A DNA stretch of 64,000 nt from Candidatus Uhrbacteria bacterium (GTDB lineage: Bacteria; Patescibacteriota; Patescibacteriia; UBA9934; GWF2-40-263): assembly GCA_023246355.1 (NCBI GenBank), contig JAHFIQ010000001.1, positions 286,247 through 350,246 of the forward strand, written 5' to 3'. Numbering within the stretch: the first letter of the stretch is position 1; the number at the start of each line of letters is the position of its first letter. Both the position numbers and the translations under genes were made by a program. This document shows positions 1 through 64,000 of this stretch, piece by piece. The notes beneath the pieces were generated by a model. The model ran no database searches. It was not told where the DNA came from and worked only from the letters and a program-made list of their open reading frames with translations.

Positions 1-93
1 TTCGTTCAACTGAAACGTCTCAGGAGCAATCGTCACGCACGACGCGGCACCAATGCAGAGATCTGGATCGACTTTGATGTGGAGTTTGGGCAT
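1..93 (-). CDS. ferredoxin-like protein, N-terminal fragment (CDS continues beyond window start)
   Basis: Minus-strand ATG at 91-93 translates MPKLHIKVDPDLCIGAASCVTIAPETFQLNE. This DxDxCIGxxxCxxxAPExF pattern is typical of small 4Fe-4S/3Fe-4S ferredoxins. No stop before the window edge. Confidence 0.45.
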   Translation of the reverse strand, partial: MPKLHIKVDPDLCIGAASCVTIAPETFQLNE

Positions 94-116
94 AAAAAAG
101 GTGGCGAGGCCTCGCC
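94..116 (-). terminator. putative intrinsic terminator after nifU (palindrome GGCGAGGCCTCGCC followed by T-run on minus strand)
   Basis: Perfect 7 bp stem at 103-116. On the minus strand it is followed by UUUUUU (plus 94-99 is aaaaaa). Lies 45 nt downstream of the nifU stop. Confidence 0.45.
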
Positions 117-160
117 CGTAGGACGGGCACGGCCGAGGGTGGAAAAGGGAGATGAGGTGG

Positions 161-835
161 CTAGGCACCGAAGTATTTCTCGCGATAAAATCGAATGAGT
201 TCCTCAACAGCTGGAAGACATCCTGGATTGCCAATGCCGACTTTTGTCTTTTGCTGTACGAGTTCCAGTGTGTGTGCCCCATCGAGCACCGCTTCCTCAA
301 TATCGTGGTCCGTGACTTTGGCAACGGGATCGATCAGGCGCGCAGCTTCCGCGACAATTTTATCAAACTGTTCTGTCCGACGATAGTAATCATTGATCGC
401 ATCGCGAAGGGCTTTATCGCACAGCACAGAGCAATGGAATTTGCGCGCTGGAAGTCCACCCAAACGATCCATGATGTCCATGGGTTTGAGTTTGCGTGCT
501 TGCTCAAGCGTCATCCCGCCATGTTCGGTGACGATCTCACTTGCCATCGAGGTTGACGCAATCGCGCTGCCGCAGCCAAACGTCTTCCAACGAAATTCAA
601 CAATGCGCTCGGTCTGAGGATCCACTTTCATCCACACACGCAGTTCATCTCCACAGGCTGGTGAACCAATTTTTCCAATCGCATTGTAATCCGATTCCAC
701 AGCATCCTCCATCATAAAATTGCGCGGATGGAAAAAATGATCCTTTACCACGTCCGTATAAAACCAAGATTGCGCGCCATTTTTGGTGATGACATCGCCC
801 TTGGTTCCTGGATCTGGTTGTTGAGCGTGGGTCAT
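161..835 (-). CDS. nifU: NifU/IscU-type Fe-S cluster assembly scaffold with C-terminal extension
   Basis: ORF track 224 aa. Contains the conserved Cys motifs GSPACGDELRV, FGCGSAIASTSM and KFHCSVLCDKALRDAINDY. Start overlaps the nifS stop (ATGA). Confidence 0.8.
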   Translation of the reverse strand: MTHAQQPDPGTKGDVITKNGAQSWFYTDVVKDHFFHPRNFMMEDAVESDYNAIGKIGSPACGDELRVWMKVDPQTERIVEFRWKTFGCGSAIASTSMASEIVTEHGGMTLEQARKLKPMDIMDRLGGLPARKFHCSVLCDKALRDAINDYYRRTEQFDKIVAEAARLIDPVAKVTDHDIEEAVLDGAHTLELVQQKTKVGIGNPGCLPAVEELIRFYREKYFGA

Positions 836-2034
836 ACGAAATATTTAGGGTCAACTTTAACTGGACTCAGTGAACGCAGTTTTTCAACGAGTGGCGGAAG
901 CGTTTGAATCACGTAATCAATGTCCTCTTGCGTTGTGCTTCTGCCAAGCGTGAATCGAATCGATCCATGCGCGACTTCGTACGGCAGGCCGAGCGCCAAG
1001 ATCACATGACTTGGATCAAGGGACGCACTGGTACAAGCTGAACCGGTCGAGGTATAGATCCCAGCTTCATCAAGATACAGGATGAGCGCTTCCCCCTCAA
1101 TGTCCATGAATGAAATATTGACGTTATTGGCAAGACGCTGTGTTTTGTGTCCGTTGAGTCTCGTTTTTGTAATCTTCTCCTGGATGCCTCTTTCAAGTAA
1201 TTCTCGTAGCGGCAACAGACGCTCAGTCTCCTTTTCCCGATCGCGCTGTGCGATCTCAAGTGCTTTATTCATGCCGATGATTCCAGCCACGTTCTCCGTT
1301 CCAGGACGAATCGCTTTTTCTTGCGCGCCGCCAAAGAGCAGCGGCTGTAATTTGATTCCACGCTTCACATACAGCAGCCCAATTCCTTTTGGTCCGTACA
1401 TCTTAGAACCGTTGAGTGTGAGCATATCTACATGCAACTTTTCGACATCCAGTGAAAGATACTCAGACGCCTGGCAGGCATCGGTGTGAAACTTGAGCGC
1501 TGGGCGTCCGTGAGCCTCACGCCACTTTTGGATCATGTTGCCAATCTCGACAATGGGTTCGATGGTGCCGATCTCATTGTTGGCGTACATGATGGAAACC
1601 AAAATCGTATCAGGGCGCAACGCACTCTCCACTTGTTCCACGCTCACAAGCCCTTCTCGATCTGGTTCCAAATACGTCACCTCAAACCCTTCCTTTTTTT
1701 CTAAATGCATCATGGCTTCCAAAACCGCATGATGTTCAAGTTTGGTTGTGATGAGATGTTTGCCCTGTTCCTGATTTTTACGAGCGTATCCCAAGAGAGC
1801 AAGATTATCTGATTCTGTGCCACCAGAGGTGAACAGAATCTCATCCTCACGAGCATGGAGAATCTCAGCGATGCCCCTGCGTGCGCCGTCGATGTCGTCC
1901 TTCGCCTTTTTACCAAGCGAGTGAAAACTTGATGGGTTACCAAAGTCCTCATTCAGATACGGCAACATTACCTCCAAAACTTCGGGAAGCATGGGTGTGG
2001 TCGCGGCGTGATCAAGATAGACCTGTCGTTTCAT
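832..2034 (-). CDS. nifS: cysteine desulfurase (NifS/IscS family, PLP-dependent)
   Basis: Class V aminotransferase hallmarks: MKRQVYLDHAATTP near the N-terminus, FTSGGTESDN, and the PLP-lysine region SLDVEKLHVDMLTLNGSKMYGPKGIGLLYV. I placed the start at the internal ATG at 2032-2034; the ORF track extends to 2055 with a non-ATG start. Confidence 0.9.
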   Translation of the reverse strand: MKRQVYLDHAATTPMLPEVLEVMLPYLNEDFGNPSSFHSLGKKAKDDIDGARRGIAEILHAREDEILFTSGGTESDNLALLGYARKNQEQGKHLITTKLEHHAVLEAMMHLEKKEGFEVTYLEPDREGLVSVEQVESALRPDTILVSIMYANNEIGTIEPIVEIGNMIQKWREAHGRPALKFHTDACQASEYLSLDVEKLHVDMLTLNGSKMYGPKGIGLLYVKRGIKLQPLLFGGAQEKAIRPGTENVAGIIGMNKALEIAQRDREKETERLLPLRELLERGIQEKITKTRLNGHKTQRLANNVNISFMDIEGEALILYLDEAGIYTSTGSACTSASLDPSHVILALGLPYEVAHGSIRFTLGRSTTQEDIDYVIQTLPPLVEKLRSLSPVKVDPKYFV

Positions 2035-2063
2035 ATCACCGCCGGAGCCTAGCAAAAAATGTT

Positions 2064-2615
2064 CTAAACTTCAATACCAAACGTCTCACTTACCGCATGA
2101 CCGATGAGATAACCGATGAGTGCCGCTGCCAGAGAAACCGCAACCATTTCGATGCCGCTTTTGATTTTCGATGTGCGTGTGAAGGACGCAGCCCAGACGC
2201 CCACCGCAAACAGACACAGAGCTGTCACGATAATGGCTGGAACAACGGCTTGAGAAACAGGCAGGAGAAAATAAAACAGGAGCGGCACGATGCCACCGAC
2301 CAAATAAAAAACACCCATGACCAAAGCGGCTCGCATCGGATGTGTTGCCTCTTCATGATGATCCAGGCCCTTACGTTCGTGAAACAATCTCTCGGCCTCC
2401 CTGGCATGCTTGGTCGAAAGATAACTTCCCGCGGCCATGGACGTTGCTTCAGAAGCGATGAGCACAAGGCCAGAGAGAATCACGATGTACTGACTGTTGG
2501 TTCCCACGGCAATTCCCGTGATCGTTCCAAGCGTCGAGACCAGAGAATCCTCAAGCCCAAACACAATCTCACGCATGGAGTCCACGATTTCATGTTGCAG
2601 CGTTTTCTTTTCCAT
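2064..2615 (-). CDS. VIT1/CCC1-family (DUF125) putative Fe/Mn transporter
   Basis: 183 aa. The N-terminal acidic helix region EIVFGLEDSLVSTLGTITGIAVG followed by 4-5 hydrophobic segments matches the VIT1/CCC1 topology. Sits next to nifSU. Confidence 0.65.
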   Translation of the reverse strand: MEKKTLQHEIVDSMREIVFGLEDSLVSTLGTITGIAVGTNSQYIVILSGLVLIASEATSMAAGSYLSTKHAREAERLFHERKGLDHHEEATHPMRAALVMGVFYLVGGIVPLLFYFLLPVSQAVVPAIIVTALCLFAVGVWAASFTRTSKIKSGIEMVAVSLAAALIGYLIGHAVSETFGIEV

Positions 2616-2647
2616 AGTGTTATACTCAGCAGCATAACAAAAACCCT

Positions 2648-3085
2648 ATGCAAATCCCAGACGAACTTCCAGCCTTTTCCAAATCCACACTCCTGGTGGT
2701 AGCCGATAATGAACATGCCCTGTTCTTCCATCTGCTTGACCGAGAGCTCACCGCATCAGGAAAAATCGAACTCCACTATCCTGAAAAAGGTGGAGAACGT
2801 ACATCAGGCCTTTCTCCTGGTGGCGCACATTTTGCTGAGCAAAGTGAGAAACTAGAAGACGAAGGTGAACATCGCTTTGCGCATTTGCTTGCAAAAGAAC
2901 TTCACAATCGTTTGCAGCAACACACCTTTGAAGCCTTCCTACTCGTGGCTCCGCAAGAGAGACTCAATGAGTTTACCGAAAGCCTGCATCCTGACGTGAA
3001 AAAATGTCTTGGAAAGACGCTTGGCAAGCAACTGACTAAAGAAAGCCCAATCGACATCTTGAAAAGAATTCACGAGGTGGCCTAG
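2648..3085 (+). CDS. hypothetical protein, host-attachment-protein-like (weak)
   Basis: 145 aa. The N-terminal pattern STLLVVADNEHALFF resembles the TWVLVADGxxARIF start of Host_attach-family proteins. Otherwise unassigned. Confidence 0.35.
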   Translation: MQIPDELPAFSKSTLLVVADNEHALFFHLLDRELTASGKIELHYPEKGGERTSGLSPGGAHFAEQSEKLEDEGEHRFAHLLAKELHNRLQQHTFEAFLLVAPQERLNEFTESLHPDVKKCLGKTLGKQLTKESPIDILKRIHEVA

Positions 3086-3375
3086 AGCCTACGCAATCGC
3101 CGACGGTAATCGGTTCCAGATTTTTTCATAAAAATATCGATCACCTCAATGATCTGATTGGTGTGAAACAATAAATATAAAACTCTCCATCGTCCAACCC
3201 TCAACCGAAATCCAGGTTCTGAAATGCCTGCGAGTCGTTTAATGTGTGGATGATGAAGAGGATCTTGTGCGAGCCGCTCTAGCTCCGAGAGAATCTCTAC
3301 CTGAGTGGACTTGTCCATTTTCTTGAAAAGACGCTGGACATGTGGCTGATAGGTGATTTGATACACAAGATTCAC
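3082..3375 (-). CDS. RelE/ParE-family type II toxin (mRNA interferase)
   Basis: 97 aa. The core RLRVGRWRVLYLLFHTNQIIEVIDI matches the RelE/ParE fold signature (RiRvGdYRviY...v.v..I.hR). Lies immediately downstream of a small RHH ORF. Confidence 0.75.
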   Translation of the reverse strand: MNLVYQITYQPHVQRLFKKMDKSTQVEILSELERLAQDPLHHPHIKRLAGISEPGFRLRVGRWRVLYLLFHTNQIIEVIDIFMKKSGTDYRRRLRRL

Positions 3376-3594
3376 TTAGAATCCAAGTGATTCTTTGAGA
3401 TCAGAGTGAGACAGGGTTTTCTTTTTTCTCTCTCGATACGCTCTTTTAAACCGAACCACATCCTCGTTCATATCGTCGAAGTATTCACGTAACGCTCGTT
3501 GAACGAGATGATCACATGGTACATCCGAACGTCGAACAAAACGATTGAGTTCGTTTGAAAGTTTCGATGGAAGTGAAACGGTGAGTGTCGTCAT
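3376..3594 (-). CDS. ribbon-helix-helix (CopG/RHH) antitoxin
   Basis: The internal Met of ORF 3376..3936 starts a 72 aa product MTTLTVSLPSKLSNELNRFVRRSDVPCDHLVQRALREYFDD with the typical RHH beta-strand and two helices. It abuts the RelE gene with no gap. Confidence 0.6.
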   Translation of the reverse strand: MTTLTVSLPSKLSNELNRFVRRSDVPCDHLVQRALREYFDDMNEDVVRFKRAYRERKKKTLSHSDLKESLGF

Positions 3595-3660
3595 ACAATG
3601 AAACAGAATCGTATTGAACACAATAACGATATCATGAAGCCGTGTGCCGGACAAACTGTT

Positions 3661-3690
3661 GAAGGCCACGGCCTGGATCTGCTCTGACGC
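3661..3690 (-). repeat. degenerate duplicate of the tRNA-Cys 3' end (pseudo-att / tRNA fragment)
   Basis: Minus strand GATCCAGGCCGTGGCCTTCA compared with the tRNA-Cys 3' end GATCCCGGCCGTGGCCTCCA shows 2 mismatches. It is preceded by a GGTTCGATC T-loop-like stretch at 3703-3711 interrupted by an imperfect hairpin (3681-3703). It does not fold as a tRNA. Confidence 0.5.
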
Positions 3691-3743
3691 AGTCACAGCA
3701 GGTCGACTCGATCGAACCGCGGTTCTCACCCGACCATCAGCAT

Positions 3744-3775
3744 ACAGAAAACTCGGGCAACACCCGAGTTTTCTG
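3744..3775 (-). terminator. strong hairpin immediately 3' of tRNA-Cys (probable terminator/processing structure)
   Basis: acagaaaactcggg caaca cccgagttttctgt forms a 14 bp perfect stem starting 2 nt after the tRNA CCA end. There is no clean U-tract. Confidence 0.4.
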
Positions 3776-3776
3776 T

Positions 3777-3851
3777 ATGGAGGCCACGGCCGGGATCGAA
3801 CCGGCTCGTCGAGGTTTTGCAGACCCCTGCGTTCCCATTTCGCCACGTGGC
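3777..3851 (-). tRNA. tRNA-Cys (GCA), CCA encoded
   Basis: Minus strand: GGCCACG TG GCGAAATGGGAACGC A GGGGT CTGCAAA ACCTC GACGA GCCGG TTCGATC CCGGC CGTGGCC T CCA. Acceptor stem is 7 bp and T-arm 5 bp. The anticodon loop CUGCAAA gives GCA. Confidence 0.85.
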
Positions 3852-4178
3852 CAAAGACAATTCGTGTCAGAGCGTAACAAAAAGAACACTGAAAAGCAAA
3901 AGCCTGGAGATAAATCCAGGCAGAGGGCGCTCGCACAACGTATTATGGACAAATGCTCACTCGTCTTTCGACATCAAACCTCTCGTCCACCGATTGCCAG
4001 ACAATAGTCACGGCGTCTTGCGACAGCCCGAGTATCGTCCGACTGGAGTCGTGCATGGATTCAACCGATCGTTCATCAATTGCTCCTTCGCACGACGAGT
4101 TCTTTTACATGGAATATGATCGTCTGTCAACCGATGTGCCTATTTTAAAACCCTCGATCGCTGTCGAGGGTCCGTGAC

Positions 4179-4829
4179 TTACATCACCTGACGCGGCCAG
4201 GTCTCCCAGATGTGCTTGACAATCTTCCCCATCACCCACCACAGAGCCATGTGATCGACCATTGTCTCGATGTTGCGCTCGGTGAGCGGAGGTGTTCGCG
4301 AAGCTGCTTTCTCAGTGACCTTTGGAAGTACATGCGCTTTGCGAGCCTTGTAGCGAGCCTTCCACTCTGGGTTTAGCTCGATGAGTTGGCCAGCGCCGAA
4401 GTAGAGACTGCCTCGAAGCTGCGGATGACATTGGGATATGGCTCTATAAACACCGGCACGGACCCGAAGAGCCGCAAGTGACTCAAACCGATTGATGTCT
4501 CGGATAGTCACGATGATGCCCACCGCGTTGATGAGCGGAAACCCAGGGAGCGAGGCAAACACGGCCTTCCAGACAGAGTGTTGCCGCACTTCATCGCGAA
4601 GGCGGTCCTCCAGCTCCTGGATCTCTGCTTTGGTCTTCACGTACCTCTCTTCTTCGTGAGGTTTGACCTCCGCCTCGCCTAGTAGAAGACCTTCGAGAAG
4701 GTTTCTTCCCTCGTTTTCGTGATAGAGCTCAGCGAGACGGTGGTTCAGGGCTGTCCTGATTTTGAAGCCTTTGATGAGTCGCTCCATGAGCTTCGCCTCA
4801 TCGCTGGCACTGGAGTATGCAGAGTCCAT
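4179..4829 (-). pseudogene. IS110-family transposase, C-terminal fragment (lacks the N-terminal DEDD catalytic domain)
   Basis: 216 aa. FASLPGFPLINAVGIIVTIRDINRFESLAALRVRAGVYRAISQ matches the Transposase_20 HhH motif (SIPGIG..A..ii.eigDi.RF.s...laayaGl.P). Only about 120 nt of non-coding sequence lie upstream, so the roughly 150 aa DEDD domain is missing. Confidence 0.6.
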
Positions 4830-4950
4830 GCGGACACCTCCAATGACCCCGGGATTGGGGAGGAAAAATATACATCAAAAATGCAAAAAAGTCAAGCCAA
4901 CGCAGATCTAAAATAAAAAACGCCCTCACCGATAGGTAAGGACGTTTTTC

Positions 4951-5616
4951 TTAAAACACTTCCACCGTCGCGTACTGGACACCGAAGGATTTTGCGTCGG
5001 AGAGCTCTTGCATCCAGATATCCATCTTGTAGTAGTAACGTTCGTTCATGCGATCTTCGACCGTGAACACGCGGTCGCCGTAAAGCTCTGGAATACGCAC
5101 ACGGGTCCCCAACGGCAAAAAGTTTGCCGCCACAACGTCTTCGACGGCGTGTTCACACAGGTCAAACCCTGAGGCGGTGATACACGGTGTGTCATCGGTC
5201 TGCGATGGATCAGAGGTGTAGGCCGTCAGAGGAATAGTAAAGGTGTCGCGAGGATCAGCATCCTGTGCCTCTGGCAAATGACCGTACGATTCCGTCTCGT
5301 TCTGCATAGAGTCTACAATCATCGCAACCGTTTCATCATCCAATTTGAATGATCCAAGTTCAATGTCGGCATTCGCCATGGTCGGAAACAGAATATAGAC
5401 CGCAACCACACCGACAAATGAAACAAGCGAAAGATTGCTTGCCTGGCGACGAATGGGTTTGATTGTTTGTTCAAGACGCACCCACAGGAAATAGCAAAAA
5501 CTAGTGATGGTGCGCGAATAATAGGCATCCTCATGCCAAGAGTTTTTCAGTTGATTGACCCACGTTGCCAATGTCTTTTTCAGACGTGAGTGTTTGGGAT
5601 TTGATGTATTTCGCAT
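4951..5616 (-). CDS. 3D-domain protein (MltA/YuiC-like cell-wall-binding domain), membrane anchored
   Basis: The C-terminal CITASGFDLCEHAVEDVVAANFLPLGTRVRIPELYGDRVFTVEDRMNERYYYKMDIWM has the conserved-Asp pattern of 3D domains. A TM segment LSLVSFVGVVAVYILF lies near the N-terminus. I started at the internal Met (MRNTSNPK); the upstream part of the ORF crosses a GC hairpin. Confidence 0.55.
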   Translation of the reverse strand: MRNTSNPKHSRLKKTLATWVNQLKNSWHEDAYYSRTITSFCYFLWVRLEQTIKPIRRQASNLSLVSFVGVVAVYILFPTMANADIELGSFKLDDETVAMIVDSMQNETESYGHLPEAQDADPRDTFTIPLTAYTSDPSQTDDTPCITASGFDLCEHAVEDVVAANFLPLGTRVRIPELYGDRVFTVEDRMNERYYYKMDIWMQELSDAKSFGVQYATVEVF

Positions 5617-5678
5617 ACCCAGTGATATCCTCCAAGATGACCACTGGGCAGGCGAAATCGAGCACAGACCCCCTCTGA

Positions 5679-5699
5679 CTCCCCCTTGAAAAGGGGGAG
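5679..5699. other. perfect hairpin CTCCCCCTT-GAAA-AGGGGGAG between glmS and the 3D-domain gene
   Basis: 9 bp G/C-rich stem with a GAAA tetraloop about 100 nt downstream of the glmS stop. No U-tract, so it is a possible terminator or RNA stability element. Confidence 0.35.
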
Positions 5700-5794
5700 A
5701 ATTTCGCACTAAACAAAAGCACTTCCTGTGTAGGAAGCGCCTGAATGCTACCATAAAAACGCCTTTTTGTCAACCGATCTATCCCCAGCACCTG

Positions 5795-7621
5795 TCACTC
5801 AACCGTGACAGATTTAGCCAAGTTCCGAGGACGATCTGGATCAAGATTTCGAGCCAGTGCCATCTCATAGGCGAGCAATTGCATCGGAATGACCGTGAGC
5901 AGAGGTTGTAAACACTCCAGTGTCTGAGGAACCACGATCATATCCTCACACAGATGAGAAACAAGATCCGGATTGGTCGTGACCGCAATAATTTTTCCAC
6001 CGCGCGCTCTGAGCTCTTCCATGCTTGAACGCGTTTTTTCAAAAACCGAATCTTCGGGACACAGCACCACGCTGGGAAATGACTTGTCGATAAGCGCAAT
6101 GGGACCATGCTTCATCTCCCCACAGGAATACCCCTCTGCATGGACATAACTCACCTCTTTCATTTTAAGAGCACTCTCATAGGCAATGGGGGCTTGATAC
6201 TTGCGTCCTAAAAACAAGCAATTGGTCATGTCTTGATACGTGAGGGCGATGTCACGAATCGATGCACGGTTGTGAAGAATCGTCTCAACCTGATCAGGAA
6301 TTTCATACAGCGCGGCTAACACTTCTCCTGCAGCTCGTTCAGACAAGGTTCCACGAAGCTGGCCCAGGTAGACACTCATGAGCGTCAAAATCGTCAACTG
6401 AGACAAGAACGCTTTTGTGGAAGCTACACCAACCTCTGGACCCGCGTGATTGTAGACACCTGCATCTGTCTCACGAGCCACGGAGGATCCAACCACGTTT
6501 ACCAAACCCAGGGTGAGGGCGTGCTTGCGCTTTGCCTCACGGATGGCCTCCAGCGTGTCGGCGGTCTCACCCGATTGGGAAATTGCCAACACCGCGGTGC
6601 GAGTGGAAATGATCGGCTTGCGATAGCGAAACTCGCTTGCGAGCTCGACTTCCACAGGCATCCCCGCAAGCTCTTCAAACAAATATTCCCCAACAAGTCC
6701 GGCATAGTATGCGCTTCCACAACCAACGATAATCAGTCGATCAATTTCTTGAAGCCGGTCCTGTACCTCAGAAAGACCACCCAACACCGCACGTGTTCCA
6801 ATCAGATCAATTCTTCCACGCGTAGAATTTTCAATGACGTGCGGTTGCTCCAAAATTTCTTTCAGCATGAAATGTGCCTGCCCATTTTTCTTGGCGGCCT
6901 CCACTTCCCACATGAAACGCTCCACCTGCTTGTTCACAGGAGTTTGATCCAGATTCATGAGCCCCACCCCTTCGACGCTCACCGCGGCCAGCTCTCCGTC
7001 ATCCAAGAAAATCATGTCTCGCGTATACGGAAGGATCGCCGAAGGATCTGACGCGACATAGTGTTCCTGACTTCCCACACCAATGACAAGCGGAGACCCC
7101 ATCCGCGCCACAAACAACGTCTGTGGAAGATCTTTCATCATCACAAGAAGTCCGTAGGTTCCACGAACACGTTTCAACGCTCTGTGAATCGCGGTGAGCC
7201 CAGAGCCATGTTCACATTCAACTTCGATCAAGTGCGCCAAAACCTCTGAATCCGTCTGTGAGTCAAATGTATGACCCGCGGCTTTCAGCTCTTCGCGCAA
7301 CTCTTGATAATTTTCAATGATGCCATTGTGCACGATGGCCACAGACCCGTGACAGTCCAAATGAGGATGCGCATTCCCCTCATCGGGAATGCCATGGGTT
7401 GCCCAACGCGTGTGGCCAATTCCAGACGTCCCTTGAAGATTGTGTTGAGCCAACTGCTCTTTTAGCTTTCCGATGTTTCCTTGGGCGCGAACGCGGATGA
7501 GTCCCTCCTTTGAAACACACACACCCGCAGAATCATATCCGCGGTATTCCATATTTGTCAGACCTTCCATGAGCACAGGAAGCGCCTGTTTTTTTCCAAC
7601 GTAGCCGATAATTCCACACAT
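5795..7621 (-). CDS. glmS: glutamine--fructose-6-phosphate aminotransferase (isomerising)
   Basis: Starts MCGIIGYVGKK (N-terminal nucleophile Cys) and carries the GATase-2 domain plus two SIS domains (LVMMKDLPQ...; SGETADTLEA; ends ...NLAKSVTVE). The real start ATG is at 7619-7621. Confidence 0.95.
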   Translation of the reverse strand: MCGIIGYVGKKQALPVLMEGLTNMEYRGYDSAGVCVSKEGLIRVRAQGNIGKLKEQLAQHNLQGTSGIGHTRWATHGIPDEGNAHPHLDCHGSVAIVHNGIIENYQELREELKAAGHTFDSQTDSEVLAHLIEVECEHGSGLTAIHRALKRVRGTYGLLVMMKDLPQTLFVARMGSPLVIGVGSQEHYVASDPSAILPYTRDMIFLDDGELAAVSVEGVGLMNLDQTPVNKQVERFMWEVEAAKKNGQAHFMLKEILEQPHVIENSTRGRIDLIGTRAVLGGLSEVQDRLQEIDRLIIVGCGSAYYAGLVGEYLFEELAGMPVEVELASEFRYRKPIISTRTAVLAISQSGETADTLEAIREAKRKHALTLGLVNVVGSSVARETDAGVYNHAGPEVGVASTKAFLSQLTILTLMSVYLGQLRGTLSERAAGEVLAALYEIPDQVETILHNRASIRDIALTYQDMTNCLFLGRKYQAPIAYESALKMKEVSYVHAEGYSCGEMKHGPIALIDKSFPSVVLCPEDSVFEKTRSSMEELRARGGKIIAVTTNPDLVSHLCEDMIVVPQTLECLQPLLTVIPMQLLAYEMALARNLDPDRPRNLAKSVTVE

Positions 7622-7750
7622 AGTGCATCCATCGTAGATGGAAATGAAAAAGGATACGGCATGAACAGATAGCAAAAGTGGACAAGTGAAAGACCTGCCG
7701 AAAAATCAAGACAAAATGACTTTGGCCTTTGTCCAAATCTGTTCGACGAT

Positions 7751-10750
7751 TTGATTTTCGGGTATTCTGAGAGCGACTCTATGTCGACACATCAATACAA
7801 TCGCCAAGGGTGGAGTGGAAGAAGCCGCTCACGCATGGGACGGATGCGATCCTTCACGCGGGGTCTTTCCAAAGGAACACTCATCAAAAACGGAATCCTC
7901 CTGGGAATCGTCTGTCTCTTTGCTGGATCTCTTGGCGTCTTAGGGCTTATGGCCTTTGTGTCAAAAGATCTTCCCAATCCCAACAGTCTCACAGAACGAT
8001 CCATTTCCCAGACAACCAAAATTTACGATCGCACGGGTGAACATGTTCTGTACGAAATCTTTGGCGATGAAAACCGCACACTAAAAAAACTCCAAACCGG
8101 ATTTTGTGGAGATGACGAAAATCTTGAAACAGATGGCAGCGGCATTCCCCTGTTCGCCGTACAAGCAACCATTGCCGCAGAAGACCGAAATTTTTGTGAA
8201 CACGGTGGGTTTGACGTGAAAGGGCTCATCCGTGCCGTGTTTCAAAACCTCATCGGCAATCGCGTGGGCGGTTCCACGCTCACCCAGCAGCTGGTCAAAA
8301 ACGCCATTCTCTCAAATGAAAAAACCATTATCCGTAAAGTGAAGGAACTCATCCTCTCGCTCGCCCTTGAACGTCGGTATTCAAAAGACGAAATTCTCCA
8401 AATCTATTTCAATGAAATCCCTTACGGCTCCACCTACTACGGCATGGAGGCGGCTGCCCAAAATTATTTTGGCATCTCGGTAAACGAACTCACCCTTGCC
8501 CAAGCTGCCACACTGGCAGCGCTTCCAAAAGCTCCCACGACCTACCTCAATAATCCCGATCGTCTTCAAGCGCGACGGGATTACATTTTGGGCGAGATGC
8601 TCGAGCTTGGATTCATTGACCAATCAACGTATGACACAGCCGTGGCCGAGGCCACACCTGTGGATGTTTCGATTACCAATATCGATGCTCCCCACTTTGT
8701 TCTGTACGTGAAAGAACTTCTGGAAGAAACATATGGACGCAGCGAAGTCGAGGAAGGTGGGCTCAAGGTCACCACAACCCTCGACTATGACATGCAGATG
8801 ATCGCAGAAGAAGAGGTAAAAAAAGGAGTGGATGAAAACGTGGAAAAATATGGTCTGACCAACGCCGCTCTGGTGGCGATTGATCCAAAGACCGGACAAA
8901 TCCTTTCCATGGTCGGATCCAAAGATTATTTTGATGATTCAATCGACGGCCAGGTGAACGTTGCCACTCGACTGCGCCAGCCAGGAAGCAGCTTCAAACC
9001 CATTGTCTATACCAAAGCGTTTGAACTTGGCTACACCCCAAACACGGTTCTCTGGGACGTGGAAACAACCTTTCCAACCGTGACCGGTGACTACACACCA
9101 CACAACTACGACGGAAGCGAACATGGTCCCATTCGTATTTTGAATGCGCTGCAACTCTCACTCAATATTCCTGCGGTCAAAATGGTGTACATGGTGGGCG
9201 TGGAAAACGCGCTGGATTTTGCCACCAGCCTTGGCTATACCTCCTTTGGTGACCACTCAGCATTTGGGATGTCTGTGGTGTTGGGTGGCGGCGAGGTGCA
9301 ACTGTTGGAACACACCGCGGCCTATGGTGTGCTCGCCAACGAAGGCGTGAAAAACGAAACCGTTTCCATTTTGAAAGTGGAAGATGCTGATGGTGAAGTC
9401 CTTGAGGAGTGGAAACAAAAAGAAGGGAAACGCGTGATCGACGAAAACATCGCAAGAATGACGAGCTATGTCCTGTCCAACAATGAGGCTCGCACTCCTG
9501 TGTTTGGTGCCAATAGTTATCTTCAGTTGGGTGAGAGACCTGTGGCAGCCAAAACTGGAACCACGAACGATTACCGCGATGGATGGTTGATGGGTTACAC
9601 GCCGTCCTTGGTTGCAGGTGTCTGGGTGGGAAACAACGACAACACTCCCATGAACAAAGCGGGTGGATCGATTGGTGCGGGACCTATCTGGAATGGATTC
9701 ATGAAACGCGTGATGGAAGGAAGGCCCATCGAAACCTTCGCGTCCCCTGAGATCAAACAAACAGGCAAGGCGGTCTTGGACGGTGAGATTGGCTCTACGA
9801 CCGTGACGATCGATCGTGCATCAGGGAAACTGGCAACCGAATACACCCCAGATTCTTATCGTGAAGAAAAAACGTTCGCCCAGTACCATTCTCTTTTGCA
9901 CTACGTGGACCGAGATGATCCACTGGGTCCTGTCCCAGAACATCCTGAAGAAGACGAACAGTACAGCGCCTGGGAAGCAGGCATCCAAACATGGCTTGCA
10001 AAAAAAGCTGCGGAGACTGGTGTGAAAATCTCAAGCGAAGATCCACCAACAGAGGAAGACGACCTGCATGTGCCAGGAAATTTTCCGTCTGTAAAAATTA
10101 CCTCACCTGATAAGAACGATTCCATCGACAGTCGCACACTCACAATGGACATCTCAGCCGATGCTCCGCGTGGTGTGGCGCGAGCTGAGTTCTATATCGA
10201 TGGCCAATATCTTGGTTCTGACTCTGCCTCACCCTACTCCTTGACCACCACGCTTCCCAGCTCTGTGGGCCGTGGTGTGCATACGGTGAAAGCCATCGCC
10301 TACGACGACATTGATAACGCAGGTTCTGACACGGTCACCATCACGGTCAATTCGGAGGGAAGCGACACGAGCTTCGAACTCATTGATCCCAAAAACGGAC
10401 AAAGCATCGAGGCCTCAAGCGCTCCCTACACGATCGTCGTGTCCATTGATGATCCAGAATCGTACCGATCCGTCAGTGTCTACGTTGAATCACTCGGCTC
10501 GGGATCTGAACAACTCATTGGGCAAACCTTGAACCCCAGTTCGCCCTTTCTTACATTCGACTGGACTCTGCCTGAATCTGGCACCTGGGCCTTATCTGCC
10601 CGTGCCTTATCTGAGGACAGATCTGAACTTTCTACGGCTGGAACGTTGGTTGAGATTGTAGAAAAAGCAGAAGCGGATTCGACAACAGAATCCGCTCCAG
10701 AAGACGAAACCGAAATTTTCGTTCCAGAAACGGATTTGAATTTGTTCTAA
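7751..10750 (+). CDS. class A penicillin-binding protein (PBP1A-type transglycosylase/transpeptidase) with about 280 aa C-terminal Ig-like extension
   Basis: TM anchor ILLGIVCLFAGSLGVLGLMAFV. GT51 motifs EDRNFCEHGGFD and GGSTLTQQLVKN. Transpeptidase motifs SSFKP, SLN and KTGTT. The C-terminus has repeated Ig/Big-like segments. The start could be a later Met (7781 or 7835). Confidence 0.9.
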   Translation: MIFGYSESDSMSTHQYNRQGWSGRSRSRMGRMRSFTRGLSKGTLIKNGILLGIVCLFAGSLGVLGLMAFVSKDLPNPNSLTERSISQTTKIYDRTGEHVLYEIFGDENRTLKKLQTGFCGDDENLETDGSGIPLFAVQATIAAEDRNFCEHGGFDVKGLIRAVFQNLIGNRVGGSTLTQQLVKNAILSNEKTIIRKVKELILSLALERRYSKDEILQIYFNEIPYGSTYYGMEAAAQNYFGISVNELTLAQAATLAALPKAPTTYLNNPDRLQARRDYILGEMLELGFIDQSTYDTAVAEATPVDVSITNIDAPHFVLYVKELLEETYGRSEVEEGGLKVTTTLDYDMQMIAEEEVKKGVDENVEKYGLTNAALVAIDPKTGQILSMVGSKDYFDDSIDGQVNVATRLRQPGSSFKPIVYTKAFELGYTPNTVLWDVETTFPTVTGDYTPHNYDGSEHGPIRILNALQLSLNIPAVKMVYMVGVENALDFATSLGYTSFGDHSAFGMSVVLGGGEVQLLEHTAAYGVLANEGVKNETVSILKVEDADGEVLEEWKQKEGKRVIDENIARMTSYVLSNNEARTPVFGANSYLQLGERPVAAKTGTTNDYRDGWLMGYTPSLVAGVWVGNNDNTPMNKAGGSIGAGPIWNGFMKRVMEGRPIETFASPEIKQTGKAVLDGEIGSTTVTIDRASGKLATEYTPDSYREEKTFAQYHSLLHYVDRDDPLGPVPEHPEEDEQYSAWEAGIQTWLAKKAAETGVKISSEDPPTEEDDLHVPGNFPSVKITSPDKNDSIDSRTLTMDISADAPRGVARAEFYIDGQYLGSDSASPYSLTTTLPSSVGRGVHTVKAIAYDDIDNAGSDTVTITVNSEGSDTSFELIDPKNGQSIEASSAPYTIVVSIDDPESYRSVSVYVESLGSGSEQLIGQTLNPSSPFLTFDWTLPESGTWALSARALSEDRSELSTAGTLVEIVEKAEADSTTESAPEDETEIFVPETDLNLF

Positions 10751-10804
10751 CCATTGACATCGTGTCAAAAAAGGTGTCCAATCCCTGTAGGTTGTGAGGT
10801 CAGC

Positions 10805-12274
10805 ATGTTCCGTTCTTTCTGTGTTGTGCTTCTTTCTTCCCTGCTCACGGCAAGGTGCAACGGGCCCGCCAGTGATGCTGCTTCTTCTCACACAGGTGAG
10901 ACACAGACCTCGTCCGATCACCGCATTGAAAACGTGGTGATCGTCACCCTGGATGCCACCTCGGCCCAGTTTCAGGACAGCATTGAATTCGAACCCCTGC
11001 GTACGTTTCTGAGTGAGAACGGTTATCTGAGACTCCAGAACTACATCGACTCTGCCACCTGGACGACCGAGGCCATTGGCAGACTCACGAGTGGGCGTCA
11101 CCTGGATCTCACCCCCGGCTACTACGCAGAAGAAGCTGAGTACGGAAAAGCCGGACTCCCTTCCACGGTTCCCTCCGTGTTCACGCTCGCGGGCCAAAAC
11201 GGATGGCAGGTCCAGTACAGCACCCAGAATCCTCTTGCCGGTGTGCACAGTGGTCTTGCCCAAGGAGTGCCTGAGGAGTACTACAACGCAGGCGCTGGGA
11301 CGGTCAACGATGTTCCGGAGGGAGACCCGCTGTGGGACCGACAGGAGACGGAGCTTCAATTTCAGACAGCGAGTGCGCAACTGGACGCATGGCAAGCAGA
11401 GAATCCAGACGCGCAGACGCTCTCATGGCTTCATCTCATGTCGCTGCACGATCCCTTCACCTCAGACGTGATGGATCCATCCTGTTGGCCAGATGTCCAA
11501 AGCCTCGCAAGCTCCTGCTCATGGGAGGACTTGCTGGTACAGGGTGGGCCTGGAGCGATGCAGACCAACTACCATCCTCCCAGTGAGGAAGACGCTGAGG
11601 CTTGTGAAGCCGCCTACAAAGCGGCAGACCTGTGCATCGCAAGGGGGTCCATTCCAGCGCTCGTCTCAGGACTCACCCAGATGCAAGACGCAGGACACCT
11701 TGGTTCTGACACCCTGCTCATGGTCTCCAATGACCATGGGGAATGCACGGGAGCCGAGTTCTCCTGGGACCAGGATGATAATCGCGATGGGGTCAGCGAT
11801 CTTGATCGCTGCTGGTTGCACTACCGTCCCTACCTCATCGACGATCAGGTGCAGGGTATGGGATGGATCGGCTGGCAGGGAATGGCACCAGAGGACTTCG
11901 TGGTAAGCGGCGCGACCTCAGAAGTCGATCTGGTTCCAACGATCCTGGACCTCACTGGGATGGATCCTGGAACCGCGACGTTTGATGGGATCGACATGCG
12001 CGAGGCGAGTCCAGAACGAAACGTGATGACGGTTTTCTGGAATGCCGAGACGCAGCGTCCCGTGTACCGAGTCACCTCAGGTGACGGCGCCTACGCCCTT
12101 TCCTGGTCGCCAGAAACTCCCACAGATGTCTTCGTGAACCGCGAACGCGACCCAGAGTTTCTCGTGAACCTGAGTGACAACCCAGATGCCTGGACAAAGG
12201 ACGAGCTGGTCAGGTACCAGGAAATGTCCGCTCAACTGAATGACTACTACGATGCGTTTCTCGCTGTGCAGTAG
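10805..12274 (+). CDS. secreted sulfatase/alkaline-phosphatase-superfamily hydrolase (non-canonical active-site motif)
   Basis: Signal peptide MFRSFCVVLLSSLLTARC. Sulfatase-like motifs HLMSLHDPF, LMVSNDHGE and DLVPTILDLTGM. The N-terminal CxPxR formylglycine motif is not seen (VTLDATSAQ instead). GAGG lies upstream of the ATG at 10805. GC is visibly higher than in neighbouring genes. Confidence 0.55.
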   Translation: MFRSFCVVLLSSLLTARCNGPASDAASSHTGETQTSSDHRIENVVIVTLDATSAQFQDSIEFEPLRTFLSENGYLRLQNYIDSATWTTEAIGRLTSGRHLDLTPGYYAEEAEYGKAGLPSTVPSVFTLAGQNGWQVQYSTQNPLAGVHSGLAQGVPEEYYNAGAGTVNDVPEGDPLWDRQETELQFQTASAQLDAWQAENPDAQTLSWLHLMSLHDPFTSDVMDPSCWPDVQSLASSCSWEDLLVQGGPGAMQTNYHPPSEEDAEACEAAYKAADLCIARGSIPALVSGLTQMQDAGHLGSDTLLMVSNDHGECTGAEFSWDQDDNRDGVSDLDRCWLHYRPYLIDDQVQGMGWIGWQGMAPEDFVVSGATSEVDLVPTILDLTGMDPGTATFDGIDMREASPERNVMTVFWNAETQRPVYRVTSGDGAYALSWSPETPTDVFVNRERDPEFLVNLSDNPDAWTKDELVRYQEMSAQLNDYYDAFLAVQ

Positions 12275-12286
12275 TCGCTCCCACGT

Positions 12287-12316
12287 CCCCTCGACCCATC
12301 GAGGGTTTTATTTTTC
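12287..12316 (+). terminator. rho-independent terminator (CCCTCGA-ccca-TCGAGGG + TTTTATTTTTCT)
   Basis: Perfect 7 bp stem followed by a long T-tract immediately after the stop of the sulfatase-like gene. Convergent with livF. Confidence 0.7.
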
Positions 12317-13024
12317 TCACGTCAAAAACGCATCGCGCATCAGGTTCTCGCTGCCGAGCTCCGCGGCGGAGCCAGCAAAACGTATCTGTCCGGCCGCAAG
12401 CAAGTATCCTCGATCAACGTACTGAAGAGCGAGACGAACGTTTTGTTCAACCACGAGGATCGTGGTGCCGGATTGTCTCAGTCGCTCAAGAGTTTGAAAA
12501 ACTTCATGCATGAGTTTGGGAGAAAGCCCAAGTGAGGGCTCGTCCAACATCAACAACTCAGGGGTCATCATGAGAGCTCTGCCGATCGCGAGTTGTTGTT
12601 GCTGACCTCCCGACAGACTGCCGGCGCGGGATCGATATTTTTCTTTCAACGCAGGAAAGATCTCGTACACTCGTTCCTTGTTTTGACGCAGTGTTTGTTT
12701 GTGATCGATAGAATAGCCACCCATGTCGAGATTTTCCTCAACCGTGAGCGACGGAAACACGAGCCGACCTTGAGGCACGTAGCCAATACCTTCTTCAATG
12801 AGCGCATGCGTTGGAAGCTTTGTGATGTCTGACCCACGAAAGTGTATTTCACCAGCTGTTTTGGTCGTGAGCCCAAAGACAGATTTGAGAACTGTCGACT
12901 TCCCTGCGCCGTTTGGACCAATGAGCACAACCATCTCGCCCGGAAGAATCTCAAGACCTACGTCCTGCAGGACGGTTGAGTCCCCGTAGCCAGCGGAAAG
13001 ATTTTTGATCGTAAGCAAACTCAT
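12317..13024 (-). CDS. livF: branched-chain amino acid ABC transporter ATP-binding protein
   Basis: Walker A GPNGAGKST, signature LSGGQQQ, Walker B LLMLDEPSLGL. 235 aa, last gene of the liv operon. Confidence 0.9.
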   Translation of the reverse strand: MSLLTIKNLSAGYGDSTVLQDVGLEILPGEMVVLIGPNGAGKSTVLKSVFGLTTKTAGEIHFRGSDITKLPTHALIEEGIGYVPQGRLVFPSLTVEENLDMGGYSIDHKQTLRQNKERVYEIFPALKEKYRSRAGSLSGGQQQQLAIGRALMMTPELLMLDEPSLGLSPKLMHEVFQTLERLRQSGTTILVVEQNVRLALQYVDRGYLLAAGQIRFAGSAAELGSENLMRDAFLT

Positions 13025-13563
13025 AGACTTGCCGCAGGAAAAAAATCTGGTTGATGAAAATCAGGTTCAGTCCCAGGAAGCGCGCCAAAGGCCAAGAAGT
13101 GTGAACCCATGATCGCAAAGGCGTTGATCGCACGTAGATTCTCGGGAACGATTTTCCATGGGATGGTCACCTCACTCACCCATTGTTTTTCAGACGTCTT
13201 TTCAAATCGAATGACCGGCCGAAGGGTTTCAAACGTATTGGATCTTCGACGAATCGAATCAAACCCAAGCAGCAAAAAATGTCCTCCCGCTCCCAACTCC
13301 AACTCAACATATTGATGTCCAGGCCCCACGAGGAACAGCTCCACCACATCAAAATTCCAAAGCCCTTCAACGCGTGACCCCATCGGTGCCTCGGGGACAC
13401 GTTGTTCCAGCAGCAAGGGAGCTAGAGCGCGAACATGCAGCCCGTCCTTGATCTGTGAGACCTGAAGATCTGCCCACAGACGATCGTCAGGGCACATGCT
13501 TCCATTCCACAGGTGATCCATGTGAAGCGTCAGAATTTCTGGATGATGAGGGATGAGAATCAT
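13021..13563 (-). CDS. hypothetical protein inserted between livG and livF; possible CBM9-like/DOMON-like domain
   Basis: 180 aa, no TM, ends ...GSHFLAFGALPGTEPDFHQPDFF. This resembles the C-terminal DFH(R/Q)P motif of CBM9-like domains (weak, from memory). It overlaps livG and livF by 4 nt each (ATGA), i.e. it is translationally coupled. Confidence 0.45.
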   Translation of the reverse strand: MILIPHHPEILTLHMDHLWNGSMCPDDRLWADLQVSQIKDGLHVRALAPLLLEQRVPEAPMGSRVEGLWNFDVVELFLVGPGHQYVELELGAGGHFLLLGFDSIRRRSNTFETLRPVIRFEKTSEKQWVSEVTIPWKIVPENLRAINAFAIMGSHFLAFGALPGTEPDFHQPDFFPAASL

Positions 13564-14300
13564 AGAGAACCAAGATAGGCATCCAAGACGACTGTGTTTT
13601 TAAAAATTGACTCTGGAGTCCCCTTTGCAAGTACCGCGCCCTGATCCATCACGATGACATGCTGTACAACTGCGCGGACAAAGTCCATGTCGTGTTCGAT
13701 CAGCAAAATCGTTTCGCCTTTCTCCTGCAACTGCTTCAAGAGAGTCTTGAACTGCTCGCGCAGCACAGGATTCACGCCCGCCACAGGTTCGTCGAGCATC
13801 AAAAATGTGTGAGGATTCAAGAGGGCCCGGGCAAGATCAAACAATTTTTGCTGACCATAGGAAAGTTCCATCACGGGCGCTTGGGGATTCTTTTCAAGTC
13901 CAACAAACGCGAGCATCTCGTGAACCGTCTTTTTTTCTTGCGCATCCTGTGAAGCCCCTCGCAACCACATCCGCACGAATTGATCGTCGTCGCACCGCAA
14001 TGCCAGCAGTAAATTTTCTTCAATCGATAAATTTTTGAACAGCCGTGCGAGCTGAAACGTTCTTGAAATTCCCAACCTGGCTCTGCGCCACGCCGGAAGT
14101 CCTTTGAGCTCATGGCCGTCAAAGAGCATGGATCCCGCCTCTGCTTCTATCAGTCCAGACACCAGATGGAACACCGTTGTTTTTCCAGCGCCGTTTGGAC
14201 CCACCAGCGCCGTGATCGCATTTTTTGGAACTTCAAAACATACGTCATCAACAGCCTTTACGCCTCCGAAAGATTTGGTGAGGTTTGAAATATTCAACAT
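13560..14300 (-). CDS. livG: branched-chain amino acid ABC transporter ATP-binding protein
   Basis: Walker A GPNGAGKTT, Walker B FLMLDEPVAGV, ABC signature LSYGQQK. 246 aa. Confidence 0.9.
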   Translation of the reverse strand: MLNISNLTKSFGGVKAVDDVCFEVPKNAITALVGPNGAGKTTVFHLVSGLIEAEAGSMLFDGHELKGLPAWRRARLGISRTFQLARLFKNLSIEENLLLALRCDDDQFVRMWLRGASQDAQEKKTVHEMLAFVGLEKNPQAPVMELSYGQQKLFDLARALLNPHTFLMLDEPVAGVNPVLREQFKTLLKQLQEKGETILLIEHDMDFVRAVVQHVIVMDQGAVLAKGTPESIFKNTVVLDAYLGSL

Positions 14301-14301
14301 A

Positions 14302-15195
14302 CTAGCTCTCCAACTCTGCTCGGCCCATCAACCCTCGAGGACGCCGCAAGATAATGAAAAGAAGCAAACACATCATGATCATGAGTCTCAAAGGTCCTAT
14401 GAGACTTGATGGGAATGATAAAAATCGCAGAGGTTCCAAAAGCGCAAACAAGATAACCACCCCCACAACGGTTCCGCGCATGCTGGCCACCCCGCCGATC
14501 ATCATGCCAGAGAGAGCACTCACAAGCAGATCCAGCCAGAATGAATTTGGAGCAATGAACTGAACAAAGTGCGCAAGAAGCGCACCAGCCATCCCAACAA
14601 TAAAACCAGAAATCATCATGGCTATAAGTTTGAGTTTGAACACAGGCTTGCCCAGCATTTGCGCCACTTCCTCATCATCTCGCACCGCCTCAAGTGCACG
14701 ACCAAACGGAGAGTGAACAAGACGATCGAGAAATAAAAATGTCGTTGCGGTGATGCACGCGACCAACAGAAGGTACATCGAATTGCTCAGAAACATCTCT
14801 GGCCGTGGAATGCCTGGGATGCCGAGCGTTCCACGCGTCACAGATTCCCCGTTCACCAGAACAGCGAACACGACAAATAAAAATCCCAGCGTCACAAGCG
14901 CGTAGTAGTCGCCTTTTATTTTTTTGGCAGGGAGAGCAAGGATCCCAGCCACGCACATCGTGAGAAGACCGGCCGCCAGAAGCCCAAGGGCAAACGGCAG
15001 GTGAAAATTTTTCACCAGAATCGCACTGACGTACGCACCGATCCCCATCAGTCCCACATGTCCGAGATTCAAGAGCCCTGTGTAGCCCACGACCAAATTG
15101 AACGACAGAGACATCAAGATGTAAATGCCAATGAGACTCCCTAAGTGGATGAGATAGGCATCCATACTAACTAAACCGTCGGCCAAAAAGGCCAT
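14302..15195 (-). CDS. livM: branched-chain amino acid ABC transporter permease
   Basis: 297 aa, multi-TM, typical LivM pattern (GYTGLLNLGHVGLMGIGAYVSA). Confidence 0.85.
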   Translation of the reverse strand: MAFLADGLVSMDAYLIHLGSLIGIYILMSLSFNLVVGYTGLLNLGHVGLMGIGAYVSAILVKNFHLPFALGLLAAGLLTMCVAGILALPAKKIKGDYYALVTLGFLFVVFAVLVNGESVTRGTLGIPGIPRPEMFLSNSMYLLLVACITATTFLFLDRLVHSPFGRALEAVRDDEEVAQMLGKPVFKLKLIAMMISGFIVGMAGALLAHFVQFIAPNSFWLDLLVSALSGMMIGGVASMRGTVVGVVILFALLEPLRFLSFPSSLIGPLRLMIMMCLLLFIILRRPRGLMGRAELES

Positions 15196-16033
15196 GAGGT
15201 TTCATGAGCAGAAAAATAAACAGCAGTGTGAAGGCCATCGCGTTTCTCCACGAGGAGCCTAAGTACCACACAGACGCTTGTTCAACCCCCGAGAGCAAGA
15301 GGCTTCCCACAATCGCGCCCGTCATTGATCCAGGACCTCCGATGACCGCGGCGGTAAACCCCTTGATCGCCATCATGACACCCATGTTGGGATCGAGATT
15401 AAACTCAAGCGCATAAAAAATCGCCGCCACGCCTGCCAGAGCGGAACCCAGTGCAAAGGTGAGACGACGGATCTGGCGAGTATCAATTCCAAGCACAGAT
15501 GCCACCACTTCATTGTCAGCGGTCGCCCGCATGGTTTTGCCAAAACGTGTGTGGGTTGAAAGAAGGTGAAGAAGAAAAAAGATCACAACGGTCGTGGCCA
15601 TCAGAAGAAGCTGAAGTGTTGTGACATGAGCGCCAACAATCACGTGAACCTGGCTTGAGAAACCAAGCGATTGATTCTGCCCGCCGAAAATCGCAATGAT
15701 GAGCGCACCTGAGATCATCAAAAGAGCGATCGTGGCAATGAGATACCCAAGCCCTTTGGAATTTCGCCGCCTGAGTGGTTCGTAGACAAGTTCGTTCATG
15801 ACCAGTCCCAAGACCGTGCTTGTCACGATTGCCATGAGCGCGGATAAAACGATATTCCATGAAAGGACGGAGGTGGTAAACCAAAACGCGTACGCAGACA
15901 AAGCAATCACCCCGCCGTGAGCCAAATGAAACACCCGCGTGGTTGAATAAATGAAAACAAGCCCAGAGGCGAGCAGTGCATAAATACAAGCAGCGATGAG
16001 GCCATGAAAGACGAGCTCGACAAAAACATCCAT
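15167..16033 (-). CDS. livH: branched-chain amino acid ABC transporter permease
   Basis: 288 aa, multi-TM, LivH-like. Overlaps livM by 29 nt. Confidence 0.85.
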   Translation of the reverse strand: MDVFVELVFHGLIAACIYALLASGLVFIYSTTRVFHLAHGGVIALSAYAFWFTTSVLSWNIVLSALMAIVTSTVLGLVMNELVYEPLRRRNSKGLGYLIATIALLMISGALIIAIFGGQNQSLGFSSQVHVIVGAHVTTLQLLLMATTVVIFFLLHLLSTHTRFGKTMRATADNEVVASVLGIDTRQIRRLTFALGSALAGVAAIFYALEFNLDPNMGVMMAIKGFTAAVIGGPGSMTGAIVGSLLLSGVEQASVWYLGSSWRNAMAFTLLFIFLLMKPHGLFGRRFS

Positions 16034-16090
16034 AGTGGGTCTATCCTAGCAAATACAAAAGACGAGAGCCATTGCCCTCGTCTTTTTTTC

Positions 16091-17257
16091 TTACTTTGTT
16101 GTTTCAACTTCTGGCACCACGTTGGCTTGTGCTTGCAAAGGCACAAGCGCACCACTAATCGCCTGAACGAGGGTCAGTTCTACTTCAGCGTCTCCGTTCT
16201 CATCAAAGTTGAATGTCCCAATCGCACCTGGCCAATCAACGACCTGGTAGCCGAAGTAGCCAGCCACAGCCTCTGCGTCTTCTCCAACGCTTCCAACTGC
16301 CTCTGCGAGCAGGTAGACGCTGTCATAGGCAGAGGCGGTGTAGGCCACGAACTCAGGCGAGTTGCCATACATCGCCTCGTAGGCAGTAAGCATGTCGACC
16401 GCCTTCCCTTCGCTTGGCAACTGAACCTCAGCCATCACAACTTCTTCATACAAAGATGGGTTCGCCGCGATCGCTGATCGGTCGATCATGGCGTTATTGG
16501 CAAACACGGCCACGTTCATGCCTGATTCGGCAATCTGTTTCAAGATGAGTTCTCCAGCGGCTGGACTCTGAGGACTCACGTAGACCATCTGGGGATTGGC
16601 CGCGCGCAACTTGGTAATCAGCGTTCGAAAATCTGTTTCACCGGAGTTGAATGTCTCATCAAAAACAACTTCTCCTGTGTAGGACGCCTTGAATGCATTT
16701 CTCACGCCTTGGGCAAAATCTGTTGTCTCTGAAATAATCGCCGCGCGCATCTGACCGGTGGACTCAGCATAGCTTGCTACCATCTTGGCTTCAAAATCAT
16801 CAGAAGGATAGGTGCGGAACACCAGATCTCCTGCGTCTGTGATGTCAGGGCTGGTGGCAGAAGGCGAGAGCAAGAGCACACGGGCGGCCTGCGTAATGGG
16901 TGCAGCAGCAAGGGTTTCTCCAGAGCAGGTTCCACCCAAAATAAACTTGACCCCATCCACACTCACGAGCTTCTGTGTGGCTGTGGTGGCCGCCGCCCCA
17001 TCGCATTTGGAATCTTCGTACACGAGTTCGATATTTTTGCCGTTTACGCCACCAGCGGCATTGATCTGTGAGACCGCAAGATCATAGGCGCGCTGCATGG
17101 CTGTCCCATAGCTTGCTGCGTCCCCGGTGAGCGGGGTGAGCACACCGACTTTGAGTGTTCCTCCTGATCCGCCCGTTGCAGAAAAATACACGAAACCGAG
17201 CACGATAAGGACGATTCCGATCGTCCACAGAAGGGCGTTGTTGTTCTTTTCGGCCAT
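16091..17257 (-). CDS. livK: branched-chain amino acid ABC transporter substrate-binding protein (PBP type 1)
   Basis: 388 aa. N-terminal membrane anchor, then LKVGVLTPLTGDAASYGTAMQRAYDLAVSQINAAGGVNGKNIELVYEDSKCD, typical of Leu/Ile/Val-binding proteins. Confidence 0.85.
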   Translation of the reverse strand: MAEKNNNALLWTIGIVLIVLGFVYFSATGGSGGTLKVGVLTPLTGDAASYGTAMQRAYDLAVSQINAAGGVNGKNIELVYEDSKCDGAAATTATQKLVSVDGVKFILGGTCSGETLAAAPITQAARVLLLSPSATSPDITDAGDLVFRTYPSDDFEAKMVASYAESTGQMRAAIISETTDFAQGVRNAFKASYTGEVVFDETFNSGETDFRTLITKLRAANPQMVYVSPQSPAAGELILKQIAESGMNVAVFANNAMIDRSAIAANPSLYEEVVMAEVQLPSEGKAVDMLTAYEAMYGNSPEFVAYTASAYDSVYLLAEAVGSVGEDAEAVAGYFGYQVVDWPGAIGTFNFDENGDAEVELTLVQAISGALVPLQAQANVVPEVETTK

Positions 17258-17270
17258 AGAGATTTAGTTG

Positions 17271-18407
17271 TTATTGTTTAATTGGCATAATGACATACCG
17301 ATACACGTCTGTGGCGTCTTTGGGGGTGAGAAGACACGGGTTTCCCCCATCAATCATCTCAAAAACCACCTGATCTGCGTTCATGGCTTGAAGACCATCC
17401 AAGAGATATCGATAGTTTACGGTGACGGCATTTCGCTGTCCAGCAACTTCAGCTGAGCAGTTGGTTGTATTATCACCCCGGGTCGCATCTGTAGCGCTCA
17501 CACAGAGTTGATTTTCACTTGGATCAAACAGAAGTGTTACATCATTGAGACCTGAGCGCGAGAACAGACTGGCGGTTTTTACGGCCTTCACAAAATCTTC
17601 CCGATCCAAAACAGTATGAGTTTGGAACTGAGAAGGCACAATGGCTTTGTAATCAGGATACGATTCATCAATGGTACGAGAAATGAGTTCGACCGGGCCG
17701 TAGACAAAAACCAGTTGCGAATGAGAGAGATGCATGGTCAGACTTGATGGGAGCTCTACGTCATCTTTGAAGATAGAAAGGATTCGATTCACCTCTTGCA
17801 AGGTCTTTGACGGAACGACGATGGTGAATGGTTCAGCAACCTTGGAGATAAGCGGGATTGTTTTCTCCGCAAGTCGATAGGAATCTGTTGCCGCCAGAGT
17901 GAGACGCCCTTCTGTCTCGTTGGTGAAAAAGGAAAAAGCGACCCCTGTGAGCTCTGGGCGAGATTCGTTGGTTGCCACGGCAAAAAGGACTTCTGAAAGG
18001 CTTCGCTTGAAATCCTCCACAGGAATTTGGAATGTCTGTTCTCCCTCGACACGGGGAACCAGAGGGAATTCTGAGGCACCAAGCCCATGAATTTTCGTTT
18101 TATGCGTTCCGCATTCCACACGAACTTGCCCATCCTGTACGTCGATACGAATTGTTTCGTTTGGAAGTAACGAAACATAGTCGAAAAATAATTTTGATGG
18201 AATCGTATACTCCCCTGCCTCTTCTACTTTTCCACGAACCGTACAATTAACAGCCATCTCAAGATTCGTTGAGGTAAACCGAATGGTTCCTCCCTCTGCC
18301 TTTACTAAGACATTTTGGAGAATAGGGAGGTTTACATTCTTGGTCATCAGATGACTTGTAAGAGCAAGTCCTTGATGGAGGTTATCTCGTGTACAGGAGA
18401 GCTTCAT
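17271..18407 (-). CDS. dnaN: DNA polymerase III beta sliding clamp
   Basis: 378 aa, MKLSCTRDNLHQGLALTSHLMTKNVNLPILQNVLV..., three-domain clamp, immediately downstream of dnaA. Confidence 0.95.
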   Translation of the reverse strand: MKLSCTRDNLHQGLALTSHLMTKNVNLPILQNVLVKAEGGTIRFTSTNLEMAVNCTVRGKVEEAGEYTIPSKLFFDYVSLLPNETIRIDVQDGQVRVECGTHKTKIHGLGASEFPLVPRVEGEQTFQIPVEDFKRSLSEVLFAVATNESRPELTGVAFSFFTNETEGRLTLAATDSYRLAEKTIPLISKVAEPFTIVVPSKTLQEVNRILSIFKDDVELPSSLTMHLSHSQLVFVYGPVELISRTIDESYPDYKAIVPSQFQTHTVLDREDFVKAVKTASLFSRSGLNDVTLLFDPSENQLCVSATDATRGDNTTNCSAEVAGQRNAVTVNYRYLLDGLQAMNADQVVFEMIDGGNPCLLTPKDATDVYRYVIMPIKQ

Positions 18408-18650
18408 AATTAGAAATGGGATTTAAGAAGAAGAAAATCAGAAGTGATAGTAAGGGCTGTGCATGGCGGGGATAAGTTAAATTTCGTTTTTGTTTCTGCC
18501 TTGATTCTTACGATCGTTTTGTGGATGGATGAGAGGATGAACCAAGGAGAGGACAGGGGAAGAATTTTTAAAGAAGGTTCCATCAAGTTTCATCCACATG
18601 TTTTTGCAGACGGTTATGAACTCGTCATCCACCCGTTTACAAGCTGTGGA
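18408..18650. promoter_or_regulatory. probable oriC: DnaA-box cluster in the dnaA-dnaN spacer
   Basis: DnaA-box-like 9-mers are TTGTGGATG (18529-18537), TCATCCACA (18590-18598), TCATCCACC (18626-18634) and TGTGGATTA (18646-18654). An AT-richer stretch lies at 18408-18470. This is the classical dnaA-dnaN position. Confidence 0.5.
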
Positions 18651-20048
18651 TTAGAGCGCGTATAACTTCTGCTTAATCAGTTCCAAATCATGTTGAAGCT
18701 TTTCATCTTCGAGCAAACAGCCACTAATTTTATCGTAGGCATGCATGGCCGTGGTGTGGTCGCGACCACCCAACTCTGACCCAATGGATGGATAACTCGA
18801 CTTCATTTCCTCCCGCATGAGGTACATGACAATCTGGCGTGGGAATGCCAGACGCTTTTGGCGGCTTTTTCCAAGGAGATCATCAAGGTGGACATCAAAG
18901 TAAAGGGCAACCGTATGGATGAGCTGTTTTGGGGTAACGCTTTTGCGACTAGAGATGGGTTGGAAACTGGTGAGGATGGGTTTGACGGTTTCAATGGAAG
19001 GCTTGGCGTTCTTAAACTGATGAAAGGCGATGATTTTGTTGAGCGCACCCTCAAGCTCTCGGACATTTGTCTGTACGACCGTTGCGACATGATGGAGGAT
19101 TTCACGCTCAAGCTGGTAGGCTTTTTCTCGGCACTTGGTTTCCAAAATCGCCACGCGTGTTTCAAAGTCAGGGGAACCAACATCTGCCAACATGCCGCAT
19201 TCAAATCGAGAAATAAGGCGGTCTTCCAGACCTGAAATGGCTTTTGGCGGTCGGTCAGAGGAAAGGACGATCTGTCGATTGTTCTGGTGGAGTTGATTGA
19301 ACGTGTGGAAAAATTCTTCCTGGGTTTCTTCTTTTCCACCTAGAAATTGAATGTCGTCGATTAACAGAACGTCCACGGTGCGGTAACGATTTTTGAATTC
19401 GACCATCCGGTTTGAGCGTAGGGCGCCAATAAAATCGTTTGTAAAGCGCTCGCTGGTCACGTAAAGGATTTTGAGCTGTGGGTTCTTGCGCAAGAGCTCG
19501 TTTCCAATCGCTTGAAGCAGGTGGGTTTTGCCCAGTCCTACCCCACCGTAAATGTAGAGCGGGTTGTAGACGCCGCCCGGTTGGTTTGAGACGGCTTGAG
19601 AAGCAGCGTGAGCGAGTTCATTTTGTTTTCCAACAATGAATGTTTCGAAACAATACTTCCCGTTTAATGAAAATTCACCGGTACGCACTTCTTGTTGCGG
19701 TTGCGGTTGGTGAGCGGGTTGAAAGTGGGTGTGCATTTCAGGGGTTGGTGCGCGAGTGATCTCTTTTTCAAAAAGAGGGATGTCACGAGGGGTTGTTGGT
19801 CTGTTTTCGACACGGTAACTAAGCTGTTTGATCACTCCGTTGCTGTGTTCCTGCAAGGATCGCATAATTTCACGGGCGTATTTTTTTTCAAGCCAGGCTT
19901 TGGTGAACATGTTTGGGACACCAATGATAACCGCATGTGAATCGACTTCTGAAATAAAAGTGCTTTTAAACCAAGTAGTAAAGTTTGCTTTACTTAAGCC
20001 CAATTCGAGCTCACCTAGCACAGCTTGCCAAAGGTCATTGGTGTTCAT
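18651..20048 (-). CDS. dnaA: chromosomal replication initiator protein DnaA
   Basis: 465 aa. AAA+ Walker A GGVGLGKTHLL, sensor/box motifs, and a C-terminal DNA-binding domain (...DHTTAMHAYDKI). Confidence 0.95.
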   Translation of the reverse strand: MNTNDLWQAVLGELELGLSKANFTTWFKSTFISEVDSHAVIIGVPNMFTKAWLEKKYAREIMRSLQEHSNGVIKQLSYRVENRPTTPRDIPLFEKEITRAPTPEMHTHFQPAHQPQPQQEVRTGEFSLNGKYCFETFIVGKQNELAHAASQAVSNQPGGVYNPLYIYGGVGLGKTHLLQAIGNELLRKNPQLKILYVTSERFTNDFIGALRSNRMVEFKNRYRTVDVLLIDDIQFLGGKEETQEEFFHTFNQLHQNNRQIVLSSDRPPKAISGLEDRLISRFECGMLADVGSPDFETRVAILETKCREKAYQLEREILHHVATVVQTNVRELEGALNKIIAFHQFKNAKPSIETVKPILTSFQPISSRKSVTPKQLIHTVALYFDVHLDDLLGKSRQKRLAFPRQIVMYLMREEMKSSYPSIGSELGGRDHTTAMHAYDKISGCLLEDEKLQHDLELIKQKLYAL

Positions 20049-20204
20049 AGATCAAAAGAGTGGTTCCTCCTAAAAGTTACGCTGCGCCTCAGTGTAGAAC
20101 AGTTGTGTATAAGTGAGCAAGCGGCTAAAAACTGTGCATAGCAGTTGATGGATTGTGGATACTATGTTAGTATCTCAGTACTCACATTTGACTTTAATTT
20201 TGGT
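20049..20204. promoter_or_regulatory. dnaA/rpmH divergent promoter region with DnaA boxes
   Basis: TGTGTATAA at 20104-20112 and TGTGGATAC at 20154-20162, each 1 mismatch from TGTGGATAA. Confidence 0.45.
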
Positions 20205-20354
20205 ATGCCAAAGCGAACGTATCAACCCAAAAAACGTCAGCGATCAAAAGTCCATGGCTTTCGGGCTCGCATGAAGAGTTCCACTGGACGAGATGTTCTC
20301 AAGCGACGTCGTGCTCGAGGACGCAAACGACTGACCGTCAAAACAAGCAAGTAG
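20205..20354 (+). CDS. rpmH: 50S ribosomal protein L34
   Basis: [49 protein letters not shown], a near-universal L34 sequence. ATG at 20205. Confidence 0.95.
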
Positions 20355-20363
20355 ACAAAGGCT

Positions 20364-20702
20364 ATGCTCCCAGAGCTCCACAGACTACGACACGAAAAAG
20401 ATATGAAAACGCTCTTTGCCCGTGGCAGGAGCGTTTTTGGGTCGCTGGTTGGTATGAAAATGTGTCCAAATGGTCTTCCTGTCTCACGATTTGCCGTGGT
20501 CGTTGGTGTGAAAACAGCCAAAAGCGCTGTTGATCGTAATCGGATCAAACGCCGTGTCCGCTCGATTGTTCAGACACATATTTCACGGGTGAAAGGCGGT
20601 TTTGATGTCTGTCTTTTGCCAAGAAAAGAGGCTTTAACAGCCAAACATAAAGACGTAGAAGCCTCTCTCATGGCTAGTTTCAAGAAAGGCAAGCTTTTAT
20701 GA
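20364..20702 (+). CDS. rnpA: ribonuclease P protein component
   Basis: 112 aa, LPELHRLRHEKDMKTLFARGRS...RNRIKRRVRSIV, a basic RnpA pattern, directly after rpmH. Confidence 0.9.
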   Translation: MLPELHRLRHEKDMKTLFARGRSVFGSLVGMKMCPNGLPVSRFAVVVGVKTAKSAVDRNRIKRRVRSIVQTHISRVKGGFDVCLLPRKEALTAKHKDVEASLMASFKKGKLL

Positions 20703-20950
20703 AATGGGTTTTGATGGGAATTATTCGTGGGTATCAAATGACCCTCTCTCCTGACCATGGGCTCATTAAACCCTTATTTCCTGAAGGTTTTTGCCGTTTT
20801 TATCCAAGTTGTTCGGAGTACGGGCATGATTCGATCGGCCGTTTCGGAGCTGGAAAAGGCCTGGTTCTCACGTTTTTGCGTATTTTGAGGTGCAATCCGT
20901 TCTCCTTGGGTGGTACAGACCCGGTTCCTACCAAAAAACACCAGGTTTAG
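20699..20950 (+). CDS. yidD: membrane protein insertion efficiency factor YidD
   Basis: 83 aa, YQMTLSPDHG...CRFYPSCSEYGHDSIGRFGAGKGLVLTFLRILRCNPFSLGGTDPVP, the canonical YidD sequence. Overlaps rnpA by 4 nt. Confidence 0.9.
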   Translation: MKWVLMGIIRGYQMTLSPDHGLIKPLFPEGFCRFYPSCSEYGHDSIGRFGAGKGLVLTFLRILRCNPFSLGGTDPVPTKKHQV

Positions 20951-21183
20951 TTGGTGTTTTTTACTATTTTTATCTGTTTGATCTTGGTTGTAAGACCTCT
21001 CACGACCTTGATCTGACTTTTCGCGATTTTTAGCTCCTGTGCAAGCAGTTCAATCACAGCTTTGTTCGCCTTTCCTTGTTCAGGGGCAGCTGTTACAGAG
21101 ATTTTTAGTGTATCCTCGTCGATCCATTCAACGGTATTTTTTCTAGCATGGGGTTTGACGTGGATTGTGAGGAACATACGCAT
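20947..21183 (-). CDS. DUF167 (YggU) family protein
   Basis: 78 aa, IHVKPHARKNTVEWIDEDTLKISVTAAPEQGKANKAVIELLAQELKIAKSQIKVVRGLTTKIK matches the UPF0235/YggU pattern. Confidence 0.7.
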   Translation of the reverse strand: MRMFLTIHVKPHARKNTVEWIDEDTLKISVTAAPEQGKANKAVIELLAQELKIAKSQIKVVRGLTTKIKQIKIVKNTN

Positions 21184-22473
21184 TTACTTTATCATGATTC
21201 CTCGCAGCAGCTCGATGACCTTGCGGTTTTTAAGGATCTGCTCCATGTAATCACGGTATTCAGGTGAGTAGACGCGTTCTTTTGTTTGCTTGTCTTCATG
21301 TTCTCCCGCGATCCGGTCGAGTTCTTCATCCAGTTCGCTGTCTTTGACCTCGATGTTTTCTTGTTTGGCGACCCCGCGGATGGCAATAGCCACCTTGATC
21401 CGCATCAGGGCTTGCGGAGTGAAATCAAGTTTTAATTCCGCAAGCGTCTTTTTCAAGTTCTTCACGTAGGTATCGAATTCGAGTCCTTGGGACTCAACCG
21501 AATGCTTGAGCTCGCCGATCATTTTATTGATTTCTTCATTTAAGAGTAGATCTGGAATTTCATCAAATTGAGATTTGTTTGCAAGAAGCTCAAGCATCTC
21601 TTTTTCTTCTTTGACGCGGGCCTCCTGTTGTTTTTCTGTGAGCAAATTCTTTTGAATCGCGGATTTCATCTCCTCAAACGTTTTCATGCCAAGTGACTGA
21701 GCAAATGTATCGTCCATGTTTGGAGGTTCAAGGCGGTACAACTCTTTTACGACCACATCAAATTCAACATCTTTTCCAGCCAAAAATTTTTGCGGATGCT
21801 CCGTTGGAAAAGGCAGGGTAAATGTTTTTTCCTCACCTTCTTTAAGTCCAATGAGTTCTTTTTTAAAGCCCGGGATGTAGTAATCTTCGGCTAAGTACAC
21901 CCCATGATTGGGTGACTGCCCACCTTCCACAGGAACGCCATCGCGCTTCATGTTCATGGAAATGACAACCTTGTCTTTGTCCCCTGCGACGTCTGTTTGG
22001 GGCGCACGGACTTCCTTGGTCTGCATGCGAGTCAGATCACGGATGGCAAGTTCAATTTCTTTTTCCGTGACTTCGGTTGTTTTTGCCGTGACAGAGAGTT
22101 TGTGAAAATCAGCGAGTGATTTAACCTCTGGCATGCGGGTGACAATCGCCGTGAAGACAATGTCATTTCCTGGTGCGAGCTTTTCTACGTCAATTTTTGG
22201 AGAACCAACCGTATCGAGATTTTGCGAGAGGATCGCGGCAACGTAAGACTTGCGCACCAGAGGCTCCAAGGCCTCTTCGAGGATTTTCATTTCCCCGACG
22301 CGCGCTTTCACAATTTCATACCCGGCATGACCAGGACGGAATCCGGCTATTTGCGTTTGTGTGGAAATGCGTTTGGCCGCTTCCTCAAGATACGGCCAGG
22401 CTTCTTCCTGAGTGATGGTGAACGTCAGTTTGATTTGGTTTTTTTCAAGCGACTCGGTTTTGATGTCAGGCAT
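21184..22473 (-). CDS. tig: trigger factor (ribosome-associated PPIase chaperone)
   Basis: 429 aa. N-terminal ribosome-binding region (GFRPGHAGYEIV is the GFRxGxxP signature), a central FKBP-like domain, and a C-terminal arm. Confidence 0.9.
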   Translation of the reverse strand: MPDIKTESLEKNQIKLTFTITQEEAWPYLEEAAKRISTQTQIAGFRPGHAGYEIVKARVGEMKILEEALEPLVRKSYVAAILSQNLDTVGSPKIDVEKLAPGNDIVFTAIVTRMPEVKSLADFHKLSVTAKTTEVTEKEIELAIRDLTRMQTKEVRAPQTDVAGDKDKVVISMNMKRDGVPVEGGQSPNHGVYLAEDYYIPGFKKELIGLKEGEEKTFTLPFPTEHPQKFLAGKDVEFDVVVKELYRLEPPNMDDTFAQSLGMKTFEEMKSAIQKNLLTEKQQEARVKEEKEMLELLANKSQFDEIPDLLLNEEINKMIGELKHSVESQGLEFDTYVKNLKKTLAELKLDFTPQALMRIKVAIAIRGVAKQENIEVKDSELDEELDRIAGEHEDKQTKERVYSPEYRDYMEQILKNRKVIELLRGIMIK

Positions 22474-22480
22474 AGGACAA

Positions 22481-22510
22481 GGTTTTAGGTTGTAGGGAGT
22501 AGGTTGTAGG
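22481..22510 (-). repeat. 30-nt purine-free (on mRNA) leader motif, copy 1: mRNA sense CCUACAACCUACUCCCUACAACCUAAAACC, 7 nt upstream of the tig AUG
   Basis: Plus strand GGTTTTAGGTTGTAGGGAGTAGGTTGTAGG. It contains the internal 11-mer direct repeat TAGGTTGTAGG twice. A second copy, identical except for one base, lies at 47394-47423. Confidence 0.6.
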
Positions 22511-22597
22511 TGAAAGCTTAAGAAAATCGTCAGGAGCTTAACGATTCAGATGAAAATTGTCAAAGGAAAATCCGAGCGAGTGGCTCGGATGCGTTGG

Positions 22598-23071
22598 CTA
22601 GTGGGCTTGGGCGTTCACGTGAGCTTCGCCGACTTCTCTTGCAATGTGGGCAGCGTAGGAAGCGACTTGTTGGCGCGAGGCGCCGAAGTGCTGCTGCAAG
22701 GCCGTAGAGATTTCATGCCAGTGAGGAGTCTTGGCAAGCCGGGGGTACCACTCATGGATGAACGCACGGCCTACCGTTTGGAAGGCGGTTCTGTCCATGG
22801 CGCTCACCTGAGCCTTGAGCTCGTTGAGCTGCGCTCTCTTGATCGAACGGCCTACCGGAAGCGGCACGACGCCTTTTCTGCGACGCGGTTTCGTTGTCAC
22901 CGCGTCTGCGGGCTCCGTGGTCGGCGCAGGGGATGCTTCAGCAGTTGACTGTGCGAGTTCGGAGATGATGGCTGTTTGCTCCGTTTCCAGAGCTTGAAGT
23001 CGAGCGATGAGACACACACGCTCTTGTCCGATGTTTTTCAGACGATCGAGCTGATCCTTTCGCGTAGGCAT
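22598..23071 (-). CDS. hypothetical protein (island gene 1; coiled-coil N-terminus, possible HTH C-terminus)
   Basis: 157 aa, no recognisable family. GC-rich codon usage. Confidence 0.5.
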   Translation of the reverse strand: MPTRKDQLDRLKNIGQERVCLIARLQALETEQTAIISELAQSTAEASPAPTTEPADAVTTKPRRRKGVVPLPVGRSIKRAQLNELKAQVSAMDRTAFQTVGRAFIHEWYPRLAKTPHWHEISTALQQHFGASRQQVASYAAHIAREVGEAHVNAQAH

Positions 23072-23088
23072 GGGGACTCCGTGAGTTC

Positions 23089-24123
23089 CTACCTTGGGAG
23101 GTAAGTTGAGACTCTGCCAGAGGGAGAGACAAATGTCAATGGACTGCGGCTGTAGAGCTGCCAGAGTTGTTCGGCGACCACGGTGATGGCGATAGGAGAA
23201 CTCAGTCTTCCCAAGGTGAGAATCCAGGTGGACATCCGATTGTTGCCGCCTGAGCGATAGAGCACTCGTTCAATCGTGAGCGGAAACAGTGGCGTCCGAC
23301 ATTCACTCAACAAGGGTCTGAGATGCGGTTCGTCAAAAAAACGGAACGATCTTTCTTTCGCAAGTGACTGGATGCGTGAAGCGGTCTGGTACATGTCTCC
23401 CAATATTTTTGAGAGATCACCATGGACAGCGACATCGAGTGCGCCGCTTCCCTCTGTCGGACTCGTGAAGAGGGTGAGGCCGATCAGCACCCGCCACAGG
23501 ATTCCGAAATCTCGACAGAACTGTGCGTGAGGAAGGACTTCTTCATGGGAGTTGCCGCGAAGGTAGGGACGCAGCTGATCGAACAGCCCATCAAGGCTTG
23601 TTCGCACACGTCCTTCCAAGATGGAATCAAAGGCGTTTGCAAACACGACTCCTGATTCGATGGATTCGGGATCCATTCCGGCAAAGGTGGTCATGCACAG
23701 GAGTCCTCCTCTGCTTCCCGGGAAGACACGGAAGAGTCGGATGATCTCGTCCGCGCAGGTATTCACCTGACCCTCGAAGTCAGCATTCGCGATCGAAAGT
23801 CTTGGTCCATCTGCGTGCGCGTGGTGATCGATCCACTGTGCCAGGGTTCCGTGGAAGATATGTCTGTCGCCAGACATTTTTTCGATGATCTTTTGGTGGC
23901 GTTCCACTGGATGAGTGATGACGCGGCGTTCAAGATAACGCGGACCTTCCAGATCCTGGACGCCTGGAAAGTAGACAACGTGTAGCGGTTCGCGATGTCT
24001 GCCTATGAGCATTCGGTCGATCGCGGCAAAATACCACGACCGAACCCAGTTCTTGGCTGGATTGTCGTAGTCTTGCACGAATCCTCCGATCCCAGTTGGG
24101 ACAGAGGATTTCATCAGAATCAT
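23089..24123 (-). CDS. hypothetical protein (island gene 2)
   Basis: 344 aa ORF in the GC-rich segment. No motif I can name; His-rich stretch HGTLAQWIDHHAHADG. Confidence 0.5.
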   Translation of the reverse strand: MILMKSSVPTGIGGFVQDYDNPAKNWVRSWYFAAIDRMLIGRHREPLHVVYFPGVQDLEGPRYLERRVITHPVERHQKIIEKMSGDRHIFHGTLAQWIDHHAHADGPRLSIANADFEGQVNTCADEIIRLFRVFPGSRGGLLCMTTFAGMDPESIESGVVFANAFDSILEGRVRTSLDGLFDQLRPYLRGNSHEEVLPHAQFCRDFGILWRVLIGLTLFTSPTEGSGALDVAVHGDLSKILGDMYQTASRIQSLAKERSFRFFDEPHLRPLLSECRTPLFPLTIERVLYRSGGNNRMSTWILTLGRLSSPIAITVVAEQLWQLYSRSPLTFVSPSGRVSTYLPR

Positions 24124-24223
24124 GATAGAAAGTCAATTGTCTGTGCTTGACAGAGATGGTATGTTGCCCTAGGGTAGTCGGTCTTGCACGCGGTCGTGTA
24201 AGAACAACTTCAGGGAGGTTTCC

Positions 24224-25834
24224 ATGGGCAGTCGCAACCGTCGATTGTTGGACAGGCTCGGAAGGCAGGACGCATCGTTCAAGCTGGGAGATGCGCTCCC
24301 GAAAGCTGTGAAGGAGCAACTCGGCGTTGATCCAAAGGCACCAACAGGAAAGGTAACGCCCCCATCTTTGACGGTAGGGCATGCCGCTCGAGTCCTTTCG
24401 ATCATCGAACAGGGCGATCCGCGCATGTTGGCAGCTCACTTGCTTTCAGGCGACGTTGCTGTACACGACATTCCACCTCGACTCATGCAAGCCGTGCTTG
24501 GCTGCGTGAGGCGGCATCACAAGGCTGTCACCGATCGCGACGACGAAACGATTCGGCAGCAGCGCGAAGCCCTGGAAGCACTCAACAGAGCAGCACGTGA
24601 ACGCGACGAGTCTCGTGCTTCGACTGAGTCTGACGTTGCTCGTCAGCGCCGTACAGCGCAGGAGATGGGACGTCAAGTGGGCGATCTTCATCGCGATCTC
24701 GAGCAAGCACGTCTGAAGATTGGAGAGTTGGAGCAATCGTTGCGCACATCGCAATCCGAAGCCTCTGATCTCAGAGCAGACCTCGCAGCTGCAAAAGAAG
24801 AACAGCTCGGCGACACCGAGGGCGCGATTTTCCGCCGCTTTCTGGATCTCGTGAATGTGCAGGTGGCACAGTGGCTCACGGATCGAGAAGGGCTCTTTCG
24901 AAAAGCGGAGTCTCTGTGCTCACGTTTGGAAGAGAGGGCTGGTCAGGCCGACGATCTGCTGTTGGAAGTGAAAGCGTGTGTGGAGGATGCCGAGGCCGCA
25001 CAGGTGGAGAGAGTCTTTGAGGGAGATGAGAGAGATTGGATCGCCTTCATCGACAAGGTTGAGCAGATGCGAAGGTTCCTGAGTGAACACTCCGCGATCA
25101 TCCAGGAAGTTCAGCGTCTGAGTCAGCAACGATCTGAATGTACTGATGCCTACGAAGGGCTCGATCGCAAAGGCAAGGAACTTACATTCCAGATTCACTC
25201 CGTGGTCGAGGCCTTTTCCTTGATCGGCGTGGACATCTTCGCTCGCGCAGGGTTGAATCCAGATCTGCTTGATTCCCTGGGAGCATCCGATCGGGTGGTG
25301 AAGCTCATGATGCAGGCGATCCCTGCTCAAGAGTTGTCAGAGGATTGGACACAGCGTATAGAAGCGCTCCAATCGCACATCTTGGTGGCCAAGCCAAAGA
25401 GGGCAGGCAAGAAAGAGCCTGCGCCCGAGCCCGCCCAAGTTCAGTTCTTTCCAGGCAGGATCTTCATGGTCGAGCCTGAACGCGAAGTGGAGAGGCTCGT
25501 GGGGATTCTTCTTCACGAGTTGCATGCGGCTGGATTTACCAACGCGTTGTTTCCAGGTGAGATCGCCTTGCTTCTCATGCGCTCAGGTCTCACAAACCTT
25601 GCGCGTGAGCCAATGACTAGTGAGGTGACGGTGGCTTGCCAAGCGCTCATTGGTCGGGGGCTCATCAGTCGTCATCCACGTTTTATGGAGGACGTCCAGA
25701 TCACAGGAAAGGCATTTGCTGCGCGTGATGTCTTCACGGCTCAGTACGCTCGAGTCGAGTTGGCTCAAGTGGGAGGTCGGCATGGAGAGAAACTGTGCGA
25801 GAAGTTGAGGAGGGTCATCCCAACCAAGGCGTAA
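24224..25834 (+). CDS. hypothetical coiled-coil protein (island gene 3)
   Basis: 536 aa, a long E/R/Q-rich predicted coiled-coil centre (residues about 100-330), no Walker motif. Confidence 0.5.
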   Translation: MGSRNRRLLDRLGRQDASFKLGDALPKAVKEQLGVDPKAPTGKVTPPSLTVGHAARVLSIIEQGDPRMLAAHLLSGDVAVHDIPPRLMQAVLGCVRRHHKAVTDRDDETIRQQREALEALNRAARERDESRASTESDVARQRRTAQEMGRQVGDLHRDLEQARLKIGELEQSLRTSQSEASDLRADLAAAKEEQLGDTEGAIFRRFLDLVNVQVAQWLTDREGLFRKAESLCSRLEERAGQADDLLLEVKACVEDAEAAQVERVFEGDERDWIAFIDKVEQMRRFLSEHSAIIQEVQRLSQQRSECTDAYEGLDRKGKELTFQIHSVVEAFSLIGVDIFARAGLNPDLLDSLGASDRVVKLMMQAIPAQELSEDWTQRIEALQSHILVAKPKRAGKKEPAPEPAQVQFFPGRIFMVEPEREVERLVGILLHELHAAGFTNALFPGEIALLLMRSGLTNLAREPMTSEVTVACQALIGRGLISRHPRFMEDVQITGKAFAARDVFTAQYARVELAQVGGRHGEKLCEKLRRVIPTKA

Positions 25835-25924
25835 TACGAGTGGAAGGGTCACGCACACCCTTCCTTTTATTTTTGTGTCAAAAAGAAAAGTCGTCGAGTT
25901 TTCGTCGACGACCGTGCGTTGTTT

Positions 25925-27955
25925 CTACGTCTGGTGGATGCGAGCCATGATGGTGTCGCGCTTGCGCAGCACATCCATCATGTTCACGGGAACGCGATTT
26001 CCTTCCTGCTTCGCGGCTCGCTCACACAGCATGATCGCCATGTGAGTGACCACCTCGTGATTGACCAGCAGGTCGAGCGACCCGGCTCGGTCTTTCTTGG
26101 CTGCCTGGGCTTCAGGTGCCGCGAAGTTGAACCAGATCGTGCACCTGGTGTCTCCAGCCGGGACAAACATCGCGAGTTTGGTGCGCTGATTTTTCTGCTC
26201 AGCAAACGGGAGAGACGTGATCGTGAAGGTGACACCGTCGACGACGAGCACCTTTTTCAAGACGGCCGTTCCAGGTCCGTCGCCGGTACGAGGCTTGGCC
26301 GTTCGCACGCTCAAGCGTGCTTCAGCTTTACTTCCGTCGCTGGCCTTGCACGTAATCGTGTAGTTGCCAGGTTCCATGGGCGCGGTGACTTCTGCACTGC
26401 GCGTGTCATCACTCATCCGGATTCGGCCTTTCTCCGTGGTCGTCCAAGTGAGGCCAGACTTGCCGTCGTCGTTGACCACACGCACTGTCCCGGTCTCACC
26501 TGGCTCCAGAACCAACTCACGCGGAGAGAGCGTGAAGGCGAGTTCCTGGTCGAGTCGGATTTCGCAGACAGCGCTTGGGGTGATCTCCTCCCCTTCAGAT
26601 GCGTGTCCAACGAGTTTCATCTTGTACCGGCGACCTTCTTCCTTCCCAGCCCGATAGGTGATCTGGGTGGGACCGGTGAGAGTCGCGGTCGCTTTTGCGC
26701 CCGAGAGCCACTTGTCATCCACCAGGATCGAGCCACCGGACTGCGTAGCATCGAGCTCGCAGATGTCTTCTGCCCCCGCGTTCAAGACCTGAAAGACGAA
26801 GGTTGTCCCGCATACGAGCGTTACTCGTGCCGGCTTGAATGCCAAGGCGGTCGTGGGCGTGCGAGGCGGCGGGACATTGACCTGCGTCGTCTCTCCCACC
26901 TTCTCGATGAGCCTCTGGACCACGCGCTCAATGACTTCGTCAGACGCACCTTCTACTTGCGTGTCCAGGCGAGCCCTACGGCGGATTTCCGGAAGCAGGG
27001 TGCTGTGCACGTGTTGGACCACAAGCTTGAAGCTCGGATCCTTGAATAGCAGGGGCTTGAAGAAGCGGCGGGTATGCTCTCCTTCGAAGTTTTTCCATGC
27101 ATGCACACGAATCATGAACCAGACGTTGGGGTGCAGGAGCTCTGGCGCCAGACCAGCCTCCAGACGCCCCAGTTGGTCCAAGAGTTCCGAGTGGCTGCAC
27201 ACATGCGCGCCCCAGGTTCCCCAGGAACGGTCCTGGTCTTTCACCTGGTCGTCGGCAAATCCGGCGATGATCTCCACTTGCCCCACACCCGGGACTTCAT
27301 CCTGGGCACGGTAGAACTCCCCTTTGGGAAAGTCGATGCGCGGCTTTTCGCCGTTGATCGTGATCATGTCCAGCTGCCAGGGCGAGAGGACACGTGCGAT
27401 GTTGCGCAGGACCTCGCCAGGCAGCACGCGGATGGCGGACTTGCCTTGCCAAGGTTTGGTGAGGCGAATCACCGTGCCGGTTCCCTTCACGCGGGCACCG
27501 GAGGTGGACTTGGGGATCTTGTTGGTCTTGATGCCGCCGCTTGCGCCCGTCTGCGAAGCTTTCCAAGCCTCGTCGTGGGAGTAGCTCAGGTGATGGCAAT
27601 CGGGGTCCTCCGACCAAGCCGTCCAGACATCCATGTGGTCAAAAGCGAGCCAGAGGGCCGTGTGACCTGTGCCGTTTTCCCCAATGGTTGAATCATCGCC
27701 TTGCTTGGACGATTCGGCCATGCCGATGAACTCAGGCCATACCTGCCGGCGCATGCCCATGCCATTGTCTTCGAACTGGAGGAATTCTCCATGCCGGTCG
27801 ATGGTGATGTCGATCTTGGTTGCTCGCGCATCCACGGCGTTCGTGATCCCTTGACCGACGATCCCTGAGGGAGTGATGGCCACACCCAGGCCCATCTTGC
27901 GAAACGATGAAGCGCCAAGTTTTCCACGGACAAGTTCGTTGGTGGCAGAAGCCAT
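25925..27955 (-). CDS. GHKL-superfamily ATPase (HATPase_c_3 / MORC-Hsp90-like N-terminal domain) with C-terminal Ig-like repeats (island gene 4)
   Basis: 676 aa. Bergerat-fold motifs: N-box ITNAVDARATKIDITID, G1 box FEDNGMGM, G2 box IGENGTGHTALW. The C-terminal 250 aa contain beta-rich repeats (GETGTVRVVNDDGKSGLTW...; GNYTITCKASDGSKAEARLSV). The long opposite-strand ORF is the usual high-GC artefact. Confidence 0.65.
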   Translation of the reverse strand: MASATNELVRGKLGASSFRKMGLGVAITPSGIVGQGITNAVDARATKIDITIDRHGEFLQFEDNGMGMRRQVWPEFIGMAESSKQGDDSTIGENGTGHTALWLAFDHMDVWTAWSEDPDCHHLSYSHDEAWKASQTGASGGIKTNKIPKSTSGARVKGTGTVIRLTKPWQGKSAIRVLPGEVLRNIARVLSPWQLDMITINGEKPRIDFPKGEFYRAQDEVPGVGQVEIIAGFADDQVKDQDRSWGTWGAHVCSHSELLDQLGRLEAGLAPELLHPNVWFMIRVHAWKNFEGEHTRRFFKPLLFKDPSFKLVVQHVHSTLLPEIRRRARLDTQVEGASDEVIERVVQRLIEKVGETTQVNVPPPRTPTTALAFKPARVTLVCGTTFVFQVLNAGAEDICELDATQSGGSILVDDKWLSGAKATATLTGPTQITYRAGKEEGRRYKMKLVGHASEGEEITPSAVCEIRLDQELAFTLSPRELVLEPGETGTVRVVNDDGKSGLTWTTTEKGRIRMSDDTRSAEVTAPMEPGNYTITCKASDGSKAEARLSVRTAKPRTGDGPGTAVLKKVLVVDGVTFTITSLPFAEQKNQRTKLAMFVPAGDTRCTIWFNFAAPEAQAAKKDRAGSLDLLVNHEVVTHMAIMLCERAAKQEGNRVPVNMMDVLRKRDTIMARIHQT

Positions 27956-28075
27956 GATGGCTGTCTCCTGTGAAGAGGTGATACCTCACAAGCGCGAAAT
28001 CGCTTATGAAGTTCCATCAGAGGTTGTCCTTTGACGACCACTGGTGGAATAGCGAGAGGAGCTCTCTCGCAGCCG

Positions 28076-29359
28076 TTAGGATTTGATGTCGTCCAGATCC
28101 CCTCCACCCAATCCTGTTGCCGTGACTCTCATGTCCAGGAACATGCTTGGCAAGTCTTCGTCTGCCACATCCATATGCCTGATGTGAATGGACATTTCAT
28201 CAAAGGCGTGACGCAGACGTCGCAGGACTGCCCGCTTGTCGTTATGTTCCATCGAGTTGATTTGCGCCAGACGCCTTGTGAGTTCACCGATGAGATTCGC
28301 AGTGTCATCAACCTCGTCGAGGCTGAACACAGCTTCACGTTTGAACGAAGCGGCCGTGAGCACAAACCGCATGCCGCTGACCACCTCACCCGGATCATCC
28401 GTCTTTCCTGCGGGTGGTGAAGAGCGTCGTGCACGAAGTTCCGCGATGATCCCTTCCAGTCCACGAGTGAGAATCTCTTCTATCGTGGAAGGTTCCTCAT
28501 TCGGTTTTTCGACTGGTTGTACGGGGGTTCGAATTCCTTGATGCGGCATCACCGTGGTAGTCACGGTCGCAGAAGTTCTCTCTGCGCTCAACCATTCGGG
28601 GAATGCGATTTGGATCGCACGCAGAAGGGTTTCGAACTTTTCACGCGAGGGTCGCTGGCCCTTTCGCCAGTCGATCAGGAGCGTTGCGCTGAAGACCTGT
28701 TCGCCAAGGCCGCCGTTGAGCTTCTTGGCAATGTGATCGACGCGTTCATGTGGGACCTGCTTGGTCATCCACGTTTTGAACGCGTTGTCGCCTACGAGCT
28801 CAGGGATGCGTTCACACCCTCGGCCGAAGACGTTCCACTGCCCTTCCATGTAGAAGAGGGTGTCGCTTCCCCAGGTTTGTCTTTCACCTCCACTGCGAGC
28901 GTCTTCTGTGCAGAAACGGATGATCGCCACGATGTTCTCGAAGCCCGGGAGACTCTTTGCATCTTTGTTACAGAACGAGTCAAGCTCGGTCCCATCAAAG
29001 AACATGCGAGAGAGTTGTTTGTCCCCGCCGATTCTCTCGATGTAGGGACGCAGCAGGCCAACAACGTCCTGCCGTGTTTTGACCTCTGGGAACCAGTCCC
29101 TTGTGGGGTCCACGGCCTTCTTGGCCATGTCCACCCACGTTGTTCCAACGTCGATGTCCACGGCAGTGAGCTTTCTTTGGATCCTTGGCGATTGGAGGGA
29201 GAACCGAACCTTTTTGCTCAGCTCGCCTTCCGCCTGGATCATGCTGTAGAGGTTGTCCAGTCCTGCAATTCGCAGGGCTGATGTGCGCTTGGGTTCCGGT
29301 TGCGCGGCTACCCAGGCTTCCAGTTGTTCGAGGACTGTACGTCCTTGGGGAGCAGGCAT
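28076..29359 (-). CDS. hypothetical protein (island gene 5), immediately downstream of and co-oriented with... divergent from gene 6
   Basis: I placed the start at MPAPQGRTVLEQLEAW, preceded by AAGGAGATCCA-ATG (good SD). 427 aa with no recognisable domain. The ORF-track N-terminal 75 aa extension lacks an SD and overlaps the divergent gene. Confidence 0.5.
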   Translation of the reverse strand: MPAPQGRTVLEQLEAWVAAQPEPKRTSALRIAGLDNLYSMIQAEGELSKKVRFSLQSPRIQRKLTAVDIDVGTTWVDMAKKAVDPTRDWFPEVKTRQDVVGLLRPYIERIGGDKQLSRMFFDGTELDSFCNKDAKSLPGFENIVAIIRFCTEDARSGGERQTWGSDTLFYMEGQWNVFGRGCERIPELVGDNAFKTWMTKQVPHERVDHIAKKLNGGLGEQVFSATLLIDWRKGQRPSREKFETLLRAIQIAFPEWLSAERTSATVTTTVMPHQGIRTPVQPVEKPNEEPSTIEEILTRGLEGIIAELRARRSSPPAGKTDDPGEVVSGMRFVLTAASFKREAVFSLDEVDDTANLIGELTRRLAQINSMEHNDKRAVLRRLRHAFDEMSIHIRHMDVADEDLPSMFLDMRVTATGLGGGDLDDIKS

Positions 29360-29521
29360 TGGATCTCCTTGGGTCTTTTTCCTCAGGTTTTGGTCTGAAT
29401 GAGGACAGGTCAGAGTAAAAGAAACAGTTCTGAATGTCAAGATTAGCCGCTTGACGGGATCACGGCAAGGTGATTCACTGTTCCCCTTGCGACGAGCAAG
29501 AAACCCCTTCAGGAGTCGAGC

Positions 29522-30694
29522 ATGTCTTCTCCCCCTTTGGCAGAGCCCGCGTCTGTTGATCCCGCCAAGCCCATTGATACCCACCCATGCTACTTCTGGT
29601 GCTGGGTCGAGGCTGTTCGACGATACTGGGATTCCAAGCGTGGATCCGATACGCCGTTGAATGCCAGGGTAGATTTCTACCCGATCATCTTTCGCTACTA
29701 CAAACCAAGGGTCGACACGAAGAAACCGAACCCTTCTGTCTATCTGTCGTACATGAAGAAGGCGGGGATGATTCGCAGGTTCGGAGCAGACGCTGGTGAC
29801 TCAGGTCGTGGAAGGGATACATTCTACGTTCCCGAGACAGAGATCACGCTGCGCGTTGGCGGGAAGGTGGTCTACACGCCAAGAGATCTTGATGCCCTGC
29901 TGGAGGGTGATGAGCGGTTCCAGCCTCCCAGTGAGGTGGTGGAGCCGGCATCTGAGGGCGAGCCGCCTGATGCTGATGCAGGTGACGATGGCGGCGGGGC
30001 AGCAGATGAGGCCGATCCTCCCGCGGCTGAGCCAGCGGTGAAGGAGAAAAAGCGTCGCAACAGGCAGAGGAGTCCGGAGCAGAATGCCTTGGTCGGCAAG
30101 CTTGTGAAAGTCCTGTGGGCAGCGGCAGAGCCAACGGACGATCCAGCCTGGCGCGTGATCGCGAAATCCGCGGCCAGAGACCATGCGGTGCGAGAGTGCG
30201 GACATGTTCTGCACTACACCACGCTCTTTCGACTCGGTTTCCTGAAGTCAGGGGCAGATCACGAAACGTGTCTCATCACGGATCCCAACGCAGGTTTCCG
30301 TGAGGCGCTGGCCGCTCCGAAGCGGGGACAGAATCCTGAACAGCCGGCGGAGACTTCCGTGTGTGGCTCTTCCAGTCTGTCCATCGAGCAGATCAGTGCC
30401 AGGATCACTGAACGCGAGGCAAGCTTCAGCACACAGGAGCTGGAAGATGAGCGCGCCGTCGTGCTGCGGGATGTCACGGCAAAACGTGCAGAGCTCGCCG
30501 CGATTGATGAGACACGTCTGCGTCTGCGTGAAGAGCTGCGAGGGCTTGAGACTTCTAGTGAGGCGCTGGCCGCCCAAATCGAGACTCGTATGATGCAGCG
30601 CCAGCAGGATCCCCTGCTTCTGGATCTGAATTGGGCGCGCGACAATTTCGAGCGACTCCAAAGGGTGCTGGCAGATTCTGTACCCAAGAGTTAA
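29522..30694 (+). CDS. hypothetical protein with acidic low-complexity linker and C-terminal coiled coil (island gene 6)
   Basis: 390 aa. The N-terminal about 110 aa form a basic/aromatic, possibly DNA-binding domain (PCYFWCWVEAVRRYWDSKRG...). D/E/G-rich linker, KKRRNRQR, and a coiled-coil C-terminus. Confidence 0.5.
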   Translation: MSSPPLAEPASVDPAKPIDTHPCYFWCWVEAVRRYWDSKRGSDTPLNARVDFYPIIFRYYKPRVDTKKPNPSVYLSYMKKAGMIRRFGADAGDSGRGRDTFYVPETEITLRVGGKVVYTPRDLDALLEGDERFQPPSEVVEPASEGEPPDADAGDDGGGAADEADPPAAEPAVKEKKRRNRQRSPEQNALVGKLVKVLWAAAEPTDDPAWRVIAKSAARDHAVRECGHVLHYTTLFRLGFLKSGADHETCLITDPNAGFREALAAPKRGQNPEQPAETSVCGSSSLSIEQISARITEREASFSTQELEDERAVVLRDVTAKRAELAAIDETRLRLREELRGLETSSEALAAQIETRMMQRQQDPLLLDLNWARDNFERLQRVLADSVPKS

Positions 30695-30738
30695 GACACG
30701 ACCCGTTCGCTCTCTGCGACCGGGTTTTCAAATTCAAA

Positions 30739-30767
30739 ACACCCCAGCAGACCGGGGTGTTTTTTTG
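30739..30767. terminator. bidirectional rho-independent terminator (ACACCCC-agcagac-CGGGGTGT + T7) between island gene 6 and hppA
   Basis: 8 bp G/C stem with TTTTTTT downstream on plus. On the minus strand the stem is followed by TTTTGAATTT. Confidence 0.75.
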
Positions 30768-30768
30768 T

Positions 30769-32745
30769 TTAGACGATCAAGGCAACGATGAGCAGAGCGA
30801 CGATGTTCAAAATTTTGATCATCGGGTTTAGGGCTGGGCCGGCAGTGTCTTTGTACGGGTCGCCCACCGTGTCGCCTGTGACAGCGGCTTTGTGTGCATT
30901 GCTTCCCTTGCCGCCGAAGTGACCAGCTTCAATATATTTTTTGGCATTGTCCCAGGCGCCGCCGCCAGTGGTCATCGAGATGGCGACGAACAGTCCGGTG
31001 ATAATGGAACCGATGAGCAAACCGCCCAAGGCTTCAGCTCCCAGTCCAAATCCTACAACGATCGGTGCAAGCACGGCCAAGAGGGACGGGGCGATCATGT
31101 ACTTGATCGCACGAGTCGTGACGATGTCGACAGCCTTGCCGTACTCAGGTTTGCCTGTGCCATCCATGATGCCTGGAATTTCACGAAACTGTCGTCGGAC
31201 TTCTTCTACGACTGCGCCAGCGGCTTTTCCAACCGCCTCCATGGCCATAGCGCCGAACAAATAGCTCACAAGTCCTCCCAAGAAAAGGCCCGCGATTACA
31301 TGTGGATCAACCAAGTTGAAAATGATGTGCGTGCCAGTGGCTTCGATCGTGTGAACGTAGTCGCCAAACAGTACGAGTGTGGCAAGTCCTGCTGAACCAA
31401 TGGCGTAGGCCTTCGTCACAGCTTTTGTGGTGTTGCCAACCGCGTCCAGGGGATCGGTAATGGCGCGGACTTCCTCTGGCAGGTCGGCCATTTCAGCAAT
31501 GCCTCCTGCGTTGTCGGTGATCGGACCATAGGCATCGATGGCGACAATGATTCCGGTGAGCGACAACATTGCCACAGCCGCAATCGCAATGCCGTAGAGA
31601 CCAGCAAGGTTGTAGGCGATGAGGATTCCAAGGACAATGGTGAGAACAGGCAGAGCTGTGGCTTTCATGGAAAGCGCAATGCCTGCGATGATGTTGGTCC
31701 CGTGACCGGACTGTGAAGCCTCAGCGAGTTTTTGCACGGGTTTGTATTCCGTGGCTGTGTAGTATTCGGTGATCATGATGAGGAGCGCTGTGATGACGAG
31801 TCCAAGCACGCCACAGAAGAAGAGTTCCTGGCTGTTCTCAAACATGAAAAGATTTGTCACAAACCAGAAGCCAATGCCTGCAAAGATTCCTGCGGCGGCG
31901 AGGCCTTTGTAGAGCGCACCCATGATGTTTTTTGTGGTGCCAAGTTTGATGAAGAAGGTTCCCAGAATAGACGCAATGATGGCGACGGCACCAAGGGCAA
32001 GTGGATACAAGACAAGACCTTCGTCACTCGAGAGAAGACTTCCCAAGACCATGGTGGCCACCAGGGTCACTGCGTATGTTTCAAAAAGATCAGCGGCCAT
32101 GCCAGCGCAGTCGCCGACGTTGTCGCCGACGTTATCCGCAATCACGGCTGGGTTGCGTGGATCGTCTTCGGGAATATTGGCTTCTGTTTTTCCAACGAGG
32201 TCTGCACCGACATCAGCAGCCTTTGTGAAGATACCCCCGCCAAGTCGCGCGAATACAGAGATCAGTGAGCCACCAAATCCAAGTCCAATGAGGGCACCCA
32301 CGTCTTGGGTTACAAAGAAAAATCCAGCAACACCCAACAGCGCAAGTCCCACCACAAGAAGTCCTGTGACCGTTCCGCCTTTGACCGCGACGTCCAGTGC
32401 TTCAGCCAGTCCTTTTTTTGCTGCCTCGGTGGTACGGACATTCGCACGCACAGAAACGCTCATGCCGACAAATCCAGCCACGCCAGAGAGAACAGCTCCT
32501 ACGAGAAATCCAACGGCGAGCGTCCAATCGAGCACGAGGCCCAGCAGGACAAAAATAATCACGCCAATCACGGCGATCACTTTGTACTGACGAGCGAGAT
32601 AGGCGTTTGCCCCTTCTTGAATAGCAAGGGCAATGCCTTTCATTTTTCCTTCCCCGGCAGGCTGCTTCAAAATCCATTGAGTCAGAACAGCTCCCCAGAG
32701 AATCGCGAGAATTCCGGCCGCGATGGCGTAGAGTATAATGGGCAT
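30769..32745 (-). CDS. hppA: membrane-bound proton/sodium-translocating pyrophosphatase
   Basis: 658 aa, about 16 TM. Conserved H+-PPase motifs GGG(I/L)[24 protein letters not shown] and [13 protein letters not shown]. Confidence 0.95.
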
Positions 32746-32810
32746 AGAGACAAAAGTTCGATTAAAAATACGTCGGTAGTCTAAGAAAAAAGTCGGTTTG
32801 TGTCAACCAT

Positions 32811-33182
32811 ATGGATGAAGCATTACCAGAAAATATTCGACCTTGGGGACACTATGATGTTTTGGATGCAGGCCAAACACATCAAGTGAAACGGATTACC
32901 GTTGAGCCCGGCAAACGTCTTTCGTATCAGCGTCATCAGCGCCGAGAAGAATTTTGGGTGATCGTTTCAGGTCGAGCGCTGTTTATCCTCAACGATCAAG
33001 AATCTTTTCATGGCTCGGGAGAAGTCCTTCACGTCCCGCAAGGATCAAAGCATCGCGTCGCGTGTATCAGTGACGTGCCACTCGTGTTCATCGAGGTTCA
33101 ACGCGGCGATTATTTTGGGGAAGACGATATCGAAAGATTTGATGATGACTTTGGACGTGAAGGCACAACGCGTCCACATTGA
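32811..33182 (+). CDS. cupin-domain protein (mannose-6-phosphate isomerase type II C-terminal-like cupin)
   Basis: 123 aa, RPWGHYDVLDAGQTHQVKRITVEPGKRLSYQRHQRREEFWVIVSG...HVPQGSKHRVACISDVPLVFIEVQ, the cupin_2 His/Glu pattern typical of ManC C-terminal cupins. Confidence 0.75.
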   Translation: MDEALPENIRPWGHYDVLDAGQTHQVKRITVEPGKRLSYQRHQRREEFWVIVSGRALFILNDQESFHGSGEVLHVPQGSKHRVACISDVPLVFIEVQRGDYFGEDDIERFDDDFGREGTTRPH

Positions 33183-33222
33183 TTGACGAGGTGAGCTTTT
33201 TTCGGTACGCTCTTTTACACGC

Positions 33223-34527
33223 ATGAACCTCTCGGTCAAACAATTTTTTGTCCGCGTGCTCCTCTCCCTCTTGCGTGGGCTGATTCTCGTCAAACGACAT
33301 GCAGGGAGTGTTGCCGGAAAGGTTTTCAGGCCCATCAAAACCGTTGGGCTGTTTTTTGTCCGTCTGTTTGGTGTGCCTCTGGTGCGCGTGATCCTTCTCA
33401 CTCGCCGCTCTATTGACCGTGCCCTCTCCCCAGCAAAGCATCAACTCGTCTCTGTCATCAGTAATCGATTTACCATTCATGTCATCATGGTGGTGATTGT
33501 GTTCTCTGTGGCCTTTGTGAACATCTCAGCCCGCGATGTTCGCGCGGAAGATTTTGGTCAACAGAGCCTGCTGTATCAATTGGTCTCTACGGATCAATTT
33601 TCCCAACTGGAAGTGGTGGAAGCAGGATCTGCTGTTTTGACGATTGGCGGGGATGCTTCGTATCTTGCCGACGCGGTTGTCGATGCACAACGACATGTGG
33701 ACTTAGATTATTTGGAGGAAGTCTATGTGACACCTGAGACAGGGCAGGCTGAAGTCGCAAAACCGGTTGTCCCAACACGGGAAGGGATTCAAACGTACGT
33801 GATTCAAGAGGGCGATACACTCGGCGCGATTGCGGAAAAATTTGGTTTGAGTCTCTCGACGATTCTCTGGAGCAACAACTTGAGTTTTACCAGTACGATC
33901 CAACCTGGCGATGAGCTGTCGATTCTTCCAGTGGATGGGGTTCTCTATACCGTAAGAAGTGGCGACACCCTTTCGTCCATTGCCAGAAACTTTTCTGTCG
34001 ACACAAAGACGATCATGGCGCAAAATGGAATTGAGAGTGCGGATCGACTTGCCATCGGCGATAAGCTCCTGCTCCCAGGCGGAGAACCACCAGCGCCAGT
34101 TGCTTCGGCCAGACGCAGTGCTTCCATTTCTGAGTTGTTCAGTGCGCCTTCGTCCTCAGCTGTCGTTGCGGGTGGATGGACCTGGCCGACCGACTGGCAT
34201 GTCATCACACAATATTTCGGATGGAAACATACAGGACTTGATATCGATGGTGATTATTCCACCCATAGTTATGCCACCCGTGGTGGCACGGTCATTTATT
34301 CCGGTTGGCGCAGTGGGTACGGACTCTGTGTGGAAGTGGATCATGGTGATGGCTATGTCACCCGCTACGCACATCATTCACAAAATTTCGTGAATGTTGG
34401 CGATGTCGTCTCGGCTGGGCAAGCACTCGGCCAAACAGGATCGACCGGTCACTCAACAGGAACACATCTTCACTTTGAGATTATTTATAATGGACACTTT
34501 CAAAATCCATTGGACTATATCCGTTAG
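33223..34527 (+). CDS. membrane-anchored M23 family metallopeptidase with two LysM domains
   Basis: LysM motifs YVIQEGDTLGAIAEKFGLSLSTILWSNNL and YTVRSGDTLSSIARNFSVDTKTIMAQNGI. M23 active-site motifs HTGLDIDG...DHGDGYVTRYAHH...GSTGHSTGTHLHFEI. Confidence 0.9.
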   Translation: MNLSVKQFFVRVLLSLLRGLILVKRHAGSVAGKVFRPIKTVGLFFVRLFGVPLVRVILLTRRSIDRALSPAKHQLVSVISNRFTIHVIMVVIVFSVAFVNISARDVRAEDFGQQSLLYQLVSTDQFSQLEVVEAGSAVLTIGGDASYLADAVVDAQRHVDLDYLEEVYVTPETGQAEVAKPVVPTREGIQTYVIQEGDTLGAIAEKFGLSLSTILWSNNLSFTSTIQPGDELSILPVDGVLYTVRSGDTLSSIARNFSVDTKTIMAQNGIESADRLAIGDKLLLPGGEPPAPVASARRSASISELFSAPSSSAVVAGGWTWPTDWHVITQYFGWKHTGLDIDGDYSTHSYATRGGTVIYSGWRSGYGLCVEVDHGDGYVTRYAHHSQNFVNVGDVVSAGQALGQTGSTGHSTGTHLHFEIIYNGHFQNPLDYIR

Positions 34528-34545
34528 TCTTATGAGGCCTGTCCT

Positions 34546-34929
34546 ATGAGGAGCACGTGCACAAATTGCAAAGCCGAAGTAGAGGCGTGGAATGAACAGT
34601 GTGGAGGTTGTGGATTCACCCTTGTGCTTGAGCCAGATGAAAAGCGTCGGGCAAAATTTTTGCGCGGCCCGGCGCTTGGGGCACTTCTGTTTACGCAAGG
34701 ATGGACGTTAGGGGCAAGAGTGTATTTTTGGTTTTTGATTTCGCTTATTCCTGTTGTCGGGATTGCCGCGCTTCTTCTGAATGTCATCTTCGGGCGACGA
34801 TGGTCGTGGAAATATGGTGGATGGGGCGATTGGGAATCGTTTGTAAAACGGATGCGTCTCATGGATGCGATTGGCGTGGGATGGATCGTGCTGCTTGGAT
34901 GTGTCTATCTTTATTTTCGTTTACATTAA
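34546..34929 (+). CDS. hypothetical small membrane protein with N-terminal zinc-ribbon (CxxC...CxxC)
   Basis: 127 aa, MRSTCTNCKAEVEAWNEQCGGCGF, followed by 2-3 TM helices. Confidence 0.5.
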   Translation: MRSTCTNCKAEVEAWNEQCGGCGFTLVLEPDEKRRAKFLRGPALGALLFTQGWTLGARVYFWFLISLIPVVGIAALLLNVIFGRRWSWKYGGWGDWESFVKRMRLMDAIGVGWIVLLGCVYLYFRLH

Positions 34930-35017
34930 CGTTTCATTGAATCTATGGCCAAAGGAAACAATGCACAGCAGAGAAAAATCAAGAAGCCGAAGAAAGAGAA
35001 GAAGAAGTAAATGAAAA

Positions 35018-35048
35018 TCCGTCCTGAGTTGGACGGATCGTGAGGTCA
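35018..35048 (-). terminator. terminator for the lipoprotein gene (ATCCGTCC-aactca-GGACGGAT then UUUUCAUUU on minus strand)
   Basis: 8 bp stem at about 35021-35044. On the minus strand it is followed by a T-rich run, just after the gene end at 35054. Confidence 0.5.
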
Positions 35049-35053
35049 GTGGT

Positions 35054-35539
35054 TCAGGGCTGGCAAGCGAGAGCGGAACAGCCTTCTCCCTCCGGGTCGG
35101 ACCAGCTGCTGACGTCCCAGGTCTCACCCGACCAGTTGAGGTAGGTCTCTGTGATGAGATCGGCGTTGTACGACGTGTTGTCGTTGCCTTCGCACAGGTA
35201 GCGGCCATCCCGGTAGTTCACGTTCCACCGGATACACTCGATGTTGTCAACCACGACGTTGTAGCCATGGTCATCGAGTGTGTCCTGGAGATCTTCGGGA
35301 GTGGTATTGAGCTGAACCACGTCGGGGCAGTCGAGCGTGAGGTGCCAGCCGAGCTGACCGACCTGGTCTTCTCGTTCCGAGAACTCGACGGTGAGGCTTG
35401 CGCTCTGGTCGCGATCCTCGGCAACCAGCAGGATCCACTCATCAGTGCAGTCTGCACAATCGTTGCCGTTGTCATCGCCTTCGTCGGTTTGAAATCCGAC
35501 ACAGCCTGTCATCGTGACCGAAATCAGCATGAACCGCAT
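35054..35539 (-). CDS. hypothetical acidic lipoprotein
   Basis: 161 aa. Signal peptide MRFMLISVTMTGC has a lipobox-like TMTGC. D/E-rich, multiple Cys. Confidence 0.5.
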   Translation of the reverse strand: MRFMLISVTMTGCVGFQTDEGDDNGNDCADCTDEWILLVAEDRDQSASLTVEFSEREDQVGQLGWHLTLDCPDVVQLNTTPEDLQDTLDDHGYNVVVDNIECIRWNVNYRDGRYLCEGNDNTSYNADLITETYLNWSGETWDVSSWSDPEGEGCSALACQP

Positions 35540-35803
35540 GTGCTCTCCTTGGGTTGCGGGTTGACTGAGAAGGCAAAGTTAAGTGAGATAAGAGGAAAAG
35601 TCAAGAGGAAGGCAGTAGGGGTGACATATTTTCCCTCGTATTTCGTGACGATCGAAAACAAGATGAGACGATGTTGACGATCGCAAAAAAAGTTTTTTCT
35701 TTTTGCGATCGCAAAAATAAATCTCTCCCTTTTTCGATCGTCGTTTGTTTTGAGCAAAAAAAAGACCACCATACTCCTCTCTACACAAATTCTGTCACGT
35801 CAT

Positions 35804-36253
35804 TCAAACCAAGAAAACATTCACCCACTTGGTTAACCCAAGTTCTTCAACCAAAGACTGCATCAATTCACTTACATCGTTCTTCGTTGTCCAGACACTT
35901 CGTTGTGCCATCGTAAATCCAGCTTTTTTCAAAAAGTTTCTCAGTTTGTTTCGAAGATGTCTTACGTCCTCAGGGATATCAAAACTCACGATGGTCGTGC
36001 GACCGTCAGGATGCTCCCGTTTCACTAACAGGATTTTCTCCCGAGTGAGTCTTGCCTGTCCTTTGCTGCTTAGTTTCAGTTCTGCGCCATAGCTGGTTTC
36101 ATAAATATCAGAACACCCCTCTTCCAAGAGTTGAATTTGGCGTTTGAGTTGTTCTACATACGCTGTTCGTCTCCAGCTATCAGGTGCAACTTGGTTGAAA
36201 TGTCGCTGAGCATTGTGGAGCTTTTTTGTTGTCGGAATATGCATGTTATCCAT
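35804..36253 (-). CDS. hypothetical protein, translationally coupled to comM; C-terminal half has a Cas2/VapD-like beta-alpha-beta pattern (weak)
   Basis: 149 aa. TIVSFDIPEDVRHLRNKLRNFLKKAGFTMAQRSVWT resembles the Cas2 core (v.sYDv...rrrkl.k.L..yG.rvQ.SVf). Overlaps the comM stop by 8 nt. No CRISPR array anywhere in the window. Confidence 0.35.
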   Translation of the reverse strand: MDNMHIPTTKKLHNAQRHFNQVAPDSWRRTAYVEQLKRQIQLLEEGCSDIYETSYGAELKLSSKGQARLTREKILLVKREHPDGRTTIVSFDIPEDVRHLRNKLRNFLKKAGFTMAQRSVWTTKNDVSELMQSLVEELGLTKWVNVFLV

Positions 36254-37769
36254 AATTTTGAATAGTATCTTGTCCTCGATACTGCAGAGCCTCAGCCATG
36301 TGCTCGACCTGGATCACCTCCGACTGAGCCAGGTCTGCAATCGTTCGAGCGACTTTTCTGACACGTGTGTACCCACGAGCCGAGAGGTGATTTCCGCGTA
36401 GAGCCTGTTCCAACAACAAGCGTGTTTCATCTGTGAGTGGTGCATACTCATCAAGGTCAGATGAACGGATTTCGTTATTGGTGAGCACATGTAAACTCTT
36501 CAATCTTTTTTGTTGTGTTGTTCTTGCTGTTTCGATCCGAGTGCGGATGATCGACGAGGATTCAGGTTTTTCCTGTGAGAGCAACTTGTCGTATTCTACA
36601 GCCGGAACCTCAATGACAATATCAAATCGATCAAGCAGGGGACCGGAAATTTTTTTCTGATACCTCATGACCGATTCGTGAGAGCATGTGCAGGGTCGGT
36701 AGGGATTGGTGAGATGTCCACACGGACAGGGATTCATCGCGGCAACAAGTAAGAATCTCGCGGGAAATTGAAACGAACCTATAGCACGGGAAATCGTTAC
36801 AGATCCATCTTCTAGCGGCTGGCGCAAATGTTCCAAAACGTAGCGTGAAAATTCTGGGAGCTCATCGAGAAACAACACCCCTCGATGTGCGAGCGAAACC
36901 TCTCCGGGTTTTGGCCATGCTCCCCCTCCTACCAACGAGACAGCTGACGAACTATGGTGCGGAGCACGAAAAGGACGATCTTGCACAAGTCCTTGAGATG
37001 AAGGAAGGATTCCGGAAACGGACGCGATCGCTGTGACCTCCACAGCTTCGTCGTATGTGAGCGTTGGCAAAATAGAGGGAATGGATCTGGCCAGAAGCGT
37101 TTTTCCAGCGCCGGGTGGACCCTTGAGAAGAATATTGTGTCCACCTGCGGCAGCTATTTCTAAACCTCGTTTTGCGGCTTCCTGACCTTTGATACCTGAA
37201 AAGTCTTGATCAAAGTGAGAGGCGATCATTGACTTCTTTTTTTGAATTTTTTCAATCAAGTGAACTCCCTTTAGGTGATCCAGAACGTCTTTGAGCGATC
37301 CGACGCCATAGACATGAAGGCCCTGAATCGCGCAGGCCTCGGCTGTGTTTTCTTGCGGAACAAATAACTCATCTTTTGAAATAGATTTTGCCATGATGGC
37401 TGTTGTAAGCACACCTGAAACAGGCCGCACGGTCCCATCAAGCGCAAGCTCTCCAACGAAAACAGCTTTTTCAATAGCTGCTCTTGGAATCTCACCCATC
37501 GCGACCAGCATGGACAAGGCAATGGGCAAATCATAAAGGGGACCCTGCTTGCGCACATCCGCCGGAGCGAGGTTGACCGTGATTTTTCCTCGTGGAAATT
37601 TGAAGCCGCTATTTTTTATGGCAGCGCGAATGCGATCTCGAGACTCCTTGACCGAAGCATCGGGGAGACCAACGACGCAAAACGATTTAAGACCCAAAGA
37701 AATGTCTGTTTCGACGGTGACCGGTACGCTTTTGATCCCGATCGTCGCACTCGTAGTAATGTGAAACAT
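36246..37769 (-). CDS. comM: YifB/ComM family Mg-chelatase-like AAA+ ATPase
   Basis: 507 aa. N-terminal Lon-like domain (PVTVETDISLGLKSFCVVGLPDASVKESRDRIRAAIKNSGFKFPRGKITVNLAPA), Walker A GPPGAGKT, and a C-terminal Mg chelatase-like region. Confidence 0.9.
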   Translation of the reverse strand: MFHITTSATIGIKSVPVTVETDISLGLKSFCVVGLPDASVKESRDRIRAAIKNSGFKFPRGKITVNLAPADVRKQGPLYDLPIALSMLVAMGEIPRAAIEKAVFVGELALDGTVRPVSGVLTTAIMAKSISKDELFVPQENTAEACAIQGLHVYGVGSLKDVLDHLKGVHLIEKIQKKKSMIASHFDQDFSGIKGQEAAKRGLEIAAAGGHNILLKGPPGAGKTLLARSIPSILPTLTYDEAVEVTAIASVSGILPSSQGLVQDRPFRAPHHSSSAVSLVGGGAWPKPGEVSLAHRGVLFLDELPEFSRYVLEHLRQPLEDGSVTISRAIGSFQFPARFLLVAAMNPCPCGHLTNPYRPCTCSHESVMRYQKKISGPLLDRFDIVIEVPAVEYDKLLSQEKPESSSIIRTRIETARTTQQKRLKSLHVLTNNEIRSSDLDEYAPLTDETRLLLEQALRGNHLSARGYTRVRKVARTIADLAQSEVIQVEHMAEALQYRGQDTIQNYG

Positions 37770-37822
37770 AAAACCCCAAAAACGATTAACGTTGGTGGGG
37801 TTTCTTATGCTGCTACTCTACC

Positions 37823-38284
37823 TCATCGGTGATTTTCTGTCAATTTTTTTCTCTGTGAAGTGACAAGAAGGAGAAAAACACCGAGGACAATAATCGCATC
37901 AGAGAGATTGATCGCTGAGCGACCAAACAAAATGATGTAGTCAACGGTAAAACCGTAGGTCACACGATCATACAAGTTGCCCAAGGCACCGGTCATGATC
38001 ATGAGGGTTGCAAAGGTGATTCCTGGTCGGTCGCTCCAGTGTTTATATGCCACTTTGACGAGTCCAAGGCCAATGCCGATTGAGATCAAGATCACCCATC
38101 CGAGCTTGAAAGGAATATCAAAAGCGATACCAAAGTTTTTATGAATGGCAAAGTCGACAATTCCAGGATGAATAAGACTCCCTTCCTGAGGGAGTCGGGT
38201 GAGTCCAATTCTTTTCAGCCACTCATCACACAGCACGATCAAAACGGTTGGAATGAGGAGCCAGTAGAGATGCTTGGTGAGCAT
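37823..38284 (-). CDS. lspA: lipoprotein signal peptidase II
   Basis: HKNFGIAFDIP is NxGxAF-like. FTVDYIILFGRSAINLSDAIIVLG contains the catalytic Asp region. 4 TM. Start chosen at MLTKHLYW; the ORF track extends to 38326 into dksA. Confidence 0.8.
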   Translation of the reverse strand: MLTKHLYWLLIPTVLIVLCDEWLKRIGLTRLPQEGSLIHPGIVDFAIHKNFGIAFDIPFKLGWVILISIGIGLGLVKVAYKHWSDRPGITFATLMIMTGALGNLYDRVTYGFTVDYIILFGRSAINLSDAIIVLGVFLLLVTSQRKKLTENHR

Positions 38285-38286
38285 GT

Positions 38287-38661
38287 TCACACTTCCTGAG
38301 TGAGCGTTTTTTTGCATTGTATGCATGAACTGGAAGTAGGACGCGCGATCAGTCGGCGTTCATCGATCATTTGCCCGCAGTACTTACAGGTGCCGTACTT
38401 GCCTTGGTCCATGAGTTTGAGAGCCGATTCCACATCACGGAGTGCTTTTTCCAATTCGTCCTCAAGCGAGAGATTATCTGAAAATTGTGCAACTTCTGAG
38501 GCGTTTTCGTCTTCCTTATCACCTATATTTGGAAAATCAGCCTGAAAATCAGCCTCTGTTGCCTTTGAATTTCGATGCGAAAAACGAGAAAGTTCCATTT
38601 CAAGACGTGTCTTTTCTCGTTCGAGCTCACTTTTGATGCGGTCCATGAATTCTGATCCCAT
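38287..38661 (-). CDS. DksA/TraR-family C4 zinc-finger protein
   Basis: 124 aa. Coiled-coil N-terminus and GTCKYCGQMIDERRLIARPTSSSCIQCK, a C4 zinc finger of DksA/TraR type. Confidence 0.8.
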   Translation of the reverse strand: MGSEFMDRIKSELEREKTRLEMELSRFSHRNSKATEADFQADFPNIGDKEDENASEVAQFSDNLSLEDELEKALRDVESALKLMDQGKYGTCKYCGQMIDERRLIARPTSSSCIQCKKTLTQEV

Positions 38662-39219
38662 AAAAACATCGTTAATTCATCAATACTCTGAATTCTAGCA
38701 GCTTTTTGGAAATTAGAATAGGGCCGCAGCCCGCTATGTTGTATAGATTTTTCGGGGTGTGGCCCTTCGTTGTGGTTTTGTTTGCGGATTTGTTGAGGCG
38801 TTGGGTTTTATTCTGGAATTTTCTTCAGAACAAGACTCAACGCCCTTCCAAACACAGTCAAACAAAGCCATAGTACTCTTCCGTCTTACCATTCTTTGGT
38901 TTTGCTCACGAACGTCCCGAAGGACGCAATAGTGTGGGCGAACCTAGAAGATTTCGCTTTTGTTTTTGTTTTGCGGTTCAGAATAGTGAGACGGTAAGAC
39001 GTTTCCCGAAATATTCGTGCGGGCGTGGGGCACCTGCCGACAAGCTGTCGAATACGACTTTCGGAAAACCTCCCAAGAGTTGGTGTGAAAGAACGACTTA
39101 CATTTGTATGATATCAAAAAAATGACCATCGGTCAATTTATCAAAAGTTGCTTACATCAGCATAAATTTTCATAGACCGAAGACAAATCGTATTCAATAG
39201 AAGTTCTTTTATGAGAAAG

Positions 39220-39259
39220 TTATCCACAGAATAGAGCAGTTACTCATAACTTATCCACA
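39220..39259. promoter_or_regulatory. two perfect DnaA boxes (TTATCCACA) 31 nt apart in a 600-nt non-coding region
   Basis: ttatccaca at 39220-39228 and at 39251-39259, both in the same orientation, in the AT-rich distal part of the 38662-39260 intergenic region. Confidence 0.55.
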
Positions 39260-39260
39260 G

Positions 39261-40499
39261 CTAGGTTGAGCAAAAGTGTGCCGTGCTTGAATACCGATTC
39301 ATCTCAATCGATATCTCTGAAAATTGAGAGAAAATCTTTGTCATCAAGAATAAGGTTGGACTATATACCTGTCTATTCATTTGTTTCAGGATAGGTCCTG
39401 GCTCAATGTCTAAAACGTTCCCATGGCATGCCGATTCTAAGCTCGTTTCAGAAAGCTTCGTGATCAAATCCTCGCTTGTTGAAAAGATCACTTGATGATC
39501 AAAAAAGGCTCCATAAATGGAATGATGAGACGCAACGACCCGAAAGGCCTCAATTTGCCCTAGTTGCACCTGTTCAACCGTTTGAAAAGACGGATCAACC
39601 AGAATCTCTTTGAGACTCGTCCCGTCTTTGAGTTCAGTTTCCTTTAAGGTTGGAGAAAGATAGGCTCCCATCAGCTGTAGGAGACCCAAAAGGTCTTCTT
39701 GAGTTGTATCTGCTTGTGGTGCTTTTACTAACAAGGCTGGAGAGCCGAGCTCATCTTGTGCAACAACAATCTCCCATTCCTGACCAAAGATCTGTTCAAA
39801 TGCATCTGTTCCTTCGCCCAAAGGAGGTGATAATTCACTTCCGTGTCCTGAAAGTGCCAACAGCGTCTGTGAGAGCAGGTCTTTTTTCACGGTTTGTTTT
39901 TTTTGACTGGGAAAAATCATTTCAAGTTGTCCATTGCTTGCAAGGATCGAACCGGACAGATGGTCGACTGGGAGGTCTATTCTTCCCAACCAGTCGCTTG
40001 TCAGTGAAGGAAAGAAGGGAGCGTGAGTGCTTGAATTCATTCCACTGATCGGAAGTAATGTTTGCGAGAGAAGAAGAATATCTGGGGTCACCTCTTGGAC
40101 CGTGATCGCAAGGGACGTCAGGAGTTCTTGTGGTAGTTCAGCTCTGTTTGCTCGAATACCAACAGCTTTCTCTCCGGTGCTGGTGAGAAAAAAGGCTAGT
40201 TCTCCGTGAGTGAGAGACGCGATATCTTGAAAATCTAAACTCCTGTTTGAAAGAAGAGGTACTCCTTCGAGGAAATTTTTTACAATCGGGAGAGATGTTC
40301 CTGTCAGTTTAAGATTCACTGCCAGGATCGTTCCTTCAGGTGCGGCCTCAAGGATTTGGTCGCGAGAAAACCAGACCTCACCAATGCGCCAGGTCACAAA
40401 GACAAGCACAAGAGCAGAACCTCCCAGAAGCCAAACAACCTGGCGCAAAGGCCTGGTTGTTTTTGTGTGTCGAGAGAGTGGAATGTTGAGCTTCTTCAT
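39261..40499 (-). CDS. hypothetical membrane-anchored protein
   Basis: 412 aa. N-terminal signal-anchor VVWLLGGSALVLVFVTW, then a Leu/Ser-rich soluble domain. No family recognised. Confidence 0.5.
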   Translation of the reverse strand: MKKLNIPLSRHTKTTRPLRQVVWLLGGSALVLVFVTWRIGEVWFSRDQILEAAPEGTILAVNLKLTGTSLPIVKNFLEGVPLLSNRSLDFQDIASLTHGELAFFLTSTGEKAVGIRANRAELPQELLTSLAITVQEVTPDILLLSQTLLPISGMNSSTHAPFFPSLTSDWLGRIDLPVDHLSGSILASNGQLEMIFPSQKKQTVKKDLLSQTLLALSGHGSELSPPLGEGTDAFEQIFGQEWEIVVAQDELGSPALLVKAPQADTTQEDLLGLLQLMGAYLSPTLKETELKDGTSLKEILVDPSFQTVEQVQLGQIEAFRVVASHHSIYGAFFDHQVIFSTSEDLITKLSETSLESACHGNVLDIEPGPILKQMNRQVYSPTLFLMTKIFSQFSEISIEMNRYSSTAHFCST

Positions 40500-40502
40500 G
40501 GC

Positions 40503-42722
40503 TTATGGTCGGCGACGTGGGAATCCACCACGACCGCCTCCACCATTTGATCGTACAGGACGTGGCGGTGGAAGATCACCTGGCGCTCGAGGAGCTGGAC
40601 GTTCAGGATAGACGTTTCCAGGAGCATCTTTCATGGAAAGGCTTGTGCGTCCGTCGGCTCCCATCTCCATAATTTTTACTTGGACTTCTTGACCCAACTT
40701 TACAATATCAGAGACAAGCTCGACTCGCCATGGGGCCAACATACTGACATGCACCATCCCATCTCGCTTAGGGAGATATTCAACGATCGCCCCGAAATCC
40801 ATGATGCGCACGACTTTCCCTGTGTACACTTCTCCAACTTTTGGCTCTCGAGTCAGATTCTGAACCCAGGCGAGCGCTTTTTGGGCACCCTCGGCATTGG
40901 TTGAGGTAATCATCACCAAACCATCGTCTTCAATATCAATCGCCTGGACCCCTGTGGTCGCAATAATTTCATTGATCGTTTTGCCGCCAGGACCAATGAC
41001 GTTCCCGATAAGCTCTGGGTTGATACGCAGCGTGATGATGCGCGGAGCATAGGGAGAGAGCTCGGGTCGTGGGGCAGCAATTGCTAATGCCATCGCCTTC
41101 AAGATTTCCATTCGGGCGTCTTTTGCTTGTTTGAGAGTCGTTTCCACGATCTCAGGCAGAAGACCATCTGTTTTTGTATCCATCTGGATCGCGGTAATGC
41201 CGCGCGCAGAGCCAGCGATTTTGAAATCCATGCCGCCCTTGCCATCCTCCAAATCTTGAAGGTCGGTTATCACTTTCCACTTGCCTGAAGCATCCGTGGC
41301 AAGTCCCATGGCGATCCCGGCAACCGGCGCTTTGATTGGGACGCCAGCGTCCATCAGTGCCAGAGTTGATCCACAGGTGGAACCCATGGAGCTTGAACCA
41401 TTAGACCCAAGAACCTCAGAAACAGCGCGGATGGTATAAGGAAAAGCTTCCTTATCAGGCATCATCGGCATCAGGGCTTTTTCCGCGAGACCACCATGAC
41501 CGATGTCTCGGCGCGAAGGTCCTCGTAGTGGCTTCACTTCCCCAACAGAAAAGGGCGGGAAATTGTAGTGATGAAAGTAGCGGCGAGTCCCAACCGTTTC
41601 CATGCCATCGAGCGTTTGTTCGTCTCCTGGCGCACCAAGCGTGACCACGGTTAAGACCTGTGTCTCGCCACGTTTGAAATGACCAGATCCGTGTACACGA
41701 GGTAAAACAGCAACTTCATTTACCAGAGGTCGGATTTGGGTCATGGATCGACCATCAACGCGTTTTTCATTTTCCAGGATCTCACGAGATACTTCTTCTT
41801 CCAGCACAGAGCTCACGATACTGGTACCAAAGGAGAGAAGTACTTCCTCAACTCCTTGTTCGATGAGATAGGCCTTCGTAAGTTTTTTCAGCTCGGCCTT
41901 CTGTGCACTACGTTCACTCTTGCTAGCTTGTGGCATTCCAAAAAAAAGCTCGGCCACTTTTTTGACAATGAACGGCTTCGCCAGAGCTTCTACTTTTTCT
42001 TGCGCTTCGGTTTTTTTAATGCTTGGATCGATTTTTTCTTTTCCCACAGCGGCACGGACTTCCTCGATCAGCTTGATCGGCTCAGCCAAGTGCTTTTGTC
42101 CAAACCGGAAGGCTTCCAAGACGACTTCCTCAGGCGCTTCGTTGGCTCCGGCTTCGACCATGATGATTTTTTTCGGTGTGCCTGCAAAGGAAAGATCGAG
42201 CAAAGACTTTTCACGAGCGGCATAGGTTGGATTCAAAACCCACTCACCGTTTACCTGTCCCACACGCACACAACCAATAGGCCCATTCCAAGGAATGTTG
42301 CTGGTATGCAGTGCGCAGGAAGCGGCAATCAGCCCAATCACGTCAGGATCGTTTTCTGTGTCAAAGGAAAGCGCTGTGACGATGATCTGAATGTCATTGC
42401 GGATGCGCTCATCAAAGAGTGGACGAAGAGCACGGTCAATAAATCGAGAGATGAGAACAGCCTCGTCTGTTGGACGGCCTTCTTTTTTGATGAATCGGCT
42501 GCCCTTGATGCGGCCAGCGGCGTACATCTTCTCTTCGTAATCCACCATCAACGGAAAAAAATCCAGCCCTTCGCGTTTATCAGGGCTGATCGTTGCGGTT
42601 GCGAGTACCACCGTTTCGCCGTACTGAACCAAACAAGATCCACTTGCTTGGGCCGCGTATTTTCCCACTTCAATCGTGAGCTTTTTTCCTCCCCAGAGGG
42701 TTTCAAATCGTTGTTCGTTCAT
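40503..42722 (-). CDS. pnp: polynucleotide phosphorylase with C-terminal Gly/Arg-rich tail
   Basis: 739 aa. Two RNase PH domains, KH and S1 (…VYTGKVVRIMDFGAIVEYLPKRDGMVHVS…). The C-terminus ends GGGGRGGFPRRRP. Confidence 0.95.
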   Translation of the reverse strand: MNEQRFETLWGGKKLTIEVGKYAAQASGSCLVQYGETVVLATATISPDKREGLDFFPLMVDYEEKMYAAGRIKGSRFIKKEGRPTDEAVLISRFIDRALRPLFDERIRNDIQIIVTALSFDTENDPDVIGLIAASCALHTSNIPWNGPIGCVRVGQVNGEWVLNPTYAAREKSLLDLSFAGTPKKIIMVEAGANEAPEEVVLEAFRFGQKHLAEPIKLIEEVRAAVGKEKIDPSIKKTEAQEKVEALAKPFIVKKVAELFFGMPQASKSERSAQKAELKKLTKAYLIEQGVEEVLLSFGTSIVSSVLEEEVSREILENEKRVDGRSMTQIRPLVNEVAVLPRVHGSGHFKRGETQVLTVVTLGAPGDEQTLDGMETVGTRRYFHHYNFPPFSVGEVKPLRGPSRRDIGHGGLAEKALMPMMPDKEAFPYTIRAVSEVLGSNGSSSMGSTCGSTLALMDAGVPIKAPVAGIAMGLATDASGKWKVITDLQDLEDGKGGMDFKIAGSARGITAIQMDTKTDGLLPEIVETTLKQAKDARMEILKAMALAIAAPRPELSPYAPRIITLRINPELIGNVIGPGGKTINEIIATTGVQAIDIEDDGLVMITSTNAEGAQKALAWVQNLTREPKVGEVYTGKVVRIMDFGAIVEYLPKRDGMVHVSMLAPWRVELVSDIVKLGQEVQVKIMEMGADGRTSLSMKDAPGNVYPERPAPRAPGDLPPPRPVRSNGGGGRGGFPRRRP

Positions 42723-42727
42723 ATCAT

Positions 42728-43405
42728 TTAGAATTCGAGTCGTCGTGTCCGATGCTCTTCTTGATTATTCGTTGCTTCCTCAGGCAGGTCCATGAAGAAT
42801 CCCGTATCAGACTCTTCCGGATCTTCACCTTCAGAGGTGGCCGTGTCTTCGCTATCCTTTGCGTGTGCTCTGTCTGCGAGCTTTGGACCGATGAGATACC
42901 GTTTTTTATTTTGAGAGAGGTCGGTGTAGTCATGGACGACTTTTTGCAAAGCCGAGGATGTTGTTTCACCAAACGCCATGAGCTCCACCATGCGTCCTTT
43001 AGCCAGGACGTAATTCACAAGTGGTTGAAAGTCGCCGTCTCCTGAGACGATTACGACCACGTCCAGTGTATCGAGCATTTGCACAACATCGATCGCGAGT
43101 CCCACATCCCAGTCGGCTTTCTTGTGGCCAGAGGAAAATTCTTGCAAAGGTTTTTCACGCGTTTCAATGCCAGCGCTTCTCAGAGCCTCGAAAAACGGTT
43201 GCTCTTCTTTGCTCTCCGTCCCAACGACGTAGGCCATGGCACGGATGAGTTTGCGTGAAGCGACCGCGTCGTCCACGATATTTTTAAAGTTCACCTTTCG
43301 CTTAAAGAGATTCCGCGCCGAGTAGTACATGTTCTGTGTGTCGATGAAAACCCCGACACGCTGATCCGGATGCTTAAACATAGGGACAGGTTTATAAAGG
43401 AACAC
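42728..43405 (-). CDS. NYN-domain (LabA-like) predicted RNase
   Basis: 225 aa, VGVFIDTQNMYY...KKADWDVGLAIDVVQMLDTLDVVVIVSGDGDFQPLV gives the NYN/PIN-like Asp constellation, with an acidic C-terminal tail. Possible later start at 43381. Confidence 0.7.
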   Translation of the reverse strand: MFLYKPVPMFKHPDQRVGVFIDTQNMYYSARNLFKRKVNFKNIVDDAVASRKLIRAMAYVVGTESKEEQPFFEALRSAGIETREKPLQEFSSGHKKADWDVGLAIDVVQMLDTLDVVVIVSGDGDFQPLVNYVLAKGRMVELMAFGETTSSALQKVVHDYTDLSQNKKRYLIGPKLADRAHAKDSEDTATSEGEDPEESDTGFFMDLPEEATNNQEEHRTRRLEF

Positions 43406-43432
43406 CCCGCCAAAAAAAGGCGGGGTTTAAAA

Positions 43433-43696
43433 TTAACGCAGTTCGAGTTCTTTCTTCAGCTTCTCAAAGGCTCCCGCATCCTCACGTTCCAAATATTTGA
43501 TGAGGCGTCGGCGTTCGTTCACTTTGTTGATAAGTCCACGGCGGGAGGAATTATCTTTTTTATGTTCCTTCAGGTGCTTGGTCAGCTCCTCGACCTCAGC
43601 GGTCAAAATGGCGATCTGCACTTGAGGCGAACCCGTGTCCGATTCGTGGGTTCGGTATTTCTTAATAATGTTCTGCTTCTTTTGTACGTTGAGCAT
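43433..43696 (-). CDS. rpsO: 30S ribosomal protein S15
   Basis: MLNVQKKQNIIKKYRTHESDTGSPQVQIAILTAEVEELTKHLKEHKKDNSSRRGLINKVNERRRLIKYLEREDAGAFEKLKKELELR, canonical S15. Confidence 0.9.
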   Translation of the reverse strand: MLNVQKKQNIIKKYRTHESDTGSPQVQIAILTAEVEELTKHLKEHKKDNSSRRGLINKVNERRRLIKYLEREDAGAFEKLKKELELR

Positions 43697-43889
43697 ACAG
43701 CGCATTTCGTGGCGTCATCCTAGTTGAGGGAGCTCATTCCCAGAACCAAGGTCACGTCCTGTTTAAAGTGAATAACGGTCAGAATCGTAGCTGAAAGGAG
43801 GTAAAAGAGTCAAGGAATCAGAAAAGGATTAGTAACTGTCGTAGGTTGATTCGGAGCGGGTAGTGCCTATGTTTTGTTATTCAGAATAC

Positions 43890-44129
43890 TTAGAGTTCCA
43901 CCGCATCCAGATCCTCAAACGCTTGGTCGAGATTGTCTTGAAACTCGGCAGGCGTTTCGTCGCCGGTTGCTTCTGTGTCCGTTGGTTTTTCTTCAGTCGC
44001 TTCGTCAGTCTCACCCAGGCTGAAGCCTGGGGCTACCTCTTCGGGAGTTTCACGTTGTGACATCCAGATCGTCACACCCACCAGGATAACCACCAACACC
44101 CCAACCGTTGCTAAGATTTTTTTGTTCAT
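43890..44129 (-). CDS. small secreted/anchored acidic protein
   Basis: 79 aa, MNKKILATVGVLVVILVGVTIW (signal/anchor), then an E/D/T-rich tail. Confidence 0.45.
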   Translation of the reverse strand: MNKKILATVGVLVVILVGVTIWMSQRETPEEVAPGFSLGETDEATEEKPTDTEATGDETPAEFQDNLDQAFEDLDAVEL

Positions 44130-44134
44130 ACAAT

Positions 44135-45337
44135 CTATCGGTTTAAGATAGGGCGCACATAGTCCATGTGAGCTTTCCAGTCCGCCCGCATTTTTTCGAT
44201 GAGGGCTTTGCGCTGTTCATAGGTCGTGGCACCAAGAAACGCAATTTTATTTTCAATCACTTTCTGAACAAAGGCCGCTGTGGTTTTCACATCCACACCT
44301 TCGTCGATGAATGCTTCCGCTCGCTGTTCCAAATCATAGAAACGAAACAGAATGAGATGATGGACATGTTCCTCTAGTTCATCCAAACATGCTTCGTCAT
44401 CGGCACAGGCTGTTTTTGCCGCAGGAATATTCTCAGGGAGCCACAGGACCTTTCTTGCGCATTCCACTCGGTCTTCTGCTCCCTCGATATCCCAGCATGG
44501 CTGATACTTGGCGTAGTACTTGATGCATTCCTCTTGTACATCACCTTCAAACGGTCGACAAACCTCGGGGAAGTAGCGGATTTCGATCTCGCGTTCACGG
44601 CCGGCCTGACTCAGATTCAAGCGGCATTCGATGCGGTCAATGAGCTCCCCTTCCTCACACTGCTGGTAGGAACATCTCTGTGAGGATGTGGGCTTGCTGC
44701 TTACGACGCCTGAGCAGTCGTTTGTAAGCTCGCAGTCACGGGATTGGTTTCCATCCGTATCACAGGACTCCCAGTCGCTGCACTCCCACGTATCCGAAGT
44801 GCATTCCGGAGTGCAGCTTTGAGATTCATCTGGTGATGCCGCGTCATCGAATTCACAATCGAAGGTCAGTTCACAGTCACGGGTTTGGTTGCCGGTTGCG
44901 GAGCAGGAGCTCCAATCTCCACACTCCCACACGTCATCTGTACAATTTGGTTCGCACGTTTGCGACGTGATCGGTGAGTCTGTGTCCGTCAAAGAGCAGT
45001 CATCCGTTTTTGTGCAGGATCGACTCTGTGTGCCATTAGCAAAACACGGTGACCAGCCAGAACAACTCCACGTATCTTCTGTGCACTCAGGGGTACAGCT
45101 TTCTGCGGTGACAGGTTCAGAGTCTGTGACATGGGTGCAGTCAAAGGTCAGTTCACAGGTTCGTTCGCGAGTTCCCTCAAGCGAACACTCCCCCCAATCT
45201 CCGCAATCCCATTCATCTTGGTCGCAGGTACTCACTCCACCTCCCCCACCACTGCTGCCTCCCCCACCTCCGCCAACCGCGAAGACAAAACTAGGGACGG
45301 CGAGCAAGCACAGAAGAGTAAAGATTCTGATTCGCAT
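44135..45337 (-). CDS. secreted Cys-rich protein with about 4 tandem thrombospondin-type-1-like repeats
   Basis: Signal peptide MRIRIFTLLCLLAVPSFVFA, then a Gly/Ser linker. Repeats of about 47 aa with the pattern C.PEC..D.W.C..W..C...G.Q.R.C..T.DC. The C-terminal about 160 aa are unrelated and helical. Confidence 0.6.
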   Translation of the reverse strand: MRIRIFTLLCLLAVPSFVFAVGGGGGGSSGGGGGVSTCDQDEWDCGDWGECSLEGTRERTCELTFDCTHVTDSEPVTAESCTPECTEDTWSCSGWSPCFANGTQSRSCTKTDDCSLTDTDSPITSQTCEPNCTDDVWECGDWSSCSATGNQTRDCELTFDCEFDDAASPDESQSCTPECTSDTWECSDWESCDTDGNQSRDCELTNDCSGVVSSKPTSSQRCSYQQCEEGELIDRIECRLNLSQAGREREIEIRYFPEVCRPFEGDVQEECIKYYAKYQPCWDIEGAEDRVECARKVLWLPENIPAAKTACADDEACLDELEEHVHHLILFRFYDLEQRAEAFIDEGVDVKTTAAFVQKVIENKIAFLGATTYEQRKALIEKMRADWKAHMDYVRPILNR

Positions 45338-45365
45338 ATGCCTTTAGTGTACACTACTCTCATCT

Positions 45366-46562
45366 ATGCGCACGCATCCAGCTCATCGCCATACTCTTGC
45401 TCATGGGGTCGCTCTGCCAGCCCTTGCCACCAATCGTCTCATCGATGGGATTGCCGCCAGTATGGTGGGCGTGTTCCTGCCGATTTTTTTGTACGAGTTT
45501 TTTGACTCCTCTATTGCTGTTGTTCTCCTGTGGTTTCTTGTGAACGTTCTTGTGAAGCTTCCTTTTTACGTCCTAGGAGCCAAACTATTTTCACGTATCG
45601 GCCTTACACGCAGCATGGTTGTGGGGACGCTCGGGGTCGTTGTGTTTCATCTCAGTTACTTCTTTGTGAGCCAGTCGGCTACCCAGTGGTCCATCCTGAT
45701 GGCAATCGGCATTGCTGGTTTACTTTTGAATGGCATTTTTTATTGGTCCCCGTTTCACATTGACATGGCCAATTTCACCAGTGAAAAAAAACGCGGAAGC
45801 CAGCTTGGGATTTTTTATGCCCTTGAGCGATTGATCGGAGTGATGGCGCCGCTGATCGCAGGGTATGTGATCGCGACATTTGGATACCAAGTGAATTTTT
45901 TAATCGGACTCGTTATCACAGCATGCTCACTCATTCCCCTTCTGTTTCTTCCACACTTTCAGGTGACGTATGAGTTTGGCTACGTACAAAGTTTTCGTGA
46001 ACTTTTTTCAAAACGGTTTCGCGCGATGACGTTTTCCATGATGGCGTTTGGGGCCGAGAACATGGTAGGCGTGGTGATCTGGCCGATTTTTTTGTTCACG
46101 ATGTTTGGAGGAAATTATCTTGATGTGGGATTGTTTACCACGGTTCTTGTGGTCGTTGGCCTGATTCTTGAGCTCATTGTGGGAAAGCAAACCGATCGGT
46201 TTTCTGCGACACGTCTTCTGAAAGTTGGTACAGGGATCAATGCGCTTGGTTGGGTATGGAAGGGACTCACCGACACGGTCACAGGTGTTTTTGCCGCGGC
46301 CACGTTTCATAGTTTCGGGACGATTTTTTTGCGCACTCCCATGGATGCTCTCATGTATGAACAAGCCGCCGACGCTGGCCACTACATTGATGAATACACC
46401 GTGCTGCGTGAGATGGCTCTGTCGATTGGTCGTGTTTCAATGCTCGGATTTCTTCTCTTGTTTACCCAAGTCTTTTCTCTGAGCGCAGCTTTTTTTGTAG
46501 CCGCCGGTGTTTCCTTTGCGATCAACTTTTTGACGGATTATCGAACCGCCAAGGTAGAATAA
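45366..46562 (+). CDS. MFS transporter
   Basis: 398 aa, 12 predicted TM, typical MFS loop GRLSDRxGRR-like (KQTDRFSATRLLKVG). Confidence 0.7.
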   Translation: MRTHPAHRHTLAHGVALPALATNRLIDGIAASMVGVFLPIFLYEFFDSSIAVVLLWFLVNVLVKLPFYVLGAKLFSRIGLTRSMVVGTLGVVVFHLSYFFVSQSATQWSILMAIGIAGLLLNGIFYWSPFHIDMANFTSEKKRGSQLGIFYALERLIGVMAPLIAGYVIATFGYQVNFLIGLVITACSLIPLLFLPHFQVTYEFGYVQSFRELFSKRFRAMTFSMMAFGAENMVGVVIWPIFLFTMFGGNYLDVGLFTTVLVVVGLILELIVGKQTDRFSATRLLKVGTGINALGWVWKGLTDTVTGVFAAATFHSFGTIFLRTPMDALMYEQAADAGHYIDEYTVLREMALSIGRVSMLGFLLLFTQVFSLSAAFFVAAGVSFAINFLTDYRTAKVE

Positions 46563-46597
46563 CAAAACAGACCCTGACCGGGTCCGTTTTGTTATTT

Positions 46598-47386
46598 CTA
46601 CTTCAGAGAAGCGTCGATGGCGGCGGCAATGCTGTCGTAGGGCAGAGCTCCTTTGATAGGGATCGCATTGCCATCTTTATCAATCACGAACGATCCGGGT
46701 GTCCCGCTTACGCCAGCCGCGGCTCCGGCCTGAGCCTCAGCCTCGATGAGGTCTGCATATTTTTCAGAGGTGACACAGTCGTTGAAGGTGGAGAGGTTGA
46801 GTCCAAGATCCGTGGCAATTTTCGTGTACAGATCTGTTCCCAAACTCGTTCGGTTCTCAAACAGTTGATCGGCAAATTCCCAAAATTTTCCTTGGTCTGC
46901 CGCGCATTCAGCCGCAAGAGCTGCTGGCTTGGCATTTGGATGGAAGGAGAGAGGGAAGTAGCGATAAACCCAGCGGACTTTGCCGTCATAATTTTTCATG
47001 ACCTCGAGCATGGTTGGATGGAAGCGCTCGCAGTAGGGACATTCAAAGTCGGAGTATTCAATGATGGTGACTGGGGCGTTTTCATCGCCCCTTATGTGGT
47101 CAGAGTCTGTGACCACAGGGACGCCTGTGACGGTTGTGGGCAAAGCGTCAGCAGCAGCTGCATCGGCTGTATCGTCTCCGGCATCATCATTTGAATCAGC
47201 GAGCAGGCCAGCAAAGCCGTCAGCATCTCCTCTCATGACTGCGCTGCCAAGCAAGATGAATCCTATGGTTCCGATCGAGAGAATCGCTGTCACAAATCCA
47301 AGCCAGAAGGCTTGCTTGGAAGGAATGACATCAAAAAAGTTTTTTGCGTGATGCATGGTATGTGGGTGTTGGAGTTCGGGGTCCAT
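46598..47386 (-). CDS. membrane-anchored DsbA-like thiol:disulfide oxidoreductase (thioredoxin fold, CPYC)
   Basis: ...NAPVTIIEYSDFECPYCERFHPTM...GKFWEFADQLF... is the DsbA family pattern. TM anchor AFWLGFVTAILSIGTIGFILLGSAV. Start chosen at MDPELQ (47386); alternative start MHHAKNF at 47356. The ORF track extends to 47530. Confidence 0.7.
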   Translation of the reverse strand: MDPELQHPHTMHHAKNFFDVIPSKQAFWLGFVTAILSIGTIGFILLGSAVMRGDADGFAGLLADSNDDAGDDTADAAAADALPTTVTGVPVVTDSDHIRGDENAPVTIIEYSDFECPYCERFHPTMLEVMKNYDGKVRWVYRYFPLSFHPNAKPAALAAECAADQGKFWEFADQLFENRTSLGTDLYTKIATDLGLNLSTFNDCVTSEKYADLIEAEAQAGAAAGVSGTPGSFVIDKDGNAIPIKGALPYDSIAAAIDASLK

Positions 47387-47393
47387 AAAAAAA

Positions 47394-47423
47394 GGTTTTA
47401 GGTTGTAGGGAGTAGGTGGTAGG
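47394..47423 (-). repeat. 30-nt leader motif, copy 2 (29/30 identical to 22481-22510), 7 nt upstream of the DsbA-like start
   Basis: Plus strand GGTTTTAGGTTGTAGGGAGTAGGTGGTAGG. Confidence 0.6.
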
Positions 47424-47442
47424 AATGCACCGGAATGAAAAA

Positions 47443-47817
47443 TTACCATCCGTGGGTTGCAAACAAATAAGGCAAGAAGTTTTTGTAAAATAGATTTCGT
47501 TCTCGTTGAACTTCTTGAGCGCGAATCCACAAACGCTTCGCCCTATCGACTTTGATTGGCAAGAGGCGTCGTATGAGTACCCATCCCAACACGATCGTGG
47601 CAAAGATCAGTTTTTCATTCAGAATACCTGGATGGTCTTCGTTCATGATCCAGAGTGTTTGGGGGTTCAGGGCCTCGGCTGTGCAAGCATTGCCGACAAA
47701 TTTTGACTCGGCTGCGCGTGCATTGCAGTGCGTTTGTCCTGAAACCACAAAGGCACACAGCATGAGCGTGACAATGGTGAGACCCGCGAAGATTTTTTTT
47801 ATGAGAAGGACCTCCAT
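47443..47817 (-). CDS. hypothetical small membrane protein
   Basis: 124 aa, two hydrophobic segments, divergent from xerC-like gene. Weak support. Confidence 0.3.
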   Translation of the reverse strand: MEVLLIKKIFAGLTIVTLMLCAFVVSGQTHCNARAAESKFVGNACTAEALNPQTLWIMNEDHPGILNEKLIFATIVLGWVLIRRLLPIKVDRAKRLWIRAQEVQRERNLFYKNFLPYLFATHGW

Positions 47818-47838
47818 AACGGTCTGTATCCTAGCACA

Positions 47839-48798
47839 ATGTTATACTCTCTGTGTATGGGGAAATCTTTGAACGCATCTATCGCAGATTTTTTGGAATA
47901 TCTTGAAGTTGAACGAGGGAGGTCGCAGCTGACCATTCGCAACTATGATTTTTATTTGAAGCGGTTTGCTCAGTGGGCCAGGCAACCAGATCCCGGCAAG
48001 ATCACGGACGAGATGGTTCGCAAGTACCGGCTGTGGCTGAATCGGTTGGAGGAGGGACGCAGTGCAGATTCTGGTCACCAAAAATCTCCCTTGAAAAAAA
48101 GTACACAGAATTATCATCTGATTGCTTTGCGATCTTTTTTGAAATATCTCTCCCGCATCGATGTGCTCTCGCTTTCTCCGGAAAAAATTGAACTCGCTAA
48201 GCAAGACATGCGGCAGGTGGAGTTTTTGGAGGCCGAAGAGTTGGATCGGTTGCTTGCAGGCCCACAAAAAAAAGAGGATCTGCTTGCACTGCGAGACAAA
48301 GCCATTCTTGAGCTCCTGTTTTCGACAGGACTGCGTGTGAGCGAGCTTACGCATCTCAAAATCGACAACATCAATTTGAAACGTGACGAGTTTACGGTTC
48401 GAGGGAAAGGGGGAAAGCTGCGTGCGGTGTTTTTGTCGTCGACCTCCAAAGATGCCCTGAAGCTTTATCTTGCCGCACGCCGTGATGCTTCCCCATTTTT
48501 ATTTGTCTCCCATGACAGAGCGCACACAAACAAAGGCGGACTTACTCCGAGATCCGTGCAAAGAATCGTCGAGCGCTATGCAAAAGAAGCTGGTATTACC
48601 AAGCACATCACCCCGCATTCCCTGCGCCATACGTTTGCCACGGACTTGCTGCTCTCGGGAGCTGATATCCGATCCGTGCAGTCCTTGCTTGGTCATGCCT
48701 CGATTACGACGACGCAGATTTACACGCATGTGACCAACAATCAAATGAAAGAAGTGCACAAAAAATTTCACGGCAAGTCTCGCCATCGATTGACATAA
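47839..48798 (+). CDS. tyrosine site-specific recombinase, XerC/XerD-like
   Basis: 319 aa. N-terminal SAM-like core-binding domain. Catalytic motifs ...RVSEL..., HSLRHTFATDLL, and LLGHASITTTQIYTHV (RHRY with the Tyr nucleophile). Confidence 0.85.
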   Translation: MLYSLCMGKSLNASIADFLEYLEVERGRSQLTIRNYDFYLKRFAQWARQPDPGKITDEMVRKYRLWLNRLEEGRSADSGHQKSPLKKSTQNYHLIALRSFLKYLSRIDVLSLSPEKIELAKQDMRQVEFLEAEELDRLLAGPQKKEDLLALRDKAILELLFSTGLRVSELTHLKIDNINLKRDEFTVRGKGGKLRAVFLSSTSKDALKLYLAARRDASPFLFVSHDRAHTNKGGLTPRSVQRIVERYAKEAGITKHITPHSLRHTFATDLLLSGADIRSVQSLLGHASITTTQIYTHVTNNQMKEVHKKFHGKSRHRLT

Positions 48799-48843
48799 CG
48801 TCAGCCTTGAGCTATCTTGACCGCGCCCTTTGTGGAGGTTTCC

Positions 48844-49530
48844 GTGTCAGCTGCATCTACTGCTCGTGTCGATCCCATCCATCGCGATGACGTGTTCGTG
48901 TCCAGACTCGCTCCGGGTGTCGCGTCTGTCCCTTCGTCCCTCGTGGACCTGTTCCTTGCGCACCGGCGCGGAAAGCCATGGAATGAAACCGCAGCTTGCA
49001 CCAGCTGCAAGCGCAAGGTCATCACGACCAGGGCGGCAGAAGCGCTGGGCAGGTGCGGCCATTGCCGCTCGGGGAACATCGTCCAGATCTGGGATCAACC
49101 CAGGGCGCAGGCTGTGCTCGTCCAGAGCATGAGGGAGACAGATGGCAGTGGCCTCACGGTCGCTTGGGGGCATGTTGAGTCGCCACAGCCGGTTCTGATC
49201 GGGTTCGTTCAGATGTCCATGATCGCATTCAAGGACATCAGCGGATACCTTGGGCACGATGTCCTCGCCGAGGTCGTAACGCTCATGGGGCGTCATGACT
49301 TCTACGCGATCATCGACAACCTGGTGGTCGCAGATCCGCAGCATGACGATGTGACAGCGCTCAAGCTCCTGGACGCGGCGATGAGGCAGGTCGCCACGAA
49401 GGACGCGCTCACTCCCTTGGTGACGCTCGTGGAGAGTAGTTCGCTCTACGAAGCCGTTCTTGCCCAGCGTAGATTCCGTCTATGCAAGAGGCTTCCCGAT
49501 CGGGTGCTTCTCATGGGTGGGCTCACCTAG
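48844..49530 (+). CDS. hypothetical GC-rich protein with CxxC...CxxC zinc ribbon
   Basis: GGAGG lies 6 nt before the GTG at 48844. CTSCKRK...CGHCRSG. Strong GC3 bias unlike the core genes. Confidence 0.45.
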   Translation: MSAASTARVDPIHRDDVFVSRLAPGVASVPSSLVDLFLAHRRGKPWNETAACTSCKRKVITTRAAEALGRCGHCRSGNIVQIWDQPRAQAVLVQSMRETDGSGLTVAWGHVESPQPVLIGFVQMSMIAFKDISGYLGHDVLAEVVTLMGRHDFYAIIDNLVVADPQHDDVTALKLLDAAMRQVATKDALTPLVTLVESSSLYEAVLAQRRFRLCKRLPDRVLLMGGLT

Positions 49531-49555
49531 GAAACAGTCCTACACGCATTTGACG

Positions 49556-49584
49556 AGTGGCTCGCCCAGCCACTTTTTCTTTTG
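49556..49584 (+). terminator. rho-independent terminator (AGTGGCT-cgccc-AGCCACT + TTTTTCTTTTG)
   Basis: 7 bp stem plus T-tract 25 nt after the stop of the previous gene. Confidence 0.6.
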
Positions 49585-49610
49585 CCGTCATTTCGTTATG
49601 ATGACGCAAC

Positions 49611-49685
49611 GCCCCTGTAGTTCAATGGATAGAACATCGGACTTCTAAGCCGGGTATGTTGGTTCGATTCCAACCGGGGGCACCA
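49611..49685 (+). tRNA. tRNA-Arg (TCT), CCA encoded
   Basis: GCCCCTG TA GTTC AATGGATA GAAC A TCGGA CTTCTAA GCCGG GTAT GTTGG TTCGATT CCAAC CGGGGGC A CCA. The anticodon loop CUUCUAA gives UCU. Confidence 0.8.
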
Positions 49686-49695
49686 GAGAAAAATT

Positions 49696-50271
49696 ATGAA
49701 ACGCATTTTTATTGTCCATGGTTGGGATGGGTATCCAGAAGAAGGCTGGTTCCCGTGGTTGAAGCGAGAGCTCGAAGCTCGTGGGTTTGAGGTGCATGTC
49801 CCTCAGTTACCAGATGCAGGGAGTCCGAGAATAAAAAATTGGGTGCCAGCATTGGCACAGGCAGTTGGCGCGCCAGACGAAGAAACATTTTTTGTAGGGC
49901 ACTCGATGGGTTGCCAGACCATTGCACGGTATCTCGCCTCGCTCCCGCCTGAGATCAAAGTTGGTGGTGCTGTGTTCGTCGCAGGATTTTTCAAGCGACT
50001 CACTAACATGGAAGATGACGAAGTGCGCGAGATCGCAAACGAATGGCTCACCACGCCACTCAACCTTGGCAACGTTTTTTCTCACCTGCGAAAAAGTGTC
50101 GCCATTTTTTCCGATGACGATCCATATGTGCCGATGGAAAATCAAGATGACTTTTGCGAAAAGCTGCATTCAAAAATTATCATTGAGCACGGCATGGGGC
50201 ATTTCAGCGGAAGCACAGGCACTTTTGAGCTGCCCGTAGCACTTGAGGCGGTGCTTCAGATATCCGGGTAA
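49696..50271 (+). CDS. alpha/beta hydrolase, YdeN/RBBP9-like serine hydrolase
   Basis: 191 aa, IFIVHGWDGYPEEGWFPWLK...FFVGHSMGCQTIARY (nucleophile elbow GHSMG) ...DDDPYVP...GHF. Confidence 0.7.
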   Translation: MKRIFIVHGWDGYPEEGWFPWLKRELEARGFEVHVPQLPDAGSPRIKNWVPALAQAVGAPDEETFFVGHSMGCQTIARYLASLPPEIKVGGAVFVAGFFKRLTNMEDDEVREIANEWLTTPLNLGNVFSHLRKSVAIFSDDDPYVPMENQDDFCEKLHSKIIIEHGMGHFSGSTGTFELPVALEAVLQISG

Positions 50272-50303
50272 CAGAAAACCGAGCATGGGGCTCGGTGCGT
50301 TGG

Positions 50304-50876
50304 TCATTCGGTTGGCGGGAGGTGCTGCTCGTGCATGATCACGCCGCCGAAGAAGCGGTGCAAAAAGAGGGCTTCCTTCTGATCAGGACGACTGATCGCT
50401 TCATGCCCCCAGAAGTGGGTGATGTCGCCACTCCAGTCGCACCCGTAACGCCAGCCGAATTCTTCGTACTGGTGTGGTCCACGTGGTTGAAATGTGGTGC
50501 CTTTTTCACCAGTCGCCAATGCTGACCTGAGGAATTGGTAGCAGTCGCGAGCGAGTTTTGGGTAACGATGGTTCGCGGTCATGCCACCGGCATAGGACTG
50601 CATCCACACAGGTGAGTCGTTGTACCAGACAACCTCCTGTCCTGCCGATGCGAGGAAGCCGGTGTACGAATCCCGATACAGCCATCGCCCTTCGCGGTAG
50701 ACCAGTTCCTTGAAACCCGGCTTGCGTTGGGTATCCTGGGGAGGAACCGCTAGACCGTTGCCTGCGTAGGTTTCGATCATTGCTCGGCCCAGAAAGGCGT
50801 TGAGCTCACCGAGCCAGTCTGCATCGAAATGCGATTTCCATGTGAGTGTGTCCATGACTCTCTCCTGTCGATTCAT
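50304..50876 (-). CDS. hypothetical protein
   Basis: 190 aa, Trp/Tyr-rich. No family recognised. Confidence 0.45.
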   Translation of the reverse strand: MNRQERVMDTLTWKSHFDADWLGELNAFLGRAMIETYAGNGLAVPPQDTQRKPGFKELVYREGRWLYRDSYTGFLASAGQEVVWYNDSPVWMQSYAGGMTANHRYPKLARDCYQFLRSALATGEKGTTFQPRGPHQYEEFGWRYGCDWSGDITHFWGHEAISRPDQKEALFLHRFFGGVIMHEQHLPPTE

Positions 50877-50940
50877 GTCTACCTTGTCGGGGCTTGATCG
50901 TCAAGACAAATCAGGCTACACTGCCCGCGCAAAGATTTAT

Positions 50941-51016
50941 GGCGGCTATAGCATAATGGTTAGTGCACTTGGTTGTGGTCCAAGCTATGAGGGTTCGATT
51001 CCCTCTAGCCGCCCCA
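50941..51016 (+). tRNA. tRNA-His (GTG) with encoded G-1 and CCA
   Basis: G(-1) GCGGCTA TA GCAT AATGGTTA GTGC A CTTGG TTGTGGT CCAAG CTAT GAGGG TTCGATT CCCTC TAGCCGC C CCA. G-1 opposite C73 is the bacterial His identity element. Confidence 0.85.
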
Positions 51017-51022
51017 CAAAAA

Positions 51023-51051
51023 ATCCTTCAGCTTCGGCTGAGGGATTTTTT
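51023..51051. terminator. bidirectional terminator (ATCCTTCAGC-ttcg-GCTGAGGGAT flanked by A6/T6)
   Basis: 10 bp stem with one mismatch. T-tract on plus after tRNA-His, and on minus after the 51093-52370 gene. Confidence 0.65.
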
Positions 51052-51092
51052 GTGGAAAAAGAAAACTCGCCGCGAGCGACGAGTTGCGTGCG

Positions 51093-52370
51093 TCAGAGTT
51101 GATTGATCCACCAGACTTCCAACAGTTCCTTGAAGTGCGGGGATTCCCAGTCCACACCAAAGCCCGGCAGGCGCATGGTGGGAATTTCGTCGTAGGGCCC
51201 ACGACGATATGGGAACCACAGAGGCGCGAGGTACTGGCGGATTTGATCAGCACGATAGAGATCGTGGTTGAGACCGTCTTGTGCCACGTAGGTATCAAGG
51301 TGATCGGTGATGGTCGTCACCAACTGTTCGGCAGAACCCGCGATGGTGCGGCCATTGTCTTCACGATGGAGGTGACCGAGTGTTTTCAGGTCCCAGTAGG
51401 TCTTGTGTCGATGCGGATTTGGAAGGGCGCCATCGTTACTGACAACCAGTGGGTCAAGCCACAGTGTCCGATGGGTGTGTTCGTGGAAGGCTTGCGCATC
51501 CTCACGTCCAGCGAGGTGCAGCCCGTTGCCAGGTTTGTGCACAGCGGTCACAACGTATTTCCACCCTCGTCTATCCCCTGTTGGCCGCTGCCGTTCGAGT
51601 TTCAGAAGTGTAGAGAGCAGTCGCTTGCGACGGTTCACTACGTATACGATGTAGGACTCGGCATTGACCATCGCGACCCGGCAAGGCAGCAGTTCTTCTT
51701 TTACAGAGATGGCTTTCTTACGCCGTTCCTTGGCTGCCTTTTTGGCCTGCCTGTGTGTCTTGAAAAGCTCCAGGGTTTTACTTCTCATGGCGAGTGCAGG
51801 GTTCAGTTCTGCCACCAACCACAGGTCCATGGACTCGTCAGGTACGAACAGGCGTACCCACGTGAGTTGATCGATGACGGAAAGATCTTTGGCCACGTCT
51901 GCTTCTTCATCCACTGTTTCGATCGCGAACAGTTGCAGGGCGATGCCTAGCTGACGTTGTGCCTCGAAATGGCGGCGACGATCCAGGGAAGACGCGTTTG
52001 TCGCAGGGTCCGCTGTTGCCATCTTGAGCATCTGGACGGGATCCAGACAGTTGGCAACAGCGTTGGTGGACGGAAGTCGCTCGGCAAACGGACGTAGGTA
52101 CGTGGCGATGACATGCTCGACCATGTCCATGGCGCTTCTCAAGTACTCGGTCATCCGTCGGTAGAACTCCCGCGCGCCAGAGGCGGTTGCAATGCCCAGC
52201 GCATTGCGATGGGTTTCCACGTAGGCGAAGTAGAGTGCGTCACGTTCTGGGTATCCCTTTGAAGAAAATCGTTGAAACGCACGACCCATTTCGTGGATGC
52301 GTTGGAATTGAACGGGCAGACTTCGGAAAACAAGCGCTTCGTCTGGGTAAAAGATCTGCTGGCCCGGCAT
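51093..52370 (-). CDS. hypothetical protein (GC-rich)
   Basis: 425 aa. No confident family. Confidence 0.45.
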   Translation of the reverse strand: MPGQQIFYPDEALVFRSLPVQFQRIHEMGRAFQRFSSKGYPERDALYFAYVETHRNALGIATASGAREFYRRMTEYLRSAMDMVEHVIATYLRPFAERLPSTNAVANCLDPVQMLKMATADPATNASSLDRRRHFEAQRQLGIALQLFAIETVDEEADVAKDLSVIDQLTWVRLFVPDESMDLWLVAELNPALAMRSKTLELFKTHRQAKKAAKERRKKAISVKEELLPCRVAMVNAESYIVYVVNRRKRLLSTLLKLERQRPTGDRRGWKYVVTAVHKPGNGLHLAGREDAQAFHEHTHRTLWLDPLVVSNDGALPNPHRHKTYWDLKTLGHLHREDNGRTIAGSAEQLVTTITDHLDTYVAQDGLNHDLYRADQIRQYLAPLWFPYRRGPYDEIPTMRLPGFGVDWESPHFKELLEVWWINQL

Positions 52371-52462
52371 GAGGTTCTCTCCGTCACAGATCTAATCAGA
52401 GCCTGATGTTTTGGTCAATTTTGGCTGAATTTAGCTGTGATTAGTTATCCACTGCCAATTTC

Positions 52463-52491
52463 TTGACAGGAATATGGCGCCGGGTTAGTAT
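52463..52491 (+). promoter_or_regulatory. near-consensus sigma70 promoter (TTGACA-17-TAGTAT) driving the high-GC secreted-protein gene
   Basis: ttgaca at 52463-52468, 17 nt spacer, tagtat at 52486-52491. A DnaA-box-like TTATCCACT sits at 52445-52453 just upstream. Confidence 0.5.
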
Positions 52492-52579
52492 TGCGCCCGT
52501 TCGCTTCTCCCGAGGATTCTCCAACGGCGGCAACACCGTGCTGGCGCGGTTTCACCAGTGGTTCTGTCCGAGGTACTCC

Positions 52580-53458
52580 ATGCGTTCCCTGACCCTTCTT
52601 CTCGCCGTTTCCGGCTTCCTCGACCCCAAGTCCGAGGATTCCAAGAACATCACCCAGGTCACCCCCGACACCACGACGCGCTTCGCCTTCAGGAAGTCCG
52701 ACTACGACACGGTCACGATCTCCAACGAGTCCGGCCCCAAGAACGACGGCCTGCTCGAAGTGATCGACGCGATCGCCCTCTCCGCCGACGAGATCGACGT
52801 CTCCGGCTACGACCGCGCGCTCATCGTGCGCGTGCAGTCCACCCGCGGCCTGGACAGCTTCGCGGCCCAGAAGATGGGCGAGGCGATCGAGGCGTACATG
52901 GATCGCAACGGCTGCAGCGAGTTCGCGACCGCGGCGATCGGCGACCTGGACTTCGGGCAGGAGCTCCACGGGAAGTGGAACACGCTCATCATGCTGCGCG
53001 ACGACGAGGGCAACTGGACCTTCAAGAACCGGCGGTTCACGAGCATCCAGAAGTCGACCGGCGACGAGTACGCGGTCCTGCTGGACGGCAAGATGGCCAA
53101 GACGCCCGGCGTCACGCTCATCTCGACCCTGCTCGACGACACGAAGTTCCAGGCGCTGCTGGACGGCGGCTACAAGCTCGACACCAGGAAGGCACATCTC
53201 GTCCGCGCCCCGATCAACAAGGACGGCGCCTACGCGGTGGTCTCCGACGGCACGCAGGTCGTCTACGACGACAACAAGAACGTCATCGCCTCGGGCAAGA
53301 CCGGCTTCACCGTGATGCCCGCGATCGACGCCGACGGACAGTACGTCGACAACAAGGTGACCACGGTCTCCGGCAGCGGCGACAAGTGGGACATCCGCCG
53401 CGGCATCTCCGCGGACAAGTCCGACAAGCTCGCCCCGGCCTACGGCGCCTCGGCCTAG
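52580..53458 (+). CDS. secreted hypothetical protein, very high GC (about 65%), likely horizontally acquired
   Basis: MRSLTLLLAVSGFLDP signal peptide, 292 aa, GC3 near-saturated (codons like GAC/ACC/GGC/CTC throughout). The overlapping ORFs 52558-53733 (+) and 52445-53197 (-) are Arg-rich alternative-frame artefacts. GAGG lies 7 nt upstream of the ATG. Confidence 0.6.
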   Translation: MRSLTLLLAVSGFLDPKSEDSKNITQVTPDTTTRFAFRKSDYDTVTISNESGPKNDGLLEVIDAIALSADEIDVSGYDRALIVRVQSTRGLDSFAAQKMGEAIEAYMDRNGCSEFATAAIGDLDFGQELHGKWNTLIMLRDDEGNWTFKNRRFTSIQKSTGDEYAVLLDGKMAKTPGVTLISTLLDDTKFQALLDGGYKLDTRKAHLVRAPINKDGAYAVVSDGTQVVYDDNKNVIASGKTGFTVMPAIDADGQYVDNKVTTVSGSGDKWDIRRGISADKSDKLAPAYGASA

Positions 53459-53529
53459 TCGACTCCCCCTCGGCTAGAGCCGATCCTGAGGGGACTACGT
53501 ACAGGCCTCTCCCCGCGTTCGATTCGAAA

Positions 53530-53583
53530 GAGTCAACGCGGGTTTTCTATTTGAAAAGCCTCACTGTTGAAGTGAGGCCGTTC
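53530..53583 (-). terminator. hairpin GCCTCAC-TGTTGAA-GTGAGGC with T-run on minus strand (terminator of DUF3307 gene)
   Basis: Perfect 7 bp stem at about 53551-53571. On the minus strand it is followed by TTTTCAAAT. Confidence 0.45.
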
Positions 53584-53955
53584 TCACAGCCAGCCGATCG
53601 CGATGAGCGGCAGAAGTGTGAGCAAGTGAAGGATCTGGTCAAGCCAGATCGTCTTCACGTAGAGCTTGCGTGCCTTGTGGTAGTCGACCACCATGTGGGC
53701 GAGGAAGATCGCCAGAAACGCGAGCGGGTTTGATGCGATCCCCAGCACCCGGGCTGCCACCACGAATGTCGCGGTGTAGGTGAGGCAGTGGTAGAGCAGG
53801 ATCTCGTTGGCGCTCGCACCGCCCGCTTCGGGCTGACCCTTGTTGATGAGGGGCGACTTCATCGTTGCCATCCAGGCGCTCTGGAAGGCGAAGTCGGCCA
53901 GGAAGTGCACAGCGCTCCAGAAAAGAAGCGCGGACAGGAACAGGGAAGGATTCAT
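53584..53955 (-). CDS. DUF3307-like small membrane protein (GC-rich)
   Basis: Start at MNPSLFLSALLFWSAVHFLADFAFQSAWMA, which carries the H..ADF..Q motif of DUF3307. 123 aa, 3-4 TM. The ORF-track N-terminal extension and the 53639-54367 ORF are high-GC artefacts. Confidence 0.5.
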   Translation of the reverse strand: MNPSLFLSALLFWSAVHFLADFAFQSAWMATMKSPLINKGQPEAGGASANEILLYHCLTYTATFVVAARVLGIASNPLAFLAIFLAHMVVDYHKARKLYVKTIWLDQILHLLTLLPLIAIGWL

Positions 53956-54070
53956 GACGATCTCCTTGTCTGTATTCACCGTACTCCTGCCAAAAATAGT
54001 GCCTAGAGTATCTGTCGAAATTCCTGACAACATTTTGACTAGGCAGCCAGAGCATGAGATCGTACCGTAT

Positions 54071-54829
54071 ATGCGCATGCACTACTCTCCTGAACTCATG
54101 ACCGGGCTTCTGGCCTGGGGCTTGGATAAAAAAGAAGCCAAGGTGTACTTGGCTGCGCTTGAGTTGGGACCAACGTCCGTGCTCGAGCTTGCACGTCGAA
54201 CGCAGTTTCCTCGCACAACCCTGTATCCGATTTTGGATCGCCTCAAAACGCAGGGCGTCTTTCGTATGGGCAAGAAAAAAACAGCGACTGTGTTTATCGC
54301 TGAGCCTCCAGCGCGTTTGGCAGAGATCATGCATGAGCGTGAGGGTCAGGTGGAGAAAAGTATTCATGGACTCGAGCTCTTACAAGAAACAGCACAGGGC
54401 AGGCCAGGTGTGGTGTTCTATGAGGGCACGGAAGGATTCAAACGCCTGTGGAAATTGGTTCTACATTCAGGGGTCAAAGAATATCGGTTGCTGACCTCAG
54501 GCATTGGGCTACGCGATTATGTGAAGGAGCCGTATCTTATCAATCGCATTATTGAAGAGAGAAAAAAGTTAGGCATCAAGAGTTTGCAGCTTATTCGCGA
54601 TGGACGTGTTGCTCGCGAGATCATTGCCAAAGATCATGAAGAATTGCGCGAGTCGCGCCTGCTCCCATCAACGGTCGAACTGCCGGCAACCGTGCTTATT
54701 TTTGCGTCCCAAGTCGCGTTCATCACCAGTCGTCATGAAAATACCATGATCATTCTGGCAAGCGGCGACGTAGCTGCCACGTACAAGACGTTATTTGATT
54801 TGGTGTGGGAGAAAGCAACGCGACCCTGA
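54071..54829 (+). CDS. TrmB-family transcriptional regulator
   Basis: N-terminal wHTH LAWGLDKKEAKVYLAALELGPTSVLELARRTQFPRTTLYPILDRLKTQGVF matches the TrmB signature, plus a C-terminal effector domain. The start could be 54077 or 54098. Confidence 0.7.
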   Translation: MRMHYSPELMTGLLAWGLDKKEAKVYLAALELGPTSVLELARRTQFPRTTLYPILDRLKTQGVFRMGKKKTATVFIAEPPARLAEIMHEREGQVEKSIHGLELLQETAQGRPGVVFYEGTEGFKRLWKLVLHSGVKEYRLLTSGIGLRDYVKEPYLINRIIEERKKLGIKSLQLIRDGRVAREIIAKDHEELRESRLLPSTVELPATVLIFASQVAFITSRHENTMIILASGDVAATYKTLFDLVWEKATRP

Positions 54830-54883
54830 GTTTTTAGTCAATAGAATACCGCCCCGTTGTATGGGCGGTTAGCTGTGTTCCTG

Positions 54884-55555
54884 CTATGGAGGTAAGGCGA
54901 TGATGATTGGATGTTGGTCGAAGGTTGAACCAACGAGGTGGTTTCCTTCCAGCCAGCCGTCGATGATTGAGCGCAGAGCTGAGGTGAGATCCTGCCTGCC
55001 AAGCAGTGCCGCCACTACGAAATCAATCGTGGTGTCGTGGCAAGTGCCGAACAAGCAATCGAGATAGGAATCTCGGTGTTCCACTGACCTGTCATGCCAA
55101 CCCGTTGTCCAGGTCGGATCCAATTTCGCCTGGAGGAGGTCCCGGTCGTTTTGGTCAGGGACGGCTTCTTGGAGAAGGTCGTGAAGTTGTGGCCAGAGCC
55201 ACATGTAGATCGCATGCATCGGGGTCCGAATGGACGTCCGGGTTGTTTCCCATCCAGATGGAGTCGTCCCACCGCAGAGAATCTCGGCAGGAAAGCGCAC
55301 GGCACGCCATGACGCTGACGCGACCCGTACCCACTCAGGTGTGAGGATGACTGGTTTACCGATCAGTCCCAGAGGGGCGAGCGATTCCAGGAATCTCTGG
55401 TTGAGCGGTCCACGTTCGAGTTGAACGGTTCCCAATCTACCAAGGAGCTCGGTGATGCCTGCTCCGTCGCTTTTTGGAAGAAGTGGAAGTTGTTTGACGA
55501 CGGTATCGACGTTAACGTGACTTTCGGCGTTCATGGCCTGTGCGAAAGAGCCCAC
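54884..55555 (-). CDS. hypothetical protein (GC-rich; possibly DinB/MDMPI-like)
   Basis: 223 aa, no confident motif. Confidence 0.4.
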   Translation of the reverse strand: MGSFAQAMNAESHVNVDTVVKQLPLLPKSDGAGITELLGRLGTVQLERGPLNQRFLESLAPLGLIGKPVILTPEWVRVASASWRAVRFPAEILCGGTTPSGWETTRTSIRTPMHAIYMWLWPQLHDLLQEAVPDQNDRDLLQAKLDPTWTTGWHDRSVEHRDSYLDCLFGTCHDTTIDFVVAALLGRQDLTSALRSIIDGWLEGNHLVGSTFDQHPIIIALPP

Positions 55556-55656
55556 GAGTCCTCCTTAGGAGGAAGCCTAGTGTTTATGGGACACGCGATG
55601 TTATCAGAAAAACTCAAGAATGTCAATGTGAGAACGATGCGGTACACTATTGCCGT

Positions 55657-58281
55657 ATGATCCAACCCACCCTTCTCGTTCTAGACGGCAATGCCCTTTT
55701 GCATCGCGCCTGGCATGCGATTCCTCCTCTCACAACCAAGGATGGGCTTGTTGTGAATGCAGTCTATGGATTTGCGATGGTCGTGGAAAAAATGCTCGAG
55801 GTGCACAAGCCTAGCGCCATGGCTGTTGCTTGGGATCTGCCTGGGGAAACGTTTCGCCACAAACTGTACGTGGAGTACAAGGCACAGCGAGAGAAAAAAG
55901 AACAAGAGTTATACGATCAGATTCCGATCATTCAAAACATGTTGATGGCGTTTGGAATTCCATCGGTGAGTGCAGAAGGATTCGAGGCCGATGACGTCAT
56001 CGGGACCCTTGCACGTGAAGCCGCAGAGAAACAGTTTCACACATTGATCGTGACCGGCGACCTTGACGCACTCCAGCTCGTGGACAACAACACCCACGTC
56101 TTGTTTTTCCAAAAAGGCATCAGTGAGACCAAACTCTATGACGAGGCTGCCGTCACACAACGGTACGGTCTCTCACCGTCTCAGCTCATTGACTACAAAG
56201 CTCTGCGGGGAGACCCGAGTGATAATTTGCCCGGCATTGCCGGCATTGGTGAGAAGACCGCCACGGATTTGTTGCAGCGCTATCAGAGTATTGAAGGAAT
56301 TTTTCACGCGCTTCCTGAGATCGAAGAAAAATTTGCCAAGAAACTGCGAGGGCAGGAAACACAGGTGGAGGCCTCCAAGGTGTTGGTGACGATTGTGAGA
56401 GACGTCAAAACTGGTTTTGACTGGAAGCAGGCCACGCTACACGAGATCGACTGGTCGCGTGTGCTGCCGATCTATCGTGAGCTCGAGTTTCGGACACTGA
56501 TAAAAAAGCATACGGTAGATTCTGGTGGTAGCCGCGGGCTTCAGCCCGCGTCCGAAAAACCGACCAGTCGCGTACAGATTGTTCGGGACATCGCTGAGCT
56601 ACAGCGCAGGCTCACGCCTGCGGCTACCAATACGATTGGGATCCTTATCGCTGAGCAGCAGCCGGATTTATTTGGCGCGACGACAGCGGCTGCAGCTATT
56701 TCGGATGGCTCACAAACATTTGTCCTCATGAATCCAACCAAGGATGCGCTCCGTGAGATCCAAAAGATTCTCTCAGCAGCCCATCTTGTCATCACGCATG
56801 ACCTCAAGCATCTCACGCATCAGCTTGGGGAGACGATTTCCACGCCAGCTTTCGATACAATGATCGCGTCGTACTTGCTTTTTGCTGGCACCAGGTCCCA
56901 TGATCTTGCTTCCGTTGCACACAAAGCCCTTGGTCGCACGATTGCCGATCTGCCTCTCACCTTTGCCAAAGAAAAAGATTACGAGACCCTTGGATCTGTT
57001 GCCGCGACCCTTCCTGAGCTTGCCCAATCAATGCGTGGTGAGTTGGAGAAGGCAACGCTCACAAACATTTTTGATGAAATAGAAATGCCTTTGATTCCTG
57101 TGCTCTACAGAATGGAGCAGGAAGGTATTCAACTGGATACACAGAGTCTTGCGGCGTTTTCTTTGACGCTCACACATCGGATCGATGCGTTAACACAGAA
57201 GATCCACAATGCCGCAGGCGTTGAGTTTAACATCCATTCCCCTTCTCAACTTGCAGAGGTGCTGTTTGAGACCATGAAGTTGCCGACCAAAGGGATTAAA
57301 AAAACAAAGTCAGGATTTTCTACGGCCGCGCCAGAGCTCGAGAAACTCTGGGAGGTTCATGAAATCATTCCTTTGTTATCTGAATATCGAGAGCTGACCA
57401 AATTACAGTCGACGTATGTGGAAGCTCTGCCGAAGTTGGTTCACAAAGACGGTCGGGTACACACAAGCTACAACCAAACCGTTGCGGCCACGGGGCGACT
57501 TTCTTCCTCTGATCCAAATTTACAAAACATTCCGATTAAAACAGAACTCGGTCGCGAGATTCGGAAAGCATTTGTGGCTCCCAAGGGAAAACGTTTGCTG
57601 GCGCTCGACTATTCACAAATCGAGTTGCGGCTCGCTGCTGTGATTGCCAAAGACAAACCCTTCATTACCGCCTTCCAAGAAGGAGCGGACATTCATACAC
57701 GCACCGCTGCTGAGGTCTGGGATGTTTCCGAGGATCAGGTCACAAAAGATCAACGTCGTGCGGCCAAGGCGATCAACTTTGGCATTTTGTACGGCATGGG
57801 ACCGCGCAGTCTGTCGCGATCGACCGGGCTCTCGATGGAAGAAGCCAAACAGTTTATTGATCGGTATTTTGACATTCATCACGCGATTCGTGACTATCTT
57901 GATCAAACCAAAATGAAAGCTCACACAGATGGTTATGTCGAAACCTTGTTTGGACGTCGACGGTATTTACCAGAAATTCAATCTGGTGTGCCAATGCTCA
58001 TCGCAGCCGCAGAGCGTATGGCGATCAACATGCCTGTGCAAGGGACAGCAGCAGACATTATGAAAATGGCCATGCTGCGGGTGGCCGGGTGGCTTTCAAA
58101 AAGTCAGTGGCCGGCCAAGATGCTTCTCCAAGTCCATGACGAGCTTGTGCTGGAGTGTGAGAAAGACGCGGTGGAAGCCGTGGCCAAAGGCGTGAAAGAG
58201 ATGATGGAAAGCGTTGCGAGTTTTGACGTGCCACTTGTGGTGGATGTGGAGGTTGGCAAAAATTGGGGCGAGATGGAATAA
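55657..58281 (+). CDS. polA: DNA polymerase I
   Basis: Start MIQPTLLVLDGNALLHRAWHA (5'-3' exonuclease domain). Pol A motifs RRAAKAINFGILYGMG (motif B) and LQVHDELVLE (motif C). 875 aa. Confidence 0.95.
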   Translation: MIQPTLLVLDGNALLHRAWHAIPPLTTKDGLVVNAVYGFAMVVEKMLEVHKPSAMAVAWDLPGETFRHKLYVEYKAQREKKEQELYDQIPIIQNMLMAFGIPSVSAEGFEADDVIGTLAREAAEKQFHTLIVTGDLDALQLVDNNTHVLFFQKGISETKLYDEAAVTQRYGLSPSQLIDYKALRGDPSDNLPGIAGIGEKTATDLLQRYQSIEGIFHALPEIEEKFAKKLRGQETQVEASKVLVTIVRDVKTGFDWKQATLHEIDWSRVLPIYRELEFRTLIKKHTVDSGGSRGLQPASEKPTSRVQIVRDIAELQRRLTPAATNTIGILIAEQQPDLFGATTAAAAISDGSQTFVLMNPTKDALREIQKILSAAHLVITHDLKHLTHQLGETISTPAFDTMIASYLLFAGTRSHDLASVAHKALGRTIADLPLTFAKEKDYETLGSVAATLPELAQSMRGELEKATLTNIFDEIEMPLIPVLYRMEQEGIQLDTQSLAAFSLTLTHRIDALTQKIHNAAGVEFNIHSPSQLAEVLFETMKLPTKGIKKTKSGFSTAAPELEKLWEVHEIIPLLSEYRELTKLQSTYVEALPKLVHKDGRVHTSYNQTVAATGRLSSSDPNLQNIPIKTELGREIRKAFVAPKGKRLLALDYSQIELRLAAVIAKDKPFITAFQEGADIHTRTAAEVWDVSEDQVTKDQRRAAKAINFGILYGMGPRSLSRSTGLSMEEAKQFIDRYFDIHHAIRDYLDQTKMKAHTDGYVETLFGRRRYLPEIQSGVPMLIAAAERMAINMPVQGTAADIMKMAMLRVAGWLSKSQWPAKMLLQVHDELVLECEKDAVEAVAKGVKEMMESVASFDVPLVVDVEVGKNWGEME

Positions 58282-58286
58282 AAAAA

Positions 58287-58316
58287 CGCCCCGACAAGCC
58301 AGGGCGCTTTTTTAGT
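58287..58316. terminator. bidirectional terminator (A7-CGCCC-cgacaagcca-GGGCG-CT6)
   Basis: GC stem flanked by A- and T-runs between the convergent polA and anti-sigma genes. Confidence 0.55.
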
Positions 58317-59067
58317 TAAGCTCAATGTCGATGTCGGTGTCAGAATCTGAGCGAAGAGAGTCGTCTACGTTTAGATCGGTTTGTGTGTCCGAGTCCGCTT
58401 GGACTTCATCCTCTGGTTCTGCTTCTACATCTGCGTCTGTCTCCACTTTGGTTTCTTCCTCCACGACAATTCCCATATGAAGGAGTTGTTCAGCCTTGGC
58501 TTCCAGGTACGCATCAATGTGTCCCTCTACGCTTGCCGCGGCTGTTAGGTTCCCCTTGGCTTCTAGCTCACTGGCCACGCGGTGGGCATTTTCAAGATGG
58601 GTATCGATCTGTTCTTCAATGTGCATTTGTGCATCTGGATTCAACTGTCCTGACGCCTCTAGTTCCACGGCTTCTTGTGCTCTACGGTCAGCTTGTTCGA
58701 TCTCCCACTCTGCCTGTGATTGTGAATCGATGGTGAGAGCAGAGCGAAATCCTTCGTTCACATGAATTTTGACTGGGTAGAGAAAGTCACCAGGAATAGA
58801 GGACTCTGCAGCGACGACGGTTCCAACACCGACAAAGATACTCATGAGTATGGCTAAGATTGGCATAGGGATGAATGTTAGTGAATGAGCGCATGAGAGA
58901 AAGGTCGCTAGCAAACCCTTCTGTGGTATAGGACGCTCAGGGGGCCGGTTTCTTACCGGGTGTATTTTCACTGTATGCAAAAGAATTTGTCGAATTTCTT
59001 CTTTTCGATTCTGTTTTAGAGAGATATCTCGTAGGTCTTTGAGATGATTTATGCGTAGGCGGCCCAT
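58312..59067 (-). CDS. putative membrane anti-sigma factor with DUF5667-like periplasmic domain
   Basis: Overlaps the 3' end of the ECF sigma gene. Single TM MPILAILMSIFVGVGTVVAA. Extracytoplasmic PGDFLYPVK...helical/acidic domain. Confidence 0.45.
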   Translation of the reverse strand: MGRLRINHLKDLRDISLKQNRKEEIRQILLHTVKIHPVRNRPPERPIPQKGLLATFLSCAHSLTFIPMPILAILMSIFVGVGTVVAAESSIPGDFLYPVKIHVNEGFRSALTIDSQSQAEWEIEQADRRAQEAVELEASGQLNPDAQMHIEEQIDTHLENAHRVASELEAKGNLTAAASVEGHIDAYLEAKAEQLLHMGIVVEEETKVETDADVEAEPEDEVQADSDTQTDLNVDDSLRSDSDTDIDIELN

Positions 59068-59558
59068 AGGGTTTGAAGGGTTTTTTTGGCGCGGTGGATG
59101 CGCACAGAAATAACATTAGGTGTTTCATCAAGCATCTTGGCAATGTCTCGGGTTGGATAGCCCTCGACAAATCGTAGAATGATCAGTTCACGATCAGACT
59201 CGGAAAGGTTTTTCAGGTGGGAGAAAAGTTCATTGGTCTCAATTTCATGAAAAATGGTTTGCGCATTTTGTCCCTCTGGTTCTTGTCCATGTTCCAGTCT
59301 TTCCTCTATGGAATAGTTTGGTTTTTGCCTGCGTCGGTTATCGACGATGAGATTTCGTGCCACGCGGTAGAGAAACGCTTTTATTGAATCGATGTCTTTC
59401 CCATTGGCAATGTAACTCCATGTTTTGATAAATGTTTCTTGTGTGAGATCCTCGGCCAACGATTGATCGCGTACACGAAACAAGCAATAGCGAAATATTG
59501 CGTCCGCATGGCTCTCGTAGGCCTCAAGAAAAGATTGTTCTGTTCGTGTCATCCCCAT
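59049..59558 (-). CDS. ECF-type RNA polymerase sigma-70 factor
   Basis: 169 aa. Region 2 (DLTQETFIKTW, YRVARNLIVD) and region 4 HTH (YPTRDIAKMLDETPNVISVRIHRAKKTL). Confidence 0.85.
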   Translation of the reverse strand: MGMTRTEQSFLEAYESHADAIFRYCLFRVRDQSLAEDLTQETFIKTWSYIANGKDIDSIKAFLYRVARNLIVDNRRRQKPNYSIEERLEHGQEPEGQNAQTIFHEIETNELFSHLKNLSESDRELIILRFVEGYPTRDIAKMLDETPNVISVRIHRAKKTLQTLWAAYA

Positions 59559-59627
59559 ACCTCACCAGTATAAGACGGATCAAAGGTTTTTTCCTTACCG
59601 AGTCCTTTCGGGTAAGATATTCCCACT

Positions 59628-60602
59628 ATGCTTATTTTTGTCTACGGTGATGATACGTTCAGAATTCAAGAGAAGGTAAAACAGATGAAAGAGGCGTTCA
59701 AGGTTAAGTTTGACCCCACAGGTTTGAATACTGCCGAGTTTCCCAATGGAGATACAGCAAAATTTGAAGTTGGGGAGGTCATGGGGGCTGTGCGATCGCT
59801 TCCGTTTTTGGGTCAAAAAAGAATGGTCGTGGTACGTGATTTGATTGCTCGTACAAAAAAAACGGATATGGACGTTTGGGAGAAAGGATTTCTTCAGGCA
59901 CCCGAATCCACGATCGTGATTTTTTGGGAGACAGAATCAGTGAAGGATGTCGAAAAGAAACCATTGTTTGTGGCACTCAAAGGAGCTGCAGAGGTTCACA
60001 ACTATCCATTCCCCGAATTGGAGGGAGCGGCACTTGTCCGTTGGACTTCGGAGCGAGTGAAGGCACGAGGAGGATCGATCGATCCGCAGGCTCTCCAGGG
60101 ATTGGCTGATCGTGTCCAAGGAGATTTGTGGCAGATGGATCATGAGATTTCAAAGTTGGTGGCGTATGCCTCTGGCCACGAAATATCGCGGGCTGTGATC
60201 GACGAGCTTGTACCTCTGAGTTTTGAGGAAAAGATTTTTGAGCTGATGGATGCGGTTTCACAAAAGCGAAAAGCTGACGCGATCCGGATGCTCTCAAACG
60301 AACGTTCTGCTGGATCTGATGATCACTACTTGCTCACCATGCTTGGGCGACAGGTCAGGATTTTGCTTGGAGCACGTGCGCTGCTTGATGAGAATCCACG
60401 TGTGACAAAAGAGACGCTTGCTGCAGCACTCAGTGTTCATCCGTTTGTCGCGCAAAAGGTTCTTGCGCAAGCCAAAGGATTTTCTTTCTCGCATCTGAGA
60501 GCCGTGCATGATTTGCTTTTTGAGTTTGACCAACAACTGAAATCCGGCCAGGTCGCGCCAGATATGGCTGTTGATCTCACGGCCGTCAAGATGATGACAT
60601 AA
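59628..60602 (+). CDS. holA: DNA polymerase III delta subunit
   Basis: 324 aa, MLIFVYGDDTFRIQEKVKQMKEAF... a typical HolA N-terminus, plus a C-terminal helical domain. Confidence 0.8.
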   Translation: MLIFVYGDDTFRIQEKVKQMKEAFKVKFDPTGLNTAEFPNGDTAKFEVGEVMGAVRSLPFLGQKRMVVVRDLIARTKKTDMDVWEKGFLQAPESTIVIFWETESVKDVEKKPLFVALKGAAEVHNYPFPELEGAALVRWTSERVKARGGSIDPQALQGLADRVQGDLWQMDHEISKLVAYASGHEISRAVIDELVPLSFEEKIFELMDAVSQKRKADAIRMLSNERSAGSDDHYLLTMLGRQVRILLGARALLDENPRVTKETLAAALSVHPFVAQKVLAQAKGFSFSHLRAVHDLLFEFDQQLKSGQVAPDMAVDLTAVKMMT

Positions 60603-60605
60603 AAA

Positions 60606-60631
60606 ACAGACTCACTCGGAGTCTGTTTTTG
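60606..60631. terminator. bidirectional terminator (ACAGACTC-actcg-GAGTCTGT flanked by A6 / T5) between holA and rpsT
   Basis: Perfect 8 bp stem. Confidence 0.7.
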
Positions 60632-60633
60632 TC

Positions 60634-60903
60634 TTACGCCTTTGCAAGGGCGTTTACCTTTTTCATGAGACGGGACTTGTAGCGTGCGACGGCGTTCTTT
60701 TTGAGGACTTTTTTCTGAGCCGCCTTGTCGAGCTTTTTTCCGATCATGCGCACAACCTCGGTGAGCTCGGAGAGCTTCTTTGCATCGACCAATTTTCGGG
60801 CTTTGACACGCAGGGAGTGAATTTCGGCCTTCACGACCTTGTTTCGCTCAGCACGCTTTTTGTTTTGGCGTAGAGCTTTTTCTGCATTTCGTAGATTTGG
60901 CAT
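60634..60903 (-). CDS. rpsT: 30S ribosomal protein S20
   Basis: MPNLRNAEKALRQNKKRAERNKVVKAEIHSLRVKARK..., canonical S20. Confidence 0.9.
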   Translation of the reverse strand: MPNLRNAEKALRQNKKRAERNKVVKAEIHSLRVKARKLVDAKKLSELTEVVRMIGKKLDKAAQKKVLKKNAVARYKSRLMKKVNALAKA

Positions 60904-60941
60904 AGGTGGCGATAGTATAGCGGAGGGAGAGATGCTGTCAA

Positions 60942-62108
60942 CTATTCCTCACTTGATGGCAGGATGCCAATCTCGACCAGATCTAGCTGCTTTCCCGAGG
61001 TGCCTGCTGTAATACGGAAGATGTCCTTATCTACTTTTTTCAGCTCCTGGGTTGAGCTGGCGTAGGTTCTTACAGTTGTTTCGAGTTGTTTACCAAGTCG
61101 GTTGTGGTGATCTTCGTAGGCCTTCATGTGTCGCATGAGTTGTTCAGCCTGCTTTTGAATATCCTTGACCGAGTCTTCGATTTGGAGCGCCTTGAGTCCT
61201 AACATGACGGTTTGGAGATAGGCAAAGAATGATGTAGGTGAGACGATCATCACCCCTTTTTTAAATGCATACTCAATCAGGTCATGGTTGTTCACGTTGA
61301 CGGCTCCGACACTGCTACTAATAAGATTGTGGTAGACGCCTTCGGCTGGGACAAACATGAACGAGAAGTTTGTTGTTCCCTTTTCGGGCTGGATATACTT
61401 TGATGTTTCGTCGATGCGAACTTTCACATCCCTTTTGAAATCTCGCTCAAGAAGTTCACGGCGTTCGGGGTCGATTTCCTGTGAGATACGATTATAGTTT
61501 TCAAGAGAAAATTTTGCGTCGATGGGAATAAGCATGTCCTTCACAAAGATGACCGCATCTGGGATGAGAGTTTGTCCGGTTTTTTCGTCGATACCGAGCT
61601 GGTATTGCATCTGATATTGTCCAACTGGCAGAACCTGGCCTAGGAGTGACTCAAGCCAATACTCACCAAGGATTCCGCGTTGCTTCGGGTTTTTGAGAAT
61701 ATTCTCGAGACTCTGGAGCTGGGTTGAGAAACCGAGAACTTGCTTGTTTGTTTCATCAAGCTTTGTGAGCCGCTCCGTCACGTCTCTGATGATTCCTGTT
61801 GTGTGCTGGAAATGATTTTGAAGTGTAGACGATGATTCCTTCAGGTTTGTGACGAGTCGGTCATGCATTGTGTCGAGCTTCTCCTCAACTTCCTTTCTTT
61901 GAGATTGTGTAGAATCGAGGATCTCTTTCCGAAGATCGTTGATAAGTGACAAGAGCGAAGTATCGACTTGCGGAACCGCTGGTGATTTTTTTGTGAGAAA
62001 AAAAACAATCAGACCAACAAGGATTGCGCTTAGCACCGAGAAGAGAATTGTTTCCACCATAATTCTTTGACGCTCGTGTTTTGCTGACGTATCATGGCGT
62101 CGCTCCAT
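60942..62108 (-). CDS. rmuC: DNA recombination protein RmuC
   Basis: 388 aa. N-terminal TM, coiled coil, and a C-terminal RmuC nuclease-like domain (…MLIPIDAKFSLENY…). Possible later start at 62060. Confidence 0.8.
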   Translation of the reverse strand: MERRHDTSAKHERQRIMVETILFSVLSAILVGLIVFFLTKKSPAVPQVDTSLLSLINDLRKEILDSTQSQRKEVEEKLDTMHDRLVTNLKESSSTLQNHFQHTTGIIRDVTERLTKLDETNKQVLGFSTQLQSLENILKNPKQRGILGEYWLESLLGQVLPVGQYQMQYQLGIDEKTGQTLIPDAVIFVKDMLIPIDAKFSLENYNRISQEIDPERRELLERDFKRDVKVRIDETSKYIQPEKGTTNFSFMFVPAEGVYHNLISSSVGAVNVNNHDLIEYAFKKGVMIVSPTSFFAYLQTVMLGLKALQIEDSVKDIQKQAEQLMRHMKAYEDHHNRLGKQLETTVRTYASSTQELKKVDKDIFRITAGTSGKQLDLVEIGILPSSEE

Positions 62109-62148
62109 CAGTATAGCACGAATTGTAAAGTATTTTACGACACAAGAT

Positions 62149-62224
62149 GTCCCCGTAGCTCAACAGGATAGAGCTATAGCGTCCTAAGCTGGAGATGGGG
62201 GTTCAAGTCCCTCCGGGGACACCA
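62149..62224 (+). tRNA. tRNA-Arg (CCT), CCA encoded
   Basis: GTCCCCG TA GCTC AACAGGATA GAGC T ATAGC GTCCTAA GCTGG AGAT GGGGG TTCAAGT CCCTC CGGGGAC A CCA. Anticodon CCU. Confidence 0.75.
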
Positions 62225-62486
62225 GAAGTTTTGAAAAAAGCGATGCGCTCGTGCTTCGACCTAGAAAGCCCTCATCGTAGCGCTGCTACGACTCGGGGTT
62301 TCCGGTCTTCAGCACTTCGCGTCTCATCTTTTTTCGAAGCTTCTGGCGGATCATAATGCACGGCGTATCTCGCGCTTTTTGAAGCCAGTTGGATGCAAAT
62401 CGATCCATGTTTATTCAACTGTCTGACTCACGTGTCACTTTACAAAGATTCAAGGCTTGCTCTGCTTCACGTGAAACAAATCTTTT

Positions 62487-63146
62487 ATGGCGATTTCTAA
62501 TCCAGGCTTCCTGCTAGATCTTGACGGGCTGCTGATCAATTCTGAGAGTCTATCTGAAATTGCATTTGAGAAGATGTGCAAAAAATTAGGCTGCGAGTTC
62601 ACCCAGGATTATCATGCCAGTATTCGTGGAACGAAAAAGGAGCTATGGTCTGCCGGCCTTGTGAAAGAGTTTAGTTTAGAGGTTAGTTCGCAGGAGGTCG
62701 CTAAGCTTCACGATGCTCTGTTGCTAAGTGAGATGGATCATTCGGTCAATCTAATGCCAGGTGCAATCGAACTACTGGATTGGATCGATTTTAGGGGATA
62801 TCCAAAAGCGCTTGTGACAAGCTCGGATTCGGTTTACGCGAAGCGATATCTTGAAAAGCTCGGTCTTCTAGAGAGATTTATGATCTTCGTCACAAGTGAA
62901 GACGTTAAAAATGGAAAGCCAGATCCCGAGCCCTATCAGATTGGTGCGCAACGGCTGGAACGAGTGCCTAGTAATTGCATTGTCTTTGAGGATTCTGTAA
63001 ACGGAGCGCTATCGGGCAAGTCATCAGGAGCAACGGTTGTAGCAGTGCCTTCAAGTCCATCAGACAAGGAACGTATGTCTGTTGCCGACTATGTGTTATC
63101 TTCATTACTTGAATCCATTTCAGTGCTTGAAAATTTGGGCCTGTAG
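62487..63146 (+). CDS. HAD-IA family hydrolase (beta-phosphoglucomutase-like)
   Basis: Motif I FLLDLDGLLINSE, motif II VTSS, motif III K...GKPDPEPY, motif IV FEDSVNG. Confidence 0.8.
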   Translation: MAISNPGFLLDLDGLLINSESLSEIAFEKMCKKLGCEFTQDYHASIRGTKKELWSAGLVKEFSLEVSSQEVAKLHDALLLSEMDHSVNLMPGAIELLDWIDFRGYPKALVTSSDSVYAKRYLEKLGLLERFMIFVTSEDVKNGKPDPEPYQIGAQRLERVPSNCIVFEDSVNGALSGKSSGATVVAVPSSPSDKERMSVADYVLSSLLESISVLENLGL

Positions 63147-63212
63147 CTCATTTGGTAGAGCGTCGCATTCGCATTGCGAAGGTAAGGGGTTCGATTCCCC
63201 TCAGGTCCACCA
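63137..63212 (+). tRNA. tRNA-Ala (CGC) with G3:U70, CCA encoded; 5' end overlaps the HAD gene stop by 10 nt
   Basis: GGGCCTG TA GCTC ATTTGGTA GAGC G TCGCA TTCGCAT TGCGA AGGTA AGGGG TTCGATT CCCCT CAGGTCC A CCA. Confidence 0.85.
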
Positions 63213-63232
63213 ACAATAATACCCAGGTATCT
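63192..63232 (+). repeat. direct repeat copy 1 (41 nt, includes the last 21 nt of tRNA-Ala) - putative attL
   Basis: cgattcccctcaggtccaccaacaataatacccag(g)tatctg; the stretch identical to 63371-63411 runs 63192-63225 (34/34), then 6/7 matches over 63226-63232. Confidence 0.6.
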
Positions 63233-63246
63233 GGGTATTATTGTTG
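63211..63246. other. 36-nt perfect palindrome CAACAATAATACCCAG-gtat-CTGGGTATTATTGTTG starting in the tRNA-Ala CCA
   Basis: 16 bp perfect stem. Confidence 0.6.
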
Positions 63247-63370
63247 GGGAGAGCACAGGCCATTGAGGCCTGTGCGTGGGGAATCGAACGCCGGAGCCAT
63301 GTCCCGCCACAAGGCGGGACGGCGAGGCGGTGGCCAGACCTCGGCGAGCTGGCGAGCCGAGAGTCGCGGC

Positions 63371-63411
63371 CGATTCCCCTCAGGTCCACCAACAATAATA
63401 CCCAGATATCT
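63371..63411 (+). repeat. direct repeat copy 2 (putative attR), followed by terminator
   Basis: cgattcccctcaggtccaccaacaataatacccag(a)tatctg. The intervening 138 nt (63233-63370) are roughly 70% GC. Confidence 0.6.
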
Positions 63412-63416
63412 GCCCA

Positions 63417-63447
63417 AAATAACTCAGCAACGCTGAGTTATTTTGTT
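63417..63447 (+). terminator. rho-independent terminator (AATAACTCAGC-aac-GCTGAGTTATT + TTTGTTT)
   Basis: 11 bp perfect stem plus T-rich tail. Confidence 0.7.
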
Positions 63448-63521
63448 TCACGTGGAACAAGATCTTTTTTTCGAAAAAAATAGTAGTTTTGACTAATCTA
63501 GCGTGGACAAAATTTGAAAAA

Positions 63522-63530
63522 TGTGGATAA
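63522..63530. promoter_or_regulatory. perfect DnaA box TGTGGATAA upstream of the last gene's promoter
   Basis: Exact 9-mer, about 100 nt upstream of the -35 element. Confidence 0.4.
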
Positions 63531-63628
63531 GTTTTCATTTTCGCCTCATTTTCTTTAAAAGATAGGATTTTCAAAGGCAGATTTCCATTTTATCATAATT
63601 AATTTTGCTAATTTTAGCTAATAAATTG

Positions 63629-63657
63629 ATTGACTACTTTTCGTATTCATGATATAC
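63629..63657 (+). promoter_or_regulatory. near-consensus sigma70 promoter TTGACT-17-TATACT
   Basis: ttgact at 63629-63634, tatact at 63652-63657, and the ATG at 63673 lies 16 nt after the -10. Confidence 0.55.
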
Positions 63658-63672
63658 TACTTTCGTGAAGGT

Positions 63673-64000
63673 ATGACTAAGCATCATCTGCTCATCGCCT
63701 TTGCTCTTGTGGGGATTTTTGTATATCAGAATGTTGCTCTGGCACAAATGTCCTCCTCGAGCTACCTGATCCGGTGGGATTCTGTGAACACCGGTGGTTC
63801 AGATACGGGTAGCTCGTCCAGTTACCAACTGCGCGACACGGTTGAGTCAGTCGTGGCAGGACGTACATCAAGTTCGTCCTACAACTTAGACCAGGGCTAC
63901 CGTGGCGGAGTTTTCGATCAGGTACTCTCCTTTGATGTGCGGGCTCAGAATTATTCCAGCGTCGTTTCAGCAACAGCTCTTTCATCTCTCACCGTGACCG
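63673..64000 (+). CDS. secreted Ser/Gly-rich hypothetical protein, 5' part only (continues beyond window end)
   Basis: MTKHHLLIAFALVGIFVYQNVALAQ signal peptide, then MSSSSYLIRWDSVNTGGSDTGSSSSYQLRDTVESVVAGRTSSSSYNLDQGYRGG with repeated SSSSY..L..G units. No stop before the window end. Confidence 0.5.
   Translation, partial: MTKHHLLIAFALVGIFVYQNVALAQMSSSSYLIRWDSVNTGGSDTGSSSSYQLRDTVESVVAGRTSSSSYNLDQGYRGGVFDQVLSFDVRAQNYSSVVSATALSSLTVT

Follow-up and report, generated by a model that had tools for sequence, protein, structure and literature searches.

The association of GHKL ATPases with methylases in restriction-modification contexts is an established theme, and the MORC proteins have a specific S5 motif, GhXhhpXXRhl (Iyer et al. 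2008, PMC2292703). The earlier note on the DNA studied here, a window of 64,000 nucleotides (the whole stretch that was analysed) from a Candidatus Uhrbacteria contig, drew attention to a gene that it read as encoding a MORC/Hsp90-type GHKL ATPase fused to Ig-like beta repeats. Its host, an ultra-small bacterium, belongs to the Patescibacteria (CPR), which account for a large share of bacterial diversity and, to our knowledge, carry few recognisable defence or chromatin systems. We find that the gene product, GHKL-Ig, represents a new and rare family, conserved over its full length, in which GHKL, transducer, two Ig-like domains and a C-terminal domain are combined. The family has an obligatory HTH partner, and coiled-coil and methyltransferase-fold partners in addition.

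A conserved GHKL pocket with glutamine at the general-base position

The GHKL-Ig open reading frame (Table 1) is a real gene; it has an ATG start and is called identically on 13 public contigs. The product contains the Bergerat motifs that had been read from the letters alone in the HATPase_c_3 order: an N-box, ITNAVDARATKIDITID (aa 37-53, with N39 and D42), a G1 motif, FEDNGMGM (aa 61-68, D63xGxG67), and a G2 motif, IGENGTGHTALW (aa 91-102, G92xxGxG97). It also has a G3-like motif, GTGTVIRL (aa 158-165, T159-G160-T161). The Pfam profile HATPase_c_3 (PF13589) reaches 38.5 bits, well above its gathering cut-off of 25, and it also matches 53 of the 54 family members that were aligned. Among 54 full-length relatives N39, D42, G65, G67 and G92 are invariant, which places the GHKL motifs far beyond chance, and D63, G97 and G160 are 96-98% conserved.

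Four positions ahead of the Mg-binding Asn the protein has Gln35, which stands opposite the catalytic Glu29 in an alignment to E. coli MutL. Gln is found here in all members of the window's subfamily whose sequence reaches this far (9 of 10; P0006 has no N-terminus), and this subfamily has no Glu at position 38 either. In the 54 wider relatives position 35 is Q in 39 (72%) and E in the other 15. To judge by these alignments, GHKL-Ig is a protein with a fully conserved ATP-binding pocket that is without the usual catalytic glutamate. The earlier note had not noticed the substitution. In the GHL and MORC clades hydrolysis depends on a general-base Glu, loss of hydrolysis on changing Glu to Gln is known from mutants of other GHKL families, and this is the very change that experimenters use to trap GHKL ATPases as an ATP-bound dimer.

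Domain layout and family assignment

GHKL-Ig is a GHKL ATPase of the HATPase_c_3/GHL type followed by a transducer-like domain and two Ig-like domains. In the structure search against MORC and Hsp90 that had been proposed as a check, the first ~400 aa matched the GHKL-plus-transducer modules of Top6B, MutL, SMCHD1, MORC and Hsp90 about equally. Long fold alignments were obtained to MORC2, MORC3, the MutL NTD and TRAP1 N+M, with the middle domain modelled at a pLDDT of only 35-65 and the two AF2 models being of moderate confidence overall (pLDDT 64 and 72). A candidate gamma-phosphate sensor in the middle domain is Arg296, which 69% of the wider family share. The MORC/Hsp90 label is supported in part: the protein is a GHKL ATPase with a transducer-like middle domain, and a regular-expression search found the MORC S5 signature neither in the window protein nor in any of 65 relatives.

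The HMM scan and motif alignment also dispose of more ordinary identities. That the protein is a sensor histidine kinase or a MutL paralogue is extremely improbable given its profile scores and architecture: it has no HisKA domain, no membrane or hydrophobic segment and a HATPase_c score of 19.9 bits against a cut-off of 26.4, and the NCBIfam MutL profiles reach 15-20 bits, over aa 28-71 only, against cut-offs of 180-840, with no MutL_C. Hsp90/HtpG was rejected on an HtpG profile score of 12.8 bits against a cut-off of 371; over MutL and HtpG together the NCBIfam scores span 12-22 bits. The earlier note had correctly set the kinases and MutL aside.

The Ig-like repeats had been placed in the last 250 aa; there are indeed two homologous Ig-like domains, but they occupy aa ~368-556 and are followed by a predicted mixed alpha/beta domain of ~120 aa. 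The two repeats align to each other with an hhalign probability of 99.5% (E 4e-22), and their fold matches are to LigA, SbsC and phage Ig-like domains; in Pfam they give sporadic sub-threshold matches (Big_2, PKD, Ig_7) in a few members. No signal peptide or membrane segment was found in any protein of the module described below, and a surface-exposed role for the Ig-like domains was rejected on this ground. The C-terminal ~120 aa gave no recognised fold and are a candidate dimerisation domain. They are weakly conserved across the wider family, the conserved positions being I572, N610 and an NxxHP motif whose His is replaced by Ala in the window's subfamily.

Table 1. Positions of the module, its domains, its flanks and its putative control elements in the window
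Feature	Position	Strand	Description
Inserted block	22474..30768	.	8 kb between trigger factor and H+-PPase
Trigger factor	21184-22473	-	flank of block
157-aa gene	22598..23071	-	downstream of methyltransferase-fold gene; N-terminal coiled coil, Pro-rich linker, small conserved helical C-terminal domain
Methyltransferase-fold gene	23089..24078	-	329 aa, GTG start; alternative ATG at 24123 gives 344 aa
Second box GTCAAG-N8-ATTGAC	24132..24151	.	divergent region between methyltransferase operon and gene C
Gene C	24224..25834	+	536 aa; long coiled coil and conserved ~110-aa C-terminal domain; convergent with GHKL gene
GHKL-Ig gene	25925..27955	-	676 aa; HATPase_c_3 E 1.4e-9; ten homologues of 58-100% identity
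C-terminal alpha/beta domain, aa 557-676	25928..26287	-	predicted secondary structure
Ig-like domain 2, aa 471-556	26288..26545	-	structure prediction, fold matches, internal repeat; Trp504 invariant in family
Ig-like domain 1, aa ~368-470	26546..26854	-	structure prediction, fold matches, internal repeat
Transducer-like (S5-type) middle domain, aa ~171-360	26876..27445	-	fold matches
GHKL (Bergerat) ATP-binding domain, aa 1-170	27446..27955	-	HMM, motifs, fold matches
Gene A	28076..29359	-	427 aa; immediately upstream of GHKL gene; C-terminal ~80-aa conserved helical domain
Palindrome GTCAAG-N8-CTTGAC	29436..29455	.	between gene A and 390-aa gene (divergent); overlaps TTGACA box
390-aa gene	29522..30694	+	conserved ~125-aa N-terminal domain, acidic low-complexity linker, C-terminal coiled coil; divergent from gene A
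H+-PPase	30769-32745	-	flank of block

The GHKL-Ig family is rare and was not found in GTDB species genomes

The close subfamily consists of the ten homologues in Table 1, and the wider family adds about 60 more distant full-length clusters of 630-720 aa, 54 of which were aligned. Only 36 clusters with E<=1e-10 were found among 1.84 billion representatives. When the close alignment was used as the query, no relative appeared in the genomes of GTDB species or on viral contigs, and the single match in JGI metagenomes was to a contig already known; when homologues were sought with the wide profile, the close subfamily alone was recovered. The literature on Patescibacteria GHKL proteins, on bacterial MORC and on GHKL plus methyltransferase defence yielded no description of the family. 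GHKL-Ig and its module partners are not represented as a known family or system in Pfam, PADLOC, PHROGs or the searchable literature; the earlier note, too, could not place the fusion in a described system.

A six-gene module accompanies GHKL-Ig

Inspection of homologues and their neighbourhoods, another of the proposed checks, revealed a conserved module whose complete copies all have one identical set of six genes. These occur at one site in L001, L003 and L004, and at a different site and on a different contig in L011, where the module adjoins rpsF-ssb-rpsR. Gene A lies directly upstream of the GHKL gene in 11 of 11 distinct loci. Distant members of the gene A family carry a Cro/C1-type HTH (HTH_26 at 22.2 bits with a cut-off of 22, and weak HTH_3 matches). 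In the window there is no terminator between gene A and the GHKL gene and there is one after the GHKL gene; the two are apparently co-transcribed. Every contig that is long enough (all loci except L094) has a gene of 315-892 aa as the next one downstream of the GHKL gene. The window's gene C has homologues in L001/L002, L003, L007 and L011, the 157-aa gene in L003, L007 and L011, and the 390-aa gene in L001, L003, L007 and L011; the last two genes are each followed by a terminator, at 22590-22570 and 30736-30763, respectively.

Database searches with the six proteins were largely silent. PADLOC, PHROGs and NCBIfam gave nothing above cut-off, only coiled-coil noise and short MutL/sacsin N-box matches. 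In PADLOC-DB 2.0 four of the six, namely the methyltransferase-fold gene, the 390-aa gene, gene A and the GHKL gene itself, matched nothing. The weak matches of gene C, to LmuB, JetC and DndD in PADLOC and to SMC as well, were confined to coiled-coil segments, and the 157-aa gene gave a weak match to a CARF profile (E 0.004). Profile searches of the PDB with the gene A and methyltransferase-fold families returned nothing meaningful, and neither a nuclease nor a helicase was detected in the window's module. Pfam searches with 30 neighbour proteins from the distant loci found HTH_26/HTH_3 in relatives of gene A, one SNF2-methyltransferase fusion, which adjoins the L008 copy, and coiled-coil noise. 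Other copies of the module are adjoined by a MazE/PIN pair and a DNA methylase, and the L009 copy has a TrwB/TraG-like coupling protein as its neighbour.

A Trm1-like methyltransferase fold

The 329-aa protein, which was detected in 6 of the 11 distinct loci (gene A and the GHKL gene being present in all), has a Trm1-like class I methyltransferase fold; SAM binding and methyl transfer are putative activities. It has a Rossmann-like seven-strand fold with an invariant E59 after beta2 and a motif IV-like A-N98-x-D100-F-x-G after beta4. The acidic residue and the N-x-D-F-x-G are features that it has in common with Trm1 and other class I amino-methyltransferases, and we take the latter to resemble the D-x-D-P-F-G of Trm1 and the (D/N)PP(F/Y) of the amino-methyltransferases. 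It differs from those enzymes in its lack of detectable similarity to the methyltransferase sequences of Pfam and the PDB and in having a non-canonical glycine loop with no GxGxG. Because the closest folds are tRNA and rRNA enzymes (Trm1, RlmO/RlmI-type, TlyA and RsmD-like) and the canonical loop is missing, the protein may act on RNA or have no activity.

The module lies in an inserted block with candidate control elements

In other Patescibacteria (L036, L016) the flanking genes, for H+-PPase and trigger factor, are direct neighbours, and of the 80 PPase loci taken from GTDB species not one contains the block. GC3 is 0.59-0.72 in the block, whereas dnaA and trigger factor have 0.51 and the flanking PPase has 0.58. 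The block is an insertion, and horizontal acquisition is the best explanation for its presence in this Patescibacteria genome. Neither att-like flanking direct repeats, nor tRNA genes at the junctions, nor Rfam families inside the block were found. Its distance from dnaA is about 2.5 kb, and all close relatives keep it at this site. By PPase (88% and 88% identity) and LysM peptidase (67% and 66%), L003 and L007 are equally close to the window; identity to the window's GHKL protein is 59% in L003 and 31% in L007. At 59-65% identity the GHKL protein is not changing more quickly than trigger factor or RnpA; the DnaA proteins of the relatives are only 80% identical.

Two boxes of the form GTCAAG-N8-NTTGAC occur in the divergent intergenic regions of the block and nowhere else in the window, against 0.08 expected by chance. 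Variants with other spacings are found upstream of gene A in L001, L003, L007 and L094, and L007 has a palindrome at the place equivalent to the second box. The palindrome next to gene A is a candidate operator or promoter element.

Discussion

The reading that we favour, and hold to be a little short of an even bet, is that GHKL-Ig serves as the ATP-latched clamp of a methylation-linked conflict or defence module that acts on nucleic acid and is carried by Patescibacteria-type contigs. ATP binding would close the N-terminal domains of the GHKL-Ig dimer, as in MutL, GyrB, Hsp90 and MORC, and the closed state would be long-lived, making the protein a latch and not a motor, because Gln cannot activate the water. 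Gene A would deliver the dimer to DNA, a higher-order scaffold would be formed by the Ig-like domains together with the coiled-coil protein, and the methyltransferase-fold protein would mark self nucleic acid, with unmarked incoming DNA being clamped or occluded and not cut. The adjacency of PPase and trigger factor elsewhere, the absence of the block from the 80 PPase loci, its GC3, its rarity, the divergent GHKL protein of L007 and the MazE/PIN pair and DNA methylase next to other copies all speak for a conflict role. Against it stand the lack of an effector in the module, the lack of PADLOC matches, the RNA-enzyme folds and missing GxGxG loop of the methyltransferase-like protein, and the stable retention of the block at one site across relatives, a pattern of conservation that also fits a domesticated cellular function.

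Such a function could be that of a lineage-specific module for chromatin or chromosome organisation, in which the GHKL dimer, the coiled-coil protein and the HTH proteins compact or bridge the cell's own DNA and the methyltransferase has a regulatory, epigenetic part, defence not being involved. MORC and SMCHD1 do compact or bridge DNA, and both are among the best fold matches; the partners are rich in coiled coils and HTH domains, no nuclease or effector was found, the block keeps its place near dnaA in all close relatives and the GHKL protein evolves at a rate like that of moderately conserved housekeeping proteins. We nevertheless regard this as unlikely for a module that is very rare overall, is absent from nearly all related genomes, is inserted between genes that are adjacent elsewhere, has an atypical GC3, takes a far more diverged form at this locus in an equally related genome and occupies different genomic sites in other lineages.

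Foreign base composition and the presence of the module at several unrelated loci, in one case (L009) beside the coupling protein, would also suit the remnant or cargo of an integrated mobile element, where the genes would serve the replication, topology or maintenance of the element in a Topo VI/VIII-like or partition-like manner. This is very unlikely: Pfam, NCBIfam and PHROGs disclosed no integrase, relaxase, replication protein or Toprim/Spo11-like partner, the junctions are without direct repeats and tRNA, viral contigs hold no relative, and a complete block always has exactly the same six genes. An RNA-directed complex, with the Trm1-like enzyme modifying tRNA or rRNA and GHKL acting as its Hsp90-like chaperone or assembly factor, draws on the RNA enzymes that head the methyltransferase fold matches and on Hsp90/TRAP1 among those of the GHKL protein; the partners, however, include HTH DNA-binding proteins, the HtpG score is far below its cut-off, some copies dispense with the methyltransferase gene while gene A and the GHKL gene are always there, and an accessory, inserted and patchily distributed block would be unusual for RNA-modification genes. 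We consider such a complex hardly credible.

Returning to the ATP-latched clamp, one more specific form of it, distinctly doubtful as it stands, is nuclease-free, MORC-like silencing, in which a hydrolysis-deficient GHKL dimer, loaded by the HTH protein and scaffolded by the Ig-like domains and the coiled-coil protein, would latch on nucleic acid that has no Trm1-like mark and so occlude or compact foreign DNA. If silencing or exclusion without a nuclease were true, it would link the restriction-modification-associated GHKL proteins mechanistically to eukaryotic MORC/SMCHD1 silencing, and the module would be a prokaryotic counterpart of that epigenetic silencing. Most family members carry the trapping change from Glu to Gln, and the family thus offers a natural test of whether a GHKL clamp works as a latch.

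Relationship to known systems

On the reading favoured above, GHKL-Ig would be a variant of the GHKL-in-restriction-modification theme; it is not itself a MORC, MutL, Hsp90 or histidine kinase. Topoisomerase VI subunit B was rejected, since no Toprim or Spo11 match was seen among the neighbours in the loci scanned; a Top6A/Spo11 (Toprim plus 5Y-CAP) partner is missing from every locus, and the ATP-driven strand-passage cycle of that enzyme is incompatible with the change from Glu to Gln at the general base. Shedu type I-D, or paraMORC3 (VcSduA, PMC12137116), resembles GHKL-Ig in having an N-terminal GHKL domain that is proposed to control the C-terminal module of a defence protein, and in its dimeric clamp model. 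It is a single-gene system, whereas the window has a multi-gene module, and this identity too was rejected, since Pfam and PADLOC found no DUF4263 PD-(D/E)xK nuclease domain in the window protein.

The prokaryotic MORC/paraMORC proteins (PMC2292703) come closer in layout, with a HATPase_c_3-type GHKL domain, an S5/transducer-like domain and then a family-specific C-terminal extension, and closer in context, in that both are found in horizontally mobile multi-gene modules of patchy distribution that include a methyltransferase-type gene. Unlike them, the window protein has no MORC S5 signature, has Gln in place of the catalytic Glu and has an extension made up of two Ig-like domains and a C-terminal domain with no recognised fold; its partners are HTH and coiled-coil proteins, and the module has no SF2 helicase or endonuclease.

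The eukaryotic proteins MORC2/MORC3 and SMCHD1 are among the best structural matches of the window protein, at 14-17% sequence identity. GHKL-Ig is without their CW, hinge or other chromatin-reader domains, its coiled coil is on a separate protein and the catalytic Glu has been lost. It shares with them a GHKL plus transducer unit accompanied by coiled-coil elements, and they exemplify what may also be its manner of action: dimerisation on ATP and the clamping or compaction of DNA that is left uncut.

Identity and architecture of the GHKL protein

The GHKL gene opens with an ATG and encodes a 676-aa protein that is found, identical, among gene calls on 13 public contigs. The N-box, G1 and G2 Bergerat motifs quoted in the earlier note were all located in it, together with a G3-like segment, and residues 35-135 match Pfam HATPase_c_3 (E 1.4e-9; 38.5 bits, cut-off 25), as do 53 of the 54 aligned family members. 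That note had set the protein apart from histidine kinases and MutL, and the HMM scan refuted both readings: HATPase_c, the histidine-kinase model, fell under its Pfam cut-off and the Pfam scan found no HisKA domain, while the MutL profile, like that of HtpG, covers only the N-box (12-20 bits against cut-offs of 180-840).

An AlphaFold2 model of the protein, made with ten homologues as input (mean pLDDT 63.6), is of moderate confidence, as is that of the 329-aa methyltransferase-fold protein. Foldseek aligned its first ~400 residues to MORC2 (E 3e-8), TRAP1 N+M, the topoisomerase II ATPase, the MutL NTD and SMCHD1, with scores too close to favour a single family. As modelled, the protein carries the GHKL-plus-transducer module that characterises the gyrase/Hsp90/MutL/MORC group. 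The proposed MORC/Hsp90-type ATPase holds as to this module but is not supported as to MORC, whose specific S5 signature, as defined by Iyer et al. (PMC2292703), is absent from the protein and from 65 relatives. The predicted Ig-like beta repeats exist as two beta-sandwich domains, mutually homologous (hhalign probability 99.5%, E 4e-22), that match bacterial and phage Ig-like domains (LigA, SbsC, and N4 and SU10 virion proteins), with only sporadic, sub-threshold matches to Pfam Ig families; they lie at residues ~368-556, however, and the final ~120 residues are predicted to form instead a weakly conserved mixed alpha/beta domain without any match. The same genome shows the canonical extracellular use of such domains in a class A penicillin-binding protein (window 7751-10750; transglycosylase plus transpeptidase) with a C-terminal Big_7 Ig-like domain, whereas the GHKL-Ig protein is cytoplasmic.

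In an alignment with E. coli MutL, Gln35 falls at the position of the general base, Glu29. All members of the window's subfamily whose sequence reaches position 35 have Gln there; of 54 aligned full-length relatives, 39 have Gln and 15 have Glu. Across these 54, N39, D42, G65, G67 and G92 never vary, and conservation of D63, G97 and G160 is 96-98%. The pattern Q-x-x-E-N is seen in many distant members; in the window's subfamily position 38 is T, A or V, so there is no nearby Glu to substitute. MutL E29A, GyrB E42Q/A, Hsp90 E33A and Glu mutants of MORC/SMCHD1 keep ATP binding and dimerisation and hydrolyse poorly, and because of this we infer, by analogy, a long-lived ATP-bound state for the Gln35 protein. 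A candidate gamma-phosphate sensor is Arg296 of the middle domain, which 69% of the family share.

Only ten homologues (58-100% identity), one of them labelled 'Patescibacteria group bacterium', came out of a word-indexed search of 5.8 billion proteins. When 1.84 billion cluster representatives were searched with a profile, 174 matched at E<=1e-3, 36 of them at E<=1e-10; about 60 matches of 630-720 aa aligned over their full length and thus share the architecture. No relatives were found in GTDB contigs (one genome per species) or IMG/VR viral contigs, and JGI metagenomes held a single contig with one, already known.

A six-gene module near the replication origin

The GHKL gene belongs to a block of six genes, all listed in our gene-neighbourhood survey as without a Pfam family, between the genes for trigger factor and an H+-PPase (PPase). 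The PPase has its nearest relative in named genomes in Candidatus Uhrbacteria (73%), and one homologue of the methyltransferase-fold gene also bears that name. The origin neighbourhood lies inside the window (18651-22473: dnaA, rpmH, rnpA, yidD, a DUF167 gene and trigger factor; dnaN follows dnaA, 17271-18407), and the module is therefore ~2.5 kb from dnaA in this lineage. Neither a Walker A motif nor a membrane-like segment is present in any of the six proteins.

Features of the module and its proteins
Feature	Position	Strand	Location
157-aa gene	22598-23071	-	block
329-aa gene	23089-24078	-	block
536-aa gene	24224-25834	+	block
GHKL gene	25925-27955	-	block
427-aa gene (gene A)	28076-29359	-	block
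390-aa gene	29522-30694	+	block
Box	29436-29455		divergent intergenic region of block
Box	24132-24151		other divergent intergenic region of block
N-box	aa 37-53		GHKL protein
G1	aa 61-68		GHKL protein
G2	aa 91-102		GHKL protein
G3-like GTGTVIRL	aa 158-165		GHKL protein
P38	after beta1		329-aa methyltransferase-fold protein
E59	after beta2		329-aa methyltransferase-fold protein
N98-x-D100-F-x-G	after beta4		329-aa methyltransferase-fold protein

Terminator-like hairpins after the GHKL, 536-aa, 157-aa and 390-aa genes define the transcription units 427-GHKL, 536, 329-157 and 390. An inverted repeat, GTCAAG-N8-(C/A)TTGAC, occurs at exactly two sites in the 64-kb window, where chance would give 0.08 matches to the pattern, and overlaps a TTGACA hexamer. 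L001, L003, L007 and L094 have variants with shorter spacers upstream of gene A, and L007 has one in the second intergenic region too. The box may be a promoter/operator element linking the transcription units, a reading that is tentative because the spacer varies.

The six genes keep their order and site in L001, L003 and L004/5, a more divergent version occupies the same site in L007, and L011 has the complete set at an unrelated site adjoining rpsF-ssb-rpsR. In six distant loci (L008, L009, L010, L092, L093, L094) the GHKL gene is always directly preceded, often with an overlap, by a relative of gene A that is similar over at least the C-terminal ~80 residues; Cro/C1-type HTH models match distant gene A members. 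A convergent gene of 315-892 aa follows the GHKL gene wherever the contig continues that far; in L008-L010, the three loci scanned, it matches coiled coils.

Insertion of the module

In other Patescibacteria (L036, L016) trigger factor lies within ~100 bp after PPase, and none of the six genes was present at any of 80 PPase loci in GTDB genomes. GC3 is 0.72 in the GHKL gene and 0.59-0.63 in its five block neighbours, against 0.51 in dnaA and trigger factor. The block is inserted DNA. No integrase was detected, nor any flanking repeat or tRNA at the junctions. L003 and L007 are equally close to the window in PPase (88% and 88%), cupin (74% and 76%) and LysM peptidase (67% and 66%), but share 59% and 31% identity with it in the GHKL protein, and the other module proteins show the same kind of difference, which suggests that either the module was swapped in place at this site or two ancient versions segregate there.

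In L007 a 492-aa ORFan (5426-6904) also lies between PPase and the module, and a MazE/PIN toxin-antitoxin pair (15856-16425) adjoins the module's far side in place of trigger factor; in its behaviour the site resembles an insertion hotspot. An N6/N4 DNA methylase adjoins the L011 copy. Two genes from the L008 homologue is a 1036-aa SNF2-related helicase/class I methyltransferase fusion (16784-19894); modules of this kind may use it as an alternative effector or modification component. Beside the L009 homologue (4899-9292) lie a TrwB/TraG-like coupling protein, a DUF8128 protein and a sigma-70-like protein, a hint that this copy belongs to a conjugation or uptake setting.

Elsewhere in the window, a second GC-rich stretch (51093-53733; GC 0.60 at 52-54 kb), directly after tRNA-His (50942-51016) and followed by a TrmB-type regulator (53840-54829), holds ORFs without a Pfam family, of 425 aa (minus strand, GC3 0.62) and 331 aa (52463-53458, plus strand; hydrophobic, signal-like N-terminus). 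This stretch does not resemble the six-gene module and may be another inserted island. Beside a ComM-like Mg-chelatase gene (36246-37769, minus strand), a 146-aa protein (~35804-36244, minus strand; gene call of the identical contig L004) matches PaaX_M and, weakly, CRISPR_Cas2; its surroundings showed neither a CRISPR array nor another cas gene.

Interpretation

The evidence best supports an accessory module, acquired horizontally and acting on nucleic acid; past domain identity and gene linkage, we infer function throughout. We picture the GHKL-Ig protein as an ATP-latched dimeric clamp that its HTH partner would recruit to DNA, and the methyltransferase-fold protein may provide a self mark. 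The main rivals are a domesticated chromatin-like function, which is favoured by the stable retention of the module and by the missing effector, the maintenance of a mobile element, and an RNA-modification complex. The reading of an accessory module belongs to an established theme, that of GHKL ATPases in restriction-modification-type systems (PMC2292703). The helicase and nuclease of those systems are missing from the window's module.

Follow-up and report, generated by a model that had tools for sequence, protein, structure and literature searches.

Candidate phyla radiation bacteria have tiny genomes with few recognized defense or chromosome-organizing systems. Tiamat (TmtA) is a single-gene anti-phage system that is represented in PADLOC, and 5'-terminal mRNA stem-loops that protect transcripts are familiar from E. 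coli ompA and from Bacillus leader hairpins. Prokaryotic MORC/paraMORC GHKL ATPases occur in restriction-modification-like operons, and a role in DNA looping has been proposed for those of the MORC type (Iyer, Abhiman and Aravind 2008, PMC2292703). In the literature searched, we found no paper joining GHKL proteins with Patescibacteria, or Tiamat with GHKL. Here we describe a GHKL ATPase and its neighboring genes in a 64,000-nucleotide stretch of DNA (the window) from a Candidatus Uhrbacteria-like genome. Like MORC/paraMORC proteins, this ATPase has an N-terminal HATPase_c_3-type Bergerat fold with intact ATP-binding motifs (PMC2292703), a conserved middle region, and family-specific C-terminal extensions.

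A six-gene module between tig and the H+-PPase gene

A sequence-only reading of the window had gene 5 (28076-29359, minus strand) facing gene 6 (29522-30694, plus strand) across 162 nt, and both open reading frames and the spacer (29360-29521) are borne out. It also had gene 5 lying downstream of the GHKL gene (25925-27955, minus strand), which is wrong: with both genes on the minus strand, transcription reaches gene 5, the first cistron, before the GHKL gene, so that gene 5 is upstream and the promoter of the gene 5-GHKL operon lies in the 162-nt region. The proposed operon itself stands, as does the 120-nt gap within it (27956-28075); the two genes always adjoin on the same strand, the gap holds no conserved promoter, and the partner and GHKL genes overlap by 4 nt in the distant locus L016 and are 27 nt apart in distant locus L017.

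Genes 5 and 6 are part of a GC-rich island of six genes between tig and the H+-PPase gene. The other members are the convergent cc gene (24224-25834, plus strand), which encodes a 536-aa coiled-coil protein and keeps its position in all loci, and the genes for a 329-aa protein (23089-24078, minus strand) and a 157-aa protein (22598-23071, minus strand), the latter being the last gene of the 329-157 unit. The module, which spans 8 kb, comprises four transcription units (gene 6; gene 5-GHKL; the cc gene; 329-157) and lies ~2.5 kb from dnaA and the rnpA-yidD region, at a chromosomal site that is the same across related species. The GC content of the island is 0.57 compared with 0.50 in the flanks, and the offset has the same sign at every locus with an informative flank.

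Genes 5 and 6 are adjoining and divergent in 9/9 related loci, with proteins 27 to 63% identical, and the GHKL gene comes next after gene 5 in 7/7 loci; each comparison rests on six to nine distinct sequences. A divergent pair alone is trivial, but its retention across all nine diverged loci is not. Profiles recover all six module genes in locus L015, and the 329-aa and 157-aa proteins are kept in both L009 and L015 (E = 4.5e-73 and 2e-8, respectively). Between the window and L015 the module proteins are 25 to 36% identical, whereas the H+-PPase, cupin, and LysM proteins are 88, 76, and 68% identical. Co-occurrence of the ATPase gene with genes 5 and 6 (genes 4 to 6), proposed as a check on the sequence-only reading, holds at every related locus but fails for gene 6 at the two most distant GHKL loci, L016 and L017, where nothing but the GHKL gene and the C-domain of gene 5 is retained. 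The neighbors of relatives include toxin-antitoxin genes, an SNF2-methyltransferase gene, and a TraG-like gene; in L016, an SNF2 + Methyltransf fusion gene lies next to the GHKL locus.

The module is confined to the Candidatus Uhrbacteria-like (Patescibacteria) lineage and its family is extremely rare, with only nine gene 5 homologues among 5.8 billion clusters, and 63 GHKL family representatives in 1.84 billion proteins, nearly all of 630 to 710 aa. Scans of GTDB representative genomes and IMG/VR with GHKL alignments gave no relatives, tblastn searches of phage and plasmid collections with the GHKL, gene 5, and gene 6 proteins gave no match, and the sole return from a JGI metagenome scan was an already known contig.

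The module proteins

The GHKL ATPase, the 676-aa product of the second cistron, matches Pfam HATPase_c_3 above the cut-off (E = 1.4e-9). Its N-terminal Bergerat fold carries N39, D63xGxG67, and G92xxGxG97, and N39, D63/G65/G67, and G92/G95/G97 are invariant or nearly so across 32 GHKL relatives, which places the ATPase in the GHKL superfamily (MutL-MORC type). Active ATPases are expected to carry Glu as general base, four positions ahead of the N-box Asn; this position is Gln35 in the window, and in relatives it is Gln in 22/32 and Glu in 10/32, such that the catalytic Glu is usually Gln in this family. The PDB match is to the MutL N-terminus (E = 0.003). The conserved middle region is followed by two Ig-like domains at ~375-560, a region with weak Big_2 and Cupredoxin matches, and residues 170-360, the stretch in which a MORC/paraMORC protein would carry its S5-fold domain, have no sequence-level match in Pfam and PDB searches.

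Searches of Pfam, NCBIfam, PADLOC, and PHROGs with the other module proteins gave only coiled-coil noise. The cc protein has coiled-coil-type matches only, in both family and PDB searches, and the 329-aa protein has no Pfam or PDB match; a reading of the latter as a degenerate Rossmann methyltransferase came from motif inspection only, had no tool support, and was dropped. Relatedness of the 329-aa protein to a 621-aa protein of L016 was ruled out by hhalign, as was paralogy of the gene 6 and cc proteins.

Translation of gene 5 gives a 427-aa protein, whose ATG is backed by the N-termini of nine homologues and is preceded, as the sequence-only reading had it, by a good Shine-Dalgarno sequence (AAGGAG, 29370 to 29365 on the minus strand, then ATCCA, placing it 5 nt before the ATG). 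The protein consists of an all-alpha N-domain (residues 1-258; AF2 pLDDT ~90), a disordered linker (259-320), and a helical C-domain (321-421) that is poorly modeled (pLDDT 43 to 61). PDB sequence and profile searches, Pfam, NCBIfam, PADLOC, and PHROGs returned nothing, and Foldseek with the model gave no match at E <0.5 in the PDB and BFVD, the N-domain thus being a confidently modeled structure without a structural relative in these two collections. The C-domain is found in the partners of the distant GHKL proteins (hhalign 95%, E = 2e-8, and 91%, E = 9e-7; hmmsearch 2.6e-9 and 1.9e-8), and because it is the sole part kept in them, it is probably the ATPase-docking part; given its poor model, we infer docking from conservation alone.

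Two assignments for gene 5 were considered and rejected. A kleisin similar to JetA or MukF was suggested by Foldseek matches to 8as8_E and 9gm7_C, entries for the JetABC and MukBEF complexes, but with E of 2 to 6 and TM of 0.07 to 0.08 these are noise. A Cro/C1 (XRE) helix-turn-helix (HTH) in the N-domain fares no better, as the window protein has no Pfam match, BFVD matches to phage XRE/cI proteins have probabilities of 0.33 to 0.41 at E >1, and hhalign to the HTH-bearing L017 partner, which has an N-terminal HTH_26 match (E = 1.7e-4), covers the C-domain only. We note that in one distant relative the position of the gene 5 N-domain is occupied by a Cro/C1-type HTH.

Gene 6, which is preceded by the Shine-Dalgarno sequence AGGAG (29511-29515), encodes a 390-aa protein whose layout was drawn from its translation, family alignments, and an AF2 model (pLDDT 75.5, with a seven-sequence alignment behind the prediction). 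The parts that had been read from the sequence are all recovered: a basic aromatic N-domain (residues 1-137, pI 8.9, 13% F/W/Y), an acidic disordered linker (138-172, pI 4.05, pLDDT <50), a basic patch (KEKKRRNRQR at ~174-183), and a coiled-coil tail (288-386) with a long helix at 305-362 (pLDDT ~97). The N-domain is winged-helix-like, and the basic arm belongs to a segment (173-256) with a second predicted winged-helix domain, connected by a further linker to the C-terminal coiled coil; this second domain is absent from L006 and L012. The N-domain is modeled as H22-35, H48-59, H71-81, E84-87, and E101-104, and residues 185-253 (pLDDT 87 to 93) as H185-201, E210-214, H215-226, H230-237, E241-243, and E249-253, which in the AF2 prediction is the winged-helix topology H1-b1-H2-H3-b2-wing-b3.

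As to a DNA-binding fold in gene 6, the winged-helix topology appears twice in the model and the top 50 Foldseek matches are mostly winged-helix domains, with probabilities reaching 0.91 and TM values as high as 0.64 on small targets, but all have E ≥0.08 (best 0.084). There is no match to a Pfam HTH family, isolated domains included, nor to any Pfam, NCBIfam, PADLOC, or PHROG family; the PDB profile search returned coiled-coil noise only, and the PDB sequence search nothing. Gene 6 is thus predicted, at the level of the structural model, to be a winged-helix, coiled-coil DNA-binding protein.

Predicted promoters and RNA elements

Two pairs of back-to-back sigma-70-type promoters are predicted to drive the four transcription units. 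In the spacer between genes 5 and 6, the predicted gene 5 promoter (29412-29440, minus strand) has a -35 box TTGACA (29440-29435), a 17-nt spacer, and a -10 box TACTCT (29417-29412), and the predicted gene 6 promoter (29451-29479, plus strand) has a -35 box TTGACG (29451-29456), a 17-nt spacer carrying TG at 29471-29472, and a -10 box TTCACT (29474-29479); the two -35 boxes are back to back, 10 nt apart. A generic promoter scan of 27900-30800 returned none because the -10 boxes fall below the threshold of the tool; comparative alignment then showed TTGACA-N17-TAnnnT at gene 5 in 8/8 aligned loci, with TGTCAA invariant, and CTTGAC and GTGrTTyACT kept at gene 6 in 8/8. The same TTGACA-N17-TAnnnT consensus is present upstream of the tig and H+-PPase genes. 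The second divergent pair (24108-24205) would serve the 329-aa gene (TTGACT, 24136-24131; -10 TGAAAT, 24113-24108) and the cc gene (TTGACA, 24148-24153; -10 TAGGGT). Terminators are found only after the GHKL gene (25880-25912, minus strand; GTCGTCGAC-loop-TCGACGAC then TTTTCTTTTT, read from the sequence), the convergent cc gene (25842-25875), and gene 6 (30736-30763, plus strand; a 10-bp stem, then a T run), the first of these being the sole strong terminator of the gene 5-GHKL operon.

On each of the four module transcripts, a hairpin starts no more than a few nucleotides from the predicted +1. The gene 5 mRNA 5' hairpin (29380-29405, minus strand; UCCUCA-N14-UGAGGA) is seen in the window, L011, L013, and L014; in its place, L012 has CCCUUUG/CAAAGGG and L009 a C/G-rich stem. 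In the cc mRNA hairpin (24186-24205; CUUGCAC-GCGGUC-GUGUAAG), a G.U wobble of the window and of L009 corresponds to a G-C pair in L012. At the predicted +1 of gene 6, the inverted repeat CTTGC-GACGA-GCAAG (29486-29500, plus strand) could be a 5' stem-loop or a candidate operator. It is the one conserved inverted repeat to emerge from the palindrome search of 29360-29521 that the sequence-only reading had called for, but its half-sites are not at a fixed spacing. CTTGC-N5-9-GCAAG is present in 8/8 close loci, always 6 nt after the -10 box and with invariant arms, and its spacers are 5, 5, 5, 6, 7, 7, 9, and 9 nt; the repeat is absent from L015, where gene 6 is present, and the pattern occurs twice in the window compared with 0.86 expected by chance. 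The varying spacer, the place at the predicted +1, and the G.U-paired cc analogue are more in keeping with a 5' RNA stem-loop than with a dimer operator, and the repeat looks more like the former, although the invariant stem sequence of the gene 6 hairpin leaves room for sequence-specific recognition. Binding of the repeat by the second winged-helix domain of gene 6 was rejected, as L006 and L012 have the repeat without the domain. Like ompA and Bacillus leaders, the module hairpins have loops of varying length and pairing held by covariation or G.U; unlike in those systems, the transcription starts are predicted.

Between gene 5 and the GHKL gene lies an intercistronic element (27984-28070, minus strand) with hairpins P1 (28070-28052), P2 (28049-28012), and P3 (28011-27984). 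RNAalifold on six loci predicts 28 base pairs, of which 11 show compensatory changes; paired cells make up 97.5%, compared with 32 to 46% with partners slid, and the covariation score is 0.438 compared with 0.163 in shuffles, none of which (0/500) reaches it. A covariance model scores 118 bits in the sense and 29 bits in the antisense direction, and finds no other copy in the window. Rfam gave no match in the window at the gathering score, and 27800-29700 had none even at E ≤1. The element is a covarying three-hairpin RNA absent from Rfam.

Proposed role, alternatives, and comparison with known systems

We think it reasonably probable that genes 5 and 6 are components of a GHKL ATPase module, as partner and DNA-binding scaffold, respectively, under RNA-level control and with a role in conflict or defense. 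Gene 5 would be a co-transcribed ATPase partner, its ~100-aa helical C-domain docking onto the GHKL protein and its clade-specific all-alpha N-domain supplying target or sensor specificity. Gene 6, separately transcribed, would dimerize by its coiled coil, bind nucleic acid, and work alongside the ATPase complex as a DNA-binding scaffold, perhaps with an additional role in regulating transcription. The suggestion that gene 6 is a regulator or scaffold thus has fold-level support, but its regulator part is weakened by the conserved palindrome fitting a 5' RNA stem-loop better; taken narrowly, an arrangement of a regulator beside an operon is ordinary. Control of the pair would be largely post-transcriptional, with a 5' stem-loop at the start of every module mRNA, and the intercistronic RNA probably sets the gene 5:GHKL ratio via partial termination, processing, or stabilization.

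A conflict or defense role is the leading inference for the module. Fast divergence relative to the flanks, the GC offset, and the toxin-antitoxin, SNF2-methyltransferase, and TraG-like neighbors of relatives form a conflict-like signature; the common chromosomal site in related species speaks against it, being less typical of mobile defense islands. Standing against the module explanation are that no effector, nuclease, or helicase domain was found in the module proteins of the window, and that relatives are absent from the phage, plasmid, IMG/VR, and GTDB representative collections searched.

Several alternatives can be weighed against this explanation. Gene 6 could be a winged-helix repressor of itself and/or its neighbors, binding CTTGC-N-GCAAG at the gene 6 +1 and the related CTTGCAC..GTGTAAG at the promoter of the cc gene. 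Divergent regulator-operon layouts are common, the arms of the repeat, invariant in 8/8 loci, sit over the predicted start in the classic repressor position, a similar CTTGC-initiated repeat is present at the cc promoter, and the two predicted winged-helix domains, basic arm, and dimerizing coiled coil of gene 6 are suited to such a role. However, arm spacings of 5 to 9 nt would turn the half-sites by >100 degrees, the G.U wobble of the cc analogue is a mismatch in DNA, L006 and L012 keep the repeat without the second winged-helix domain, and L015 has gene 6 without the repeat. Moreover, the gene 5 promoter bears a different hairpin that covaries between clades, and gene 6, at 390 aa with 100 aa of coiled coil, exceeds the usual size of a simple repressor; we regard this explanation as unlikely.

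Less likely again is a chromosome-organization or segregation device near the origin, in which the GHKL protein would clamp or loop DNA in a MORC-like manner, gene 6 and the cc protein would anchor it, and gene 5 would bridge them. The proximity to dnaA and the rnpA-yidD region (~2.5 kb), the shared chromosomal site in related species, the presence of two coiled-coil proteins and predicted winged-helix domains, and the DNA looping proposed for MORC-type GHKL proteins (PMC2292703) are all consistent with such a device, but the module diverges far faster than its flanks, which is unusual for housekeeping chromosome machinery. Its family is also extremely rare, distant relatives occur in other contexts beside an SNF2-methyltransferase or TraG-like gene, and the gene 5 matches to JetABC and MukBEF entries are noise. 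Finally, genes 5 and 6 might be unrelated neighbors of the ATPase gene, and neither protein has a recognized domain tying it to GHKL biology; with order and orientation kept in 9/9 loci at 27 to 63% protein identity, and the gene 5 C-domain accompanying the GHKL gene out to the distant loci, we consider fortuitous adjacency highly improbable.

The module stays at one site yet diverges at three- to fourfold the pace of the neighboring genes, and is likely important in genetic conflict or genome handling. It brings a candidate conserved GHKL-partner docking domain and adds a small, covarying RNA element absent from Rfam. More tentatively, the module could be an undescribed nucleoprotein system of Patescibacteria, either anti-phage/anti-mobile-element or chromatin-like, with a hydrolysis-impaired GHKL switch, coupling through gene 5, and RNA-set stoichiometry. 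If so, a Gln-general-base, Ig-tailed GHKL protein would be coupled via the gene 5 C-domain to an all-alpha specificity domain and to coiled-coil/winged-helix binders, with a new covarying intercistronic RNA setting the stoichiometry of expression.

Among known proteins, gene 6 resembles winged-helix proteins such as ORC/Cdc6, BlaI/PadR-type repressors, and MukE in the H-E-H-H-E-E topology of its model, and winged-helix DNA binders in having a basic arm N-terminal to the second domain; unlike these, it has no sequence-family membership and its E-values are nonsignificant, and no single described regulator combines two predicted winged-helix domains with an acidic linker and a coiled coil of 100 aa. 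The relationship to Tiamat is similarly partial. In the wider GHKL family, 10 of the 32 members match TmtA weakly (best E = 1.6e-7), but the window protein has no TmtA match, the matches of L016 and L017 cover ~70 residues of TmtA profiles of ~1500 positions and correspond to the shared GHKL core, and the family proteins are 650 to 700 aa and always have partner genes. In contrast to MORC/paraMORC systems, family searches of the module in the window gave no SFII helicase, nuclease, or methylase, the general-base Glu is Gln (Q35), the C-terminal extension of the GHKL protein is Ig-like, and the partners (gene 5, gene 6, cc, 329, and 157) belong to no described families. Nonetheless, the module shares with MORC/paraMORC its multi-gene neighborhoods and sporadic distribution, and the L016 relative lies beside an SNF2-methyltransferase fusion.

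A six-gene module at one chromosomal site

Gene 5 (29359 to 28076, minus strand, 427 aa) and gene 6 (29522-30694, plus strand, 390 aa) flank a 162-nt spacer that carries the Shine-Dalgarno (SD) sequence and start codon of each (AAGGAG-ATCCA-ATG for gene 5 on the minus strand; AGGAG-N6-ATG for gene 6 on the plus strand). The ORF table, translations, and sequence bear out the sequence-only reading of two divergent genes sharing a 162-nt region with an SD for gene 5. Its placement of gene 5 downstream of the neighboring GHKL ATPase gene is wrong: because the two share the minus strand, gene 5 lies upstream, and the 162-nt region is the promoter region of a gene 5-GHKL unit. A 502-aa ORF from GTG 29584 was considered as gene 5 and rejected, as all nine homologues begin at the position of ATG 29359.

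The divergent pair in itself is an ordinary arrangement. It is part of a six-gene module, lacking family assignments, situated between tig and the H+-PPase gene in an origin-proximal Patescibacteria region (the window carries dnaN, dnaA, rnpA, yidD, and tig). A protein labeled Candidatus Uhrbacteria belongs to the 90%-identity cluster of DnaA. The other members are a 157-aa gene (22598-23071, minus strand), a 329-aa gene (23089-24078, minus strand), the gene for a 536-aa coiled-coil protein (cc; 24224-25834, plus strand), and the GHKL gene (25925-27955, minus strand). Module GC is 0.57 vs 0.50 in the flanks, and the difference keeps this direction in all related loci with an informative flank. 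Convergent intrinsic terminators of cc and GHKL (25842-25912) share a common A/T-rich center. By eye, the strand and motif order of the 329-aa protein (VVYFPG, HPVE, FHGT, ANADFEG) recalls a Rossmann methyltransferase, a resemblance from motif inspection that no tool backs.

The gene 5 and gene 6 families are represented by only 9 and 7 clusters, respectively, in a collection of 5.8 billion, and one gene 5 homologue derives from a Patescibacteria MAG. Another eight distinct loci (L006, L008, L009, and L011 to L015) yielded genomic contexts, giving nine with the window. GHKL, gene 5, and gene 6 co-occur: a gene 6 homologue is divergent to gene 5 in 9/9 loci, and gene 5 is followed by GHKL in each of the seven with a contig long enough to show it; next come the convergent cc gene and the 329-157 pair, wherever sequence is available. 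Profile searches of L015 match all six module proteins (gene 5, 1.5e-84; gene 6 N-domain, 1.1e-13; cc, 2e-50; 329, 4.5e-73; 157, 2e-8), with a GHKL protein only 31% identical to that of the window. Because the module proteins of L015 and the window share 25-36% identity vs 68-88% for their flanking proteins (H+-PPase, 88%; cupin, 76%; LysM-M23, 68%), the module is either inherited in place or exchanged into a single site, and it evolves much faster than its surroundings.

The ATPase and the proteins of the divergent pair

The GHKL protein matches Pfam HATPase_c_3 (E = 1.4e-9), and its best solved relative is the MutL N-terminus (E = 0.003). An exhaustive search yielded 63 family representatives, nearly all of 630-710 aa and matching over their full length; HATPase_c_3 is present in all 32 aligned members, and their ATP-binding motifs are invariant or nearly so. 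At the general-base position, where a Bergerat N-box would be expected to have Glu, 22 of the 32 have Gln, including Q35 of the window protein (codon 27853-27855), which suggests a switch that binds ATP and hydrolyzes it little or not at all. PADLOC TmtA matches within the family are weak, spanning ∼70 residues of ∼1500-position profiles where extents are listed, and the window protein has none. The C-terminus (25925-26830, residues ∼375-676) contains two Ig-like (Big_2/cupredoxin-like) domains with weak Pfam support and a further conserved region, an uncommon ending among cytosolic GHKL proteins.

The two most distant GHKL loci, L016 and L017, have other gene contents. In L016, a 350-aa partner gene, whose stop overlaps the GHKL start, and GHKL are followed by a convergent 676-aa gene, a 621-aa gene, and a SNF2-methyltransferase fusion; in L017, the order is a 297-aa partner, GHKL, a convergent 505-aa coiled-coil gene, and a TrwB/TraG-like gene. 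Both partners share only the gene 5 C-domain with gene 5 (hhalign, 95%, E 2e-8 and 91%, E 9e-7; hmmsearch, 2.6e-9 and 1.9e-8), the L017 partner has a Cro/C1-type HTH at its N-terminus, and profile searches detect neither gene 6 nor cc, 329, or 157 in either locus. From these comparisons, the minimal conserved pair is a gene 5 C-domain protein followed by the GHKL gene. Because only these are kept in the distant loci, the C-domain probably docks on the ATPase, and the N-terminal part would be an exchangeable specificity or DNA-binding module. AlphaFold2 (AF2) predicts residues 1-258 of gene 5 as an all-alpha domain (pLDDT ∼90), residues 260-354 as disordered, and the C-domain at low confidence; Foldseek of the model against PDB and BFVD gave no match with E < 0.5.

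The layout proposed for gene 6 is accurate in composition and in the AF2 model: a basic aromatic N-domain (pI 8.9, 13% F/W/Y), an acidic linker (residues 138-172, pI 4.05, pLDDT < 50), a KEKKRRNRQR patch, and a C-terminal coiled coil with a single long helix (305-362, pLDDT ∼97). The N-domain is modeled as three helices leading into a beta-hairpin wing, with one more hairpin and helix, and a second domain (185-253, pLDDT 87-93) has the canonical H-E-H-H-E-E winged-helix order. Foldseek matches are mostly winged-helix domains, including the ORC4, ORC2, and Cdc6 winged-helix domains, cullin WHB, CRP/CooA, BlaI, PadR, and MukE (best E, 0.084; probability up to 0.91; TM 0.5-0.64 on small targets), and there are no sequence-level HTH family matches, even with isolated domains. 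We place moderate confidence in the predicted DNA-binding fold. The second winged-helix domain is dispensable, being missing in L006 and L012, doubled in L008, and replaced in L015 by another winged-helix-like segment.

Promoters and RNA structures

Alignment of the control region from eight loci reveals four conserved blocks. The gene 5 -35 box (29435-29440; TGTCAA, reading TTGACA on the minus strand) is followed in all eight by a 17-nt spacer and TAnnnT, and CTTGAC (29450-29455, plus strand) includes the gene 6 -35 box, such that the two boxes are back to back, 10 nt apart. The other two blocks are the gene 6 extended -10 box (GTGrTTyACT, plus strand) and an inverted repeat, CTTGC-N-GCAAG (29486-29500, plus strand), which always begins 6 nt after the -10, at about +1. 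Promoters of the type TTGAC-N18-T..A.T also precede the tig and H+-PPase genes, and those of genes 5 and 6 are thus ordinary host promoters. A second divergent promoter pair, between the 329-aa and cc genes (24108-24205), repeats this back-to-back arrangement of -35 boxes.

The repeat is the sole operator candidate in the control region, although we consider that role unlikely: its spacer varies across loci (5, 5, 5, 6, 7, 7, 9, and 9 nt), it is retained in two loci lacking the second winged-helix domain and is missing from L015, and the pattern by itself is not rare (2 occurrences in the window vs 0.86 expected). Hairpins follow all four module promoters and neither the tig nor the H+-PPase promoter. 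The cc transcript begins with CUUGCAC-N6-GUGUAAG, sharing the CTTGC opening and with one stem pair that varies between G.U (window, L009) and G-C (L012), and the gene 5 transcript begins with UCCUCA-N14-UGAGGA (CCCUUUG/CAAAGGG in L012). Because of the variable spacer, the wobble pairing, and the hairpins after all module promoters, we read the repeat as a probable 5'-terminal mRNA stem-loop. The proposal that gene 6 is a regulator or scaffold for the neighboring operon stands in part: the operon, the co-occurrence, and the predicted DNA-binding fold hold, and this support does not extend to the regulator and operator roles. L015, which lacks the repeat, instead has a small CUCC-UAAA-GGAG hairpin ahead of the gene 6-like start (8261-8290) that overlaps the SD site of its gene 6 homologue.

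The 120-nt gap between gene 5 and GHKL (RNA 27984-28070, minus strand) folds into three hairpins, P1 immediately past the stop codon of gene 5, P2 whose base is a conserved UUCCA...UGGAA, and P3. Across six loci, 28 pairs are predicted, 11 of them with compensatory changes; 97.5% of cells are paired vs 32-46% with partners slid 1-3 columns, and the covariation score of 0.438 (0.163 in shuffles) is reached by 0/500 shuffles. That the structure belongs to the mRNA strand follows from its G.U pairs and from covariance-model scores of 118 bits in sense vs 29 in antisense. Rfam contains no match to it, and the covariance model finds no second copy in the window. In L015, P1 resembles a canonical terminator, its hairpin running into UCUUUUU, and the window P1 has a weak tail (UAUUCC); among module genes, strong terminators follow only GHKL, cc, and gene 6. 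These features support co-transcription of gene 5 and GHKL with a putative intercistronic element, and the operon suspected from sequence holds. The element probably tunes the gene 5:GHKL ratio and would do so by attenuation, processing, or stabilization. In L006 (11366-11420), P2 is expanded to ∼25 perfect base pairs, with a gap folding energy of -85 kcal/mol vs -54 in the window.

Possible roles of the module

The module may act in conflict or defense. In favor of such a role are the rapid divergence, the distinct GC, and insertions at the H+-PPase junction, where two extra unrelated ORFs (140 and 173 aa) in L006 (7941-8917) and one of 492 aa in L015 (5426-6904) suggest that the stretch from the H+-PPase gene to gene 6 is prone to insertion. 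Genes of toxin-antitoxin type stand no more than a few kb from the module in relatives (BrnT/CopG in L013, 2608-3145; MazE/PIN in L015, 15856-16425), and the distant relatives have SNF2-methyltransferase or TraG-like neighbors. However, the module has no effector domains or PADLOC matches, it occupies a fixed chromosomal site, and searches of GTDB representatives, IMG/VR, and phage and plasmid collections found no relatives. The main alternative is an origin-proximal chromosome-organizing role. In the window, the toxin-antitoxin-type gene at a comparable distance of a few kb is a PaaX_M/weak Cas2-like 146-aa gene (35804-36253).

A conflict or defense role would fit the published link of MORC and paraMORC GHKL proteins to restriction-modification-like operons (PMC2292703). 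Among multi-gene systems built on GHKL ATPases, the module is a variant both rare and undescribed, offering a domain that has no structural relative and a new RNA element with covarying pairs.

What the first reader, a model, noticed from the sequence alone, without database searches (positions are those of the whole stretch)
38662..39260. 600-nt non-coding region with two perfect DnaA boxes far from dnaA
In an otherwise tightly packed genome this region has no ORF above 60 codons, and it contains several local hairpins. Its AT-rich distal 150 nt carry two exact TTATCCACA boxes 31 nt apart (39220-39228 and 39251-39259). It lies upstream of the dksA-lspA-comM operon on the minus strand and 19 kb from dnaA. 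It could encode a structured ncRNA. The stretch GUGAGACGGUAAGACG at 38987-39002 weakly resembles the RNase P RNA P10-12 consensus, but the P4 elements are not evident. It could also be a DnaA-regulated promoter or titration site, or even a second origin-like element.
Basis: seen in the sequence. Interest (0 to 1): 0.55.

Follow-up and report, generated by a model that had tools for sequence, protein, structure and literature searches.

The report
DnaA-box-flanked novel structured RNA gene
The "empty" 600-base gap holds a previously undescribed gene for a ~390-base folded RNA, found so far only in Uhrbacteria (tiny uncultured bacteria), with two invariant binding sites for the replication initiator DnaA at a fixed distance upstream, which hints that the RNA's production is tied to the replication machinery.

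Summary
Two exact TTATCCACA boxes sit at 39220 and 39251 in a strongly folding, non-coding 600-nt gap.

The window is from a Candidatus Uhrbacteria (CPR) genome. In all 29 related loci with enough upstream sequence, the same gap lies between the same genes (nyn-pnp-hyp412 | gap | dksA-lspA-comM). It contains, on the minus strand:
- two invariant DnaA boxes exactly 22 nt apart;
- an AT-rich spacer of fixed length;
- a near-consensus promoter (TTGACC-17-TGnTATCAT);
- a ~390-nt RNA ending in an intrinsic terminator;
- a separate extended -10 promoter for dksA.

The RNA fold has covariation support: 91 pairs, 48 with compensatory changes against 24±3 in shuffles. It matches no Rfam family. It is not RNase P RNA or tmRNA, and it encodes no conserved ORF.

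The real origin is the dnaA-dnaN spacer at about 18.5 kb. It has tandem boxes, DnaA-trio-like repeats and the GC-skew minimum, so "second origin" is rejected.

Best reading: a new lineage-specific structured RNA gene whose promoter is coupled to high-affinity DnaA sites. The RNA's function is unknown. DnaA binding and transcription are inferred, not shown.

The parts
39251..39259 (+). DnaA box 1 (TTATCCACA on +; TGTGGATAA in the RNA's orientation), 1 nt after the stop codon of the hyp412 gene
   Evidence: Exact consensus. Invariant in 29/29 loci.
39240..39248 (-). Weak third DnaA-box-like 9-mer (TATGAGTAA), same orientation, 2 bp after box 1
   Evidence: At most 3 mismatches to TGTGGATAA at this offset in 22 of 24 unique sequences. 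Binding is inferred.
39220..39228 (+). DnaA box 2, exactly 22 nt from box 1
   Evidence: The distance from box 2 to the -35 is 91-92 bp in 22/24, 94 bp in one and 72 bp in one.
39137..39219 (.). AT-rich spacer of fixed length (71% AT here). It contains the conserved TGAAYAC motif (39190-39197) and a covarying palindrome CTWAnnnTWAG (39151-39160).
   Evidence: Alignments; AT content and length. Function unknown.
39108..39136 (-). Promoter of the RNA: -35 TTGACC (39136-39131), 17-bp spacer, TG (39116-39115), -10 TATCAT (39113-39108)
   Evidence: 10/12 match with TG. The pattern TTGAC[CAT]-17-TGn-TAnnnT is present in all 24 unique sequences.
38708..39101 (-). About 390-nt structured non-coding RNA (predicted start near 39101; 3' end after the terminator U-run)
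   Evidence: Conserved in every locus that includes this stretch, one copy each. 91 pairs, 48 with compensatory changes. 259 G-U cells against 58 A-C cells favour this strand. The ends are inferred from the promoter and terminator, not mapped.
39082..39094 (-). Conserved single-stranded 5' motif GUUCUUUCACACC
   Evidence: Nearly invariant. It does not covary with any partner.
38995..39079 (-). H1 5' strand (39079-39076) and helix H2 (39075-39061 with 39009-38995). H2 encloses a small junction with two hairpins, one carrying the conserved loop CCCCAC (39037-39019).
   Evidence: Compensatory replacement in L023 (GAGAUC/GAUCUC) and L025.
38876..38994 (-). Helix H4 (38994-38980 with 38895-38881) encloses the conserved single strand AAAACAAAAACAAAAGCGAA (about 38974-38951) and helix H5 GGUUCGCCC/GGGUAAAACC (38944-38934 with 38909-38898). 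The H1 3' strand is at 38879-38876.
   Evidence: This is the most conserved part of the RNA, kept even in the most distant homologue, L023.
38788..38853 (-). 3' domain: H7 (38853-38850 with 38791-38788) and the long hairpin H8 (38845-38824 with 38817-38796), with an invariant GAG/CCC internal motif
   Evidence: 15 of 19 pairs in H8 show compensatory changes.
38708..38766 (-). Intrinsic terminator: stem AGGGCC/GGCCCU (38766-38761 with 38725-38720), then a U-rich tail. The loop is expanded here. Relatives have GGGGCC-UUCG-GGCCCC followed by a U-run.
38692..38700 (-). Extended -10 promoter (TGCTAGAAT) of the dksA-lspA-comM operon, about 30 nt before the dksA ATG (38661)
   Evidence: TGnTAnnnT is conserved at this position in nearly all aligned sequences. 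Inferred.

Best explanation
The gap is a compact, conserved module read on the minus strand. It has two high-affinity DnaA boxes (plus a weak one), an AT-rich spacer of fixed length, a strong sigma-70-type promoter, a stand-alone gene for a ~390-nt highly structured RNA, an intrinsic terminator, and a separate promoter for dksA. The RNA has a three-way-junction core (H1/H2/H4), a conserved A-rich single strand and a 3' hairpin domain. It belongs to no described family. It most likely acts in trans as a stable RNA, for example as a protein-binding scaffold or regulator. DnaA bound to the boxes, always on the same face of the helix relative to the -35 element, most likely modulates transcription from this promoter. 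That would tie the RNA's level to the amount or state of the replication initiator, and the site lies 11-19 kb from oriC. Shown: sequence conservation, geometry, covariation, strand, lack of coding potential and absence from Rfam. Inferred: transcription, DnaA binding, the direction of regulation and the RNA's function.
For: Synteny and gap length (564-634 nt from box 1 to dksA) are conserved while the flanking hyp412 protein falls to 28-59% identity. Both boxes are exact with a 22-nt spacer in 29/29 loci. The box-to-promoter distance is 91-92 bp in 22/24 unique sequences; the one large deviation is -20 bp, about two helical turns. The promoter consensus is present in 24/24. The RNA fold has 91.2% of cells paired and 48 pairs with double changes against 24.2±3.0 in shuffles (0/500) and 13-23 in slid controls. 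Single-sequence MFE folds of homologues only about 50% identical (45-53%) give the same architecture with different helix sequences. G-U against A-C asymmetry is 259 to 58. There is one copy per locus and no conserved ORF. No Rfam family matches in the window or in divergent homologues. RNA-core nucleotide identity (74-81%) equals or exceeds that of pnp among closer relatives. The module and dnaA share a contig, in the same order and orientation, 11.3 kb apart in JANLHT010000024 and 18.2 kb apart here.
Against: There are no expression data and no DnaA-binding data. Boxes centred at about -122 and -153 are further upstream than in most characterised DnaA-controlled promoters. The fixed spacing could instead reflect another factor binding the spacer. 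Nothing in the sequence reveals what the RNA does. The family was found only in Uhrbacteria and only in this one genomic context, so context gives little functional leverage. The terminator U-run in this window is interrupted, so some read-through into dksA is possible.
Confidence: 0.6

Rival explanations
1. The boxes are mainly an origin-proximal DnaA titration or inactivation site, like B. subtilis DnaA-box clusters or E. coli datA. They would damp re-initiation after being replicated early. The RNA gene would simply be a neighbour, or would help through transcription-driven supercoiling.
For: These are the strongest boxes in the window, since the oriC boxes themselves are imperfect. The site is 11-19 kb from oriC in two genomes, and DksA and DnaA homologues share contig lengths in about 10 more assemblies. 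A weak adjacent box 2 bp away resembles cooperative arrays.
Against: There are only 2-3 boxes, far fewer than in known titration loci. A pure titration site would not need a fixed, helically phased distance to the -35 element.
Confidence: 0.2
2. DnaA bound to the boxes acts as a roadblock or insulator that stops transcription coming from the pnp-hyp412 operon before it enters the RNA gene.
For: Box 1 starts 1-2 nt after the hyp412 stop codon in the aligned genomes. No conserved intrinsic terminator follows hyp412: the TGACC/GGTCA hairpin is not conserved. Established knowledge: DnaA-box complexes can block RNA polymerase in E. coli (asnC/mioC).
Against: This does not explain the fixed distance to the -35. 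Orientation dependence cannot be tested here.
Confidence: 0.1
3. The RNA is a cis-acting leader (riboswitch-like attenuator) of dksA-lspA-comM rather than an independent gene.
For: It is always directly upstream of dksA and ends in a terminator. The terminator is imperfect in this window.
Against: A conserved extended -10 (TGnTAnnnT) lies between the terminator and dksA. About 390 nt with a three-way junction and a 3' domain is much larger than known attenuators. No alternative anti-terminator pairing is conserved. No riboswitch family matches.
Confidence: 0.08
4. It is a highly diverged housekeeping RNA (RNase P RNA, tmRNA, SRP or 6S) that the models miss. CPR RNase P RNAs are known to be diverged (PMC8172020).
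For: The size, strong promoter, single copy and high conservation fit a housekeeping RNA. rnpA is present at 20364-20702, so an RNase P RNA must exist somewhere in the genome.
Against: No RF00010/RF00011, tmRNA, SRP or 6S match appears at E<=10 in three diverged members. ARAGORN finds no tmRNA. The GGGAAAC stretch that looks like CR-I is a helix strand that is replaced in L023 and L025. There is no P4 pseudoknot and no tRNA-like ends. Frame-shifting indels occur in the A-rich stretch. The family was found only in Uhrbacteria.
Confidence: 0.03
5. It is a second replication origin or origin-like unwinding element.
For: Two perfect boxes lie next to an AT-rich stretch.
Against: The skew minimum is at 16.4-16.8 kb, with no local minimum at 39 kb. 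The dnaA-dnaN spacer has the canonical tandem boxes, CCC, TTA/CTA trio-like repeats and an AT-rich block, conserved in 5 genomes. The 39-kb module has no trios and no GC cluster, and its AT-rich part ends in a promoter.
Confidence: 0.02

Closest known systems
Large, complex-folded bacterial ncRNAs of unknown function (raiA motif RNA, OLE, ROOL, GOLLD, HEARO)
   Same: It is several hundred nucleotides long with a multi-helix fold supported by covariation and long invariant single-stranded stretches. It has its own promoter and terminator, a narrow phylogenetic range and no known function.
   Different: There is no sequence or structure match to any of them in Rfam 15. It is restricted to CPR Uhrbacteria. 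It is always preceded by DnaA boxes, which to my knowledge is not reported for those classes.
DnaA-controlled promoters (dnaA, nrdAB, sda)
   Same: Consensus DnaA boxes lie upstream of a sigma-70-type promoter, with a weak box next to a strong one.
   Different: The product is a non-coding RNA. The boxes are 90-130 bp upstream of the -35 rather than overlapping or abutting it. Regulation is untested.
DnaA-box clusters outside oriC (B. subtilis oriC-proximal DBCs; E. coli datA and DARS)
   Same: These are high-affinity boxes outside the origin but close to it (11-19 kb), conserved across species.
   Different: There are only 2-3 boxes, no identifiable IHF-type site, and tight geometric coupling to a promoter.
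Bacterial oriC basal unwinding system (tandem DnaA boxes, GC cluster, DnaA-trios, AT-rich DUE)
   Same: Two same-orientation DnaA boxes lie near AT-rich DNA.
   Different: The boxes are 22 bp apart rather than adjacent. There are no trios and no GC cluster. The genuine system sits in the dnaA-dnaN spacer of the same window.
Bacterial RNase P RNA (type A/B)
   Same: Similar length, single copy, strong conservation and a GGUAAGA-containing stretch.
   Different: There is no covariance-model hit, no CR-I/CR-V, no P4, and a different junction topology.

Membership tests
Bacterial RNase P RNA (RF00010/RF00011) | Match to the covariance model | tested here: not met
   No hit at the gathering score or at E<=10 with permissive filters, in the window or in diverged homologues L025 and L023.
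Bacterial RNase P RNA (RF00010/RF00011) | Conserved CR-I (GAGGAAAGUCC) and CR-V (ACAGAAnnCGGCUUA) forming the P4 pseudoknot | tested here: not met
   Neither motif is conserved in the 21-sequence alignment. The GGGAAACGUC stretch pairs in H2 and is replaced in L023 and L025.
tmRNA | tRNA-like acceptor/T-arm ends and an in-frame tag ORF | tested here: not met
   ARAGORN finds no tmRNA. Rfam gives no hit. The distance from GCA to the loop UAG is 27 or 28 nt in close relatives, so no reading frame is kept.
Chromosomal replication origin (oriC) | Strand-composition (GC/keto) skew switch | tested here: not met
   The cumulative skew minimum is at 16.4-16.8 kb, with none at 39 kb.
Chromosomal replication origin (oriC) | Adjacent DnaA boxes followed by a GC cluster, DnaA-trios and an AT-rich DUE | tested here: not met
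   Absent at 39 kb. Present and conserved in the dnaA-dnaN spacer.
Functional DnaA box | Match to TTATCCACA, conserved across species, in a genome with a canonical DnaA domain IV | tested here: met
   Exact in 29/29 loci. DnaA has Bac_DnaA_C at 1.5e-25.
Functional DnaA box | Physical binding by DnaA | not testable with these tools
   Needs EMSA, footprinting or ChIP.
Independent structured ncRNA gene | Secondary structure maintained by compensatory substitutions | tested here: met
   48 of 91 pairs have double changes against 24±3 in shuffles (0/500), and 91% of cells are paired against 35-50% in slid controls.
Independent structured ncRNA gene | Own promoter and terminator; no conserved ORF | tested here: met
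   Promoter in 24/24 sequences. Terminator. ORFs vary in position and length.
Independent structured ncRNA gene | A discrete transcript is detected | not testable with these tools
   No expression data are available here.
DnaA titration / inactivation locus (datA, DBC type) | Cluster of many boxes (and a bending-protein site) that alters DnaA availability | tested here: inconclusive
   There are only 2 strong boxes and 1 weak box. The origin-proximal position is conserved in 2 genomes. The effect on DnaA is untestable here.

The most novel reading that the evidence does not exclude
The RNA is the effector of a DnaA-gated circuit specific to these ultra-small bacteria. DnaA occupancy of the invariant boxes would set the level of a large structured RNA, probably the core of an unknown RNP. 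That RNA would feed back on replication initiation, transcription (its neighbour is the RNA-polymerase-binding DksA homologue) or growth. This would be a replication-coupled RNA regulator with no counterpart in model bacteria.
Probability: 0.15. Interest if true: 0.9.

Novelty: categorically new. Interest (0 to 1): 0.72.

Why it matters
New large, intricately folded bacterial RNAs are rare, and several known ones have turned out to be ribozymes or RNP cores. None has been described for the Candidate Phyla Radiation, whose ~1-Mb genomes leave little room for dispensable DNA. Here 600 nt are kept almost base for base. The strongest DnaA sites in the region are locked at a fixed distance from the RNA's promoter. 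This gives a concrete, testable link between the replication initiator and a non-coding RNA. It also offers a handle (DnaA, the boxes, the RNA) on cell-cycle control in organisms that cannot yet be cultured. If only the modest reading is true, it still adds a new RNA family and a defined oriC to the annotation of Uhrbacteria.

Tried and rejected
- **RNase P, tmRNA, SRP, 6S and riboswitches.** Rfam at the gathering score and at E<=10 on the window and two diverged homologues, plus ARAGORN, gave only weak miRNA-type or chance hits.
- **Small protein or tmRNA-like tag in the A-rich stretch.** Frames differ (27 or 28 nt) and ORFs are not conserved.
- **Second origin.** Rejected by the skew and by finding the real origin architecture in the dnaA-dnaN spacer.
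- **RNA-oriC complementarity.** The 10-mer AAACAAAAAC occurs only in the RNA and in the window's oriC, but it is absent from the oriC of four relatives, so it is coincidence.
It is not conserved in L025 or L023. The covarying pairing is H2 plus H4 instead.
- **Pairing of the conserved 5' GUUCUUU with AAAGAAU.** The partner column varies (A/U) without any change in the 5' motif.
- **Targets of the 5' motif within the window.** Only chance-level matches.
- **Phage origin.** No match in IMG/VR.
- **Second copies.** None.
- **Function of the upstream hyp412 protein.** No Pfam or NCBIfam family. The AlphaFold model (pLDDT 70) has no significant PDB fold match.
- **Literature.** No description was found of a Uhrbacteria or CPR RNA of this kind, or of a DnaA-box-flanked ncRNA.
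- **Limits.** The distribution beyond Uhrbacteria, and outside this synteny, could therefore not be probed with a covariance model.

Full report
**1. The observation**

- The two exact TTATCCACA boxes are at 39220-39228 and 39251-39259. The only other exact box in the 64 kb is at 63522. About 0.27 are expected by chance, and no shuffle reached three.
- The gap 38662-39260 lies between a 124-aa TraR/DksA zinc-finger gene (38287-38661, -) and a 412-aa gene with no known family (39261-40499, -). lspA and comM lie downstream; PNPase and a NYN-domain gene lie upstream.
- The gap folds far better than shuffled sequence on both strands (z -5.6 and -5.9).
- Two mechanical ORFs of 61 and 63 aa exist. 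They are not conserved.
- dnaA (18651-20048) is 19 kb away.

**2. Source and the real origin**

- Homologues of the flanking proteins are annotated as Candidatus Uhrbacteria or Patescibacteria.
- Cumulative GC and keto skews have a clean minimum at 16.4-16.8 kb and none at 39 kb.
- The locus has the order rpmH-rnpA-yidD | dnaA | dnaN.
- The 243-bp dnaA-dnaN spacer carries several imperfect boxes.
- Aligned with four other Uhrbacteria, this spacer shows tandem boxes (TTATCCCC, CATCCACA), a CCC cluster, a TTA/CTA three-base periodic run and an AT-rich block just before dnaN. From established knowledge, this is the layout of the bacterial basal unwinding system.
- oriC is therefore at about 18.4-18.65 kb. 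The 39-kb site is not an origin.

**3. Comparative genomics**

- A profile of the hyp412 protein retrieved 9 genome loci.
- A DNA pattern from the gap retrieved 13 metagenome loci.
- Look-ups of DksA and hyp412 homologues added 8 more.
- All show nyn-pnp-hyp412 | gap | dksA-lspA-comM, with 564-634 nt between box 1 and dksA. hyp412 itself drops to 28-59% identity.
- Every locus with enough upstream sequence (29/29) has two exact TGTGGATAA boxes with a 22-nt spacer, starting 1-2 nt after the hyp412 stop.

**4. Anatomy, read on the window's minus strand**

- (a) Box 1, a weak box-like 9-mer 2 bp further on (at most 3 mismatches in 22/24 sequences), and box 2.
- (b) An 83-bp spacer that is 63-82% AT. 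Its sequence drifts but its length does not. The distance from box 2 to the -35 is 91-92 bp in 22 of 24 unique sequences, 94 bp in one and 72 bp in one, which is two helical turns less. It contains a TGAAYAC motif and a palindrome CTWAnnnTWAG whose halves covary.
- (c) A promoter of the form TTGAC[CAT]-17 bp-TGn-TAnnnT in all 24 sequences. Here it is TTGACC/TGATATCAT at 39136-39108.
- (d) A conserved transcript-like block from about 39101.
- (e) A terminator, GGGCC...GGCCC plus a U-run. Several relatives have a textbook GGGGCC-UUCG-GGCCCC-UCUUCUUUUUUU.
- (f) A conserved TGnTAnnnT extended -10 (38700-38692) about 30 nt before the dksA start.

**5. The RNA**

- RNAalifold on 9 sequences, and then on 21, gives the same helices.
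- On the 21-sequence alignment, a 91-pair structure has 91.2% of cells paired. 48 pairs have changes on both sides, against 24.2±3.0 in column shuffles (0/500) and 13-23 when partners are slid by 1-3 columns.
- The core is a three-way junction:
  - H1 is CUCU/AGAG.
  - H2 is UGGGAGGUUUUCCGA/UCGGGAAACGUCUUA. It encloses two small hairpins, one with the conserved loop CCCCAC.
  - H4 is CCGUC..ACUAUUCU/AGAAUGGUAAGACGG. It encloses the nearly invariant single strand AAAACAAAAACAAAAGCGAA and helix H5 (GGUUCGCCC/GGGUAAAACC).
- A 3' domain (H7/H8) follows. 15 of the 19 pairs in H8 covary.
- Homologues only about 50% identical (45-53%) in the core (L025, L027, L029) and the most distant one (L023) fold on their own into the same architecture with different helix sequences. 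Examples are H1 CAAC/GUUG or CAACUC/GAGUUG, and H2 GAGAUC/GAUCUC.
- G-U cells outnumber A-C cells 259 to 58. Pairing falls from 91% to 80% on the opposite strand. Together with the promoter and terminator, this fixes the strand as minus.
- There is one copy per locus.
- There is no conserved ORF, and indels of 1-2 nt occur inside conserved blocks.

**6. What it is not**

- No Rfam 15 family reaches even E<=10, apart from chance miRNA-like hairpin matches. This holds in the window and in two diverged homologues. ARAGORN finds no tmRNA.
- CPR RNase P RNAs are known to be diverged but remain detectable with RF00010 at lowered thresholds (PMC8172020). This RNA lacks CR-I, CR-V and P4.
- The RNase-P-like words GGGAAACGUC and GGUAAGACG are strands of covarying helices, and they are replaced in distant members.

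**7. The DnaA boxes**

- They are the best DnaA sites in the window, since the origin's own boxes are imperfect.
- They are invariant and are locked in phase with the promoter.
- In a second genome (JANLHT010000024) dksA lies 11.3 kb before dnaA on the same strand. Here the distance is 18.2 kb, in the same order and orientation.
- Relative to oriC, the whole nyn...comM block is transcribed head-on to the replication fork. This is inferred.

**8. Mechanism**

- Most likely (about 0.6): an independent, strongly transcribed structured RNA whose promoter activity is modulated by DnaA held at the upstream boxes. The phase-locked spacing, and a single 20-bp deletion variant, argue for a physical relation between box-bound DnaA and the promoter.
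- Rivals:
  - an origin-proximal titration site (0.2);
  - a DnaA roadblock ending the pnp-hyp412 transcript (0.1);
  - a cis-acting leader of dksA (0.08);
  - a diverged housekeeping RNA (0.03);
  - an origin-like element (0.02).
- The first three roles are not mutually exclusive.
- The RNA's own function is unknown. Its invariant single strands and internal loops suggest protein binding or tertiary contacts.

**9. Comparison and novelty**

- As an RNA it resembles the "large ornate" bacterial ncRNAs in kind, but it is not a member of any described family.
- As a DnaA site it resembles DnaA-regulated promoters and oriC-proximal box clusters. It differs in the number of boxes, their distance from the promoter and the nature of the product.
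- I found no description of it in the searchable literature.

**10. Limits**

- Transcription, RNA ends, DnaA binding and regulation are all inferred.
- The family was seen only in Uhrbacteria and only in this context. This is partly because the search patterns were derived from it and the collection scans were capped.

Noticed in passing
window 18408-18650 (dnaA-dnaN spacer); L031-L034: This is the likely true oriC. It has several imperfect DnaA boxes, then tandem TTATCCCC/CATGCACA boxes, CCC, a TTACTATCACT run with 3-nt TTA/CTA periodicity, and an AT-rich block before the dnaN ATG. The layout is conserved in four other Uhrbacteria, and the GC/keto skew minimum is 1.6-2 kb away.
   Followed up: partly
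window 20207-20950 (+): rpmH (L34), rnpA (RNase P protein, 112 aa) and yidD lie divergent from dnaA. The genome therefore needs an RNase P RNA, but none is detected anywhere in this 64-kb window.
   Followed up: partly
window 63137-63412: The last 21 nt of tRNA-Ala(CGC) plus the 21 nt downstream (42 nt in all) are repeated 179 nt further on (63192-63233 and 63371-63412, 98% identical). A T-arm-like GGGGAATCGAACGCC lies on the opposite strand between the copies. This looks like the scar of an insertion into the tRNA gene or a degenerate second tRNA.
   Followed up: partly
window 63522-63530 (-): The third exact DnaA box of the window (aTGTGGATAAg), with a weaker GCGTGGACA 13 nt before it. It sits in the AT-rich spacer upstream of a + strand gene that starts near 63674.
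   Followed up: no
L024 3898-3948; L025 3395-3435: Some relatives carry extra boxes. L024 has a third perfect box in inverted orientation directly after box 2 (TGTGGATAAACTTATCCACA). L025 has TTATCCACC inside the 22-nt spacer.
   Followed up: partly
L002 about 7461-7498 (also L012); L011: Lineage-specific insertions occur in the RNA: a 38-nt extra hairpin in the small H3a stem-loop, and a variable 30-nt expansion of the terminator loop. The expansion is present in the window and absent in L006, L007, L009, L010, L013 and L014.
   Followed up: no
window 39261-40499 (-): The 412-aa protein upstream of the module is confined to Uhrbacteria. It has an N-terminal helix (residues 18-52) and mixed alpha/beta domains. 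It matches no Pfam or NCBIfam family and has no significant PDB fold match (pLDDT 70).
   Followed up: yes
window 35804-36253 (-): A 149-aa protein with a Cas2/PaaX-middle-domain fold (TIGR01573 at 1.5e-09) lies next to comM. I saw no CRISPR array or other cas genes nearby.
   Followed up: no
window 35054-43405: The whole nyn-pnp-hyp412-RNA-dksA-lspA-comM block is on the minus strand. Given oriC at about 18.5 kb, it is transcribed head-on to the replication fork, including the presumably highly expressed RNA gene.
   Followed up: no
L025 6555-7157: In one relative, an IS200/IS605-type Y1 transposase gene sits just after comM, so this otherwise rigid synteny block can accept insertions there.
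   Followed up: no
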